Source: Candidatus Latescibacterota bacterium
GTDB taxonomy: Bacteria > Latescibacterota > UBA2968 > UBA8231
Direction: 5' to 3'
Assembly: GCA_965217585.1 (NCBI GenBank)
Contig: OZ244561.1
Coordinates: 5,248,001 to 5,312,000 of the forward strand
Length of the DNA stretch: 64,000 nucleotides
Shown here: positions 1 through 64,000 of the stretch, one piece after another
Layout of the letters: the number at the start of each line of letters is the position of its first letter
Numbering within the stretch: position 1 is the stretch's first letter
Program-made: the position numbers and the translations under genes
The notes under the pieces: model-generated
The model's database searches: none
The model's input: only the letters and a program-made list of their open reading frames with translations
What the model was told of the DNA's origin: nothing

Positions 1-744
1 TTGGGCACCTACTTAGGTGCAATCGGCGGCGGCACGCAGGACTACTTCGGCTACATCGGCATGTTGCGGGAGAAGGCTTGGGGCCTGCTGGGCCGCAAAG
101 TGGAGGCCGCCGAGGAGGGCGTGGCCATCGCGCCCGACGATGAAAATATCGCCCGGGGCAGAGCGTGGCTGCGGGGTCCATTGGTGGACTCGGGGGTATC
201 CTTTGCCTGCGTGGTGATTTTTACCATGGCCTTTGTGGTGCTCGGCGCGGCCGTGCTCCGTCCCCAGCACATCGTGCCAGAGGGAATGCAGCTACTCTCG
301 GTGCAGGCCGATTTCCTCACGATCCTGCATCCGGCCTTGGTCTATCTGTACCAATTCGGCGTGTTCACCGCGTTTTTTGGCACCATCATGGCCGCGTACG
401 AGCTCTATACGCGCACTACCTACGAGTGCCTCCGGCCCATCGTCCGGCGGGTGCGCGAGGTGCCCGTCGCCCGGCTGCGGCCGTGGGTAGTGGCCTACTG
501 CGGTGTTGGTGGCGTCGCCATTATGTGGCTGGGCGGCAACCCGGTGGCGATCGTGACGCCAGCGGCGATCTTCGGTGGGGTGCTCACCTGCGGGCTGTGG
601 TGCTTACTGATGGTATGGACCGACTACCGCTTCCTGCCGGTACCGCTGCGCATGGGATGGCCGCTGCGGGCGCTCAATTTGGTTAGCGGCGTCTTCCTCA
701 CGGTCTGGGGCCTTCGCGGTGCCTTCGACTTCTTCGCGGGTTGA
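1..744 (+). CDS. Multi-TM transporter, Nramp/APC-like, 5'-truncated by the window edge
   Basis: Open frame from base 1 with multiple hydrophobic helices (e.g. FMAFVVLGAAVL-like segment, FGVFTAFFGT), resembling the C-terminal half of Nramp-like permeases. Confidence 0.6.
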   Translation: MGTYLGAIGGGTQDYFGYIGMLREKAWGLLGRKVEAAEEGVAIAPDDENIARGRAWLRGPLVDSGVSFACVVIFTMAFVVLGAAVLRPQHIVPEGMQLLSVQADFLTILHPALVYLYQFGVFTAFFGTIMAAYELYTRTTYECLRPIVRRVREVPVARLRPWVVAYCGVGGVAIMWLGGNPVAIVTPAAIFGGVLTCGLWCLLMVWTDYRFLPVPLRMGWPLRALNLVSGVFLTVWGLRGAFDFFAG

Positions 745-750
745 AGCAGC

Positions 751-1887
751 TTGCGCGTCTCCGACGACATCTGGACGCAGGTCGAAGCTGTGTTGCACAG
801 CGGCACTCGGCTGGCGCTGGCGACTACCGGTGGGGGCAGCGAACTCATTAGCTGGCTCTTGAATCACCCTGGGGCCTCGCGCGCGATCATCGAAGCCCAA
901 GTGCCCTATAGCGAGCGAGCGCTAGCGGCGTATCTGGCCTCGGCGGGGCCGCATGGGGCAAACGAGCAAACGGCGCGGGATATGGCGGGGCGGGCCTTTG
1001 TGCGGGCCGCTTCCTTTGCCGAGCCGGGGCCGGGCTATATCGGCGTGGGCTGCAGTGCGGCCTTGGCGACGAGCAGGCCGCGGCGCGGCGCGGATCGGGG
1101 CTGCCTCGCGCTGCGCTTGGAGTGCGCCTATCGCTTGTACACTCTGCGCTTTGACAAGGGCGCAGCCGACCGCTTGGAGCAAGAGGAGGTCTTGAGCCGC
1201 TTGGCTTTGGAGGCCATAGTGGAGGCCTGCGGTGGCCCGGTCGCCGGTGCATCGCTGCCGGACTACGCGCATCTTGCGCGGCGCGAGTTGGCGTTGGACG
1301 ATCCGCTGGGCTTGCTGTTTGCGGGCGAGTTGGACGTCGTCGAAATGCGTCCCGATGGGGCGATTTGCCCGGAGGTCGAGCGTGGGGAGCGCCTGCTCTT
1401 GTCCGGGTCCTTCAACCCGCTGCACGAGGGACACGAGCAACTCGCGGCTGCGGCGGGACAGCTAAGTGGTCGGCGGCCGAGCTTGGAACTGTCCATCGAA
1501 AATGTCGATAAGCCGCCCCTGCAAAGGAGCGAGGTCGAGCAGCGCTTGGCGCAGGTGCGCGGTCGCTTTCCTGTGGTGATGACGCGGTCGCCGACCTTTT
1601 TGCAGAAGGCTCGGCTCTTTGGCGGTTGCCATTTTGCGCTGGGGTACGATACGGCTGTGCGGCTTTTGCAGGGCCAATATTATGATAAAGGGGAGCGGGG
1701 CTTGGCGGCGGCGCTGGCGGAATTTGCCGCGGGGGGCTGTCGCTTTTGGGTGGCCGGACGGGTGGAGGGAGATGCGTACCGCACCTTAGCGGATATAGAT
1801 ATACCCACAAAGTATGTGGACCTTTTCGCGCCGGTGCCCTTTAGGATGGATATCAGTTCTACGGAACTCCGCGCTCGGAAGGCTTAG
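751..1887 (+). CDS. CinA/PncC-like N-terminal domain fused to an HxGH nucleotidyltransferase (NadD/NMNAT-like)
   Basis: TGGG...PGASR..IEAQVPY N-terminal domain; SGSFNPLHEGH (HxGH motif) and C-terminal DISSTELR. Confidence 0.7.
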   Translation: MRVSDDIWTQVEAVLHSGTRLALATTGGGSELISWLLNHPGASRAIIEAQVPYSERALAAYLASAGPHGANEQTARDMAGRAFVRAASFAEPGPGYIGVGCSAALATSRPRRGADRGCLALRLECAYRLYTLRFDKGAADRLEQEEVLSRLALEAIVEACGGPVAGASLPDYAHLARRELALDDPLGLLFAGELDVVEMRPDGAICPEVERGERLLLSGSFNPLHEGHEQLAAAAGQLSGRRPSLELSIENVDKPPLQRSEVEQRLAQVRGRFPVVMTRSPTFLQKARLFGGCHFALGYDTAVRLLQGQYYDKGERGLAAALAEFAAGGCRFWVAGRVEGDAYRTLADIDIPTKYVDLFAPVPFRMDISSTELRARKA

Positions 1888-1891
1888 GAAG

Positions 1892-2191
1892 ATGGCCGAA
1901 GAAAAATGGGAAGAGCCTGAAGCGGTGGAAGTGCCCATCGACGGCACGCTGGACCTGCACACCTTCCATCCGCGCGACCTCAAAGAGTTGTTGCCCGACT
2001 ATTTGGATGCCTGTCGCCAAGCGGGCATTTTGCAGGTGCGCGTCATCCACGGCAAGGGCACGGGCCAGTTGCGACGCTCGGTACACGCCATTTTGGGCCG
2101 CTTGCCCGAAGTGGAAACGTTCCGCTTGGCTGGCGAAGGTGGTGGTGGCTGGGGGGCTACTTTGGTCTGGTTGGTGCCGCTCGACGTTTGA
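1892..2191 (+). CDS. Smr/MutS2 domain protein
   Basis: LDLH, VRVIHGKGTGQLR and GGWGATLV motifs; ATG at 1892. Confidence 0.9.
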   Translation: MAEEKWEEPEAVEVPIDGTLDLHTFHPRDLKELLPDYLDACRQAGILQVRVIHGKGTGQLRRSVHAILGRLPEVETFRLAGEGGGGWGATLVWLVPLDV

Positions 2192-2244
2192 CTATAGAAG
2201 GAGCGTCGCGGCAGGACGGACAGCTAACGGCCCTTAGGTTCTTC

Positions 2245-2273
2245 TTGATTCATCTTATATACATGTATATAGT
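2245..2273 (+). promoter_or_regulatory. Sigma70-like promoter overlapped by a perfect 16-bp palindrome
   Basis: TTGATT (2245-2250), 17 bp, TATAGT (2268-2273); palindrome TATATACATGTATATA at 2256-2271. Confidence 0.6.
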
Positions 2274-2383
2274 TTATCACGACTTACTAACGAATATCAC
2301 GCTTCAGAGGCAGCCTTCGGTACACTATTCAGAGGTGCGCAAGGCTGGAATCTCGACTGTCTATTAAAGAGCCGATCCTCGCT

Positions 2384-4402
2384 ATGACACATCGTCTCAT
2401 CGGTTCCCTTCTCAAACTGCCGCAGTCGTTACAGATAGTCCTTCCTTTGCCAATTCTCCTTCTGCTGCTGTCCGTGTGTCCAACCAGCGCGCAGGATGTT
2501 TTTACGGTCGGCGGCGACGAACGTTCTTGGCTCAATTCTGGCACAACACCTGGGGGCGTGATCGATTTTGTCGAGCAATTGGGAACTATCGAGGACGCCA
2601 ACGGCGAAAAAGTGTTCGCCGTTGGTTTGGATTCCCTGCAAAACTGGATCATGCCGCTGCGCTTGCGCTCTGATTTCAACATTTCGCTCGGTGTTCTCGA
2701 GCGGGGGGGCACTGTAGATATTCCGGGACTGGATGCCAGCCAGAAAAATCCAGAGCAATTGGAGGGCATGCTCAATGGCGACCACCGAGTGGCTTTTGAT
2801 CGCAAGTTCGTGGCCGGCCGCATCGTGCGCAACAACGGCGTCACCATTCGCATTGACCTCGGTGCGCGCTTCGGAGTGGACCGAATTGTGTTCTATCCGA
2901 GGATGACGGCGTCGTTTCCCTTTGGGAACGAATTCATGCGGGGATATGAGTTGTTCCTCAACGACGGTTTGCCGCAAAACCTCTTTGCCAGTGGGCAACC
3001 CATTTTTACCTCGCCGGTGCGGCGCGATCCAGACAACCGCGAGGCCAGAGTGGACGCACAGATCAACCCCCAATTTGTCCGCTTTCTGCAGCTCAAGTCG
3101 ATTTCCACCCTAGGATTTGAAATTGACGAGATAGAGGTGTACGGCAGGGGGTTCGTACCGACGGCCAGCTATGTGTCCAATGTGCTAGATCTGGGCGAGG
3201 AGGTAGTCTGGGGGCGAATCGCTTGGAGCGAAGTGGCCGCGGGCAATAGCGCGGATTCCAAAATAGAAATCCGCGTACGTAGCGGGCGGGATACGACGCC
3301 AGATGTCTTTTTCCGCAATGCCAATGTAGGTGGTCGGCAACCCGAATATGTGTCCACCGATAGCGAGGGCAATAAGCTGACAGAAGAAACCTTCGAAAAA
3401 CTGGCGAAGAACCAGCAGGGGCCTATCAAATCCGACACCGACAACGGCTGGGTCCAGTGGCAAGTGGTCGACAATGGTAGCCCTCTGACGGTGCCGGCAC
3501 CACGGCGCTACTTCCAGTTCCGCATCGACTTCACCAATCTGAGCCTGGATGCTAGTCGCGCTGTCGCCGACTTGGGCTTCCAGTTCGCACGCCCCCCAGT
3601 TGACCGCATCGTCGCCGAGGTGGGACCACCGCGGACCGAGGTCGGCAAACAGACGACTTTTACGTACTTCGCCCGCATCACCAATACTACGGGCCGGCCG
3701 GGATTCACCCGCTTTGAAATCGAAACCCCGGCTCGCATCGCGGCCATCCATTCGGTGGAGATCCAAGATAGGGCGGGCAATCGCCTAGATGGAGCCGAGT
3801 TCAGCAGCGATCTGGCCGGTGTGTCTTTGCCCCTGCGCGTCGGATCGTTCTCCATTGAGGCGGTGGAGAACGACCACTTTGCCCTAAGCTTACCCTTGGT
3901 TGACGCCGATGGCACTCTTTTGAAGATTGTCTTTGATGCAGCCGTTTTCCGCTATGGTACGCGTTTCCAAGGGCGGGCTTTTGCCGATGCCAGCGTACAA
4001 GTGCCGCTGCAGACCGAAGGCGGGGATGCTTCAGCCGAACAGGATACCGACGAGTTGCTGGTGCGAATTCCCGTGGGCTCGCAGGTGGCTGGTCCGCTGG
4101 CAATCCAGCCGCGGACCTTCACCCCCAACGGAGATGGGGCCAATGACGTGGCGGAAATAAGCTATGCGGTTCTGCACCTGCTCGAACCATCGCCGAGCGA
4201 GGTAAATATCTACGACTTGACTGGTGGCCGCGTGCGGCGGCTCAACGCTGCCGAGGTCCAAAACGGCCGTATCCAGCTACAGTGGGACGGTCGTGGCGAC
4301 GACGATCGCCTAGTACCGCCGGGCATCTACTTGGCGGTAGTGGAAATTCGCTCCGACCGGGAGACCGAGCGGCGGTCCAGCAGTGTGTCCGTGGTATACT
4401 AG
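2384..4402 (+). CDS. Secreted protein with discoidin-like domain and C-terminal FlgD-Ig domain (short class)
   Basis: Signal peptide; DLGARFGVDRIVFYPR; PRTFTPNGDGAND...WDGR...PGIY; ends SVVY. Paralog of 61857-63914. Confidence 0.75.
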   Translation: MTHRLIGSLLKLPQSLQIVLPLPILLLLLSVCPTSAQDVFTVGGDERSWLNSGTTPGGVIDFVEQLGTIEDANGEKVFAVGLDSLQNWIMPLRLRSDFNISLGVLERGGTVDIPGLDASQKNPEQLEGMLNGDHRVAFDRKFVAGRIVRNNGVTIRIDLGARFGVDRIVFYPRMTASFPFGNEFMRGYELFLNDGLPQNLFASGQPIFTSPVRRDPDNREARVDAQINPQFVRFLQLKSISTLGFEIDEIEVYGRGFVPTASYVSNVLDLGEEVVWGRIAWSEVAAGNSADSKIEIRVRSGRDTTPDVFFRNANVGGRQPEYVSTDSEGNKLTEETFEKLAKNQQGPIKSDTDNGWVQWQVVDNGSPLTVPAPRRYFQFRIDFTNLSLDASRAVADLGFQFARPPVDRIVAEVGPPRTEVGKQTTFTYFARITNTTGRPGFTRFEIETPARIAAIHSVEIQDRAGNRLDGAEFSSDLAGVSLPLRVGSFSIEAVENDHFALSLPLVDADGTLLKIVFDAAVFRYGTRFQGRAFADASVQVPLQTEGGDASAEQDTDELLVRIPVGSQVAGPLAIQPRTFTPNGDGANDVAEISYAVLHLLEPSPSEVNIYDLTGGRVRRLNAAEVQNGRIQLQWDGRGDDDRLVPPGIYLAVVEIRSDRETERRSSSVSVVY

Positions 4403-4428
4403 GGGCTAGCCAAGTGAGGAGGGGGATT

Positions 4429-7098
4429 TTGAGCAAGCGCTATCTGATTGTGGTAGGTGCTGTTCTCTGCGCGCTAGGCTGGAGTGCGCCGACTTTGGTT
4501 GGTGCCCAAGCGTACGACTCGCGCATGGGTAGAGTGAAACAGGGTGGGAAGGTGGATTTTTCTCCGCAAGGACCGGGGGTATTATTCGACGCCCTAGATC
4601 CGGCAGTACGCAAATGGTACGTCCCCCAAGAGCTGTATAAGGAGTACCAGTGGAGACAGTGGGAGTACTCCAACTACGCCCGCGAGCCCTATCAGCGCTA
4701 TGTGGACACCGCGTTGGAGGGCGATTTCTTCTACGATTTCTTCGGCAATCTAGTCACCCGAGGCTGGTTGATCTACGATTGGCAGCAAGATCGCCCCCAG
4801 CAATTCGGCAGTAGCATCCTCAAGACCAACAGGTTCAACCAATGGTTCACCCGAGTAGCCGTTTCCTCGGACCACAAGGGCCAATACCACTATAGCATCA
4901 CGATTGGCGATGAGATCCGCACTACTTTGACGCCGATGACTTTTTCTAAACCCACATTCAACGGCATTCAGTGGGACTTTGCTGCCGACAAGTACCAGGG
5001 TACTCTACTACTGGCCCGCCCCAGTCGGCCGGCCGTGGCCACCTCTTTGGATATCCCCGATCAGAAGACCAGCGTCACCAACTTACTGGGTGGGCGAGGT
5101 ATCGTTCAGGTCGGCGACTTCGTCCAGGTCGGGGCGACCTATGTGACCGCCTTCCAAGGTCAGACGCTATTCGACGATTTCACCGGCAACCCTTTTGCGG
5201 GCGGGGCTCTGACCACCGACCAGAATGCGCTACCCATATCCCGCATCATTATCCGGCTGTCGGACGACTCGCCCGCAGACGGGGTGGGCGGGGCGGCCCT
5301 GTTTGACGACGAGATCATCATCGAGGATGTGGACGGCAACATTTTCCGAGGCAGTGCCATAGGATTCGAGCCCATACGCGAAGGGGGGTTCCAACGGGTG
5401 GGGTTTTTAGCTGCGGACGGAGACGAGCGCATTACTCTCACCTACGACTTTACTGACCCTTTGTACACCGGACCCGATCCTACGACTATTGAAAGAGTAT
5501 CCTTTGAATTGGTGATCTCCAACGACTACAAGGTGGAAATCACGTCCGACCGGCAGACCAACCGGGACTCACAGCCCGTTTTCTTGCTGATCGAACGGGC
5601 CCAGAACAATATCCGCGACAACTCCAATCAGCGACTGTTGCAATTCGACTATGGTCTGCCCACGGCCAATACCATCCTTGGCGTTACTTTAGAGTCCAAC
5701 AAGGTTTGGGGTTTTGACTTGTACGGGGAGTACGATTTCAACAATCAGTACCGCCAGTATCCCAACCTCAATCTAAAGGATCATCGCAAGGCGGTTAACG
5801 ACGCCCAGGCATGGATGTTCAACCTGTCCAAGGCGTCCTATCCTTGGTTCGTCTTTCTCGAAGGCTATAGCATGGACGCGGACTATTCTACCCGCACCTT
5901 CCTAGCGGGTACTCGGGGACAGGACGAAATCGATTACGAAGACGAAATATCCTATATCTACGAGTTCGTCGAGGACAACGATGACCAAGACCGCCGGCCG
6001 GACTGGAACCGCTATAGTATGCTGTCGGACAATGCGGTCTTTCCGGGTTTTGACGAGAACAACGATTTCGTCTCGGATTTCAACCAGAACGATACGGAGG
6101 ATCGCCAGAACTTCATTCCCGATTACGAAGAGCCCTTCCTGCGCTATCACGCCGATAGACCCGAATACCTCTTTGGCGTTGACATGAACAACAACGGCTG
6201 GATCGACCGCTTTGAAAACGACGAAGAACCCGATTATCCCTATGGGCGCGACCACCGTGGCTACAATATCTACGCGGGAACCCACATCGGGCCCGAGGCC
6301 CGGCTAACCGTCGGGCGTTTGCGCGAAAAACTGCTGGCGGGGGATCGCAAAAACGAATCCACGTACCTGCTCTTCACCTACGAAAGGGATTTTGCCCAGT
6401 TGGGCCGTTTGCGGGTGTTCGACAACTTCAAACTGGTCGAGGACGACATTCCCGACAACCTCTTCCAGTGGGTGCAGCCGTCTAATTCCCGCGGTACTCA
6501 ACAGCGCGTTTTTGATTTGCTCCCGGCTCGCGACACCTGGGTCAACACTTCCTATGTACAGTTCGATTTCACGCTCGTAGGGAACCTGAATGTAATCAAC
6601 AAATTCAAGACTGAAATCTACAACCAGCGCCGGGATCAGCGCGACCTGCGCGGCACGGCTAGCTTTGTCGGTCTCATCAACAAAGTCGATTACACTTTCC
6701 CAGTGAGAAACATCGAACTTGAACCGCGCTTCAAGAGCGAATTTTTGCGCGAGCGCCCCGTGCGCAAGCGCGACCCGGAGCGCCGCGAGTTGACTGAGAC
6801 GCTTTTTCTTATTGCCCGCATTCCCCTGCTCTCCCATACGCTCATCGAGTTGGGACTAGAACTGTCCCATTTTGAGCAGTTCCGCGACGACGAGGAGGGG
6901 GTGCCGGTCAATCGCGACTTGGAGCCGGATTCTTTCAGTCGCATTGTCGCGGTGCAATTTAATAACTCTTCGGATTACTTGGGCTACAGGCTCCATCTGC
7001 AGACGGGATTTCGCCTGCAGAAGCTGACGTTTGAAAATCTGCCCCCTAGCACGACTAGCAAGATATTCATGACGGCCTATGCAGGGCTGGAACGCTAG
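4429..7098 (+). CDS. Large acidic secreted protein, putative outer-membrane beta-barrel
   Basis: TTG start after GAGGAGG; signal peptide; Asp/Asn-rich DxNxD/NG motifs; amphipathic beta-strand C-terminus; strong paralog of 54228-56888. Confidence 0.65.
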   Translation: MSKRYLIVVGAVLCALGWSAPTLVGAQAYDSRMGRVKQGGKVDFSPQGPGVLFDALDPAVRKWYVPQELYKEYQWRQWEYSNYAREPYQRYVDTALEGDFFYDFFGNLVTRGWLIYDWQQDRPQQFGSSILKTNRFNQWFTRVAVSSDHKGQYHYSITIGDEIRTTLTPMTFSKPTFNGIQWDFAADKYQGTLLLARPSRPAVATSLDIPDQKTSVTNLLGGRGIVQVGDFVQVGATYVTAFQGQTLFDDFTGNPFAGGALTTDQNALPISRIIIRLSDDSPADGVGGAALFDDEIIIEDVDGNIFRGSAIGFEPIREGGFQRVGFLAADGDERITLTYDFTDPLYTGPDPTTIERVSFELVISNDYKVEITSDRQTNRDSQPVFLLIERAQNNIRDNSNQRLLQFDYGLPTANTILGVTLESNKVWGFDLYGEYDFNNQYRQYPNLNLKDHRKAVNDAQAWMFNLSKASYPWFVFLEGYSMDADYSTRTFLAGTRGQDEIDYEDEISYIYEFVEDNDDQDRRPDWNRYSMLSDNAVFPGFDENNDFVSDFNQNDTEDRQNFIPDYEEPFLRYHADRPEYLFGVDMNNNGWIDRFENDEEPDYPYGRDHRGYNIYAGTHIGPEARLTVGRLREKLLAGDRKNESTYLLFTYERDFAQLGRLRVFDNFKLVEDDIPDNLFQWVQPSNSRGTQQRVFDLLPARDTWVNTSYVQFDFTLVGNLNVINKFKTEIYNQRRDQRDLRGTASFVGLINKVDYTFPVRNIELEPRFKSEFLRERPVRKRDPERRELTETLFLIARIPLLSHTLIELGLELSHFEQFRDDEEGVPVNRDLEPDSFSRIVAVQFNNSSDYLGYRLHLQTGFRLQKLTFENLPPSTTSKIFMTAYAGLER

Positions 7099-7262
7099 TG
7101 GGTTTGATCTTCGCAAAGTTGAATCAGGTTGAGATTGCAGCGATATAACATGGCGATCTGTTAGCAGCTGAAAGGAGGAAAAAAAACAGTCGTCGTTTCA
7201 GCCCCTATTGGGGTAGCAAAAGACACAATGACTCACTCACTAACTTAAAAAGAGGTGTTGCA

Positions 7263-8135
7263 ATGAAGAGAATTAATGAGACAGCAATTGCTTTACTGGT
7301 CTCGGCCCTCATGGTTGGCGCGGCTTTTGGCCACCAAGGGGAGATGAGGTTCATGTTCCAGTTCCCGGATCACCTGACGCCGGTGCTGGACGGCGATATG
7401 TCGGACTGGGACATTGTAAGCGATGTGTACAAGATCAAAGCCGAAACCATGTTCAACCAGTTCGGCGCGCCCATGGATCTGAGCGACTTCAATGCCTCGC
7501 TCATTTGGGCCTACAACATCAACGACGGCAAGGCCTATTTTTCAGCTTGGATTGCCGACGACTTCATCAACGACACCGAGAAATGGTCCACGACTACAGA
7601 TTGGGACCACTCCGGCGGTATCTTTCGCGGCTTCGACCAAGGGGATGATTTCGAGACCCGCTGGGCCAGTGCCCAAGCCCAACGCTACGATCTGGCTGGC
7701 CCAATTTTCAGCTCTTCCGGTTATTATACCCGGATTATCGATGGCTCCAAAGCTTGGGCGGGCCAGCCCCCTTACGTGGAGTGGGCCGGCAAGTTTCTCC
7801 GCGGCGACGTCAATACCCAAGAGCCAGCTGAAATGTTCGGCGAATACTCCGTTGTGCCCTTTGACGACATCCATCCCGACGGTGCCGACCAGAGTGTTCA
7901 ACACAATTGGGTCGAAGGCACAGTTATCGGTATAGAGGTCAACTGGGGCGACAAGGATGCCGATCCCGGCTCCTACGACGATGCCTATTGGTCTGGTTTC
8001 GGTGGCGTAGGTGCTTCTAGGGATGCCGACCAGTTCGGCGACTATCTGTTGGCACCCATCGAAGAGGGGCTACCCGATGCCGGAGCTACCGCAGTCGAGG
8101 CCAGCACTTGGGGCCAGATCAAGTCCACCTTCTAA
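7263..8135 (+). CDS. Secreted CBM9/DOMON-like protein with C-terminal AVE..TWGQIK motif
   Basis: RBS AGAGGTG; signal peptide; PVLDGDMSDWD and AYFSAWIADD patterns; ends TAVEASTWGQIKSTF. Confidence 0.6.
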   Translation: MKRINETAIALLVSALMVGAAFGHQGEMRFMFQFPDHLTPVLDGDMSDWDIVSDVYKIKAETMFNQFGAPMDLSDFNASLIWAYNINDGKAYFSAWIADDFINDTEKWSTTTDWDHSGGIFRGFDQGDDFETRWASAQAQRYDLAGPIFSSSGYYTRIIDGSKAWAGQPPYVEWAGKFLRGDVNTQEPAEMFGEYSVVPFDDIHPDGADQSVQHNWVEGTVIGIEVNWGDKDADPGSYDDAYWSGFGGVGASRDADQFGDYLLAPIEEGLPDAGATAVEASTWGQIKSTF

Positions 8136-8184
8136 TAAGGCCGACTCGACTGCCTGTACCTATAGACGTTGCAGGATAGTTTCA

Positions 8185-8216
8185 GGCGGGATTTACGGGC
8201 GACTGTAAATCCCGCC
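8185..8216 (+). terminator. 12-bp stem-loop after the CBM9-like gene (terminator or mRNA stabiliser)
   Basis: GGCGGGATTTAC ... GTAAATCCCGCC followed by GTTCTCTT (weak U-tract). Confidence 0.6.
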
Positions 8217-8253
8217 GTTCTCTTAGTTGGCGACCAAGCAAAGGAGGCACTGG

Positions 8254-10104
8254 ATGAGACAGGTACTGATTCTAGTCCTGACAGTGTTGGGGATGGGAGT
8301 GGGCTATCGGGCCGAGGCGCGCCAATTTTACCAATTGGGGGGCCACGTTGGAAACCCTTGGAGTGAAAGCGGCACCCTGAGTTTCATCGATGTGGCAAAA
8401 GTGCCGGGTGCCATCCGCCCATTCAGCGCCGAAAGTGGCGAGAACCTGATTGCCTCGATGGGCGAGCGAAATGGCGACCTTACCAGCTTGGTGAGCATTT
8501 ACACCCTACCGGCGAATTGGTTAGAAGACCGCGTGTTGGTAGTAGATAGCGATGCGAACACGGCTTTTGTACACCCGCCGCGCATCAATTTCTTTCGCGG
8601 CCCCGGGTTCTTCTATACCACGCCGATGTTCTTCGATCTGGGGGCACCATTCCCCATCGAAGGGATCCGCTTTGCAACCCGCGCCGATCATCCGGGGCAC
8701 AAGATCCGCCAGTTTAGGCTTTCTATCAACGACGGCAGGGAAGAGAGCAAAAACGAAAAAGGAAATCTCATCTGGGCCTTGGTTCACGAAGAGAAGGACA
8801 ACTTGAGCCCAGTAGTAGAACTGGATATAGAACCCCGGATAGCACGCCACGTCTATCTCCATCCCTTGGAAGTGGGGGAGACTTGGGAAGTGGCCGAGTT
8901 CGAGGTGTACGGTCAGGGGTTCGTTCCCCAAGCCTCATTTCTGTCCGATCCGATCAATCTGGGACGAGCATCCAGTTTGGGACGCATTTGGTGGAACGGT
9001 CAACTTGATATAGGAGCGAAAATAGTCATCCAGAGCCGCAGCGGCAGCGATGACCAGCCCGAGGTCTACTGGCGCAAGACCGGGGTGGGGGGAGAGGAAG
9101 TGCCATTCGGAGCCAATGGTCGGCCCATGAGCCGCCAAGCGTATGGAGCCATGCCCCAGAATGTGCGAGGGGGCATTACCCAGGATCTGGAAAACTGGAG
9201 CGTATGGCACACCTATGAATATGCGGACGGACTCGCCGGCAGCCAGATTCGCTCTCCCAGCCCCCGGCAGTATGTGCAGTTACACATCGCTTTTTTCTCC
9301 GCCAGATTGGCGGGGGGACAGATCGACTCGCTGTTTTTTGAATTTTCCCAACCCCCTGTAGTCACCGAGGCGATTGGCGAGATCTACCCTCCTTTTGTCG
9401 AGTCACCCGACCCGGTTCGGTTCACCTATGCGGTGCGGACTCGACTGGAGGCAGAGCAATCCGGTTTCAATGTTCTCGAGGTGCGTACGCCCGCTCGTCT
9501 GGAGGCCATCCACGAGGTGCGTATCGACCGCGAAGTAGTCGATTTTACCCCGAATTTCGATCCGGCAGATCCCCACCAGTTCGCCGTCCAATTTGACCGC
9601 ATCGACCAAGACCAGACGCTGCTAGAAGTAGATTTCGACGCCCGAGTCTTCAACTACGGAACGACTTTCAGCGGCGCAGTGTCGGATGCGGACCGCGACG
9701 AAGTACCCCAGAGCGTGATTCCCGGAGATGCTATGAGCGAGTTGTTGAGCGACGCCTTGAACGTCCGCACGCCGCTCAAGGGCAGTCTGCTCAGCGTCGT
9801 GCAGGTGGTTCCCAACCCGTTCTCACCCAATGGAGACGGCGTCAACGACCAAGTGCAGTTCTCCTATACGTTACTGCGTCTGACCGATGTCGTGCCCCTT
9901 GCGACGGAAATCTACACGCTGGCGGGAAACCGAGTGCGCACCTTGGGCGGCGAGGAGGGGGGTAGCGCGCTTTATCAAGCTACTTGGGACGGTCGGGATG
10001 ACCAAGGCGAATTGGTAGCCCCAGGACTATACATTTACCGAGTCGTGGTAGAAGCGGGCAGTGGCCGGGAGGAGCGACTGGGGCCTATCGCTCTAGTGTA
10101 CTGA
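8254..10104 (+). CDS. Secreted FlgD-Ig-tailed protein (short class)
   Basis: RBS AAGGAGG at 8241; signal peptide; PNPFSPNGDGVND...WDGRD...PGLYIY; ends ALVY. Confidence 0.75.
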   Translation: MRQVLILVLTVLGMGVGYRAEARQFYQLGGHVGNPWSESGTLSFIDVAKVPGAIRPFSAESGENLIASMGERNGDLTSLVSIYTLPANWLEDRVLVVDSDANTAFVHPPRINFFRGPGFFYTTPMFFDLGAPFPIEGIRFATRADHPGHKIRQFRLSINDGREESKNEKGNLIWALVHEEKDNLSPVVELDIEPRIARHVYLHPLEVGETWEVAEFEVYGQGFVPQASFLSDPINLGRASSLGRIWWNGQLDIGAKIVIQSRSGSDDQPEVYWRKTGVGGEEVPFGANGRPMSRQAYGAMPQNVRGGITQDLENWSVWHTYEYADGLAGSQIRSPSPRQYVQLHIAFFSARLAGGQIDSLFFEFSQPPVVTEAIGEIYPPFVESPDPVRFTYAVRTRLEAEQSGFNVLEVRTPARLEAIHEVRIDREVVDFTPNFDPADPHQFAVQFDRIDQDQTLLEVDFDARVFNYGTTFSGAVSDADRDEVPQSVIPGDAMSELLSDALNVRTPLKGSLLSVVQVVPNPFSPNGDGVNDQVQFSYTLLRLTDVVPLATEIYTLAGNRVRTLGGEEGGSALYQATWDGRDDQGELVAPGLYIYRVVVEAGSGREERLGPIALVY

Positions 10105-10112
10105 TAGAAGAC

Positions 10113-11849
10113 ATGAGAAACAGAAAACCATGGACTTGGCAAGGATGCGGGCTGGTACTCATATGGAGTCTCGCGGCGTGTTCTCCGGGTGTGGAGGTCG
10201 TCCTCGAACCCGGTGTGGTGGCGCGCATCGATTCCACTTCCATCACGGCTGCCGAAATGCGCGATTTCGTCGTCCAGATGCCCCAGTCCTTGCGCCTCCA
10301 GAGACAGGGAGACCTAGTGCGGGAGCGCTACCTGCGCAGTCTGCTGGGCAAGTACCTGCTCGTACTGGAGGCCAAAGAACGGGGATTGGATACCGCCGAG
10401 GTGGTACAGACTAAGGTGATGCACTACTGGCGACAGCACTTGGTCGACACCTATCGCCAACTCGCACTGGCCCCCAATGTGCAGGTTTCTGAGGAGGAGG
10501 TACGCGCTTATTTCGCCCACAGTGGCCTAGACCGCAAACGTCAGATGGCGGGCATTCTGGTGGAAGAGGACAGCACAGCAAAGCAAATCTATGAGCAACT
10601 CGAAGCGGGCGAGGATTTTGCCCAACTGGCCGCCGAGTACACCATAGACGAACGGTCGGCTTCCGAGGGAGGCATACTGGGATTTATCGATCTGGAGCAG
10701 GCCCGCAGGTTGCAGATTCCAGACGAGATGTTTCGCAGTCTGCCGAGTGAACAGCTATCCCCGATCCTGCCCATGGGCACGCGCTACCAAATCGTGCGTT
10801 TCCTCCAGGACCAGCCCGTTCCGCTAGAAGAGAAACGACAGCAGATTCGCGATATACTCTACGAACGCAAGCGACTAGAGCAGGAAAGGGCGGAAATCGC
10901 GGCCCTCGCCCGCAAGCTGGATGTGCAGCTAGTGCCAGAGGGATTAGATCTTCTATTGAATAAAGCGGCACTCCACACCCGGGTGCGACTCGCTCATCTG
11001 ACCACCGAGGAGGCGGGCCAGCCCCTCTTTACCTATAAGGCGGGCCAGATCGCTCTGGGAGATTACCTCAATGTTCTGTGGAAGGATATGCGGGCCCTGT
11101 CCGGCTGGGGTGTACGGGACAGTGCCGAGGTGGTTGATACAGCGCGGGAACTGGTTTTGATGCCGGCGCTGTTGGCAGAGGCGGCGCAGCGGGCCGGGTT
11201 GGAGGAGATGGCGGATGGACAACAGCGGTTGGCGGAAATACGCACGGAATCCATGATTAAACAGCTACGCCAGGAAGAGGTCATCGACCAATCAGAGGCG
11301 AGCCAGGAGGAAGCTAGGGATTTTTACGATGACAATGAGGAGTTGTTCAGGGAACCGGCCCAATACATCGTTGTTGAAGTGCTGGTCGAGACCGAGGTGG
11401 AAGCCGCCGGTTTGCTGCGCGCCATCGCACAAGGTGCGACCTTGGGAACGCTCGCCCAAAAGCACACCATCCGCCCAGGTATGAAGAAAGAAGATGGCTT
11501 GCTGCATCTGGGTGAGTACGAGCGTTTGACCCTGCCGCGGCTCTTCAAAGCAGTAAAGGCGGCCGACCTCGACAAAATCACCGGTCCGGAGCCTGTTGCA
11601 GGCGGATACAGCATTTTCAAAGTTCTCAACCGCCAGGGGGGAGAATTGTCTCCCTTTTTTCAAGTCGAGAAAAAGGCGCGGGCCTTGGTGCGTGGACAGA
11701 AGCGAGAGCAACTTTTCGAGGAATTGATAGATGACTTGCTGGACAAGTACAAAGAGCGGATCGCCGTATCTGACAGCGCGTTGACGGCGGCTCTACCCGA
11801 TGCGTTCCTGCAGCGCCAAGCATGGGAAGCCCCGACCAAGGGCGAATAG
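10113..11849 (+). CDS. PpiC/parvulin-type PPIase lipoprotein (SurA/PrsA-like, two rotamase domains)
   Basis: Lipobox LAAC; GEDFAQLAAEYTID..SASEGGILG; second rotamase-like domain. Confidence 0.8.
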   Translation: MRNRKPWTWQGCGLVLIWSLAACSPGVEVVLEPGVVARIDSTSITAAEMRDFVVQMPQSLRLQRQGDLVRERYLRSLLGKYLLVLEAKERGLDTAEVVQTKVMHYWRQHLVDTYRQLALAPNVQVSEEEVRAYFAHSGLDRKRQMAGILVEEDSTAKQIYEQLEAGEDFAQLAAEYTIDERSASEGGILGFIDLEQARRLQIPDEMFRSLPSEQLSPILPMGTRYQIVRFLQDQPVPLEEKRQQIRDILYERKRLEQERAEIAALARKLDVQLVPEGLDLLLNKAALHTRVRLAHLTTEEAGQPLFTYKAGQIALGDYLNVLWKDMRALSGWGVRDSAEVVDTARELVLMPALLAEAAQRAGLEEMADGQQRLAEIRTESMIKQLRQEEVIDQSEASQEEARDFYDDNEELFREPAQYIVVEVLVETEVEAAGLLRAIAQGATLGTLAQKHTIRPGMKKEDGLLHLGEYERLTLPRLFKAVKAADLDKITGPEPVAGGYSIFKVLNRQGGELSPFFQVEKKARALVRGQKREQLFEELIDDLLDKYKERIAVSDSALTAALPDAFLQRQAWEAPTKGE

Positions 11850-11883
11850 ATACGTAGGTACGTCTTATCCGGGACAATAGGTT

Positions 11884-14583
11884 ATGGAACACCGCTTACC
11901 TGCGCAGTACTCGATGATTTCGGAGACGGCCGCGAGGAGATCGGGTCTTTTGTCCCCGGCGCTCTGTTTTGTAGCCCTTTTTTTTCCTATGGCTCTAAAC
12001 GGGGTATGGGCCCAGTCGAGGGGTTACAGTCTGGGCGCGGATCGGGTAGAGGTGCGGACTCAGGCGCACTGGCAGGCTTGGGATTTTCCGAGGGATATGG
12101 TGACTATAACGCCGTCTGGCTCGGTGCAGTCCAGATTTGTACAAGTACCGCACAACGCCATATTGAATGCGGCCGACTTCAGCTATCCCATTGATGGCAG
12201 CTTGCGAGATCAGTACGCCAATTCGTTCCAAGATGAAAATAACACTCTGCTGGCGCGCGGCGGTATCAAAAGGGCTGGTTCAAATCCGCAGCTAGCGGAG
12301 CGGGCCATTGATGCAAATCCAGTTACAGCTTGGGAGCCGGACCCGGCCGATCCTCTGCGGGACTGGGTGTTGGAGATCGATCTTGGCCGTCTGGTGTCGG
12401 CCACCAAGGTCGTCGTGCGCTTTGCCGAAGAAGGGGACCCGTTCCTGCAATTCAGGGTGCATTCGGCAGGGGGGCAAAACCCCTTCGGCACGGCTGACCG
12501 CAGCGGTGCCTTGGACTATACCTTGGTCGGCAGTACCACTCAGCCCAATCGCGACCAGCGGGTCTTTGAGTTTGACCTCGCACCGCTGGGTACCCATACA
12601 GAGGAGTGGAGCGGCCGCATTATGCAGTACCTGCGCGTCGCGGCCACGGCTACCAATGGCGAGCGGGCGCAACAGCTCTCTGCCGAGGATTATCAGGCGT
12701 TGGCGGCAGAGAACCAAGGCGCTGTGGAATACGTCTGGAAAATCGCCGGTGAAGAGCGTCTAGTAACGGCCGAGCGCTACGACCAGTTGCCACTTGAGCA
12801 GCAGGGCGGGGTGCGCTATTACCGCCGCGAACGACCTCAACTCGCCGAGGTGGAGGTATGGACTATAGGCGAGAACATCGCCTTGGGAATCGTAGCGCGC
12901 GGCGGTAATTTGCACGACGTCAATCCCAATTCTTCGCCCGAACTTGCCGTTGACGGCAACGTGCGCACCGAGTGGCAGGGCATGGTTTACTTTCCCACCG
13001 GAGAGACCGCCGAGTGGGGTTTGTTGAACGTGAATCTGGGCTCTCACTTCACGATCCATGCCGTGCGCATCATTACCCGCGTCGGAGGAAGAAACCTGAT
13101 TGGTTATCTATTGCGCGGTTCGGACGGCTCGCTGGCACCCGATGGCAGTTTGATCTGGGAGGAATTGAGTGGTGAGACGCGGCAGCTAAACCAGAATACG
13201 CGGCTGTTCGAGGATCGCTTTGCGCCGCGTCCGATACGCTTTCTGGAATTCCGCAACCTAGATATTGCCCGCCGCACTAGGGCCCATGAAGGGCACCGGA
13301 TACTGAGCACGGTGACCGAAATCCAAGTCTTCGCCAACGGGCACTTGCCGATCCTCGAGATGACTTCCGACCTCATTGATCTGGGGAGTTCCAAGACGCT
13401 GACGACCATCGAATGGGAAGCTGACACTCCCTCGGGCACGGCGGTGGAAATCCGCACCCGCACGGGAAACGAGCTGCGCGAAGTAAACCGCTATTTCAAA
13501 AAAGACGGCACGGAAGTAGCCAACAAAGAAGAATACGAGGAGCAGCCGTCTTTCTACAGGGGGGAGATTCTTACCGAGTTCCTGCCGGGACCGGGCTGGA
13601 GCAACTGGAGTCAAGTCTACGTCAAATCGGGCGAAGTCGTACGTTCTCCCAATCCCCGGCGCTATATGATGATCCAGACGAGACTGCTCAGTGAAGACGC
13701 AGCCGCGGCCCCCAGCTTGGATTCGATCCAGATCCATTTCACAGCGCCGCTGGTAGAGCACATCGCTGGGGAAATAGAGCCCAAGCGGAATGTCCCCCTC
13801 GGCGAACTCACCGATTTCGACCTTTTCATCCGCCCCTCCTTCGCTGCTCGGGACCCAGGATTCGACCGCATCCGCCTCATAGCGCCTTCGCGAGCGAATA
13901 TCGAACTGCGCCAAGTGAGTTTGGGAGACGAAAGCGGATTTGCAGCCGGAAACGAGGAAATATTTGCCGAAGTAGCAAAAGGCCGTTTTGAGAATGAGGC
14001 GGGGGAGGAGCTGGAATTGACCAAGGTGGCAATTGACACTCTGCAACTAGGCCTGCCAAGGATACTGAAGCGAGGCAGTGCGGATATTGTGCGGATCTCT
14101 TTTTCGTCGCGCGTCTTCCTGAGCGGTGCCACTTTTGCAGCCGAAGTTGGGCGTTCGACGCAAGCGGACAACTGGCAGAGGGTGGATCCGGCGGACCCGG
14201 TAGGAGACGAATTGGCCGCCGGTGAGGGGTTGACAGTATTGACGACCGACCGCGGCGGACAGATCGGGATGATCGAGGTAGATCCCTCCACTTTTACCCC
14301 AAATGGCGACGGCATCAACGACACGGCTGTCTTTTCGTTTGCCGTGCTCAAAGTCAATGTAGCCCGGCAAGTAGCGGTGGATTTCTACGACTTAGCAGGC
14401 CGGAAAGTGAGGCGTCTTTCTGAGAGGCGCAATATGGCGAACGGGCTGTATCGCCTTGTCTGGGACGGACGGGACGAAGGGGGAACTTTAGTATCCCCAG
14501 GCCTTTACCTCGCCCGTATCGAGGTAGATGACGACGCGGGGGATGCCAACTCGGCTGTCCGCCTAGTTGGGGTGGCGTATTGA
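11884..14583 (+). CDS. Secreted protein with discoidin-like domains and C-terminal FlgD-Ig domain (long class)
   Basis: AIDANPVTAWEP, LEIDLGR; PSTFTPNGDGIND...WDGRD...PGLY; ends GVAY. Paralog of 56913-60173. Start uncertain. Confidence 0.75.
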   Translation: MEHRLPAQYSMISETAARRSGLLSPALCFVALFFPMALNGVWAQSRGYSLGADRVEVRTQAHWQAWDFPRDMVTITPSGSVQSRFVQVPHNAILNAADFSYPIDGSLRDQYANSFQDENNTLLARGGIKRAGSNPQLAERAIDANPVTAWEPDPADPLRDWVLEIDLGRLVSATKVVVRFAEEGDPFLQFRVHSAGGQNPFGTADRSGALDYTLVGSTTQPNRDQRVFEFDLAPLGTHTEEWSGRIMQYLRVAATATNGERAQQLSAEDYQALAAENQGAVEYVWKIAGEERLVTAERYDQLPLEQQGGVRYYRRERPQLAEVEVWTIGENIALGIVARGGNLHDVNPNSSPELAVDGNVRTEWQGMVYFPTGETAEWGLLNVNLGSHFTIHAVRIITRVGGRNLIGYLLRGSDGSLAPDGSLIWEELSGETRQLNQNTRLFEDRFAPRPIRFLEFRNLDIARRTRAHEGHRILSTVTEIQVFANGHLPILEMTSDLIDLGSSKTLTTIEWEADTPSGTAVEIRTRTGNELREVNRYFKKDGTEVANKEEYEEQPSFYRGEILTEFLPGPGWSNWSQVYVKSGEVVRSPNPRRYMMIQTRLLSEDAAAAPSLDSIQIHFTAPLVEHIAGEIEPKRNVPLGELTDFDLFIRPSFAARDPGFDRIRLIAPSRANIELRQVSLGDESGFAAGNEEIFAEVAKGRFENEAGEELELTKVAIDTLQLGLPRILKRGSADIVRISFSSRVFLSGATFAAEVGRSTQADNWQRVDPADPVGDELAAGEGLTVLTTDRGGQIGMIEVDPSTFTPNGDGINDTAVFSFAVLKVNVARQVAVDFYDLAGRKVRRLSERRNMANGLYRLVWDGRDEGGTLVSPGLYLARIEVDDDAGDANSAVRLVGVAY

Positions 14584-14717
14584 CTTTTGCGCTGCGTCAG
14601 CGGTCGCACAACGGCCGTCGGAAACTTTAAGGCGGCTTCTCACCTATCCGCCCGCTCCGGCCTTGATACAGCAAAGATTCCCAGTTTAATTGGAACGTGC
14701 CTACGAGCGCGGGATTA

Positions 14718-15317
14718 ATGAACGCCTTGTCCAATTACTACGAGCCAGGCCCGCTGATCCTGTTGCAGCGTCCGGTCGTCCTCATCGGCTTCCTCGGCGT
14801 TGACCAACACGGCTTGGGCCGCGACTTGGCCGCCTTGAGCGGCCTGCCTCTCGTCGAAGTGGATCGCTGGATCGAACACGAGGCTGGCCAATCCTTGGTT
14901 TCCCTCGTGCAGACGCAGGGGATAGAGGCCTTGCGCCAATTAGAGGACCGCTTTCTCGCCCAAGCGCTGTCCGCTCGTCCGCCCGGGATCATCGTCTTGG
15001 GTGATGGGGCGCTGATCAAAGAGGCCAACCTCCGGCAGGTACTGGCCAAAGCGACGTTGGTGTACCTCAAATTGTCGCTGGCCAGCACCTATTGGAAGCT
15101 GCGCCACCAAGCCCTAGAAACGGCGCGGCGGCCGCATCCGCTGCTGCTGCAACCGCCCGAAAATACGGCGCAACTCAGGCCGCTGTTGGCCGAGCGCCAA
15201 GGCGGCTTTGACCAAGCCCACGCGACGTTGGACATGGACGAGATGGCTCCAGAGGCGGCCCTGCGCCACTTGTTGGATAAGCTGCCCCAATGGGGGACCA
15301 CGAGGCCCATATCTTAG
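14718..15317 (+). CDS. Shikimate-kinase-like protein with degenerate P-loop
   Basis: AroK-like layout (VLIGFLG...D..IE..AG.S...LGDGA) but GVDQH replaces GxGKS/T. Confidence 0.65.
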   Translation: MNALSNYYEPGPLILLQRPVVLIGFLGVDQHGLGRDLAALSGLPLVEVDRWIEHEAGQSLVSLVQTQGIEALRQLEDRFLAQALSARPPGIIVLGDGALIKEANLRQVLAKATLVYLKLSLASTYWKLRHQALETARRPHPLLLQPPENTAQLRPLLAERQGGFDQAHATLDMDEMAPEAALRHLLDKLPQWGTTRPIS

Positions 15318-15393
15318 GATTGCCCTACCCGGCCTCCAGCGGTACTTTCTTGGCCGAAATCGCCCTTGTTCCCATCATCTCAGGAGACTTCTC

Positions 15394-16875
15394 ATGTTAG
15401 ACCCGCAGTACCTCCTCAGCGACGAGGAGATGCAGCAGTTCATAGCCGAGGGCTGTCTCACGCTCAAGTCCTCTCTGCCCACCTCCCTCCACCAAGACAT
15501 CTACCAGCGCACCGAAGAAGTCTTTGCCAAGGAGGGCAATCCCGGCAACAACATCCTGCCCCGCATCCCGGCGTTGCAGCAGGTCTTTGACGATCCAGTC
15601 ATACGCGGTGCCCTCACTTCGGTGGTAGGGCCGGATTACATCATGCACGCCCACCGCCACTGCCACATCAATCGGCCCGGCAGCGAGGGCGGCGGCTGGC
15701 ACAAGGACAGCTATTGGGGCTATCGCAAGGTGCGCTATCACCGCAATCGCTGGGTGATGATCTTCTACTACCCCCAAGACGTCACCTTGGAAAATGGCCC
15801 CACTGGGGTCATGCCCGGCACGCATTACTACAACGACCGTGCAGCCGACGAGCAGGACGAGCGGCACTTGCCCGTCTGTGGCGAGGCTGGTACCTGCACC
15901 TTGGTGCATTTTGACTTGTGGCACCGGGCCATGCCCAACAGCACGGACGCCAACCGCTACATGATGAAGTTCCAATTTACCCGCCTCAGCGAGCCGAGCC
16001 GGCCCACTTGGAACATCCAAGCCCCGGGGTGGCCGGCCAACGGCTCGGCTCCCTCTACCAAGCATCGAATCGTGTGGTCGCGGATATGGGATTGGCACGC
16101 GGGAGCCCAAAATCAAGCCGAGGCCAACGGGCAAATCGAGCAACTAAGCGAGTTCCTTAACGGGACGTTGGAACAACGCTTGGCAGCGACCGATGCCCTC
16201 GGCGCGTTGGGGGAAAAGGCCGCTCCGGCACTAGATGCGCTGCTCGGCGCGCTGGGCGACGAAGCCGAGCCGGTGCGCCTCAACGCCGCGTATGCGCTCG
16301 GTGCAGTGGGTGCGGCCGCAGTAGGCCCGTTGCTTGCAGCCTTAGACGACGAGCGCGAACACGTGCGCGAACACGCTGCGTATGCACTCGGTGCAGTGGG
16401 AGAGGAAGCTGTGGACGCCTTGGTTGCGTCTCTTGGCGATGAGCGCGCCCACGTGCGGGGTTTTGCCGCGTACGCGCTGGGCGACATGGGGGCGCGAGCG
16501 GGTGCCGCGGCCGCGACCGCCCTGAGCGCGCTGCACGATGACTCGGACGCATGGGTGCGGCGCAACGGGGCCGAGGCCCTCGGAACCATTGCGCTGAGTC
16601 CAGAAGCCTCCGTGCCTGCGTTGGCCGCGCTGCTGGCGGACGAGGACGAGCAGGTGCGCTTCAACGCCGCCTATGCACTGGCCCACTTCGGCCCGGCGGC
16701 CGCGGCGGCCACAGACGCGTTGGCCGCGTCCCTCAGCGACGAGAATCGCTATGTCCAAGGGCACAGCACCGCGGCCCTGCAACAGATTGGCACGCCCCAG
16801 GCCCAAGACGTATTGCTGCACCATTTGACCGTAGCGCGCTGGTGCCCCATAACGACCAAGGAGACCACGTTCTGA
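15394..16875 (+). CDS. PhyH-family Fe/2OG dioxygenase fused to HEAT/PBS repeats
   Basis: RBS AGGAG; WHKD, QDVTLENGPT, LWHRA; repeated VRxxAAYALG units. Confidence 0.85.
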   Translation: MLDPQYLLSDEEMQQFIAEGCLTLKSSLPTSLHQDIYQRTEEVFAKEGNPGNNILPRIPALQQVFDDPVIRGALTSVVGPDYIMHAHRHCHINRPGSEGGGWHKDSYWGYRKVRYHRNRWVMIFYYPQDVTLENGPTGVMPGTHYYNDRAADEQDERHLPVCGEAGTCTLVHFDLWHRAMPNSTDANRYMMKFQFTRLSEPSRPTWNIQAPGWPANGSAPSTKHRIVWSRIWDWHAGAQNQAEANGQIEQLSEFLNGTLEQRLAATDALGALGEKAAPALDALLGALGDEAEPVRLNAAYALGAVGAAAVGPLLAALDDEREHVREHAAYALGAVGEEAVDALVASLGDERAHVRGFAAYALGDMGARAGAAAATALSALHDDSDAWVRRNGAEALGTIALSPEASVPALAALLADEDEQVRFNAAYALAHFGPAAAAATDALAASLSDENRYVQGHSTAALQQIGTPQAQDVLLHHLTVARWCPITTKETTF

Positions 16876-18125
16876 GAAAATCACGTGTAAAGGCTAGGGT
16901 TCACCAATACATCGAAAAGCACCAAGAGCAGTTGCTCGGCAGCGCGCAGGCGCTAGTTCGCGTGGATACCGTCAATCCGCCGGGGCGGAACTACCAAGCG
17001 ATGGCCGACGCACTCTTGGGGTGCTGTCAGGGCTTGGGTATGCAGGCCCAAGTCCACCGCGTCCCCGATCAAGAGGTGCGTCGATTACTTGGCTCGGACG
17101 AGTTCCCGCGCTATAACCTGATTGCTCGATGGGACATCGGCCGGCCGCAGACGGTGCATTTCAACGCCCACTACGACGTGGTGCCCTGCGCCGGGCAGTG
17201 GAAATTCGGCGACCCTTTCGAGCCGGGGCTGGCCGGCGGTGCGCTCTACGGCCGCGGTGCCGGGGATATGAAAGGGTCAATCGCCGCGTTGCTGATGGCT
17301 GTGGAGGCGCTCAGGGCGGCGGGGGTTGAGCCGGCTTTCAACATCGAGTGTTCGTTCACGGCCGACGAGGAGACCGGCGGCCAATTGGGCGCGGGATGGA
17401 TCGTAAACAAGGGATTGGTGAATGCCGATTTCGCGGTCGTCTGCGAGGGAGCGGCCGGGACGCAGGTTGGCTGCGGCCACAACGGCGTACTCTGGTTAGA
17501 GGTCGAGCTGACGGGCAAGGCCGCCCATGCTTCTAGCCCAGAACAGGGGGTCAACGCCTTTGAAGCCATGGCCAGCGTAGTGCAGAAGTTGCAAGCCTAC
17601 AAACGGAAACTGAATGCGCCCCAGCGCTGCTACGTGGATTTCGACGGTCGGTCGCGCAACCCCACGCTCAATATCGGTGGCGTCTTCGCTGGCGGGGAGG
17701 GCGACAAGATCAACACCGTACCCGCCTATGCTCGCTTTTCGCTGGACCGCCGCTTAGTGCCCGGCGAACAGCTCGCAACAGTCGAGCGCGAGCTGAGACG
17801 CGCTGTGGAGCGGGCCGCCGAGCCACCCTGCCGAGTGGCAGCGCCTTTGCAGATTGAACCTTGCGTCGTCGATGCCGAGCACGCGCTGCCCCAGGCCTTT
17901 GCGCGGGCCGTGCAAGCCGTGCGCCGCCGCGCCGCTAGCTACCGGCTCAGCTCTGGCTTTACAGACTTGCACTACTTTGCGATTGACGGCGGCCTGCCCG
18001 GCATTGGCTATGGCGTAAAGGGCGAGCGCATTCACGGGGTAGATGAGCGCGTGCGGGTGCGCGACTTGGTGTTGACGGCCCGCACGTACGCCGAGTTTAT
18101 GCTGCGCGGTTTGGAGGCCCATTGA
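16872..18125 (+). CDS. M20 family metallo-hydrolase (ArgE/DapE-like)
   Basis: NAHYDVVP, YGRGAGDMKG, DEETGG, GKAAHAS, HGVDE; probable CTG start overlapping the upstream TGA, with AAGGAG upstream. Confidence 0.85.
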   Translation: MRKSRVKARVHQYIEKHQEQLLGSAQALVRVDTVNPPGRNYQAMADALLGCCQGLGMQAQVHRVPDQEVRRLLGSDEFPRYNLIARWDIGRPQTVHFNAHYDVVPCAGQWKFGDPFEPGLAGGALYGRGAGDMKGSIAALLMAVEALRAAGVEPAFNIECSFTADEETGGQLGAGWIVNKGLVNADFAVVCEGAAGTQVGCGHNGVLWLEVELTGKAAHASSPEQGVNAFEAMASVVQKLQAYKRKLNAPQRCYVDFDGRSRNPTLNIGGVFAGGEGDKINTVPAYARFSLDRRLVPGEQLATVERELRRAVERAAEPPCRVAAPLQIEPCVVDAEHALPQAFARAVQAVRRRAASYRLSSGFTDLHYFAIDGGLPGIGYGVKGERIHGVDERVRVRDLVLTARTYAEFMLRGLEAH

Positions 18126-18862
18126 GCGAAAACCTGCAACGCTTCTTGTGGACGGCGTACGACCGCTTGGGCGGGCTGGTGGGCTACAACTTGCTGTGGA
18201 GCGCGTTGAGCCTGCCTTGGATCGGCGGGGCCTACATGCTTTTGCAACTGGGGTTTGGGCTGGGTGGCTTGGGTCTGGCGGGGGCCGCGGTCTTAGCCGG
18301 TGTCCTGCTGTTGGGCGCACCGGCCACGGCAGTGCTTTTCGCGGCTGGGGCGGCTTGGGCGCGGGGTAGGGACTTCGGCTTGCGGGAGTTCTGGGCGGCT
18401 GGCCGCGCATTTTTTTGGCGCGCCCTCGCGCTGGGGTTGCTGATGGTCGCCGCGGTCGCGCTGGTGCTGGCCAACGTGGTTTTTTACCAGCGGATCGGCG
18501 GCTGGCTGGGGTTGCTTTTGGGTGGGCTGATGGTCTGGTTTCTGCTACTGGTGGGCATGGTTGCGGTGTATGTTTTTCCGGTGCTGGTCACCCAGGAGGG
18601 GTCGGTGTGGGCCACCGTGCGTCACAGCTTTCTCCTGTCGGTCGATAATATAAAGCTCTCGCTAGTTTTTCTACTGAGCGCAGGCTTGGCCTTGGGCCTT
18701 GGCGTCGCTTCTGGAGTGGGGTTGTTCTGCGGCGGCTTGGCGGCTTGGGCCTTGTGGGTCAGCGTCGGTTTTCGCGCACTCTTGCCCAAGTACACAGGCC
18801 AGTCTCTGCCTAGTGAGGCCCCGCGTCGGCTGCGCGAACTAATTCGCCCCTGGGAGGCTTGA
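18122..18862 (+). CDS. Integral membrane protein (DUF624/YesL-like)
   Basis: NLLW...P, APATAVLF, five to six TM helices; TTGA overlap with the upstream gene. Confidence 0.6.
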   Translation: MSENLQRFLWTAYDRLGGLVGYNLLWSALSLPWIGGAYMLLQLGFGLGGLGLAGAAVLAGVLLLGAPATAVLFAAGAAWARGRDFGLREFWAAGRAFFWRALALGLLMVAAVALVLANVVFYQRIGGWLGLLLGGLMVWFLLLVGMVAVYVFPVLVTQEGSVWATVRHSFLLSVDNIKLSLVFLLSAGLALGLGVASGVGLFCGGLAAWALWVSVGFRALLPKYTGQSLPSEAPRRLRELIRPWEA

Positions 18863-18865
18863 GCA

Positions 18866-20428
18866 TTGGACTTGCCCAAACTGGTAACGGGCCGCGAAAT
18901 GGCGGCGGTCGATCAGCACACCATCGCCGAGGCGGGCATCTCCAGCGCCGAACTCATCGAGCGGGCGGGTGCAGAGGTGGTTGCGGCCATTGCAGCGCGC
19001 TGGGACGGCTTGGCCGGTTTGCAGGCCGTGGTGCTGTGCGGCAAGGGCAACAATGGCGGCGATGGGTTTGCTGTGGCTCGGCTCTTGCGCGCTGGTGGTG
19101 GCTCGGCGCGGGTCTTCCTCGCAGCAGACCGCGCGGCGGTACAAGGAGCCGCAGCCGAGCACTTGCGGCGTTGCGAACAGGCGGGCTGTGCTGTCGAAGT
19201 GCTCGGCGAGGACTTGGCTCCGCTCGACGCGGCAGTCCAGGAAGCTGACTTGGTGATTGACGCGCTTTTGGGGACTGGGTTGCGAGGGGCACCTCGTCCG
19301 GCTATGGCGCACGTCATTGAACGCATTGCCGATTGCGGGAGGCCGGTAGTGGCCGTGGATGTTCCCTCGGGGGTCGAGGCCGACACCGGACAGGTCCACG
19401 ACGCAGCCGTTCAAGCGATGCTGACGGTGACCTTCGGATTGGTCAAAGTCGGGCAGCTATTTTATCCCGGTCGGTCGCATTGTGGTGCGCTGCACCTGGC
19501 CAATATCGGCTTCCCCGAGCCCATCCTGCGCGATGCGGTTGCCCAAGCTCTGCTGCTTTCCGCCGAGGGGCTGGGGCCGCTCGTGCCGCGGCGCCGTGGC
19601 GACGAGCACAAGGGAAGCTGTGGGGCGGTGGCGGTGGTCGCGGGTTCGGTGGGCATGACCGGGGCGGCCGCGCTGACGGCGGATGCCGCGCTTAGAAGCG
19701 GGGCCGGCCGCGTCCAGCTAGGGGTGCCCGCAAGTCTCAACGACATTCTCGAAGTCAAGCTCTCTGAGGTCATGACCCGGCCGTTGCCCGAAGTGCGCAA
19801 GCGGCGCTGTTTGTCGCTGCGGGCCTTGGGCGCGGTGCGCGCTATGTTGACGCGGGCCGATGTCTTGGCCTTGGGTCCGGGTTTGGGGCGCTATCGGGAG
19901 ACTGAGGAGTTGGTGAGGCGGCTGGTGTTGCAAACCGAGCTGCCCCTCGTTTTGGATGCAGACGGGCTTAGTGCTTTCGCCGGGCAAGCCGATCTGCTAA
20001 AGGGCCGTTCGGCACCGCTGGTCCTCACGCCCCATGTGGGCGAGTTCGCCCGCTTGAGCGGGTTGGACAAGCGGCGGATTGCCGACGCGCCCATGGCGGT
20101 GGCCCGCGACTTTGCCAGCGAATTCGGCGCGACGCTGGTGTTGAAGGGCGCGCCGACCGTCGTGGCCTTGGGCGATGGACGCGTGGCGGTCAACTCCACG
20201 GGCAATGCGGGCATGGCCACGGCCGGGTCGGGTGACGTGCTGACCGGGATCATCGCCGGGCTGATGGCCCAAGGGCTAGACGCGGAGACTGCAGCCTGCC
20301 TCGGGGTCTATGTCCACGGTCGGGCTGGGGATCGGGCGGTCGAACGGCTGGGAGAATGGGGGATGCGGGCGGGCGATATAGCCGACGAAATCGCCTTGGC
20401 CATGGTGGATACGGCGCGGTCTGCTTGA
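18866..20428 (+). CDS. nnr: Bifunctional NAD(P)H-hydrate epimerase/dehydratase
   Basis: GKGNNGGDG, DALLGTG, DVPSG, HKGSCG, LDADGL, TPHVGEF, MATAGSGDVL. Confidence 0.95.
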   Translation: MDLPKLVTGREMAAVDQHTIAEAGISSAELIERAGAEVVAAIAARWDGLAGLQAVVLCGKGNNGGDGFAVARLLRAGGGSARVFLAADRAAVQGAAAEHLRRCEQAGCAVEVLGEDLAPLDAAVQEADLVIDALLGTGLRGAPRPAMAHVIERIADCGRPVVAVDVPSGVEADTGQVHDAAVQAMLTVTFGLVKVGQLFYPGRSHCGALHLANIGFPEPILRDAVAQALLLSAEGLGPLVPRRRGDEHKGSCGAVAVVAGSVGMTGAAALTADAALRSGAGRVQLGVPASLNDILEVKLSEVMTRPLPEVRKRRCLSLRALGAVRAMLTRADVLALGPGLGRYRETEELVRRLVLQTELPLVLDADGLSAFAGQADLLKGRSAPLVLTPHVGEFARLSGLDKRRIADAPMAVARDFASEFGATLVLKGAPTVVALGDGRVAVNSTGNAGMATAGSGDVLTGIIAGLMAQGLDAETAACLGVYVHGRAGDRAVERLGEWGMRAGDIADEIALAMVDTARSA

Positions 20429-20453
20429 CATGTTTGGGGCGATGCTGTACTGT
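20425..20453 (+). promoter_or_regulatory. Candidate sigma70 promoter for the 20524 gene
   Basis: TTGACA (20425-20430), 17 bp, TACTGT (20448-20453). Confidence 0.45.
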
Positions 20454-20523
20454 GGAAATGGAACTGGGGTGTCGGGGTGGGCGCTTCTTGGCTTTTGCAC
20501 ATTTAATTTACAGAGCTTGCGTT

Positions 20524-21015
20524 ATGGCCGACGTCAAAGACGCCATTGAAGAAATGATCGAAGAGTCGTACTTGCTGGGGCTTTCGGAAGACGAGATCCT
20601 CGCGGATTTCAGCCGCTTTATCGATACCTGCTATACCGTTATCCAAGACAACGTAAAAAGTCGCGAAGCCCTCAGCCGCTTGGCCGAGAATTTGGCGCGG
20701 GAGAAGACCAGTACTCGCATCGCCGACCGCTCGGCTGATCCGGACGATGTCGCGATCAAGGACGCCCAGCGGGCCTGCGCCGAAAAAGCGGCGCGCCGCA
20801 AACGCATGGTCCTAAAGGCCATTGCCGACTACGACCCCCACCTCGTCCGCCTGATCAACGAGCAGCGCTTTCAGGTAGATCTCAAGGAAGTGTCGCGCCC
20901 CAAGCCCAAGGTCCGTCAGGGCCACGATTGGGAGCGCTATGGCCAGCTCTTGCTCAAGGCCGGCTGCATCACTGTGATCGCGCTCCTCCTGTTTCTCATT
21001 TACCTAAGGCTTTAA
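20524..21015 (+). CDS. Hypothetical helical protein with C-terminal TM anchor
   Basis: Host-like codon usage from ATG 20524; ends CITVIALLLFLIYLRL. Confidence 0.65.
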   Translation: MADVKDAIEEMIEESYLLGLSEDEILADFSRFIDTCYTVIQDNVKSREALSRLAENLAREKTSTRIADRSADPDDVAIKDAQRACAEKAARRKRMVLKAIADYDPHLVRLINEQRFQVDLKEVSRPKPKVRQGHDWERYGQLLLKAGCITVIALLLFLIYLRL

Positions 21016-21119
21016 TCGCTTGCGTTCGGCTGCGAAGACTACTTGTACAGACAGCCTATATTTAGAAACCCCCATAGGGAGCAATTTGGATTCTAGATTC
21101 TTAAATCTTGGAGGGTACC

Positions 21120-21782
21120 ATGCCAATTATTATTCCTATTATTATTGCTGTAGCCGCACTTGCGATAGGGACAGGAACAGCGGTCGTCCTAAAATGGGAC
21201 GAAATTATGACAGCCCTCAAGGGCAAGAAGCTCGCTGTGCTTGGAGCGCGTAAGGTTGGGAAGACCGTATTGATTAAATATCTTACTACAGGTACTGTAA
21301 CGGAAGATTATAAGCAGACAAGGCGTCCTGAAAAGACCCCAGCTCGTCGTTTTAGGCTCGAAGATTTGGATTTGGCCATTAAGAAAAGCTATGATGTACC
21401 TGGCAAAGATCATTATAAGCAATGGAAAGATATTACTAAAGAGTCAGACATTGTACTATATCTCTTGCGGATAGATAAGTTGATGGAAGGTGATGAAATC
21501 ACAGAGGAGAGGATCCGAGGAGACATGGAGCTCATTAGCAGTTGGTTAGAGGAAAATCCTAAAAAGTTTCCTCTGTTTATCATTGGAACGTACTTTGATC
21601 GCTTGTCAGAAAGTAAAATTGAGGATTACCAAGATAGTGTACGTCAAATGCCTATATTCGAAACCATTGAACTACTCGCTACCAAAAGTGGAAGTGATGT
21701 AAGGGTCATATTGGGTAGCTTAAGATCGAAAAGGGACACTGAAGAACTGGTACATAATATATTTAGCCAGGTGATAGGATAA
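21120..21782 (+). CDS. Membrane-anchored Ras/Roc-like small GTPase
   Basis: RBS GGAGG; N-terminal hydrophobic helix; G1 GARKVGKT, G2 YKQT, G3 DVPG, G4-like GTYFD. Confidence 0.8.
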   Translation: MPIIIPIIIAVAALAIGTGTAVVLKWDEIMTALKGKKLAVLGARKVGKTVLIKYLTTGTVTEDYKQTRRPEKTPARRFRLEDLDLAIKKSYDVPGKDHYKQWKDITKESDIVLYLLRIDKLMEGDEITEERIRGDMELISSWLEENPKKFPLFIIGTYFDRLSESKIEDYQDSVRQMPIFETIELLATKSGSDVRVILGSLRSKRDTEELVHNIFSQVIG

Positions 21783-22405
21783 TGAATAACCTATCGTTTA
21801 GTGCCCAACATTTGGACAACCAGTCCCTCGATCCTATGAAGATCGGAAAAGATTTTCTTACCGAAGAGAAGATAGATGAACGCCAGAAATTGGCTGAAAA
21901 AATATCAGAAATTTCTCTAAAAGGCGAAGAGGTCTTTTCTAAAAATTCGCATTTTGCGTTTTTGTATCACGATAAATTTCTCTTAGAGACACCTTCGGAT
22001 CAGTTAGATGATGGTGGTAGAATCGCGCCTCTCCTTTGCTATGGTCACGTGCCAGACGAGCCTCGGGAATCGTGGTCTATTGAGGTGGTCGATTCTTTAG
22101 TCGTCTTTGCGAAGAGTATTAAAAGAACGGTTTCAGACGAAAGCCAAAGGGTGGCCCTTGAAGGAGTTCAAAAAATAGTTGAAGAAAGAAAGCGAAGGCG
22201 GAAAGTCGAAAAAATCTTAAAGCCGCTCGGGCTTGGAGCAGCAGCTATAGCTGTGTTGGCTTTGGTAATGAAGGGAAAGGGAAGGAAAGACAAAGAGATA
22301 GATAAAGAAATGGGTCGCCGAAACCAGAATTTAGCCTTGGGGATCATAGCTGTGTTAAGTCTCTCAAATGCCATACTGGCGGTGGTTATTTTGTCTAAAA
22401 AGTAA
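21782..22405 (+). CDS. Hypothetical protein with two C-terminal TM helices, coupled to the GTPase gene
   Basis: TAATG stop/start overlap; DDGGRIAP motif; two hydrophobic segments flanked by basic runs. Confidence 0.7.
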   Translation: MNNLSFSAQHLDNQSLDPMKIGKDFLTEEKIDERQKLAEKISEISLKGEEVFSKNSHFAFLYHDKFLLETPSDQLDDGGRIAPLLCYGHVPDEPRESWSIEVVDSLVVFAKSIKRTVSDESQRVALEGVQKIVEERKRRRKVEKILKPLGLGAAAIAVLALVMKGKGRKDKEIDKEMGRRNQNLALGIIAVLSLSNAILAVVILSKK

Positions 22406-22475
22406 AATCAGTTTCAAGGTCCTAGCCTCATTTAGGCTGGACAAATCCACACTACTCAAAATCAGGAAAAAGATC

Positions 22476-23252
22476 ATGGCAGATAGCAAATGGCCGGACG
22501 AACCCTCTCGCCGCAAAGCTGTGTTTGTACTAGACCAGAGCGATATTGAGGCATTACGTTTAGATAAGGACGGCGCTAGCCTCTTACTCAATAAAGAAGT
22601 GCATGTACTTTCTGCTTTTTCGCAGGAGTCCAATCCAATCGTGCAAGAGCTAATTAACAGCGGGCTGGCGCGGCCAGGTGCTGTACTGATTCAAAGTCCT
22701 TTCGAGAAGGGTATCTACGAGAATTCGACGCAGGCGATGGAGCGTTTCGCACTAGACAAACATCTGTACTTTTCCACGTTATGTGGATATTTAGGTGCCA
22801 GCAAAGTTACCGTAGAGCAGATCGAACTTAAAACGAAAGATAAGAAGGAAACCTTGTCCATTGAAATCGAAGGTGCTTCCTCCGGACCCAGTGTAAGGAC
22901 TGACGTAAAAAATGAAGAGTTGGCTTCGCTCTACAACCGACTGGACTTGCAGGATACCTTCGTGGGAGGTTCACCAGATTTGCCAGAAGCAGAGAGATTT
23001 CTTAGAGAAACTGGGTTATTAGGTGACGCCAATATGCGCTCACTTCTCAAAAGCCAAGGGCCGATCAACCGGCTTACAAGCCGAAGGCTTAGGTTGAACA
23101 TAACAAACGAGACACAACGCAACCTTGATGTGTTGGTTAATTTTAACGCCTCCACTTTCTTCTCGCGGTTCTCATCACTGGAGGCTGACTACAATCGTCA
23201 TGTAAAAGAAAAGACAGAGTTCACTCTCACCGTCAGAGTAGATTTCCAATAA
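22476..23252 (+). CDS. Hypothetical 258-aa protein with long amphipathic beta segments
   Basis: ATG 22476 after AGGA; uninterrupted ORF within the AT-rich operon. Confidence 0.7.
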   Translation: MADSKWPDEPSRRKAVFVLDQSDIEALRLDKDGASLLLNKEVHVLSAFSQESNPIVQELINSGLARPGAVLIQSPFEKGIYENSTQAMERFALDKHLYFSTLCGYLGASKVTVEQIELKTKDKKETLSIEIEGASSGPSVRTDVKNEELASLYNRLDLQDTFVGGSPDLPEAERFLRETGLLGDANMRSLLKSQGPINRLTSRRLRLNITNETQRNLDVLVNFNASTFFSRFSSLEADYNRHVKEKTEFTLTVRVDFQ

Positions 23253-23265
23253 GGAGTCGCCTGAA

Positions 23266-23856
23266 GTGTCTGCCGATTTCTACGTCCACATTGTCGAATC
23301 GCCGTCGCCAGCAGAACTGCGTGATGGCGTCACAGAAGGCAGAGCGCTCTGCTCGTTCCTCGACATCGCCGGGATTCCATACTCGTATAGCCTCGCCGTT
23401 GATTTAGATCAGTTCCGCATAGCTATGACTAATAAAGTTGACGAAGCTATAAATGGATTTAGCAAACTCCCAATTCTGCACCTTAGCGTCCACGGGGGTG
23501 AAGGAGGAATTCAGCTTACGAATCAAGAGAAACTCTTATGGTCTGAGCTCGCTGATTACATTCATCCCATCAATAATAGACTCAATGGTAGACTCGACGT
23601 GTGCATGTCGTGCTGCGGCGGAGCGTACGGCGCACAAATGGCACAGGTCTTTCCAGATAGCCCTTATAATTGGCTTGTAGGCTCATTCGCTGATGTTGCG
23701 CTCCCAGACATTGCGTTGGCGTATTCTATCCTTTACCGCCGCGTCCACTGTGGCTACGAAAACTTGCTCGAGTTGATCGAAACGGTACGTGCCGCGTCAG
23801 GCATTTCCGATTTTGGTATATGGGATGGTAAGCGAATACAAGAGGAGTATCGCTGA
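23266..23856 (+). CDS. Caspase/CHAT-like (clan CD) cysteine protease
   Basis: RBS AAGGAG; ILHLSVHG (His-Gly after a hydrophobic strand) and VCMSCC (Cys after a strand) about 40 aa later. Confidence 0.65.
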   Translation: MSADFYVHIVESPSPAELRDGVTEGRALCSFLDIAGIPYSYSLAVDLDQFRIAMTNKVDEAINGFSKLPILHLSVHGGEGGIQLTNQEKLLWSELADYIHPINNRLNGRLDVCMSCCGGAYGAQMAQVFPDSPYNWLVGSFADVALPDIALAYSILYRRVHCGYENLLELIETVRAASGISDFGIWDGKRIQEEYR

Positions 23857-23904
23857 CAGATCATGCACTATTTTGTCCGCGCCTTTCGCACTTGCTAAAA
23901 CTCC

Positions 23905-26900
23905 ATGCCCAAACGCACAGATATTCAAAAAATAATGCTCATCGGCTCTGGCCCCATCGTCATTGGCCAAGCCTGCGAGTTTGATTATTCGGGAACGCAA
24001 GCCTGTAAGGCGCTGGCCGAAGAAGGCTACGACATTGTCTTGGTCAACAGCAATCCGGCGACGATTATGACTGATCCAGAGGTGGCCGACCGGACCTATA
24101 TCGAGCCGATCACGCCGGAGATTTGCGCGCGGATCATCGCCGCGGAAAAGCCGCAGGCTCTCCTGCCAACGCTCGGGGGCCAAACCGCGCTCAACACGGC
24201 GGTGGCCTTGGCCGAAAGCGGAACCCTCGCCGAGCACGGCGTCGAGCTGATTGGCGCTTCACTCGAGGCCATCAAGATGGCCGAAGACCGCGAACTCTTC
24301 AAAGCCGCCATGGACCGGGCCGGATTGTTCATGCCTCGCGGGGCCTTCGTCCACAGCCTCGAAGAGGCCCACAAGCACCAAGCCGAATTGGGCTACCCGA
24401 CGATCATCCGCCCCTCTTTTACGATGGGAGGCTCTGGCGGTGGCGTGGCGTACAACGCCGAGGAATTCGAGCGGATCGTGCGCCACGGCCTCGACCTGAG
24501 CCCGATCGACGAGGTGCTGATCGAGGAATCGGTGCTCGGGTGGAAGGAATTCGAGCTGGAGGTCATGCGCGATCACCGCGACAACGTGGTTATTATCTGC
24601 TCAATTGAAAACTTCGACCCCATGGGGATCCACACTGGCGACAGCATCACGGTCGCACCGGCGCAGACCTTGTCCGACAAGGAATATCAGCACATGCGCG
24701 ACGCGGCCATCCGCATCATGCGCGAGATCGGCGTAGATACCGGCGGGTCCAATATCCAGTTCGCGGTCAATCCTACGGACGGCCGCATGGTCGTCATCGA
24801 GATGAACCCTCGGGTCTCGCGCTCCTCGGCGCTGGCTTCTAAAGCAACGGGATTTCCCATCGCCAAGATCGCCGCCAAACTGGCCGTGGGCTACAGTCTG
24901 GACGAAATCCGCAACGACATCACTCGCGAGACCCCAGCCTCCTTTGAGCCGACCATCGACTACGTGGTGACCAAAATTCCGCGCTTTACCTTTGAGAAAT
25001 TTCCCAGCACGCCGGATGTACTCGACACCCAGATGCGCTCGGTGGGAGAGACCATGGCCATTGGCCGCACCTTTAAGGAATCTCTGCAAAAGGGCCTGCG
25101 CTCGCTGGAGGTCGGCCGGGCGGGTTTTGGCGCCGACGGCAAGGACCTCAGCGCGGCCAAAGTGGCCGACAAGGAACTGCGCGAGAAATTGCTGCGTCCC
25201 AATTCCCAGCGCATGTCCTACCTCAAGCTGGCCATCGCCAAAGGCTACACCCACGACGATATCTATGGACTCACGGGCATTGATCCGTGGTTTCTCGACC
25301 AGCTCTACCAGCTTTTTGAACTCGAACAGCAGCTAGCGCGCGAAGACGTGCTCGCAGACGTTGTCTTGTTGCGCCGCGCCAAGGAGTGGGGATTTAGCGA
25401 CCGTCAGCTAGCGCATCTCAACGGCTGCGACGAGGCGAGCGTCCGCCGGCGTCGCCTCGAGTTAGGCATTCGCCCGGTGTACAAAACGGTCGATACTTGC
25501 GCCGCTGAATTTGAGGCCCATACGCCCTACCACTACTCGACGTACGACCGCGAGGACGAAGTGCAGCGCTCGACGCGCAAGAAAATCGCCATCCTCGGCG
25601 GCGGGCCGAACCGCATCGGCCAGGGGATCGAGTTCGATTACTGCTGCGTCCACGCGTGTTTCGCGCTGCGCGAAATCGGCTATGAGACCATTATGGTCAA
25701 CTCCAATCCCGAGACGGTCAGCACGGATTACGATACGGCCGACAAGCTCTACTTTGAGCCGCTGACGATCGAAGACGTGCTGCACATCGTCGAGCGCGAA
25801 GCCCCGGATGGCGTCATCGTGCAGTTCGGGGGACAGACCCCGCTGAACTTGGCGGCCGAACTAGAGCGCGAGGGCGTGCCCATTATCGGCACCTCGCCTG
25901 GCAGCATCGACTTGGCCGAGGATCGCCAGCGCTTCGGCCAGCTACTGAACGAGCTGGGCATCCGCCAGCCGGCGAATGGCATGGCCGCTAGTTGTGCCGA
26001 GGCGTGCGCGGTCGCCGAGCAGATTGGCTTCCCGGTCTTGGTGCGGCCTTCTTATGTGCTTGGTGGGCGGGCCATGGTCGTCGCCTACGATGTCGGGGGC
26101 CTCGAAACCTACATGAACGAGGCCATTGAGGTCGCGCCCGAGCGGCCCGTGCTCATCGACCGCTACTTGCAAGGCGCGGAGGAATTCGACGTGGATGCCG
26201 TGGCCGACGGGACGGACGTGGTCGTCGGCGGGATCATGCAGCACATCGAGCACGCCGGCGTGCATTCGGGCGACAGCGCCTGCGCCCTGCCGCCCTACGA
26301 CACGCCGGCTAAGCACATCGAGGCCATGCGCGAGTACACCCATGCGCTGGCGCGCGCCCTCGGTGTGATCGGCCTGATGAACGTGCAATACGCCGTCTAT
26401 CAAGGCGAGGTCTATGCGATTGAAGTAAATCCCCGGGCTTCGCGCACCGTGCCTTTTGTCAGCAAGGCCATTGGCCGCCCGCTGGCCAAGATCGCCGCGC
26501 GGGTGATGGTGGGGATGAGTTTGCGCAAGCAGGGCTTCACCGAGGAGGTCGTGCCCGCGCACATATCGGTCAAGGAGGCCGTGCTGCCCTTTATAAAATT
26601 CCCCGGGGCCGATAGCCTGCTGGGACCGGAGATGAAGTCCACGGGCGAAGTCATGGGTATTGGCCACGACTTTGGCACGGCCTTCCTCAAGGCGCAGATG
26701 GGGGCGGGTTCGCTGCTGCCGTCGTGCGGCCGGGTCTTTATCAGCGTGGCCGACTGCGATAAGGAGGAGGTCTTGCCGGTGGCCCGCCGGCTGCGCGCGG
26801 CCGGGTTCGAGCTGGTGGCTACGCAGGGCACGCGCGACTTCCTCAACAAGCACGACATCGCCGCAGAGCGGGTGCGCAAAATTCACGAGGGCCGCCCGCA

Positions 26901-27123
26901 CATCGAAGACGCGATCCGCAGCCGCCAGATCGACCTGATTATCAACACCCCCCTCGACGAGCCTTCTCACTACGACGACTTTGCGGTGCGTCGGGCCGCG
27001 GTTGTAACCGGCGTGCCCTACACCACGACAATGGCCGGGGCCCGGGCTGCGGCCGCGGGCATCGAGGCGCTGCAACGCGCCGAACTGGGCGTGCAATCCC
27101 TGCAGGATTACCATCGGGGCTAG
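23905..27123 (+). CDS. carB: Carbamoyl-phosphate synthase large subunit
   Basis: [24 protein letters not shown]; duplicated ATP-grasp domains; C-terminal MGS domain. Confidence 0.98.
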
Positions 27124-27133
27124 GAGACGGCCC

Positions 27134-29770
27134 GTGACGACCGCGCCCACCTGCCGCTTGGCCTTGGTGTTGTTGCTGGCTTGTTGTCTGGCGATTTCGG
27201 CCTGCGTCTATTTCAATACGTTTTACAACGCCAAGAAAATCTTCCGCGCGGCCGAAAAAGAGCGGCACAAGCACGAAGAGACCTACGCCGACTGGGCCTT
27301 TGACCGGGCCGGTCCCGAATTGCAGCAGCAGCGCTCGCCGCAGGCCGACCAACTCTACGACAAAGTGGTGCGCAAGGCGTCCAAGGTGCTCGATAAGTAC
27401 AAGGAGAGCGACTTGGTTGACGACGCCATGTTCCTGATCGGCCAGGCGTATTACTGGCGCGGCGAATACCTCAACGCCCAAGAGTCGTTCCGCGACTTGG
27501 AAACCTTTTTCCCGTCCAGTCCGTACTTCGACCAAGCCCGCTACTGGCGCGCCCGCTGCCTAGAGGAGCAGCGGGCTGACGACCAAGCGCAGTCGCTCTA
27601 CCGAGTGCTTTTTGACGAGGCCGAAGAAAAGATCGCCGTCCAAGCGGGCCTGCACTTAGCCGAGATGGCGCACGGTCGCGAGGACTACGTCGCGGCCATG
27701 CGGGAATATCGGGCGACGCTGGCGGCCTTTCCCAAGAGCGCGGTGCGCGCCCAGTTGTGGTTGCGCTTGGGCGAGGCGTTGATGGCCTTAGAGGATCCGG
27801 TCCGCTTAGACGAGGTCCTAGCGGCTTTTGACGAGGTATTGCAGGCCGATCCAAGCGCGGATCAAAAGTACCGCGCCCAGCTCAACAGCGGCCGCGCGCT
27901 CTACGCTATCGGTGCGGAGGAAGAGGCCCTAGCGGCGTACGTCAGCCTGCTCGACGAGGGGCGCTTTCGTCGCTTTGAAGGCCGCACCCGGCTCCTAATC
28001 GGCGAGTGGTACCAGGGCCGCCGCTTGCTCGACGAGGCACTGGCCGAGTACGAGCAGGTCCGCAACGACTTTCCCCAGACACCCTCTGCGGCCATGGCCT
28101 TGTATCGCATCGGCTTGCTGCGCCTACAGGAATACGGGGATACCGAACTGGGACGCGAGTACCTTGAGGAGAGCAGCCGCGAGAGCCCGGGAGCGCAGGG
28201 CGTGCTTTTGGCGCAGAAGATGCTGGGGCACATGCGCCGGTTGCAGCAGTTCCAGCGCCAGGTCCACCGCGCCGATTCGCTCTACGCCGACTCGCTGGGC
28301 GCGGTGCAGGGGCCGCTGTTGTGGCGGGCAGAGGAAGCCCCAGCCGATACGGTGGTGGTGGCGCGGAGTTTGGAGGTGCTGGACGACCTGTTCAGCGCAT
28401 GCGAGCTCTATCGCGACGACATCGGCCAAGCCGATTCGGCCCGCGCGTACTACGAGGAGGTAATCCGCCGCTTCCCAGACAGCGACCAATTGCCCCGCGC
28501 CGTGTACAGCCTCGCTTGGATCGAGCTGCAGTTGCGCGGCGACGAAGAGGGCGCTAGGCCCCATTTGCTGCGGCTGATCGAGGAGTTTCCCACCTCGGCT
28601 CACGCCAACGAGGCCCGACGTCTGCTGGGGCAAAAATCCGAGGCCACAGCCGAAGAGCTGGCGGCGCGCGAGTTTGCGCGGATCGAGACCTTGCGCCTAA
28701 CGCAGCCTGAAAACACCGAGGCGTACATCCCCCTGTTGGACAGTTTGAGCCATGCCTTCGTCGGTACGCAAACGGGGGGGCAAGCGGCGTTTTTGGCGGC
28801 CAATACCTACGAGAATGTAGTCGGAGATACGCTTTCGGCCGAGCAGCGCTATCAATTGTTGCGCGAAGAGTTCGCCGAGACGCGGTTTGGCAAGCTGGCC
28901 CAGCAGCGGTGGGAAATGCGCGAGGAAAGGCTCATCGACAAGCTGGAGCGCAGTCTGAAGGCAGTCGGCGGCCAGCTTGGCCCGGGGGAGCGAATCGAAC
29001 TGCTCGCCCTAGAGCCGGACACGCTCGACTCCGTGTCCTTGGCGCGCAAATACATCGGCTTTGCCGAGCGCGCGCAGCGGCGCGGGGACGTCGCGCTAGC
29101 CCGCGATTTTTACGAGCAGAGCATCGACCAGCAGGTCGCCAACCCGCGCGCCCTGTATCAACTCGGCAACATCAACTGGGAGGAGGGCTATTTCGACGAC
29201 GCCACCGAGTTCTACCGCCAATCCCTGTCCTTTGACAAGAGGAACCTCAACCTCTACTACCGGCTCTGGCGCGCCTTTACCGAGCAGGGCGTAGAGGACT
29301 CGGCCAACCACTACCTGCGAGAGGTCGCACGGCGCGATCGCAACAGCGCGCAAATCCGCTTCTTGCTGGAAAAGTACCCAGATTTTCAGGGGGGCCAGGA
29401 CCGAGAGGACTTGGACATAGCAGCGATGATCGAGCTCGACTTGTCGGTTCCCCCCGACGAGCTGGGGTGGAGGGAAGGCGACCTGTCGCTGAGCGATTGG
29501 CCGCTGGTCCGGCAGGTGGTGCGGCCAGTTTATCCGGCGGCTGCCGAGGATTCGGCCGAGGTATTGCTCGACGTGCTAATCGACCGCGAGGGGCGGCCCG
29601 AGCAAGTGGAGGTCTTTCGCGGAGAACCTCCTTTTGTCGAGAGCGCGGTGGCCGCAGCTTATGGCTATAGCTTCTATCCGGCAGTGCGCCGCAACGGCGA
29701 GGAGATCAAGTCTTGGATCGAGTTGGCCGTGCCGTTTGGCCTGCCGCAAGCAGAAGGGAAAGAGCCGTGA
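27134..29770 (+). CDS. TPR lipoprotein with C-terminal TonB_C-like domain
   Basis: Lipobox ISAC followed by VYFNTFYNAKK; many TPRs (FPxS motifs); C-terminal PVYP...VLIDREG...YSFYPA. Confidence 0.7.
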   Translation: MTTAPTCRLALVLLLACCLAISACVYFNTFYNAKKIFRAAEKERHKHEETYADWAFDRAGPELQQQRSPQADQLYDKVVRKASKVLDKYKESDLVDDAMFLIGQAYYWRGEYLNAQESFRDLETFFPSSPYFDQARYWRARCLEEQRADDQAQSLYRVLFDEAEEKIAVQAGLHLAEMAHGREDYVAAMREYRATLAAFPKSAVRAQLWLRLGEALMALEDPVRLDEVLAAFDEVLQADPSADQKYRAQLNSGRALYAIGAEEEALAAYVSLLDEGRFRRFEGRTRLLIGEWYQGRRLLDEALAEYEQVRNDFPQTPSAAMALYRIGLLRLQEYGDTELGREYLEESSRESPGAQGVLLAQKMLGHMRRLQQFQRQVHRADSLYADSLGAVQGPLLWRAEEAPADTVVVARSLEVLDDLFSACELYRDDIGQADSARAYYEEVIRRFPDSDQLPRAVYSLAWIELQLRGDEEGARPHLLRLIEEFPTSAHANEARRLLGQKSEATAEELAAREFARIETLRLTQPENTEAYIPLLDSLSHAFVGTQTGGQAAFLAANTYENVVGDTLSAEQRYQLLREEFAETRFGKLAQQRWEMREERLIDKLERSLKAVGGQLGPGERIELLALEPDTLDSVSLARKYIGFAERAQRRGDVALARDFYEQSIDQQVANPRALYQLGNINWEEGYFDDATEFYRQSLSFDKRNLNLYYRLWRAFTEQGVEDSANHYLREVARRDRNSAQIRFLLEKYPDFQGGQDREDLDIAAMIELDLSVPPDELGWREGDLSLSDWPLVRQVVRPVYPAAAEDSAEVLLDVLIDREGRPEQVEVFRGEPPFVESAVAAAYGYSFYPAVRRNGEEIKSWIELAVPFGLPQAEGKEP

Positions 29771-30579
29771 TTGACGAGCAAGCGCGCCTGTTGAGCAACC
29801 GCGAAGTCGCTGCGGACTTCTATTTGGCACGCCTTAACGCACCCTACATTGCAGCGCGGATCGAGCCAGGTCAGTTCGTCAACATCGAGGTCAGCGCGGG
29901 GATCGCTCCCTTGTTGCGCGTCCCGCTGAGCGTGAGCGGCGTCGATCGCGAGGCTGGTATTATCGAGGTATTGTACGAAGAGGTAGGGCCTAAAACCCGA
30001 GTGCTGAGCCAACTCGGGCCGGACGCAGCCCTGCCGACCCTCGGCCCGCTGGGCAAGGGGTTCGCGCCGCCACCCGAGGATACGCGCGTCGCATTGGTCG
30101 GGGGCGGCATCGGCGTGCCGCCGTTGCTCTACTGGGGATTGGAGCTGAGGCAGCGGGCGTATCAGACCACGCTGTTGGTCGGGGCGCGGACTGCGGACAA
30201 GCACCTGCCCAGTGAGTTGCTCGCGCCGGCGGCGGACCTAGTGCGCCTCGCCACCGACGACGGTAGCCTCGGGCACGCGGGCTTAGTCACCGATCTGTTG
30301 CGGCACGAGCTCGCTGAAAAAGGGCCGTGCGCGGTCTATTGCTGTGGCCCGCATGGGATGATGCAGGCCGTGGCCGCCATGTGCCTAGAGGCCCAAGTCC
30401 CGTGTCAGGTTTCCCTCGAAGAATACATGGCTTGCGGCATCGGCATCTGCGTGGGCTGCGCCGTCGAGCTGGAGACGGCAAAAGGCGACACGGACTACGG
30501 CCGCTACGCCCGCATCTGCGTGGATGGACCGGCGTTCGATGCGCGGCAGATAAAATGGAACAGCACATGGCCGACTTGA
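29767..30579 (+). CDS. pyrK: Dihydroorotate dehydrogenase electron-transfer subunit
   Basis: PGQF, GPLGKGF, GGGIGVPP, CGPHGM, MACGIGICVGC...ICVDGP. Confidence 0.93.
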   Translation: MIDEQARLLSNREVAADFYLARLNAPYIAARIEPGQFVNIEVSAGIAPLLRVPLSVSGVDREAGIIEVLYEEVGPKTRVLSQLGPDAALPTLGPLGKGFAPPPEDTRVALVGGGIGVPPLLYWGLELRQRAYQTTLLVGARTADKHLPSELLAPAADLVRLATDDGSLGHAGLVTDLLRHELAEKGPCAVYCCGPHGMMQAVAAMCLEAQVPCQVSLEEYMACGIGICVGCAVELETAKGDTDYGRYARICVDGPAFDARQIKWNSTWPT

Positions 30580-31478
30580 GCATAGACTTTGCCGGTGTGC
30601 GACTGCGCAACCCGGTGCTGCTGGCCTCGGGCACCTGCAACTACGGTCAGGAGCTTTTGCCGCTGACCGATTTTGCGCGCTTGGGAGGGCTAGTAACCAA
30701 AACCATTACCCCGCAGCCTCGCGGCGGCAATCCTCCCCAGCGCATCGTCGAGACGCCGGCCGGAATGCTCAATTCCATTGGCTTGCAAAACCCCGGGCTG
30801 GAGGCTTTTGTCCAGAAGCAATGGCCCTTGTTGGCCAGTTTGGACGCGCAGGTCGTGGTAAATATCGCCGGATTCGCGGTCGAGGAATTCGGGCAGATGG
30901 CGGCGAGCCTCGAAGCGTTGGAGGGCATTGCCGCGCTCGAAGTCAATATATCCTGTCCCAATGTCGAGGCTGGGGGCGACAATTTCGCCACCCGGCCCCA
31001 GACCGCGGCCGCAGCCATTGCCGCAGTCCGCATCCGCACCCAGCGGCCAGTCATTGCCAAGCTGACGCCCAATGTCACAGATATTGCCGAAATTGCCCGC
31101 GCCGTAGTGGATGCGGGTGCGGATGCGGTCTCGCTGATCAATACGCTCGTTGGCATGGCCATTGACGTAGAGCGGCGGCGTCCCGTCTTGGGCGGTATTA
31201 CCGGCGGCTTGTCCGGCCCGGCGATCAAGCCCGTGGCCCTCGCCATGGTGTGGAAGGTAGCCCAAGCCGTCGCCGTGCCCGTCATGGGCATCGGCGGCAT
31301 CACTACCGCTAGCGACGCCCTAGAGTTCATGGTCGCCGGTGCCTCTGCCGTTCAAGTCGGCACGGCCAATTTTGCGAACCCCAACGCCGGCGTCGAAATC
31401 GTCGAGGATCTCCACGCCTATTGCGACGAGCGCGGCATGGACCGCCTCGCCTCGCTGGTGGGCAGCTTGCGTTGTTAG
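30567..31478 (+). CDS. pyrD: Dihydroorotate dehydrogenase family 1B catalytic subunit
   Basis: LASGT, MLNSIGLQNPG, NISCPN, KLTPN, GGLSGPAIKP. Confidence 0.95.
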   Translation: MADLSIDFAGVRLRNPVLLASGTCNYGQELLPLTDFARLGGLVTKTITPQPRGGNPPQRIVETPAGMLNSIGLQNPGLEAFVQKQWPLLASLDAQVVVNIAGFAVEEFGQMAASLEALEGIAALEVNISCPNVEAGGDNFATRPQTAAAAIAAVRIRTQRPVIAKLTPNVTDIAEIARAVVDAGADAVSLINTLVGMAIDVERRRPVLGGITGGLSGPAIKPVALAMVWKVAQAVAVPVMGIGGITTASDALEFMVAGASAVQVGTANFANPNAGVEIVEDLHAYCDERGMDRLASLVGSLRC

Positions 31479-31547
31479 TTGACCCATACTACGTAGTAAA
31501 CGCGCCGACTCTGCGCTACATCCCTTTCGCTGCTCGTTTCTCACTTC

Positions 31548-32168
31548 TCACTGCATCGGCACAAAGCGCACGGGTAGGAGTTTGCGCTGGCTGAGGCCGG
31601 TCGCGCTGTGCTCTACCAAGACCAAGTGCTGGCGTTGGGTGCCTAGTGGGAGAATGAAGCGGCCGTTAGGCGCTAGTTGTGCGGTTAGAGCGGGCGGGAT
31701 GGTAGCGGGTGCGGCCGAGCATACGATGGCGTCAAAAGGGGCGGCCTCGGGCCAACCCATGCGGCCGTCGCCGACGCGGAGAGCGACATGGCCATAACCT
31801 GTGTCGGCGAGCACGCGACTGGCTTGTGCGGCGAGGCCGGAGAAGAATTCAATGCTATAGACTTGGCCGGCCAGTTCGGCGAGCAGGGCGGTCTGGTATC
31901 CAGAACCGGTGCCAATCTCCAAGACTCGTTCCTCGCCCTGCAATCCGAGCACCGAGAGCATGTAGGCCACTACGTACGGCTGAGAGATGGTCTGGTCCGC
32001 GCCGATGGCCAGTGGGTGATCGGCATACGCGTGGGGGCGCAGGGCCTCCGGGACGTAGCAATGCCTTGGGACGCGGTCAAACGCCGCGAGTACGCGCGGA
32101 TCGCGAATGCCGCGCTGGCTGAGTTGCTCGCGCACCATCGCGCGGCGTTGGTCGGCGTAGGAAGTCAT
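31548..32168 (-). CDS. pcm: Protein-L-isoaspartate O-methyltransferase
   Basis: QTISQP, VLEIGTGSGYQ, GDGRMGWPEAAPFD, VRFVPM; ATGA overlap with the upstream gene. Confidence 0.95.
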   Translation of the reverse strand: MTSYADQRRAMVREQLSQRGIRDPRVLAAFDRVPRHCYVPEALRPHAYADHPLAIGADQTISQPYVVAYMLSVLGLQGEERVLEIGTGSGYQTALLAELAGQVYSIEFFSGLAAQASRVLADTGYGHVALRVGDGRMGWPEAAPFDAIVCSAAPATIPPALTAQLAPNGRFILPLGTQRQHLVLVEHSATGLSQRKLLPVRFVPMQ

Positions 32169-33058
32169 CGCGCGCTCTGGAGAAGGGCTAGCGCTGCATC
32201 TATTGCGGCTGCAGTGGGGATTGCAGCGATGTCTGCGGCGGGTGCTTGCAGGACTTGGCTGCGCTTGCCGCGCGGTGCCCACAGCCGGGGATCGGTGGGG
32301 CCAAACAGCGTCAGGGTTGGGGTGCCGACGGCCGCGGCGATGTGCCCGGGACCGGAGTCGTTGCCGATAAAGAGTGCGGCTTTGGCGAGCAGGCCGGCGA
32401 GGGAGCGCAGGTCTGGGGGATGGAGCGTGGGCAGGCCGCCGCTGGCGAGTTGGCGTTCGCGTTCGATTGGGCCGCACAGAAGCGCGATATGCCAGCCTCT
32501 TTTTTGCAGTGCGCTGGCGAGGGCGTGGAAATTTGTCGCGGGCCAGCACTTGGCTGGCGAGCCGCTGCCTAGGTGGATGACGACTTCAGGCGCGGAGGCG
32601 AGCGCGTCCACATAGCTGTAGTCGCCGGGCCGCAGCGCGATGTGCGGGGTGCGGTTGCAGACGGGCAGGCCCCATTGCCGCAAGGGGCTTAGCAAGTGAT
32701 CGACGATGTGGCCGCGGAAATCGGCTGGGGGCCGCGGGTCCCACAGCAGCACGGGGCCGGCTACGGCTCGGCGCAGTTGCGGGCCAAAGTGTTGATCCAC
32801 CGCATAGGCTAGCACACGCTGCGTAGTGGCGAAGAGCTGGCGCGTGGTCGGGGGAAGCGGCCCATCGCGGTGCAGGGCAATCAGGCGCGGGTCTTCGCCG
32901 TCGAGGATGGAGGCCGCTGGTCCAAGCGCTAGGGTCGCCGGGCGGCCGATGAGACGCAAGTCGGCGGCGGGAAAGGCCCGGCGCACGGCATCGATGGCGG
33001 GTAGGGTGAGGACGAAATCGCCGATCGCCCCGCCGCGAAATATGGTTGTCGCGCTCAA
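32165..33058 (-). CDS. Glycosyltransferase family 9 (heptosyltransferase-like)
   Basis: GAIGDFVLTLP, HLGSGSPAKCW, IGNDSGPGHIAAA, LFGPT. Confidence 0.9.
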   Translation of the reverse strand: MSATTIFRGGAIGDFVLTLPAIDAVRRAFPAADLRLIGRPATLALGPAASILDGEDPRLIALHRDGPLPPTTRQLFATTQRVLAYAVDQHFGPQLRRAVAGPVLLWDPRPPADFRGHIVDHLLSPLRQWGLPVCNRTPHIALRPGDYSYVDALASAPEVVIHLGSGSPAKCWPATNFHALASALQKRGWHIALLCGPIERERQLASGGLPTLHPPDLRSLAGLLAKAALFIGNDSGPGHIAAAVGTPTLTLFGPTDPRLWAPRGKRSQVLQAPAADIAAIPTAAAIDAALALLQSAR

Positions 33059-33157
33059 TTTTGCAGCCCCACTGAGGGCGTCTCTTGCCCGCTAGGAAAT
33101 TTTTGCGTAATTTCTACAATTCTGTTTGCTCGACAACTATCTGAAGGAGTTGGCCTT

Positions 33158-33775
33158 ATGGGGGCCTTAATTGGCAAGAAATTGGGAATGACGCAGGTGT
33201 ACGACGACCGTGAGGAGCTTACGCCGGTGACGATCGTCGCGGCCGGCCCCTGCCCGGTGGTGCAAGTGCGGACCGAAGAGGACAACGGATACTCGGCTTT
33301 GCAGCTCGCATTCGACGAAGTGTCGGAGCGCAAGCTGACCAAGCCGCAAAGGGGCCATCTGGCCAAGGCCGGCGTGAGCGGGCACCGCATTCTGCGCGAA
33401 TTTCGCGGCGAAGAGGGCGACTTCGAGGTCGGCCAAGTCTTGGATGTGAGCCAGTTCGAGGTCGGCCACCGGGTCAAAGTGACGGGCAAATCCAAGGGCA
33501 AGGGGTTTGCCGGGGTGGTCAAGCGCCACGGTTTCCACGGCAAGAACACGAGCCACGGCACGCCCAATACCGTACGCCACGGCGGCTCCATCGGCCAGGG
33601 CACGACTCCGGGCAAGGTGTGGAAGGGCAAGAAAATGCCCGGCCAGATGGGTAACAAGAGGGTCTCCACCAAGGGGTTGACCGTTGAGCGGATCGACGCG
33701 GATCGCAACTTGCTCTTCCTCAAGGGGGCGGTGCCGGGCGGTGCCAATGGCTACATCCTGATACAAACTAGCTGA
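33158..33775 (+). CDS. rplC: 50S ribosomal protein L3 (stand-alone)
   Basis: IGKKLGMTQ, SKGKGFAGVVKRH, KGKKMPGQMG, KGAVPG. Confidence 0.95.
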   Translation: MGALIGKKLGMTQVYDDREELTPVTIVAAGPCPVVQVRTEEDNGYSALQLAFDEVSERKLTKPQRGHLAKAGVSGHRILREFRGEEGDFEVGQVLDVSQFEVGHRVKVTGKSKGKGFAGVVKRHGFHGKNTSHGTPNTVRHGGSIGQGTTPGKVWKGKKMPGQMGNKRVSTKGLTVERIDADRNLLFLKGAVPGGANGYILIQTS

Positions 33776-33799
33776 CCCCCCTGCTTTAAGAGTGCTTGT

Positions 33800-33834
33800 G
33801 AGGCGGTGCCCGGTGTGGCATCGCCTCTTTTTTT
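33800..33834 (+). terminator. Rho-independent terminator after rplC
   Basis: GAGGCGGTGCC / GGCATCGCCTC stem followed by T7. Confidence 0.85.
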
Positions 33835-34210
33835 ATCCAGGCGGCCACTGCATGGGGCGGCCGCCGAGCAGGTGGACGTGGAGGTGGGCTACCGTTTGCC
33901 CCCCGTCGTCGCCGGCGTTGATGACCAAGCGGTAGCCCGTCGCGTCTAGGCCCTGATCTGCGGCGATCTGGCTGGCCTTGAGGAGCAAGTGGCCGAGCAG
34001 GGGGCCGTGCTTGGGAGCGGCGTGTTGTACGCCGGCGACGACTTCCTTGGGTATGACGAGGATGTGCGTCGGGGCTTGGGACTGGATGTCGCGGAAAGCC
34101 AGACAGTCGTCGTCCTCATAGACGATGTCGGCGGGAATTTCGCGGCGGATGATTTTGCTGAAAATGGTTTCACTGCCTGAAGGCAGCGGGAAAAGCGTTT
34201 CCTCACTCAT
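33833..34210 (-). CDS. Histidine triad (HIT/HinT) protein
   Basis: TIFSKII, GQTVAHLHVHLLGGR.WPPG. Confidence 0.93.
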   Translation of the reverse strand: MSEETLFPLPSGSETIFSKIIRREIPADIVYEDDDCLAFRDIQSQAPTHILVIPKEVVAGVQHAAPKHGPLLGHLLLKASQIAADQGLDATGYRLVINAGDDGGQTVAHLHVHLLGGRPMQWPPG

Positions 34211-34303
34211 TGGCCTTTCTCACAGGGCTTAGGGGTTTGGTTGCGGCGGATTATAGGCGCGGCGGCTGGAGACGTCAAGCGGGCCGCCGCGATTGCGCTA
34301 GCT

Positions 34304-35020
34304 ATGAATTTGAGCATCGTCATACCCGCGTACAACGAAGAGAAGCGGATTCTCATTGCCTTGGAGCGGACGCTTGCGTTGTTGCAGCAGCGGCCATGGT
34401 CCTATGAATTGCTGGTCGTGGATGACGGCAGCACCGACCGTACGGCGGCCTGCATCGCGGAGTACACCCGTGAGCATCCCCAAGTCCGTTGCGTGCAAAA
34501 TGACCGCAACCGCGGCAAGGGCTATTCCGTGCAGCACGGCGTGGCCGAGGCCCAGGGCCGCTACATCGGCTTTATGGACGGCGACTACAAGACCGACATC
34601 GCCGCGCTGGATCAGGTGATGCCCCTATTGGCAGCAGGGTGGGACGGGGTGATCGGCGACCGGACGCTGAGCGCGACCGAGTTCATCGTTGCGCGCCGGC
34701 GCTACCGGCAGTGGGGGACCGAGGCGTTTGGCTGGCTCTTGCGCAGGCTGATGGGCTTGGGCGAGTTCGGCGATACCCAGTGTGGATTTAAGTTTTTTCA
34801 GGCCGCGGTGGCGCGCGACCTATGCGCTCGGCAGCAGGTCGCCGGCTTCATGTTCGACGTGGAGCTGTTGCTGCTGGCGCGCCAATTGGGTTACCGCATT
34901 GCAAAGATCCCCGTGAAGTGGCGTTTCGACCCGGACAGCCGCTTTAATCCGGTGAGCGGGACGCTTGCCAATCTCAAGGATTTGGCGCGGATCCGCTGGG
35001 TGCATCGCCGCCGATCCTGA
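34304..35020 (+). CDS. GT2 polyprenol-phosphate glycosyltransferase (DPM/DPG synthase-like)
   Basis: SIVIPAYNE, VDDGSTD, NRGKG, DGD, DTQCGFK, FDVELL. Confidence 0.9.
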   Translation: MNLSIVIPAYNEEKRILIALERTLALLQQRPWSYELLVVDDGSTDRTAACIAEYTREHPQVRCVQNDRNRGKGYSVQHGVAEAQGRYIGFMDGDYKTDIAALDQVMPLLAAGWDGVIGDRTLSATEFIVARRRYRQWGTEAFGWLLRRLMGLGEFGDTQCGFKFFQAAVARDLCARQQVAGFMFDVELLLLARQLGYRIAKIPVKWRFDPDSRFNPVSGTLANLKDLARIRWVHRRRS

Positions 35021-35024
35021 GCGG

Positions 35025-37319
35025 TCAAACGCTGTCGTTGATCTGGCGGATCAAGGCGGCTAAGCGCCCTAGGCATACGGTGAGAAAAATCTCTTGGGCA
35101 ACTAGCGACTCTTGCCGCACCGGGCTGTTGATGAAGCGGCCGATGGCGATGAGAACCACGTACACCGATAGCACATCGTATGCTTGGGCACTGGTGGCAG
35201 AGAGTCCGTCGCGCACGGTGCGCACGACCTGCTGCATGGCCTCGACTAGCGCCTCTTCCTTTTCCTCTTCATAAGCGACGACCACCCCCCGACACAGGGC
35301 CTTTAACTGCGTGCGGTATTCGGCGTCGATGCAGCGGGCCGCGCCCAAGGAGTCCGTTGCCCGGCGCAGCAGGCGGGTGATGGCAGCGACGCGGTCGGTA
35401 TCCTCGCGCGAGAGCAAGCGATAGAACTGGTCGCGGGCACCTAGCGCACGGCAGACCCCGTTGAGTAGCTGCAAGCGCACGGCCGGGGAGGGAAAGTCGG
35501 TCAAGCGGCCTAGTGCGGGTCTGACGATGCGGCGGTCTTGGCGCTCGCCGAGGACGTCGACCAGAGTCGGGAACGTCAGGGGGTCGAAATCGCTGCCAAA
35601 GTGCCAGAATAGCAGCTCCTGGACTTCGTCCCCACGGAGGCTGGCTAGGCCGCGGATGGCGCTGATGCGCACCCGGGGATCGGCGTCGTCCAGCGCATCG
35701 ACCAGCGGATCGATGCTCGTGGAAGATCCGAGGCGGCCTAGGGCCTCGGCGGCTTCGCTGCGGATGTCCGAGCCCCCGTCGAGCAGCTCGCGCATCAAGG
35801 GTTCGGTGGCGCTTGCCGACCGGCTCTCGCCCAAGGCACGGGCGGCGGCGCGGCGCACCCGGGGGCTGGCGTCGGCCAGGGCCTGGACCAATTGCTCGAT
35901 GGCGAGGGGATTGCCCGAACGGCCTAGGGCCTCGGCGGCGCGCGCCCTAGTTCCCTCGGCAGTGGCTAGGCTGAAAATGGTGGCGTTGTAGGCGTAGCTG
36001 AGGACGTTGCCACGCAGCATCCGCGAGAGCAGGCTGCGCGAAGTCGCGCTCCGCGCGTCCTTGACGGTGCGGAGAATGAACAAAGGCGCTAGCCGGGCCA
36101 AGGTGCTGAGGGCAAAGATGACTTGTAAATCGCCCATAGGCACGCCGAACACGGAAAAGTGCAAGCCCTTTAGTTGGGCGACGAGCAGACCGCCCAACAA
36201 GGGGCCGAGCGCACCCATTAAGTTGACCGTCACCGACCAAGTTGCTAGGTACATCGTGCGCTTTTCGCCTTGGGGCAACAGGCCGTAGAGCAGGGGGTTG
36301 ATGCCAACCCCGATCCCGGAGAATAGGATGCCGCTCAGGACCAAAGCCACGGGTATCAGGTGGTAGGCCCCCGGCTGGTTGAAGGCCCAAACAAGAGGCA
36401 GGAACGCGGCCGGCGTCATCAGGATTTGCAGGACGGGTCTGGAGCCGAAGCGGTCGATGAGGCCGGCCCAGAGCCGGTAGCCAGCGATGCTAGTCAGCAT
36501 GAACAGAGCGTTGAAAATCGAGACCTCGGTATAGGAAATCTGCAGGCGGTCGAGCATAAAGACGCTGTAGAGCGGCCCGGCCAGCCCGACGCCAAAGGTC
36601 CACAGGCCAAAAAAGAGGGCGGCGCGGCGGAAGTTGGCGTCGTGGAAGGGCTGCAAGAGGTCGCGCAGGCGCGTGCTTTGTTCGTCGGTGGCGGCCGTCT
36701 GTTGGGGAAAGGGGGCGCGGAGGAGATTGGAGTAGCCCAAGAATCCAAAGAGCGTCCCAGCCGCAAAGACCCAGACAAAGCCGCCCCCGTCGGGGAAAAG
36801 GTCGAGGAATTGGCCGATCGCAAAACCGGCAACCATTGCCACTATGGTGCTGACGATGGTCTGGCGGCTGGCAAAGCGCGCGCGGATATTCTCCGGCACG
36901 GCGTTGGCGATCCAAGTGCTGTAAAAGGGCGAAATCGCATAGCCACCGAACAAGCTGAGGCAGACCATGCCCACCAAGGCTGCGAGTCGGTATTGCTCTG
37001 GGACGAGGAGGGGGATGACCAGCGGTAGCCCGCGAAAGGCGATTTCCACGTAGCCGCCGACGACGACAAAGCGCTTCTTGTTGCGGACGTGGGCGCTCAA
37101 CAGAGGGGCGAGCAATTGCGTCAAAGCGAGGAAGTACGCGGCGGAGGTGAAGAAGGCGATAAAGGCGCCGTCGGCACCTAAGTACAGGGCGAAACCGGTA
37201 AAGGCCGCCGTCCCCAAGCCACAGGCTTGCCCCCAAGCGCCCCACAAGCCGCTGGCGACGACGAAGGAGCGGAGGGCGCGATGCACTTGGCCGCGCGAGA
37301 GAGAAGGAGCATTTTCCAT
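35025..37319 (-). CDS. MFS transporter fused to HEAT repeats
   Basis: About 12 TM helices with DRFGSRP loop motif; C-terminal VRxxAAxALG repeats. Confidence 0.8.
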   Translation of the reverse strand: MENAPSLSRGQVHRALRSFVVASGLWGAWGQACGLGTAAFTGFALYLGADGAFIAFFTSAAYFLALTQLLAPLLSAHVRNKKRFVVVGGYVEIAFRGLPLVIPLLVPEQYRLAALVGMVCLSLFGGYAISPFYSTWIANAVPENIRARFASRQTIVSTIVAMVAGFAIGQFLDLFPDGGGFVWVFAAGTLFGFLGYSNLLRAPFPQQTAATDEQSTRLRDLLQPFHDANFRRAALFFGLWTFGVGLAGPLYSVFMLDRLQISYTEVSIFNALFMLTSIAGYRLWAGLIDRFGSRPVLQILMTPAAFLPLVWAFNQPGAYHLIPVALVLSGILFSGIGVGINPLLYGLLPQGEKRTMYLATWSVTVNLMGALGPLLGGLLVAQLKGLHFSVFGVPMGDLQVIFALSTLARLAPLFILRTVKDARSATSRSLLSRMLRGNVLSYAYNATIFSLATAEGTRARAAEALGRSGNPLAIEQLVQALADASPRVRRAAARALGESRSASATEPLMRELLDGGSDIRSEAAEALGRLGSSTSIDPLVDALDDADPRVRISAIRGLASLRGDEVQELLFWHFGSDFDPLTFPTLVDVLGERQDRRIVRPALGRLTDFPSPAVRLQLLNGVCRALGARDQFYRLLSREDTDRVAAITRLLRRATDSLGAARCIDAEYRTQLKALCRGVVVAYEEEKEEALVEAMQQVVRTVRDGLSATSAQAYDVLSVYVVLIAIGRFINSPVRQESLVAQEIFLTVCLGRLAALIRQINDSV

Positions 37320-56912: not shown

Positions 56913-59900
56913 CTAATAGACTACGGCCACGATGCGGGCCAAGGCCGTGTCGGTGGCACGGTCCGAATCGGCACCGAAATCAATCCGGCATATATAAAGT
57001 CCTGGCGGTACGGTGCGGCCAGCCGCATCGCGGCCGTTCCAGCGGATTTGCTGGGGGCCTCCTGCCACTTGGGTGCTGTTTTCCCATATCAGGCGTCCGT
57101 CCAGTGAGTAGAGGTGCAGACGCGCTTGGCGTGCTTGGGTCACTTGGAAGATGGAAAACGCGACGGTCAGTTCGTCGTTGACCCCGTCGCCGTTGGGCGT
57201 AAATGGGTTGGGGGCCAAGCTCAGGTCGCCGAGGACTTGCCCTCCCACGGGGATGCTCAGCGTCAGTTGGCGGCTGTCTGTTAGCGCAGTGGCGTCGCCT
57301 GGTTCTACTTGCTGCCACAAGCTCCCGTTGGTGTCGGCGGCGACGCGGCGGACAAAAGGCTTAAAGGTGGTTCCGTTGCGAAAGATGGCGGCGGCAAAGC
57401 GCAAGTGGATCAAGCGGCCTGGCCCCAAGACGGCACCGCGTTCGGCTGCCGGCAGCGCGTAGTAGGCTGTGCGCGTCAGGGAGTCGCCCAAGGCGTCAAA
57501 GGGCGATTGGGCCCCGCCGCCGCGCAGTTTGCGAAAGTAGCGAATCGGCCCTTGTTCGGCTGGGGGCAAGGCATCGTACTCAGCGCGGCCAGAAACCGCT
57601 GCCAAGCCGTCGGCGGTCTGCCGCAAAAAGAGAATGGCCCCGCGCTCGGCCTCGTTGAGCAGGCCGTAGGCCACCTCGGTGATTGGGTCGCCGTCCTCGC
57701 CCACTATGACTTCGGCCCCTTGGGGGGTGATGCGGTGGTAGGTCTGGACCGTCTGCTCTGCAGGTAGGGTCTGGTGTGGTTGGGGCAGCAGGACCCAGAT
57801 AGAGTCGGCGTGGTTGCGCCGCACTTGGGCGATGGCCCCAGAAGCATCGGTCAGGTGGCCATCGGCTGCAAGGGTAAATGTCTGCAAGGGACTTCCTCGG
57901 CCTAATTCTTCCTCGGTCCCCATGCTTAGGCTCAACAGGTGCAGCGCGAGTCCGGGAGGAGCTTGTAAGAGGATTTCGTCAAAGCCTGGAGTGCGGTTGG
58001 CCGCCGGCTCGTTTATGAATACCGGGCGCAGATACAGGTCAAACGTGTCCAACCGGCCGACCGAGGCCTGCGTGGGCCATACTTCGGCGGTGAGGGCGCG
58101 GGCCACTGGAGGGGCCAGCTCTACTTCGATTGACCTAATTGAGGCGGCTTGTAGGCGATCTTGGCTGGTAAAGCGCACCTGTAACTGCATGTAATTGCGC
58201 AGCCCGGGGGAACGGACCCGGTCGCCCGGCTGTAGGTACTGCTGGCTCCAAGGACTCCAGCCGCTGCCGAGGGCAAAGGTGGTGTCGATAGGCCCCTTCC
58301 AACTGGTGATCAGCTTGTCCCATTCTTCTTTGGTTTTCTCGTTGCCATTGACGTCGAAATGGCGAATTTGCTGCACCAGCAGATCGCCGGTGCGCGTCCG
58401 CACTTCTGCCGTCGTGCCGGGGGGGTGGGTGCCGGGGGGTGGATCCCAGCGGATGGCACCGAAGTTGCGCGGTCCCGGCAGGCGAATGATATCGGACACC
58501 AGCGCAGCTTGGCTGACAAACCCTTCGGTGTAGAGCAGGACTTCGGTCAGGTCGTAGAAAAAGCCCGAAGTCCGCGCGATGCCCGGCAGGCGCAGGTTGA
58601 GGAAGCGGATGTCTAGGGGTGGGTCAAAGAGGTCGGCGGCGCGCGTAAATCCTCCTTCCATGCGGTCGGGTAGGCTGATCTGTCGCCACCGCAGCCGGCC
58701 GTTGGGATCGCGGCTGCCGTCGGCCACCTCGGCGATGTAGCCGGGAATAAAGGGAACGGCCAAGCGCATGGCGTCGAGCCAGACGCGGGCACCAATATCG
58801 ACGGTGAGAATGCCAGCGGTGGGGTTGGAACTAAACCACGCCGGCATGCGGAAGGTGGTGTTCCAGTCGCCGTCAAAGCCCCCAGCCGGGACTTCCGGCC
58901 CGGTAAAGTTAACGCTACCGCCTCCGTCAATTAGCTTAGGCGATAGGTTGTCGCCCCAGCCCCAGACCTCTACTTCGGCCAGCCGGGGCCGCTCGCGGAT
59001 GTAGTACTCTTTGCGGCCTTGCTGTTCTTGGGGGAGGCTCTCGTAAATAGCCTGCTCTACCGGTTCCTCAAAGCCGACGTCGTCGCGGATGTAGTAGAGC
59101 ACATCGCCCCGTTCGTCGGCTGGCAGGGCATCCCACGCCGCCTCGTCGATTTGGTGTGCCCGCCCCAGCTTGCTGTCGCCAATGAGAATGCGCACGGTCT
59201 GGGCCATGCGGCCGGTCCACTCGGTGCGACCGTCGTCGTCTTCGGAAAAGCCGGGCGTGTCCTCAGAAGAAAACTCCATCGTCCGCTGGTCCGTATTGGG
59301 AGCCTGGGTTTGGCCGACCACCTTGAATTGGAGCACGCGGCTTTGGGCTTGAATGAGCTTCTGCTGGGGGGCTAGCATGACGCGGAACTGGCGGAAGGGA
59401 TCGCCCAAGGTCTCATCGACAAAGTGCAGCACTACTTTCTCGACCACGACCGCGCGGCCCAAGTCGATTTCGATCCACCACTTATCTGGAGTGGCCGCTA
59501 GGTCCGGTTCCCAAAAGGTGGTGCGGTCGCCATCGACAATGTGGGGGGCTAAGGCTTCGTTGGAGCCTACTCGGCTGACGCCGACGCGCTGGACATAGTC
59601 GTACACCGGAAATGGGATTTTATCTTTAGCGCCAAATTCGCGCGTCGATGCTACCCCCGTGCGTTCGTTGCGCAGGCTCAGGGTCACGGTCTTGCCGTCG
59701 CTGCTGAGGGTGGTATCGACGATGGTTAGGAGGCGGTCGTCAATGGGTATCCGGCTGTCGTTACCGGGGAAGCGCTTGAAGTCCCGGTTGAGAAATTTGA
59801 TCAGTTGCTCGGCTTTGCCGAGGGCAACGCTGCCGTCCGCTTCCAAAGTCGGGGTGCGCTGGAGGTTCATAATCGCCCGGTCTGCCTTGCGGATGCCCGG

Positions 59901-60173
59901 TTGGTCCACGGGTTTGGCAAATATTTCGCGATCTTCGGCGATGATGTTGTACACGTGGCGAAAGAAATGGGGCTTGACAATCCCATCTGGATGCACATCG
60001 ACCACGTGGGAAGGCCCGCTCCAGTGTCGCCAGTAGGAAGCCTTGTCGACGATGATGCGGTCGCCCTGCAGACGGTGGCCTAAGGGCGCTTGGGCACTGA
60101 CTTGCTGGAGGGCCAAACAGCCAAAGGCCAAGGCCCAAATTCGGCTCCAATGGCTGTAGCGCTTGCGGTTCAT
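56913..60173 (-). CDS. Secreted FlgD-Ig-tailed protein (long class)
   Basis: Signal peptide; WEPD, IEIDLGR, ERPRLAEVEVW; PNPFTPNGDGVND; ends AVVY. Confidence 0.75.
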   Translation of the reverse strand: MNRKRYSHWSRIWALAFGCLALQQVSAQAPLGHRLQGDRIIVDKASYWRHWSGPSHVVDVHPDGIVKPHFFRHVYNIIAEDREIFAKPVDQPGIRKADRAIMNLQRTPTLEADGSVALGKAEQLIKFLNRDFKRFPGNDSRIPIDDRLLTIVDTTLSSDGKTVTLSLRNERTGVASTREFGAKDKIPFPVYDYVQRVGVSRVGSNEALAPHIVDGDRTTFWEPDLAATPDKWWIEIDLGRAVVVEKVVLHFVDETLGDPFRQFRVMLAPQQKLIQAQSRVLQFKVVGQTQAPNTDQRTMEFSSEDTPGFSEDDDGRTEWTGRMAQTVRILIGDSKLGRAHQIDEAAWDALPADERGDVLYYIRDDVGFEEPVEQAIYESLPQEQQGRKEYYIRERPRLAEVEVWGWGDNLSPKLIDGGGSVNFTGPEVPAGGFDGDWNTTFRMPAWFSSNPTAGILTVDIGARVWLDAMRLAVPFIPGYIAEVADGSRDPNGRLRWRQISLPDRMEGGFTRAADLFDPPLDIRFLNLRLPGIARTSGFFYDLTEVLLYTEGFVSQAALVSDIIRLPGPRNFGAIRWDPPPGTHPPGTTAEVRTRTGDLLVQQIRHFDVNGNEKTKEEWDKLITSWKGPIDTTFALGSGWSPWSQQYLQPGDRVRSPGLRNYMQLQVRFTSQDRLQAASIRSIEVELAPPVARALTAEVWPTQASVGRLDTFDLYLRPVFINEPAANRTPGFDEILLQAPPGLALHLLSLSMGTEEELGRGSPLQTFTLAADGHLTDASGAIAQVRRNHADSIWVLLPQPHQTLPAEQTVQTYHRITPQGAEVIVGEDGDPITEVAYGLLNEAERGAILFLRQTADGLAAVSGRAEYDALPPAEQGPIRYFRKLRGGGAQSPFDALGDSLTRTAYYALPAAERGAVLGPGRLIHLRFAAAIFRNGTTFKPFVRRVAADTNGSLWQQVEPGDATALTDSRQLTLSIPVGGQVLGDLSLAPNPFTPNGDGVNDELTVAFSIFQVTQARQARLHLYSLDGRLIWENSTQVAGGPQQIRWNGRDAAGRTVPPGLYICRIDFGADSDRATDTALARIVAVVY

Positions 60174-60199
60174 GGAGTCTCTCCAAGTTGTGTGGCCGT

Positions 60200-61855
60200 T
60201 CAGAAAGCGGTGAGGAAATCGTCGGGTAGGGCCGCCGCCAATTGCTTTTGGTCTACTTGGATCCGATCGGCGTATTGGTGGCGCAGGGTTTCTATATAGG
60301 CTTGGAACCGCTTCTGCTCCTCAGCCCGGCGCAGCACGTCGCCAATCTGCCGACGGACTTGGGCAAAAGGCATGCGCTCCCCCGGCTGGCGGCGGACGAT
60401 CTCGAATACTGAGAAGCCGTCGTGGACTTGTATCGGCCCGACCAACTCGCCCGGCTGCGCGGCTAGGATATGGGACACCAAGTCTGAAGTTTTCTCCAGG
60501 GGAAAGACGCCGCCTCGCGCGCGGGCTCCTCGGCGTTTGCTGCGCTCTTGGGCTATGGCGACGATGTCAGCCCCCGCTTCGATTTGCCGCCGCACGGCTA
60601 GGGCTTCTTCCTCGGTCTCCACCAGCACTTCGGCCACGTCGATCTGGTCCCGACGATGGAAGCGCTGGGTTTGCTCGTCGTAGTAGCGGCGCACGGCATC
60701 TGGGGCGATGGTGATGGATGCCACTACTTTTTGCTGGCGCAATTGGCTTAGTATGACCTCTTCTCGCAGGTGCTGCCGCACCTCTTCGAGGGCCTCTCGG
60801 TCAATCAGATCCTCGTGGCGGGCCGCTGCCGCAAAGATGTAGGGCTGGAGCAGAAAGCGCTCGGCGAGTTGGACCAAGGCGGCGCTGTCGGCTGCGGCGT
60901 TGAGGTTGCGGTTTTTGAGTTGGTCGAGCAGCTCACCTAGAGGCACTTGGCCGCTTGCAAACTTGAACAAAGGCGTCCGTTCTTCCTCTGGCGTCCGTTC
61001 TAAAGCCGCCAACGGCTGGCCTTTTGCCAGCAGGAGGCGCAACCCCGGCGCATGGAGGTTCCAGTCGTATTTGTGGGCCAATTGCTCGGCCCGCGCCGCC
61101 CGCGCTTCGCCGAGTCTTTCCTCTTGCAGTTCTTGGAGAATTTCGTCCCGGAAGTCGAAGTAGGACAACGGCCGTTCCTCAGTAAAGCGCACGACGCAAA
61201 AGCCTGCGGAGTGGGGTAGCACGGGCGATAAGACACCCAATGGCAAATCGTAAAACAGCGAATCGGGAAAGCCCATGCGGCGGATGGATTCCACCCGGAG
61301 CCAGCCTAGTTCGCCCCCGTTGGCCGCGTCGGGCGTGATGGAGTAGCGGGCTGCCACTGCGTCAAACGGGGTGCCGGCGGCCAACTCGGCCACGGCTTGT
61401 TCTAGCTCCGGCCGCTCCTTGGTCATAAGGCCCCAAGTCATCCGCTCGAACGTGCGGTGGAGGCCCTTGCGCTCGAAGCGCTGTTTGATCTCGGTCTCTT
61501 CAACGAGGGGCGGTTGCACGGGTTTGCGTTTGAGATAGAGGGCGACCAAATGCCGACGAATTCTGCGCTCCAGTTGGCGCTGGACTGCAGCCGCGGTGTC
61601 CAAACCGAGGGCTTGGGCTTCCAGCCACATGAGGTGGTAGTCGATGAGAGGTTGGAGGTACTCGCGCCGCGCTGCCGGGCCTTCTTGGCGGCTCCGCTGG
61701 CTTTCGTTCAGCCCTAGGATGTAGGATCGGAGGTCCTCGGCGGTGATGGACCGCGCGCCTATTCGAACCACGATGGGGGATTCCTGTTCACCACAGCCCC
61801 ACAAGAAGGCCCCGATCAGGGCGCAAGCTATCGTAGTGATGCGTACTCTGTCCAT
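60200..61855 (-). CDS. PpiC/parvulin-type PPIase lipoprotein (two rotamase domains)
   Basis: Lipobox LWGC; FDAVAARYS...GGELGW; second domain DIVAIAQERS...GG. Paralog of 10113-11849. Confidence 0.8.
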   Translation of the reverse strand: MDRVRITTIACALIGAFLWGCGEQESPIVVRIGARSITAEDLRSYILGLNESQRSRQEGPAARREYLQPLIDYHLMWLEAQALGLDTAAAVQRQLERRIRRHLVALYLKRKPVQPPLVEETEIKQRFERKGLHRTFERMTWGLMTKERPELEQAVAELAAGTPFDAVAARYSITPDAANGGELGWLRVESIRRMGFPDSLFYDLPLGVLSPVLPHSAGFCVVRFTEERPLSYFDFRDEILQELQEERLGEARAARAEQLAHKYDWNLHAPGLRLLLAKGQPLAALERTPEEERTPLFKFASGQVPLGELLDQLKNRNLNAAADSAALVQLAERFLLQPYIFAAAARHEDLIDREALEEVRQHLREEVILSQLRQQKVVASITIAPDAVRRYYDEQTQRFHRRDQIDVAEVLVETEEEALAVRRQIEAGADIVAIAQERSKRRGARARGGVFPLEKTSDLVSHILAAQPGELVGPIQVHDGFSVFEIVRRQPGERMPFAQVRRQIGDVLRRAEEQKRFQAYIETLRHQYADRIQVDQKQLAAALPDDFLTAF

Positions 61856-61856
61856 G

Positions 61857-63914
61857 TCAGTAGACTACGGATAAAGGGTGTGCCCGCAGGTCGTCGCCTT
61901 GGTCCCCGGCCACGGCCACGCCCAACAAGTACACGCCCGGGGGGACGAGTTGGCCACCAACGGCTCGCCCGTCCCAAGTAAGGGCGTAGCGACCGTTGCT
62001 GAGCGCCGTCTGCTGTAGGGTATGTACCACTCGGCCCGACAGGTCGTACAGGCGCACGGCGACGGCACCGGCCTTGGTCAGCGCCAAGATGTTATAGGCG
62101 ATAGCGACTTGGTCGTTGATCCCATCGCCGTTGGGCGTGAAGGGGTTGGGTGTCAACTCGAGGGCATCAATCAGCCGTTCGCTGCGAATTATCGAGGGAC
62201 TGAGTACCGTGGTACCGGAGCGGGTGGGCTGGTCCTCGGTCCCCAAGTCGGCGCTATTGCCCGAAGTAGAGTTTTGAAACGAACCGGGTTCGCTCGACAG
62301 CGAGGCCTGCCCGCGAAATTCGGTGCTGAAGGCCAGCACGGACGCGCGAAACGCAATTTTCAGTAGACTGTCATCGGCTTGGATGCGTGGAAAGCGCACG
62401 CTGAAGCGGTCCTCTGCAATGGCGTTGATGGCGAGCCCCGAACCGCCAGCGGTATCGCCTTGAGCAAAGGCGTGGGAGGCGACTAACTCGCCTTGGGCAT
62501 TGAGAATTTCCACCTGTTCCACCTGTTCCACCCGAATGGGGGTAGTTATCGCAAAAGTATCGAATCCCAGTAGGTTGGGCGAATCCATGCGCATCCGCAC
62601 GGCGTAAGTAAAGGACGTAGAGGTCGAAACCTCTACTTGGCGGGGAAAAATCTCGGCGACGAATTCGTCGGCAAGCGGTGGAGTCAAGTGCGAAAGGGAA
62701 ATGCGCTCGAGACGGCGCGCCGAATGGATGTCGTTGCTCAGAGCGATGACGCGGAACTGGAGGAAGTGCCGCGGCGAAGGGGAGATGATCGGGGTGCCTT
62801 GGGGAGACGTGCCCTCGTCGAGTGGATAGGGAGGGCTCCAGGGGCTCCAGTTTTCTAAATCGTCCTTGATCGAGCCTTTGGCCCACGTGACGCCATTAGC
62901 ATCTACTACGGGGAGTCGTTCGTACTCGTCTAGATGCATGGGCGCGGTGGGATCGGCGATGGAGAAGGGGATCTCTGGGTCGGTGCGCTTGTCCGTGCGC
63001 CGGCGGTGAAAGATAAAAGGCGTATCGTCATTGCCGCTGCGAGTAGAAATCAGCAGGCTGGACTGGGCCGAGTCTCCCACGGCTTTTTCCACCCAACGAA
63101 TGCGACCCCAAGCCGAAAGGCCCGGGGCGAAAATATCCGAGAAGTACGTAGCCGTCGGCAAAAAGCCGGTGCCGTAGATTTCGATCTCGTCTATTTCAAA
63201 GGGGATAGGGGTGGCCGAGCGCAGGCGGAAGGAGCGGATATAGCGGGGTGGATCGAATTCGATGTCAACGACGGGTTGGGTGTTTTGGGCTTCCTCCACT
63301 ATGGGCGTGCCCCACAGGGGAAAACCGTCGGCCGTGAGATTGAGCCCGTCGTTGACGAACAACTCAAACGCGCGCAAAAAGTCGTTCTGAAAAGCGGCTG
63401 TGGGCGCGGGATGGATCGTATTGCGCGGATAGAAGCGGAAGCGATTGACGCCGAAGCGGGCCCCTAAGTCGCCGATGATGAGGGTGCCGCGCACGTCGCC
63501 ACTTTTGCGCTCAAAGGCTTGGGTCTCACCGCCAGCTAGGTCGCTGAGAATTTCGGCGAGGGCCTCGGTGAGATCCTCGCGGGTGAAGTCGGCTGTGAAG
63601 CGCAGCACCGTAGGGGCGGCTATGGTGCCGCCGCGTTCGAGGGTGCCCGAAGCGATGTTTTCGCCCTCTTGCAGTTCCCGAGGCGCTAAGACTCGATGAG
63701 CGAAGTCGATGAGCTCACCTGGAGCGTTGCCTATCAGGACTTCGTTGGGATCGACCAAGCTGCGGTATTCTGGGTCCAGCGTGCCGATAGCAGCACCGGT
63801 GCCATCCCAGTCAATGGGGGCGTCCAAGCCCACACTGAGCGTATCCAAAGCCCCAGCCGGGGCCGTGAGGACGAGGGCTGCTAGGCTTTGGCCAAGCAGG
63901 CGGCTTCTTAACAT
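61857..63914 (-). CDS. Secreted FlgD-Ig-tailed protein (short class)
   Basis: DLGARFGVNRFRFYPR, FEIDEIEIYG, PNPFTPNGDGIND; ends SVVY. Confidence 0.75.
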   Translation of the reverse strand: MLRSRLLGQSLAALVLTAPAGALDTLSVGLDAPIDWDGTGAAIGTLDPEYRSLVDPNEVLIGNAPGELIDFAHRVLAPRELQEGENIASGTLERGGTIAAPTVLRFTADFTREDLTEALAEILSDLAGGETQAFERKSGDVRGTLIIGDLGARFGVNRFRFYPRNTIHPAPTAAFQNDFLRAFELFVNDGLNLTADGFPLWGTPIVEEAQNTQPVVDIEFDPPRYIRSFRLRSATPIPFEIDEIEIYGTGFLPTATYFSDIFAPGLSAWGRIRWVEKAVGDSAQSSLLISTRSGNDDTPFIFHRRRTDKRTDPEIPFSIADPTAPMHLDEYERLPVVDANGVTWAKGSIKDDLENWSPWSPPYPLDEGTSPQGTPIISPSPRHFLQFRVIALSNDIHSARRLERISLSHLTPPLADEFVAEIFPRQVEVSTSTSFTYAVRMRMDSPNLLGFDTFAITTPIRVEQVEQVEILNAQGELVASHAFAQGDTAGGSGLAINAIAEDRFSVRFPRIQADDSLLKIAFRASVLAFSTEFRGQASLSSEPGSFQNSTSGNSADLGTEDQPTRSGTTVLSPSIIRSERLIDALELTPNPFTPNGDGINDQVAIAYNILALTKAGAVAVRLYDLSGRVVHTLQQTALSNGRYALTWDGRAVGGQLVPPGVYLLGVAVAGDQGDDLRAHPLSVVY

Positions 63915-63935
63915 GCTCAGGCTCCTCGTGCAAGC

Positions 63936-64000
63936 TCAGTAGGCGACTGCAATAGTGCCAACTTGTTCTTCTGCGCCTTCGTCGGTGTCTATTCGAATGC
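63936..64000 (-). CDS. 3' end of another FlgD-Ig-tailed protein (truncated by the window edge)
   Basis: Manual translation IRIDTDEGAEEQVGTIAVAY-stop matches the tails of the five complete paralogs. Confidence 0.7.
   Translation of the reverse strand, partial: IRIDTDEGAEEQVGTIAVAY

Follow-up and report, generated by a model that had tools for sequence, protein, structure and literature searches.

The analyzed window is a 64,000-nucleotide stretch of a Latescibacterota genome and holds two copies of one envelope gene module, here called locus A and locus B. All the ORFs named in the original prediction for this 64-kb window were recovered by an ORF check at the predicted coordinates. Each locus comprises six gene classes, termed S, M, L, B, P, and X, and two or three of the proteins per locus (S, M, and L) are CBM32/discoidin-like. 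Locus A lies on the plus strand and opens with the S gene (2384..4402; 672 aa), encoding a secreted lectin-like protein with Pfam matches to FlgD_ig (36.9 bits) and CHU_C (34.7 bits). It is followed by the B gene (4429..7098; 889 aa), whose product is a giant outer-membrane beta-barrel according to its AF2 model, and by the X gene (7263..8135; 290 aa), whose secreted product is CBM9-like on the basis of a family profile. The M gene (8227..10104; 625 aa) encodes a second lectin-like protein with a PNGD-type C-terminal domain (CTD; CHU_C, 27.3 bits), the P gene (10113..11849; 578 aa) encodes a lipoprotein PPIase (Rotamase_2, 59 bits; Rotamase, 53.9 bits), and the L gene (11884..14583; 899 aa) encodes a long lectin-like protein that combines one or more discoidin-like domains with a PNGD-type CTD and for which three Pfam matches each fell slightly below the cut-off (F5_F8_type_C, 23.5 bits; CHU_C, 25.0 bits; FlgD_ig, 25.8 bits).

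Locus B lies on the minus strand and extends past the end of the window. According to the genome ORF list, its X-class gene (308 aa) is located outside the window at genome positions 5314221-5315147, and only the 3′ end (63936..64000) of its M-class gene (742 aa; genome ORF 5311936-5314164) falls inside. The S gene (61857..63914; 685 aa) was assigned by Pfam and BLASTP to its locus A counterpart, and the P gene (60200..61855; 551 aa), for a lipoprotein double-parvulin PPIase, by Pfam, BLASTP, and its N-terminus. The L gene (56913..60173; 1086 aa), with CHU_C (33.8 bits) and F5_F8_type_C_2 (30.5 bits) both over the cut-off, is positioned directly upstream of the B gene (54228..56888; 886 aa). 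Downstream of B follows an accessory membrane protein of 749 aa (51998..54247, minus strand) that is PMT_2-like with TPR families; its own PMT_2 score (21 bits) lies below the cut-off, while the class representative reaches 37.8 bits, and this class is present in 9 of the 49 B loci of the genome.

When compared by BLASTP, the two loci showed 34% identity for S (E value of 9e-104), 48% for B (E value of 0), 34% for P (E value of 4e-80), and 31% for L (E value of 7e-94), and judged by this similarity the four pairs are true paralogues. These are the pairings that the original prediction had drawn, and the motifs on which it relied (DLGARFGV.R..FYPR, FEIDEIE.YG.GF.PTA.Y.S, RSG.D.TP, EIDLGR, GDPF.QFRV, and YY.RERP.LAEVEVW) are readable in our alignments. 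Its domain calls of FlgD-Ig tails, parvulins, and discoidin were borne out by Pfam. Its observation that the order short-FlgD, PPIase, long-FlgD is kept while the barrel gene moves holds as well: the order S...P, L is common to both loci, and B follows S in locus A and L in locus B. The claim that the same classes occur twice was right for both loci but fell short in number, the actual count being 49 loci and six classes rather than four. Similarly, the genes listed for locus A are there, but the list had missed the 290-aa gene at 7263-8135 and the third tailed protein at 8227-10104, both members of recurrent classes. The core of the proposal, an exported multi-gene envelope module that carries its own PPIase and is diversified in many paralogous copies, stands, while the fixed stoichiometry that it proposed is conjectural.

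The AF2 model of the locus A S protein (pLDDT of 87.3) displays a CBM32/discoidin-like domain at residues ~95-257, two more beta-sandwich/Ig-like domains, and, at residues 566-672, a PNGD-type CTD terminating in VVY. Whole CBM32 modules could be superposed on residues ~95-257 with Z scores of 13 to 14.7 and rmsd values of 2.1 to 2.6 (VIA): residues 97-254 matched the CBM32 chain 4zxe_A with Z of 14.7, rmsd of 2.4, and 129 aligned residues, and residues 97-255 also matched 4a42_B (Z of 14.4) and 2v72_A (Z of 13.8). A Foldseek search with the whole model returned generic multi-sandwich matches only, with galactose oxidase at a TMq of 0.19. The F5/8-type-C profile was found by Pfam on both L proteins, over the cut-off in that of locus B only, and S had no match. 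The modeled structure thus assigns a CBM32/discoidin-like fold to S and makes it a putative sugar binder; in the alignment, few parts of the protein are as conserved as this domain. The M protein belongs to the same S/M/L superfamily and shares 32% identity with the S family.

At the opposite end of S, residues 521-672 of the model superpose on the CTD of PorU (6za2_B) with Z of 13.4, rmsd of 2.2, and 100 aligned residues (VIA). FlgD_ig and CHU_C tails were detected by Pfam on three proteins of locus A and two of locus B, and CHU_C exceeded its 27-bit cut-off in four of the five (34.7, 27.3, 33.8, and 34.8 bits) and stayed below it in one (25.0 bits). The NCBIfam model for type B CTDs, TIGR04131, scored 16.7 to 22.7 bits against a cut-off of 35 in four tails and did not match the M tail, whereas the type A model TIGR04183 was passed by one tail (25.0 bits against 23), so that membership of the S/M/L tails in type B is ambiguous. 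Nevertheless, the tails form a class of their own. A strict CTD motif, [FYLVI][ST]P[ND][GNDQ]DGx[NQ][DE] at 60 to 120 aa from the C-terminal end, occurs in 117 ORFs of the genome, every one of them an S, M, or L gene (117 of 168), and the other 51 S/M/L genes mostly carry TPNGD-like variants. Another 100 ORFs match the CTD HMM, and neither the strict nor a relaxed form of the motif was found in any of them; these ORFs are type-A-like (NPFNP... ending in KLLLLR or KTTKLP) and score a median of 48.5 bits with the HMM, compared with 112.8 bits for S/M/L. Collectively, these data revealed that the S/M/L tails constitute a distinct T9SS-type CTD subtype that is exclusive to S, M, and L.

The B protein is predicted by its AF2 model (pLDDT of 81.6, pTM of 0.80), which contains long beta-hairpins throughout, to be a large outer-membrane beta-barrel without a known family. 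Its architecture includes a conserved N-terminal extension, an insert at residues ~272-407, and an acidic EF-hand-like block at residues ~483-608. In A2, the closer of two B alignments, the acidic block is the best-conserved part of the protein, with 63% mean pairwise identity against 38 to 52% elsewhere. No Pfam family was assigned to the B protein of either locus at an E value of ≤0.01, and neither an NCBIfam family nor a sequence relative in the PDB was found. On this evidence, B is neither a TonB-dependent receptor nor an usher, nor is it among the known T9SS subunits, and the two observations that would have contradicted the original prediction, a lack of co-occurrence elsewhere and a standard identity for the large protein, were not made. 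The structure search yielded only outer-membrane barrels of the generic large kind, with TM-scores of 0.16 to 0.27. The best match was the Deinococcus S-layer foot SlpA (8ae1_A, E value of 2.8e-11, TMq of 0.27; 7zgx_A, Z of 14.9, rmsd of 7.8, 396 aligned), and further superpositions included MtrB (Z of 11.1, 400 aligned) and LptD (Z of 9.3). Usher and LptD matches were equally generic at TMq of 0.16 to 0.21, with FimD and PapC at 0.18 to 0.21 (FimD 3rfz_B, E value of 3.1e-7, TMq of 0.19; LptD 5iv9_A, E value of 1.5e-6), and TonB-dependent transporters appeared only among such generic barrels (5fr8_A, E value of 6.1e-6, TMq of 0.22).

Several specific identities for B were considered and set aside. 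A TonB-dependent transporter of the SusC kind does not fit, as B has no plug, no TonB box, and no TonB_dep_Rec barrel profile (Pfam); a fimbrial usher does not fit either, as there is no usher profile in Pfam and the fold match is generic. Membership in the PorP/SprF family (PF11751) was dismissed because the profile gave no match at a Pfam E value of ≤0.01 and B is about three times the profile length. Pfam also assigned no POTRA or Omp85 family and no SLH or coiled-coil region to B. Complex predictions of B (residues 87-889) with the S CTD (residues 566-672), made without control runs, returned scores of 0.00 and 0.22, short of the 0.32 mark, and weigh neither for nor against an interaction.

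Two parvulin domains of the SurA/PrsA-like type were found by Pfam in P, with Rotamase_2 scores of 59 and 64.1 bits that clear the 27-bit cut-off, and the equivalog models of NCBIfam for SurA, PrsA, and EpsD all scored far below their cut-offs; P is thus a parvulin PPIase but no named orthologue. Signal peptides and lipoboxes, including LAAC in the P protein of locus A and LWGC in the other, were judged by eye from the N-termini and not by a predictor. For X, the family profile matched the CBM9 of Thermotoga maritima xylanase 10A (1i82_A; E value of 1.1e-5, 28.4 bits). CBM9_1 (PF06452) was found in 3 of 20 X paralogues (best E value of 6.6e-6), whereas the copy in the window gave no match, and it is present in 13 to 94% of the members of the Atlas clusters of X. 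The protein ends in a C-terminal tag, TAVE..SWGxIKS.F. In 102 of 110 aligned sequences, the predicted signal-peptide cut, which was placed by eye, is followed by a His residue, and it covaries with H116: both are present in 101 sequences, neither in 7, and only 2 are discordant. The CBM9 chain 1i82_A, in contrast, has no His at the positions of this pair. No LPMO family of Pfam matched X.

The two loci of the window are part of a much larger set. Module genes make up 9.4% of the 7.3-Mb genome, B alone is present in 79 copies spread over 49 loci, and the roughly fifty paralogous loci have diverged to 30 to 54% identity. Within 10 kb of a B gene lie 135 of the 168 S/M/L genes (28.6 expected), 31 of 39 X genes, and 31 of 40 P genes, and the remaining 33 S/M/L genes are farther than 10 kb from any B. 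The position directly upstream of B on the same strand is taken by an S/M/L gene in 48 of the 79 cases and by another B gene in 18, with neither a cargo gene nor a second B in the other 13. The P class was found in 32 of the 49 loci. Clustering of the ORFs within 10 kb of B revealed no glycoside hydrolase family and no regulator recurring beside the loci, and the only enzymes among the clusters were sulfatase (8 ORFs) and PhyH (16 ORFs). Genes for DUF6785 proteins are enriched near B (33 of 75, with 12.8 expected) and present in 25 of the 49 loci, and both loci of the window lack one. In one Atlas cluster of the DUF6785 family, 11% of the members carry OPT, a link of this permease that we treat as a lead only.

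As predicted, the gene classes co-occur elsewhere. The gene set around B recurs in 80 loci of other Latescibacterota-type MAGs, of which 73 have S, 68 have X, 67 each have L and M, and 63 include P. In 73 of the 80, the stop of an ORF whose product ends in -(V/A)Y precedes B by less than 500 bp. Among 168 genomes of the phylum, B is carried by 107, X by 96, and the N-terminal part of S by 88. The families designated f2-f4 lack B, X, and S altogether (0 of 56), and throughout the phylum the three classes share one pattern of presence and absence. Candidate counts per genome are comparable throughout one Latescibacterota family. Locus A has orthologues in 12 other assemblies (L024-L035) that are 93 to 99% identical and retain the gene order, which speaks for purifying selection and not for rapid variation. 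The B family as a whole falls into 783 clusters at 50% identity, and every name given by the sources to the 120 best B homologues listed is "hypothetical protein." A search of the published literature on Latescibacterota/Latescibacteria, T9SS, FlgD, and DUF6785/DUF6784 found no description of the module, nor do passages of PMC7081726 mention it.

Two peculiarities of related loci were followed up. Long frames of 1431 to 1564 aa over B in three relatives had suggested an S-B fusion; in L135, the one inspected, there is no fusion, and the frame merely runs through the upstream gene in a different reading frame, the DNA being rich in G+C. In genome G031, one of those without a SprA match, a 307-aa ORF separates a PNGD-tailed gene of 1122 aa from the three tandem B genes downstream of it. 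As a candidate small barrel, this ORF matched only TraF_2 in Pfam, at an E value of 0.053. It has three homologues in the genome of the window, one of them beside a B gene, and is not a general part of the module.

Locus A is represented in RNA libraries of two studies by contigs that are 95 to 99% alike and span the S/B, B/X/M, X/M/P, and P/L junctions, which is consistent with co-transcription of the locus in nature. Word depth over these contigs peaks over X in all four runs (49-75, in bins spanning 6943-8010), and 13885-15486 has no RNA contigs; such contigs can neither rank genes nor show absence, and an RNA library may hold DNA. A scan for promoters and terminators returned no more sites than in shuffled sequence.

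The same genome encodes a T9SS. SprA and PorU scored 604.8 and 627.5 bits, both over the cut-off, and a PorV-like gene is located beside PorU. Throughout the phylum, SprA was found in 163 of 168 genomes, including 56 of 56 in families f2-f4. The five genomes without a SprA match, considered as possible T9SS-free carriers of B, had to be dropped as such because all of them have PorU-family matches, three over the cut-off; every B-bearing genome tested therefore has a SprA or PorU-family match. The profiles for GldL, GldM, and PorP_SprF gave no match in the genome, nor anywhere in 14 control genomes. Type B CTD proteins are reported to bind cognate PorP-like barrels that are encoded beside them (PMC9143113, PMC12618676). 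Together, the T9SS genes and the PorU-like fold of the CTDs make the module likelier a T9SS accessory than a secretion system in its own right.

The PorP/SprF systems of Bacteroidota (SprB-SprF, PG1035-PorP; PMC9143113, PMC12618676) offer the closest parallel, as there too a cargo gene with a special CTD lies beside an outer-membrane barrel gene, many cognate pairs exist per genome, and the T9SS translocon is present. The differences are nevertheless considerable. B, at 889 aa, compares with a PorP_SprF profile of 273 positions and bears the acidic EF-hand-like block; each locus adds a PPIase and a CBM9-like protein to its three cargo proteins; the 49 loci stand against the 12 type B substrates reported for Flavobacterium johnsoniae; and the phylum is Latescibacterota rather than Bacteroidota. 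SusC/SusD PULs likewise place a large barrel beside surface proteins of the carbohydrate-binding kind in tens of copies per genome, but the module has no SusD-like protein and no plug, and its surface proteins belong to the T9SS-type cargo instead of being lipoproteins. Chaperone-usher pili (FimD/PapC with FimC/PapD) share the combination of a barrel, a periplasmic folding helper, and Ig-like subunits in one operon, yet their helper is a PapD-like chaperone and that of the module a parvulin PPIase. SlpA, MtrB, and LptD-LptE, the best structural neighbors of B, are very large barrels that hold a partner, from which B differs in having no sequence relation to them and no SLH region, cytochrome partner, or LptE-like neighbor. 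Finally, S and X resemble the CBM32 and CBM9 modules of glycoside hydrolases without an attached catalytic domain.

The interpretation that we tentatively put first, at somewhat less than an even chance, is that the module is a T9SS accessory in which B would serve as a cognate anchor or shuttle, possibly a channel, for the lectin-like cargo and would, by analogy, follow the logic of PorP/SprF without homology to it. In such a system, S, M, and L would be exported by Sec and would cross the outer membrane via the general T9SS translocon SprA, addressed by their exclusive CTD subtype. B, encoded directly downstream of one cargo gene, would then receive them and hold them at the surface. P would assist the barrel or the cargo in the periplasm as a holdase or foldase, and X might be an accessory ligand-binding or metal-binding subunit with a paired-histidine site. 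The assembled unit would expose the CBM32-like lectin domains, and about fifty diverged copies could provide the cell with a repertoire of capture devices. The size of the barrel, its acidic block, and its conserved N-terminal extension are, however, more than a mere anchor needs, and anchoring alone leaves P, X, and the frequent DUF6785 permease unexplained.

Alternatively, the module could be an uptake machine resembling a PUL, with B as a gated import channel, S, M, and L as surface binders, X as a further ligand-binding or ligand-modifying subunit, and the DUF6785 (possibly OPT-like) permease leading inward. This overlaps with the accessory role, since the cargo could still arrive by T9SS and B would gain a transport function. 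The very large size of B and its best matches to SlpA and MtrB would suit a channel, as would the strongly conserved acidic block, the pairing of a CBM32-like fold in S with a CBM9-like X, and the enrichment of DUF6785 genes with their OPT lead; the scale of 49 loci and 9.4% of the genome is reminiscent of the SusCD expansions. We nevertheless consider uptake unlikely. The missing plug, TonB box, and TonB-dependent receptor domain mean that no energy coupling of B is evident, the DUF6785 gene is missing from both window loci, and the CBM32-like domain of S is highly conserved, unlike ligand-diversified receptors. The likeness to PULs advanced in the original prediction is also at odds with a neighborhood in which sulfatase and PhyH are the only enzymes and neither a glycoside hydrolase family nor a regulator recurs. 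A bolder version, which we find distinctly improbable, is a TonB-independent machine for polymer capture and import on the scale of PULs, in which T9SS-delivered CBM32-like lectins would sit on a calcium-binding B channel, X would act oxidatively on the captured polymer via a histidine-brace-like metal site made up of His 1 and His 116, and the DUF6785 (OPT-like) permease would complete the import; if true, an uncultured phylum would harbor both a new class of nutrient acquisition and a new family of LPMO-like proteins.

A further possibility is a self-contained secretion or assembly system, in which B as translocator and P as chaperone would export S, M, and L without T9SS in chaperone-usher or two-partner style. 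A dedicated PPIase in 32 of 49 loci, a barrel in the size range of ushers and LptD, and a CTD subtype exclusive to the module's cargo are in keeping with this, and the retention of SprA without the module in families f2-f4 indicates that T9SS does not require the module. We give the idea little credence all the same, as the tails have the T9SS CTD fold together with Pfam CHU_C, all tested B-bearing genomes have SprA or PorU-family matches, the usher and LptD matches are generic, and B contains no usher, POTRA, or Omp85 family of Pfam. Also improbable appears a variable surface coat or adhesin repertoire, used for attachment to hosts or particles or for escape from phages and grazers, with B as the foot of an S-layer-like array. 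SlpA is indeed the best structural match of B, the paralogous loci are numerous and divergent, lectin-like and Ig-like domains would be exposed, and several module genes occur together in RNA libraries. On the other hand, B has no SLH or coiled-coil region and reaches a TMq of only 0.27 to SlpA, the locus A orthologues are nearly identical in conserved order in 12 assemblies, and an unsystematic look at the loci noticed no invertible or recombination elements.

Whichever function applies, nearly a tenth of a 7.3-Mb genome is devoted to a gene module that had gone unannotated. The module defines a new family of very large predicted outer-membrane barrels, a cargo-specific address tag of the T9SS type outside Bacteroidota, and a CBM9-like family marked by a paired-histidine site. 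Should B be a cognate shuttle for T9SS cargo, as we tentatively favor, sorting by dedicated barrels would be older and more varied than the PorP/SprF paradigm suggests; if it is a channel, the module would be an alternative to SusCD. In either case, the module probably has a central part in the interaction of these uncultured bacteria with their environment.

In locus A, six open reading frames (ORFs) follow one another on the plus strand and encode the lectin-like tailed protein S (2384-4402), the giant barrel B (4429-7098), the CBM9-like protein X (7263-8135), the tailed protein M (8227-10104), the PPIase P (10113-11849) and the tailed protein L (11884-14583), with intergenic gaps of 26, 164, 91, 8 and 34 bases, in this order. 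Locus B, on the minus strand, comprises S (61857-63914), P (60200-61855), L (56913-60173), B (54228-56888) and, after B, a gene for a PMT_2-like/TPR membrane protein (51998-54247); past the window end it goes on with an M and an X gene, and therefore all six classes are present in both loci. The original prediction of a repeated envelope module had paired four genes of the two loci, and all four pairs proved to be true paralogues (S, 34% identity and an E value of 9e-104; B, 48% and 0; P, 34% and 4e-80; L, 31% and 7e-94), with the quoted motifs visible in the pairwise alignments. Its domain calls were borne out by Pfam, which placed FlgD_ig/CHU_C on the five tailed proteins, parvulin on both P proteins and F5/8-type-C on L; B and X matched no Pfam family, and NCBIfam added none.

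Ordinary chromosomal genes flank the loci (shikimate kinase, M20 peptidase, carbamoyl-phosphate synthase, dihydroorotate dehydrogenase and others). RNA-library contigs (95-99% alike) that two studies yielded span locus A between approximately 2300 and 12860, gene junctions included, which is consistent with operon expression in nature, the contigs alone being no proof of transcription. Between X and M lies a hairpin with a 14-bp stem (8 G-C pairs) and no T-run (8185-8216, plus strand); RNA contigs read through it, and the peak contig word depth of all four runs falls just upstream, over X. A PhyH dioxygenase fused to HEAT repeats (15208-16875) directly follows locus A, and five successive same-strand ORFs of 196-294 aa that match no Pfam family (20356-23856) lie in the part of the window's left half with the lowest G+C content (0.49). 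The low-G+C stretch (0.48-0.53) between the two loci (39029-50726) encodes a 1265-aa SNF2-family helicase, a 753-aa sacsin-domain protein and transposases of three types (IS1595-like, DDE_Tnp_1, and HTH plus DDE_3) and is probably a mobile or defence island.

The genome is a single contig of 7.32 Mb, and a six-frame search of it returned 111 match rows for B. A BLAST census over all of its ORFs of at least 90 aa yielded 79 B, 168 S/M/L (alignments of at least 250 aa), 39 X and 40 P genes. When labelled genes were chained at gaps of up to 2.5 kb, 49 loci contained B; at least one S/M/L gene was present in 44 of them, X in 33 and P in 32; the set of six classes was complete in 23, and B was present more than once in 21. 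Although the regions no more than 10 kb away from a B gene make up only 17.0% of the genome, they harbored 135 of the 168 S/M/L (28.6 expected), 31 of the 39 X and 31 of the 40 P genes, binomial p-values for this proximity overstating its significance because clustered genes are not independent. Together, the B, S/M/L, X and nearby P genes occupy 691,503 bases, or 9.4% of the genome.

Several other families recur within this distance, including a DUF6785/DUF6784 polytopic membrane protein (33 of 75 genome copies, one of the 75 being that at G000:C1:6984039-6986027), FG-GAP/ASPIC proteins (22 of 53) and a family-less 273-aa lipoprotein (20 of 23), along with TPR, PMT_2/TPR, DUF4159, sulfatase and PhyH dioxygenase proteins, the last counting 16 ORFs at this distance and occurring in 7 of the 49 chained loci. 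No glycoside hydrolase or regulator family was recurrent among the B neighbours in this genome. As a lead only, OPT was found in 11% of the members of one Atlas cluster of the DUF6785 family. Another type of locus, in which distant B genes (~30% identity) stand two or three in tandem, together with a 1088-aa TPR/YfiO-like protein, the 273-aa lipoprotein, DUF4159 and a tailed protein of ~690 aa, was found in this genome, for example, at 3752202-3769302, 4380122-4397201 and 7032218-7053578, and in another genome of the phylum (G031:C14:58784-72006), where an ORF for a possible small barrel of 307 aa separates the B genes from the cargo gene. Long spurious frames lie open over real genes in this G+C-rich DNA, in the B-related locus L135 and throughout the genome, so that open-frame lengths are not to be read as fusions; one apparent fusion, a 1333-aa frame, was rejected as an upstream gene read out of frame and then B. 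Five ORF clusters likewise formed conserved antisense 'families' inside module genes.

Beyond this genome, more than 1127 of 7998 candidates scored were B homologues at an E value of up to 1e-5, and the 120 listed all came from metagenome-assembled genomes (MAGs) labelled Latescibacteria(ota) or Gemmatimonadetes/ota, each source-given name being 'hypothetical protein'. When 1.84 billion representatives were scanned exhaustively with HMMER, 783 clusters matched (E value of up to 0.001), and at least 577 stretches, with one genome per species, encode a B relative. The best 80 of these lie nearly all in MAGs labelled Latescibacterota/Latescibacteria or Gemmatimonadetes/Gemmatimonadota, one being labelled Handelsmanbacteria and two 'uncultured bacterium'. 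The expectation that the gene classes co-occur elsewhere held in these 80 loci: the number with the class no farther than 10 kb from B was 73 for S, 68 for X, 67 each for L and M and 63 for P, and contig ends account for many of the misses. In 73 of the 80, B is preceded by an ORF with a C-terminal -(V/A)Y whose stop lies less than 500 bp away. In 15 loci, B shares 70-99% identity with that of locus A; 13 of these keep the gene order S B X M P L, and contig ends cut the other two.

In a 168-genome sample of the phylum, B was present in 107 genomes (75/75 in family f1, 0/56 in f2-f4 and almost all of f5-f13), X in 96 (74/75 in f1, 0/56 in f2-f4, 3/3 in f6, 2/2 in f9 and 13/13 in f10) and the N-terminal part of S in 88 (72/75 in f1, 0/56 in f2-f4, 3/3 in f5, 3/3 in f6, 2/2 in f9, 5/6 in f12 and 0/13 in f10); since X and S were queried as single proteins, their misses in distant families mean not found with that query. 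SprA was detected in 163 genomes (75/75 in f1, 56/56 in f2-f4 and 32/36 in the other families). B, X and S were gained or lost together across the phylum, whereas the T9SS is phylum-wide.

The AF2 model of B (69-sequence alignment; pLDDT 81.6, pTM 0.80) consists of long antiparallel hairpins, roughly 24-30 strands by the DSSP string, with an insert at ~272-407 and a loop-rich acidic stretch at ~483-608. Foldseek returned outer-membrane barrels only, led by SlpA (8ae1_A; E value of 2.8e-11, TMq 0.27), MtrB, FimD and LptD and then TonB-dependent receptors; in the independent VIA search, SlpA again came first (7zgx_A; Z 14.9, rmsd 7.8, 396 aligned), after which the scores levelled off among unrelated porins (Z 12-13) and SprA (Z 12.7). 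No relevant PDB sequence was retrieved with a B profile. Because the fold matches were barrels only and no sequence relative emerged, B is, as modelled, a large outer-membrane barrel of its own family; checked against the standard explanations, it belongs neither to the TonB-dependent receptors nor to the ushers, and it is no T9SS component. Its best-conserved part is the acidic block (mean pairwise identity of 0.63 in the closer of two B-family alignments versus 0.38-0.52 elsewhere), with the motif D585-x-N587-x-N589-G-x-I-D593-x-x-E596, the named residues of which do not vary across 26 sequences and reach 90% conservation or more across 69. From the pattern by eye, we take residues 585-596 to be a putative EF-hand-like calcium loop.

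By superposition, the AF2 model of S (pLDDT 87.3) matches entire CBM32 modules at residues 95-257 (4zxe_A, Z 14.7, rmsd 2.4, 129 aligned; 4a42_B, Z 14.4; 2v72_A, Z 13.8) and the C-terminal domain (CTD) of Porphyromonas gingivalis PorU at the tail, residues 521-672 (Z 13.4, rmsd 2.2, 100 aligned), these two parts being the best conserved. P is by Pfam a double-parvulin PPIase, has a lipobox as judged by eye and scored far under the cut-offs of the NCBIfam SurA, PrsA and EpsD equivalog models. A profile of the X family hit the CBM9 module of T. maritima xylanase 10A at an E value of 1.1e-5, and 3 of 20 X paralogues match Pfam CBM9_1. A His directly follows the predicted signal-peptide cut in 34 of 39 own X copies and 68 of 71 relatives, and it covaries with His 116 of the DxDHSGG motif (n = 110; both in 101, neither in 7, discordant in 2), the double losses amounting to about four independent events. 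The aligned CBM9 chain has no His at the H116 position, and the pattern of the pair recalls a histidine brace. The sequence TAVE..SWGxIKS.F ends 36 of the 39 X copies (8078-8135 in the window); as W[GA]x[ILV]K in the last 12 aa, it closes 81 ORFs, namely, these 36 and 45 others, mostly small proteins (150-360 aa) elsewhere in the genome. It is a general C-terminal tag of the organism and not a module feature, and it looks like a sorting or anchoring tag; we know of no described tag of this kind. The paired His and the C-terminal tag are new features of X.

An HMM of the S/M/L tail matched 267 ORF C termini, 167 of S/M/L (median of 112.8 bits) and 100 of others (48.5 bits). A PNGD-type motif is a hallmark of Bacteroidota type B CTDs. 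Its strict PNGDGxND-type form occurred in 117 ORFs of this genome, every one S/M/L, and a relaxed form in 126 of 168 S/M/L versus 0 of the 100 others; most remaining S/M/L proteins have a TPNGD variant and terminate in -V(V/A)Y. The 100 other tails are type-A-like (NPFNP..., ending in KLLLLR or KTTKLP), and some 100 type-A-like CTD proteins are encoded in this genome of a non-Bacteroidota phylum. Since CHU_C passed in four of the five window tails, the NCBIfam type B model in none and its type A model in one, the S/M/L tail is, judged on its sequence, a distinct type-B-like CTD subtype. SprA (604.8 bits) and PorU (627.5 bits), both over NCBIfam cut-offs, are encoded outside the window, at G000:C1:3679708-3685083 and 578110-582436, and a PorV-like gene (153.8 bits, under cut-off) adjoins PorU. 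SprA or PorU-family matches were found in every B-bearing genome tested; several reviews still describe the T9SS as confined to Bacteroidetes.

The exclusivity of the PNGD-type tag to S/M/L, the position of B mostly after a tagged gene, the T9SS CTD fold, the presence of T9SS genes and a published precedent led us to favor, tentatively and at somewhat under even chances, a T9SS accessory whose cargo is exported via SprA and retained at the surface by its own barrel. The precedent is that of type B CTD proteins, which, according to two papers (PMC9143113, PMC12618676), bind cognate PorP-like barrels encoded alongside; the likeness lies in cargo with a special CTD subtype encoded beside a barrel gene. 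The S/M/L cargo would leave through SprA and be handed to B, which would hold it at the surface, while P would help in the periplasm and X would be an accessory. A transport role for B, which we consider unlikely, would agree with its size, with the conservation of its N-extension, with its putative calcium-loop block and with the frequent presence of a DUF6785 gene nearby. A variable coat or adhesin repertoire seems improbable, and a self-contained usher-like secretion system slightly more so.

We found no published description of the module in the papers searched. The module would be a variant of T9SS cargo with cognate barrels, and that it is of a more distant kind is a serious possibility.

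What the first reader, a model, noticed from the sequence alone, without database searches (positions are those of the whole stretch)
21120..23856. AT-rich four-gene insert: membrane GTPase + membrane partner + possible pore-former + caspase-like protease, a candidate new defence or cell-death system
Seen: a co-directional, tightly coupled block, clearly AT-richer than its flanks, sitting between a host gene and carB with no integrase. It encodes a TM-anchored Ras/Roc-like GTPase, a two-TM partner, a 258-aa beta-rich protein and a stand-alone HG...SC protease. Known: bacterial gasdermins and other death effectors are activated by adjacent caspase-like/CHAT proteases, and TRAFAC-GTPase-centred conflict systems exist. 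Inference: a GTPase-gated, protease-triggered membrane effector. I do not recognise this combination as a named system.
Basis: partly seen in the sequence, partly recalled or inferred. Interest (0 to 1): 0.85.

Follow-up and report, generated by a model that had tools for sequence, protein, structure and literature searches.

The report
Two defence-like modules, not one system
The four AT-rich genes are two separate mobile modules that landed side by side in a variable spot of the genome: a widespread, uncharacterised three-gene cassette built around a membrane-anchored Ras-like GTPase, and an unrelated stand-alone caspase-like gene that is truncated here.

Summary
The sequence features are real. 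There are four co-directional genes at GC 0.38-0.50 between a core gene and carB, whose flanks are 0.59-0.70. They encode a TM-anchored Ras/Roc-like GTPase (g1), a membrane partner (g2), a 258-aa protein (g3) and a caspase-fold protein with an invariant HG...SxC (g4).

The four-gene system is not supported. g1-g2-g3 occur together, in that order, in 8 of 8 other Latescibacterota genomes examined. They also do so in all 25 metagenome loci that have enough upstream sequence. g4 is never beside them there.

g4 alone occupies this same site in three congeners. Other congeners hold a BglII/MT-A70 restriction-modification pair there, or nothing. Across 168 genomes of the phylum, g3 and g4 are adjacent only here.

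The triad was inserted between g4's leader and its start codon. Later g4 lost its tail and DUF433 domain.

g3 has no detectable known fold and no gasdermin signal. It is not beta-rich. Natural g2-g3 fusions exist.

The triad is probably a new GTPase-switch conflict module. It often sits next to Hma, Mokosh-like, WYL and HEPN genes. Its function and mechanism are inferred, not shown.

The parts
20521..21015 (+). Left flank: core gene 'up' (164 aa, C-terminal hydrophobic tail). It is not part of the insert.
   Evidence: 80-91% protein identity in same-genus genomes, whether the site is empty or filled. DNA homology of the flanks ends at 21014-21037 in most relatives.
21016..21104 (+). Intergenic leader that originally preceded g4 and now lies upstream of g1. 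It probably carries the promoter for the whole block (inferred).
   Evidence: In G007 the homology runs on to 21104. About 18 bp later it is followed by the first 9 codons of g4 (win 23262-23291), with no triad between. No promoter-like site above chance was found.
21105..23261 (+). Inserted three-gene cassette (triad g1-g2-g3). It runs from the g1 ribosome-binding site to just past the g3 stop. Junctions are good to about +/-15 bp.
   Evidence: Junctions come from comparison with G007 and G140. The same three genes, in the same order, occur at other chromosomal sites in 8 of 8 Latescibacterota genomes and in 25 of 30 metagenome loci.
21120..21782 (+). g1: N-terminally membrane-anchored Ras-superfamily-like small GTPase (220 aa).
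   Evidence: Hydrophobic residues 2-24 are followed by K-rich residues. G1 is GxxxxGK[TS], with G42, G47 and K48 invariant. G3 is DxxG: G95 is invariant and D is present in 25 of 28. G4 is T-x-x-D, with T157 and D160 invariant. G5-like is GS[LM]K (A3). Pfam Roc/Ras hits are weak. The PDB profile hits are Rap1b and Rheb.
21782..22405 (+). g2: cytosolic domain of about 135 aa (conserved AQxLDN and P[IL][ILV]CYG motifs), then a basic stretch and a C-terminal membrane anchor. There are two hydrophobic segments here; nine of the ten relatives compared have one.
   Evidence: No Pfam, PADLOC or NCBIfam family. No PDB sequence match at E<=10. Its start overlaps the g1 stop. It is fused to g3 in P0229, P0346 and P0339.
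22476..23252 (+). g3: soluble 258-aa alpha/beta protein of a large uncharacterised family, with no detectable known fold.
   Evidence: Model pLDDT 82. Foldseek PDB gave 0 matches at E<=0.001. VIA-align against 48,161 chains gave a best Z of 3.3. BFVD gave 0 at E<=0.001. The family has 888 cluster representatives at E<=1e-3.
23266..23856 (+). g4: stand-alone caspase-fold (clan CD-like) protein, 196 aa. It is an independent module and is C-terminally truncated here.
   Evidence: Fold. H72, H76, G77, S115, C117 and G119 are invariant. Most relatives are 211-256 aa. The same-site homologue in G140 is 366 aa, with DUF433 at residues 288-342.
23850..23870 (.). Deletion junction. About 870-990 bp (the g4 tail plus the DUF433 domain) that are present in relatives are missing here.
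   Evidence: Window 23262-23849 aligns to G140 8438-9031, and 23871 onward aligns to G140 9897 onward. The X7 contig carries 989 other letters between 23754 and 23871.
23905..27123 (+). Right flank: carB (1072 aa), a core gene.
   Evidence: ORF and translation. 91-96% DNA identity in same-genus genomes.

Best explanation
The block is a composite of two independent mobile modules in a variable hotspot between a core gene and carB.

Module 1 (g1-g2-g3, about 21105-23261) is a self-contained three-gene cassette that travels as a unit across phyla. It encodes a Ras-like GTPase tethered to the inner face of the membrane by an N-terminal helix. It also encodes a tail-anchored protein with a novel cytosolic domain, and a soluble protein of a fold that I could not match.

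My reading of how module 1 works is inferred, not shown. g2 and g3 form one regulatory or sensing unit, because they are fused in some organisms. That unit sets the nucleotide state of g1. The switched-on complex then acts at the membrane, through the anchors of g1 and g2, to stop growth or block an invader. In short, it would be a GTPase-switch conflict or defence module.

Module 2 (g4) is a separate single-gene caspase-fold module of defence islands and phage morons. It was resident at this site first. The triad was inserted between g4's leader and its start codon, so all four genes are now probably co-transcribed. g4 later lost its C-terminal tail and DUF433 domain.

Confidence by step:
- Composite origin and the triad as the conserved unit: about 0.85-0.9.
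- Defence or conflict role of the triad: about 0.55.
- The specific mechanism: about 0.3.
For: Synteny of the triad:
- g1-g2-g3 occur in order, without g4, in 8 of 8 other Latescibacterota genomes.
- They occur in order in 25 of 30 metagenome loci. The other 5 are cut by a contig end within 522 bp upstream of the g3 frame.
- g3 identity to the window's copy falls to 29% in these loci.
- Pairwise divergences of the three genes are correlated (Spearman 0.82-0.87, Mantel p 0.001, 26 loci).
- g1/g2 frames overlap by 4 nt in 5 of the 8 loci listed (L043, L062, L063, L066, L067) and by 1 nt here.
- g2-g3 fusions exist: P0229, P0346, P0339.

g4 independence:
- The g4 profile found 0 of 30 metagenome triad loci.
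- In the phylum, g4 is in 9 of 168 genomes and g3 in 14 of 168. Both occur only in G000 and in G106, where they are about 1 Mb apart.
- g4 alone occupies the same site in G140, G146 and G145.
- G007 keeps the leader plus 9 codons of g4, followed by a restriction-modification pair.
- The X5 and X22 contigs have the triad and then diverge at 23278. The X7 contig has the triad plus a long g4. An X12 contig has the empty site.

Hotspot: the site is empty in 10 of 18 congeners. It is filled with other content in 6 of 18. The filling is BglII-type endonuclease plus MT-A70 methylase in G002 by family scan, and like ORFs in G004 and G007 by reading.

Defence context of the triad:
- HmaB/HmaC lie directly upstream in L043.
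- A WYL-WCX regulator lies directly upstream in L054.
- A MkoA-like helicase with a PLD domain is in L066, and a HEPN protein in L062.
- An AriA/HEC-01A-like ATPase is in L009.
- HEC-05, PDC-M09 and JukA hits occur among the 121 neighbour ORFs.
- The triad is lower in GC than its flanks in several hosts.
- The distribution is patchy, and three copies carry in-frame stops (G014, G120, G121).

g4 context: a type IIG restriction-modification enzyme, an Mrr_cat-DUF433 protein, a LeoBC-like dynamin and a HerA-like ATPase are neighbours. A 33%-identical relative is a low-GC moron between the terminase and portal genes in a viral contig.

Precedent: a stand-alone caspase-like protease from E. coli was reported to protect against phages (PMC12642450, Discussion passage). 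Homology of that protein to g4 was not tested.

Complex prediction with g1 as partner against g2N plus g3: weak support. The score was 0.34 and the best of 3 controls 0.01. The mark was reached by 58 of 80 solved complexes and 2 of 110 mismatched pairs. At 0.60 or under, only 7 of those 80 passed, as did both mismatches. The runs agree in at least 69% of contacts and the partner's pLDDT is at least 73.
Against: - No experiment and no named family supports any function for g2 or g3.
- The defence context is descriptive only. My control, the window's own 35 other ORFs, was spoiled by a second defence-like island in the window, so no enrichment statistic exists.
- Several triad loci (L063, L067, parts of L054) sit among ordinary metabolic-looking genes.
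- No toxin or nuclease domain is recognisable in the triad, so the effector step is a guess.
- The complex prediction is only a weak pass.
- In the window and in the X7 population, g4 follows g3 by 13 bp and is probably co-transcribed, so an acquired functional link cannot be excluded.
- One metagenome contig of 26,477 bp holds relatives of g1, g3 and g4. These are P0138, P0071 and P0005, matched only by equal contig length. It may be a second case of linkage.
Confidence: 0.75

Rival explanations
1. One reading: all four genes form one system. The GTPase gates the caspase-like protease g4, which cleaves g3 to release a membrane pore-former, by analogy with gasdermin.
For: The four genes are co-directional and tightly spaced; g3 and g4 are 13 bp apart. 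The same arrangement, with a longer g4, is seen in a roughly 95%-identical population (X7). g4 has the caspase fold and an invariant His/Cys. In the atlas search, the nearest cluster to g3 that bears a Pfam family has Bact_GSDM on 13% of its members, at score 0.89; the tool itself calls such hits often chance. One 26,477-bp contig may hold g1, g3 and g4 relatives.
Against: - g4 is absent from 8 of 8 genomic and 30 of 30 metagenomic triad loci.
- g4 occurs without the triad in 7 of the 9 genomes of the phylum that have it, three of them at this same site.
- The triad persists where g4 is reduced to 12 bases (X5, X22).
- g3 is soluble and alpha/beta, with no match to any solved structure by Foldseek or VIA-align and no PDB sequence hit at E<=10.
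- None of 48 diverse g3 relatives shares any Pfam family.
- g4 here is truncated.
Confidence: 0.07
2. The triad is not an immune system. It would be a horizontally mobile membrane-associated regulatory module, a small-GTPase switch with its own GAP/GEF-like partners. Examples would be roles in membrane remodelling, polarity, vesicle formation or stress signalling, by analogy with MglA/MglB or the actinobacterial conservons. Alternatively it could be an addiction (toxin-antitoxin-like) module.
For: Prokaryotic Ras-like GTPases with dedicated partner proteins are known from non-immune settings. The MglA/MglB and conservon papers were seen only in the listing; the rest is recalled knowledge. No effector domain is recognisable in the triad. 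Some loci lie among ordinary genes.
Against: - The distribution is patchy: 14 of 168 genomes of the phylum, 6 of 30 in the genus.
- Three copies carry in-frame stops.
- The composition is foreign to the host.
- Here it sits in a hotspot that holds restriction-modification genes in congeners.
- It is directly adjacent to Hma, a WYL regulator, HEPN and Mokosh-like genes elsewhere.
- g2 gave no Roadblock or MglB-like hit (Pfam E<=1; PDB profile E<=10). That does not exclude the fold.
Confidence: 0.25
3. g4 in this genome is a decaying remnant without function. This concerns g4 only and is compatible with the best explanation.
For: It lacks the C-terminal tail present in most of the 67 relatives (211-256 aa against 196). 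It also lacks the DUF433 domain of its same-site homologues. Relatives at this site show further decay: a 97-codon fragment in G145, 9 codons in G007 and 12 bases in X5/X22.
Against: The whole caspase-fold core, residues 1-196, is intact and models at pLDDT 91. All invariant residues are present. The nearest relative, P0002 (87% identity), is similarly short at 189 aa, so the short form persists in more than one record.
Confidence: 0.35

Closest known systems
Bacterial gasdermin plus adjacent caspase-like protease operons
   Same: A caspase-fold protease gene lies directly downstream of a protein of about 250 aa, in a mobile AT-rich island.
   Different: The adjacency is not conserved. g3 has no detectable similarity to any solved structure, and no gasdermin entry appeared in any list. 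The local Pfam copy lacks PF26164, so that profile could not be used.
DO-GTPase-centric conflict systems (Kaur et al. 2020, PMC7159879; section 27 read)
   Same: Both are mobile neighbourhoods built around a TRAFAC-class GTPase with conserved partner proteins. About 13% of DO-GTPases have N-terminal TM segments, and most of those systems have TM components.
   Different: Those systems are defined by a GTPase with a conserved Walker-B glutamate, a three-domain GAP1 protein, and a GASH or FNIII component. g1 is a Ras/Rap-like small GTPase with no invariant Glu. g2 and g3 gave no Pfam hit.
MglA/MglB and actinobacterial conservon (CvnA-D) small-GTPase modules
   Same: A prokaryotic Ras-like GTPase is encoded with dedicated small partner proteins, which probably control its nucleotide state.
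   Different: g1 carries its own membrane anchor. The partners show no Roadblock signal by sequence. The cassette is mobile and sits in defence-like contexts. These systems were seen only in a search listing or are recalled.
Eleos / dynamin-like (LeoA, LeoBC) defence GTPases
   Same: A GTPase acts at the membrane in an anti-phage setting. A LeoBC-like dynamin lies next to g4 relatives in G026 and G106.
   Different: Dynamins are large, self-assembling GTPases. g1 is a 220-aa Ras-like switch and gave no PADLOC hit to Leo proteins.
SAVED-CHAT, type IV Thoeris caspase-like effectors, and the stand-alone caspase-like defence protease of E. coli 27-18K (PMC12642450, passage read)
   Same: g4 shares the caspase/CHAT fold and His-Cys dyad positions. 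Like the E. coli protein, it has no dedicated effector gene and occurs in defence islands.
   Different: g4 is much smaller than CHAT proteins and has no SAVED, TPR or TIR partner. It has no Pfam CHAT or Peptidase_C14 hit. It is recurrently fused or adjacent to DUF433. Homology to the E. coli protein was not tested.

Membership tests
Ras-superfamily small GTPase (g1) | G1 P-loop GxxxxGK[ST] | tested here: met
   G42, G47 and K48 are invariant in 28 sequences (A3).
Ras-superfamily small GTPase (g1) | G3 DxxG and G4 [NT]KxD guanine-specificity motif | tested here: met
   For DxxG, G95 is invariant and D is present in 25 of 28. G4 is T157-x-x-D160 (THCD or TYFD), with the Asp invariant. It aligns to GNKCDL of Rap1b. 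The N and K of the canonical motif are replaced.
Ras-superfamily small GTPase (g1) | Significant match to curated family profiles | tested here: inconclusive
   The window's copy scores below the Pfam cut-offs: Roc 21.2 bits against 27, Ras 19.1 against 21.6. Many relatives carry precomputed PF00071/PF08477. The family profile hits 57 PDB small GTPases at E<=0.01, best 5.3e-5.
Ras-superfamily small GTPase (g1) | GTP binding and hydrolysis | not testable with these tools
   Needs biochemistry.
Bacterial gasdermin-protease system | Gasdermin-fold protein | tested here: inconclusive
   No gasdermin among the Foldseek PDB matches (0 at E<=0.001), nor among the 50 VIA-align rows shown (best Z 3.3). 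The PDB sequence profile gave 0 hits at E<=10. PADLOC gave 0 hits. PF26164 is absent from the local Pfam. The only lead is one atlas cluster, with 13% of members and score 0.89.
Bacterial gasdermin-protease system | Conserved adjacency of protease and substrate genes | tested here: not met
   g4 is absent from 8 of 8 genomic and 30 of 30 metagenomic triad loci. Across 168 genomes of the phylum the two are adjacent only in G000.
Clan CD (caspase/legumain/CHAT) peptidase (g4) | Caspase-hemoglobinase fold | tested here: met
   The model has pLDDT 91.3. Foldseek gave 120 matches at E<=0.001. Most of the listed rows are clan-CD chains: SAVED-CHAT, legumains, GPI transamidase and caspases, with TMq 0.55-0.64.
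Clan CD (caspase/legumain/CHAT) peptidase (g4) | Catalytic His (followed by Gly) and Cys, each at the end of a central strand | tested here: met
   H76-G77 end strand 68-78 and C117 follows strand 111-114. Both are invariant in 29 sequences. Residue-level superposition on a solved caspase was not available.
Clan CD (caspase/legumain/CHAT) peptidase (g4) | Match to the Pfam CHAT or Peptidase_C14 profile | tested here: not met
   No such hit at E<=1. The PDB sequence profile gave no peptidase.
DO-GTPase conflict system (Kaur 2020) | GTPase with a conserved Walker-B glutamate, plus GAP1 and GASH/FNIII components | tested here: not met
   No invariant Glu in A3. g2 and g3 gave no Pfam family. I did not verify that the local Pfam holds the GAP1 and GASH models.
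Type IV Thoeris (TIR plus caspase-like) | Adjacent TIR-domain protein | tested here: not met
   No TIR hit in g1-g3 or the flanking genes.

The most novel reading that the evidence does not exclude
The g1-g2-g3 triad is a previously undescribed, widespread immune or conflict system. Its g3 family alone has 888 representatives at 50% identity, and relatives are labelled Latescibacterota, Gemmatimonadetes and cyanobacteria. In this reading a membrane-tethered Ras-like GTPase acts as the switch. Two partners, a novel-domain tail-anchored protein and a protein of no detectable known fold, act as sensor or regulator. The output is at the membrane. That would be a bacterial counterpart of membrane-anchored small-GTPase signalling used for defence.
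Probability: 0.4. Interest if true: 0.8.

Novelty: new variant of a known kind. Interest (0 to 1): 0.55.

Why it matters
If the triad is a defence system, it would add a new logic to bacterial immunity: a Ras-type molecular switch anchored to the membrane, working with two proteins that have no known relatives. It would also give two large families of unknown function (g2 and g3) a role that can be tested.

The locus is also a clean natural example of how defence hotspots are built. Within one genus, the same 150-bp intergenic site holds nothing, a restriction-modification pair, a caspase-like gene, or the triad stacked on that gene. This shows that tight, co-directional, AT-rich gene strings can be accretions of separate modules rather than operons that evolved together.

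The g4 family is a minimal stand-alone caspase fold, recurrently joined to DUF433 and also carried by a phage as a moron. It is a second candidate for single-gene protease immunity.

Tried and rejected
**Gasdermin or pore-former reading of g3.** Foldseek against the PDB gave a best E of 0.52. VIA-align against 48,161 chains gave a best Z of 3.3, with 0 at Z>=5. BFVD gave a best E of 0.089. The PDB sequence profile gave 0 hits at E<=10. Pfam on 48 diverse relatives found no family in more than one member. The atlas lead to Bact_GSDM (13% of one cluster, score 0.89) found no support. PF26164 itself is not in the local Pfam, so that profile was never tested.

**Hot-dog lead for g3.** Five of the 50 VIA rows are hot-dog-fold thioesterase-like proteins (1t82, 8ayv, 1sh8, 3lmb, 1yoc; Z 2.3-3.3, covering residues 71-258). 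I keep this only as a faint lead.

**g2.** No Pfam, NCBIfam, PADLOC or PHROG family, no atlas hit and no PDB sequence hit.

**Mobility signatures.** There are no flanking direct or inverted repeats beyond short chance matches. There is no integrase in the island. Promoter-like sites were at the level of the shuffles (4 found, 4.1 expected). Terminator-like sites numbered 8 against 3.9, and none is convincingly placed.

**Defence-context statistic.** I batch-scanned 121 neighbour ORFs from 21 non-redundant triad loci against PADLOC (63 families at E<=1e-8). As a control I scanned the window's 35 other ORFs (48 families). The control is invalid because the window holds a second defence-like island. 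The tool also reports families, not the number of ORFs hit. No enrichment is claimed.

**Other collections.** Viral contigs gave no triad relative by three peptide patterns. Plasmids gave no g3 relative, and g4 has only 23-28% identical hypothetical proteins there.

**Coverage in sequencing runs.** Depth holes over 23314-23861 in X5, X12 and X22 are not evidence by themselves. Only the contigs that run on into unlike sequence, and the joints, were used. RNA-library contigs of X22 cover 21169-21973 and 22086-23278. DNA can be present in such libraries, so this is no proof of transcription.

**Literature.** Searches, and passages of PMC7159879, PMC13069673 and PMC12642450, turned up no description of this triad. 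Supplementary files were not seen. Supplementary Fig. 13 of PMC12642450 may show whether the stand-alone E. coli caspase resembles g4.

Full report
**What is there.** Window 21108-23856 holds four co-directional ORFs.
- g1: 21108/21120-21782.
- g2: 21782-22405.
- g3: 22476-23252, 258 aa.
- g4: 23266-23856, 196 aa.

GC in 400-nt windows is 0.378-0.497 across 21200-23799, against about 0.59-0.70 on both sides. Per gene, GC is 0.41, 0.42, 0.46 and 0.50, against 0.63 for carB. The window is G000:C1:5248001-5312000 of a 7.3-Mb single-contig genome. Its relatives in the genome collection are titled Candidatus Latescibacterota.

**The four proteins.**

g1 has a hydrophobic N-terminus followed by a small-GTPase domain.
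- Pfam gives Roc (E 3.5e-4), Ras (1e-3) and MMR_HSR1 (3.8e-3), all below the curated cut-offs.
- Of 74 relatives, many carry precomputed PF00071/PF08477.
- In 28 aligned sequences the G1 residues G42, G47 and K48, the G3 glycine G95, and T157 and D160 of a T-x-x-D G4 motif are invariant.
- The family profile matches 57 PDB small GTPases at E<=0.01. The best is Rap-1b at 5.3e-5, with GThCDL aligned to GNKCDL.

g2 is a domain of about 135 aa with invariant A8, Q9, D12, D17, R34, D76 and R80.
- It is followed by a basic stretch and a C-terminal hydrophobic anchor. The window's copy has two such segments; nine of the ten relatives compared have one.
- It matches nothing in Pfam, NCBIfam, PADLOC, PHROGs, the atlas or PDB sequences.

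g3 models at pLDDT 82 as an alpha/beta protein, about 40% helix and 18% strand, with no TM segment.
- Foldseek against the PDB gave no match at E<=0.001.
- VIA-align against 48,161 chains gave a best Z of 3.3.
- BFVD gave nothing.
- A profile of 48 diverse relatives hit no PDB sequence at E<=10 and no shared Pfam family.
- The family is large: 888 representatives at 50% identity with E<=1e-3, 637 at <=1e-10 and 289 at <=1e-30.

g4 models at pLDDT 91.3.
- Its matches include SAVED-CHAT (8tl0, E 1.9e-6, TMq 0.63), legumain, GPI transamidase and caspases. There are 120 matches at E<=0.001, and most of the listed rows are clan-CD chains.
- H72, H76, G77, S115, C117 and G119 are invariant in 29 sequences.
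- H76-G77 and C117 sit at the ends of adjacent central strands, as in clan CD peptidases. That last comparison is from established knowledge.

**The four genes are not one conserved unit.**
- In other Latescibacterota genomes, g1-g2-g3 lie in this order at other chromosomal sites, without g4. This holds for G019, G002, G029, G014 (split over two contigs) and the records behind L021, L022, L024 and L026, that is 8 of 8.
- A metagenome scan with the g3 alignment gave 30 loci, with g3 identity from 56% down to 29%.
- Profile searches of their six-frame ORFs found g1-g2-g3 in order in 25 of them.
- The other 5 are cut by a contig end within 522 bp upstream of the g3 frame: two show g2-g3 and three show g3 only.
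- The g4 profile hit 0 of 30. Nineteen of these loci have at least 900 bp downstream of g3.
- No other neighbour recurs across lineages. A 221-aa gene follows g3 only in five Latescibacterota loci. Four of them share one chromosomal site; L026 lies at another site.
- Pairwise identities of g1, g2 and g3 between 26 loci are correlated (Spearman 0.82-0.87, Mantel p 0.001). This shows that they travel together. Because kin share history, it shows nothing more.
- g2 and g3 are fused in P0229 (456 aa) and, at least in part, in P0346 and P0339.

**g4 has its own life.**
- In 168 genomes of the phylum, g4 is in 9 and g3 in 14. Both occur only in G000 and in G106, where they lie about 1 Mb apart.
- In same-genus G140, G146 and G145, g4 sits at exactly this site between the 'up' gene and carB, with no triad.
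  - In G140 it is a 366-aa protein with DUF433 at residues 288-342.
  - In G146 it is followed by a 974-aa protein with a weak mad2 (methylase-like) hit.
  - In G145 it is a 97-codon fragment.
- Elsewhere its neighbours are a type IIG restriction-modification enzyme and an Mrr_cat-DUF433 protein (G028). They are a LeoBC-like dynamin and a HerA-like ATPase in G026, by family scan. The G106 locus shows a like-starting 679-aa dynamin-type ORF, by reading only.
- A 33%-identical relative is a low-GC gene on the opposite strand, between the terminase large-subunit and portal genes of a viral contig that also has an integrase.

**History of the locus.**
- The up|carB site is a hotspot.
- In 10 of 18 same-genus genomes the flanks are about 150-240 bp apart: G001, G003, G010-G013 and G015-G018.
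- In 6 they are 1.15-3.3 kb apart with other content: G002, G004, G005, G007, G009 and G014.
- Two gave no usable pair: G006 and G008.
- G002 holds a BglII-type endonuclease and an MT-A70 methylase there. G004 and G007 hold like ORFs, by reading.
- G007 still has the window's leader (up to 21104). About 18 bp later come the first nine codons of g4, and then the restriction-modification pair.
- So the ancestral order was up, leader, g4. The triad (about 21105-23261) was dropped between the leader and the g4 start codon.
- Against G140, the window lacks about 866 bp after g4 codon 195 or so.
- Contigs of public runs show all stages.
  - X12: an empty site, joint 21014 to 23875.
  - X7: the triad plus a g4 with 989 letters where the window has 116.
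  - X5 and the RNA library X22: the triad followed by sequence that departs from g4 at 23278.
- The window's form is held fully or nearly so by X1-X4 (share of words 0.87-1.00), which are possibly its source.

**What the triad probably does.** The following is shown:
- The triad is a conserved, mobile, three-gene unit.
- g1 has the motifs of a guanine-nucleotide switch.
- g1 and g2 each carry one terminal membrane anchor. Positive charges lie on the side of the soluble domain, so both soluble domains are read as cytoplasmic by the positive-inside rule.
- g2 and g3 can be a single polypeptide.

A complex prediction placed g1 against g2N plus g3 with weak support.
- The score was 0.34 and the best of three controls 0.01.
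- The mark was reached by 58 of 80 solved complexes and 2 of 110 mismatched pairs.
- At 0.60 or under it was reached by only 7 of those 80 and by both mismatches.
- The runs share at least 69% of contacts and the partner's pLDDT is at least 73.

Context points to conflict or defence.
- The host site is a hotspot for restriction-modification genes and g4.
- HmaB/HmaC lie directly upstream in L043, and a WYL-WCX regulator directly upstream in L054.
- HEPN (L062), a MkoA-like helicase with PLD (L066) and an AriA/HEC-01A-like ATPase (L009) are near other copies.
- HEC-05, PDC-M09 and JukA hits occur among the 121 neighbour ORFs.
- The triad's GC is below the host's in several loci.
- Three copies carry in-frame stops: G014, G120 and G121.

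From this I infer that g2-g3 is the sensor or regulator of g1, and that the active complex acts at the membrane. No effector domain is visible, the neighbourhood evidence has no valid control, and some loci sit among ordinary genes. I therefore put the defence role at about 0.55 and the mechanism at about 0.3.

**Comparison with known systems.**
- PADLOC v2 gives only 22-34-residue P-loop matches for g1 (PDC-S01/PDC-S27, best E 0.001) and nothing for g2-g4.
- The DO-GTPase systems of Kaur et al. (PMC7159879, section 27 read) need a Walker-B glutamate, GAP1 and GASH or FNIII. None of these is seen here.
- Gasdermin-protease operons fail on synteny and find no support in the g3 fold.
- g4 resembles the stand-alone caspase-like defence protease reported from E. 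coli 27-18K (PMC12642450, Discussion passage). The resemblance is in concept only, because homology was not tested.
- Four literature searches found no description of the triad.

**Verdict.** The four-gene, protease-triggered model is not supported. What remains of interest is the triad as a candidate new GTPase-switch module, together with a well-resolved example of modules accreting in a hotspot.

Noticed in passing
window 38187-46020: A second lower-GC island (GC 0.43-0.55) with ORFs of 281, 1265, 753 and 290 aa. A PADLOC scan of the window's ORFs gave DrmD/SNF2-helicase (E 9e-119), PDC-M23A (1e-98), PDC-M23B (3e-55) and TmtA (6e-62) hits. I did not resolve which ORF gives which hit.
   Followed up: partly
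L018 1181-2419 (G002); also L017 (G007) and L019 (G004): The same up|carB site holds a type II restriction-modification pair in congeners. In G002 it is a BglII-family endonuclease (Pfam E 4e-47) plus an MT-A70 methylase (E 5e-31). G004 and G007 have like ORFs by reading.
   Followed up: yes
L073 5917-6666: A 249-aa relative of g4 (33% identity, GC 0.39 in a 0.55-GC contig) lies on the opposite strand, between the portal and terminase large-subunit genes of an IMG/VR contig that also has an integrase. This is a phage moron.
   Followed up: partly
L036 8442-9542 (G140); L014 7089-8315 (G028); P0011, P0013: The g4 family is recurrently joined to DUF433. The two are fused in G140 and in two database proteins. 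In G028 the next gene is an Mrr_cat-DUF433 protein.
   Followed up: partly
L010 5127-5792 and 3816-5069; same genes in L022, L024, L026, L042: In five Latescibacterota loci g3 is followed by a 221-aa gene. A gene of about 320-420 aa with no Pfam family follows it in four of them (not in L026). These are lineage-specific additions to the triad.
   Followed up: partly
G120:C2:2075917-2076467, G121:C1:831408-831827, G014:C67:24374-25123, G005:C1:1125537-1125674: Some g3 copies carry in-frame stops or are short fragments. The triad decays in some genomes.
   Followed up: no
L016 2189-2426 (G005): The 3.3-kb filling of the hotspot in G005 includes a 238-bp duplicate of the start of carB (90% identical to window 24056-24293). 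It also includes a 292-aa ORF with no Pfam family, which is shared with G009.
   Followed up: no
window 48174-49313: A 379-aa ORF next to the second island looks like a transposase from its N-terminal sequence. This is recalled resemblance and was not checked.
   Followed up: no
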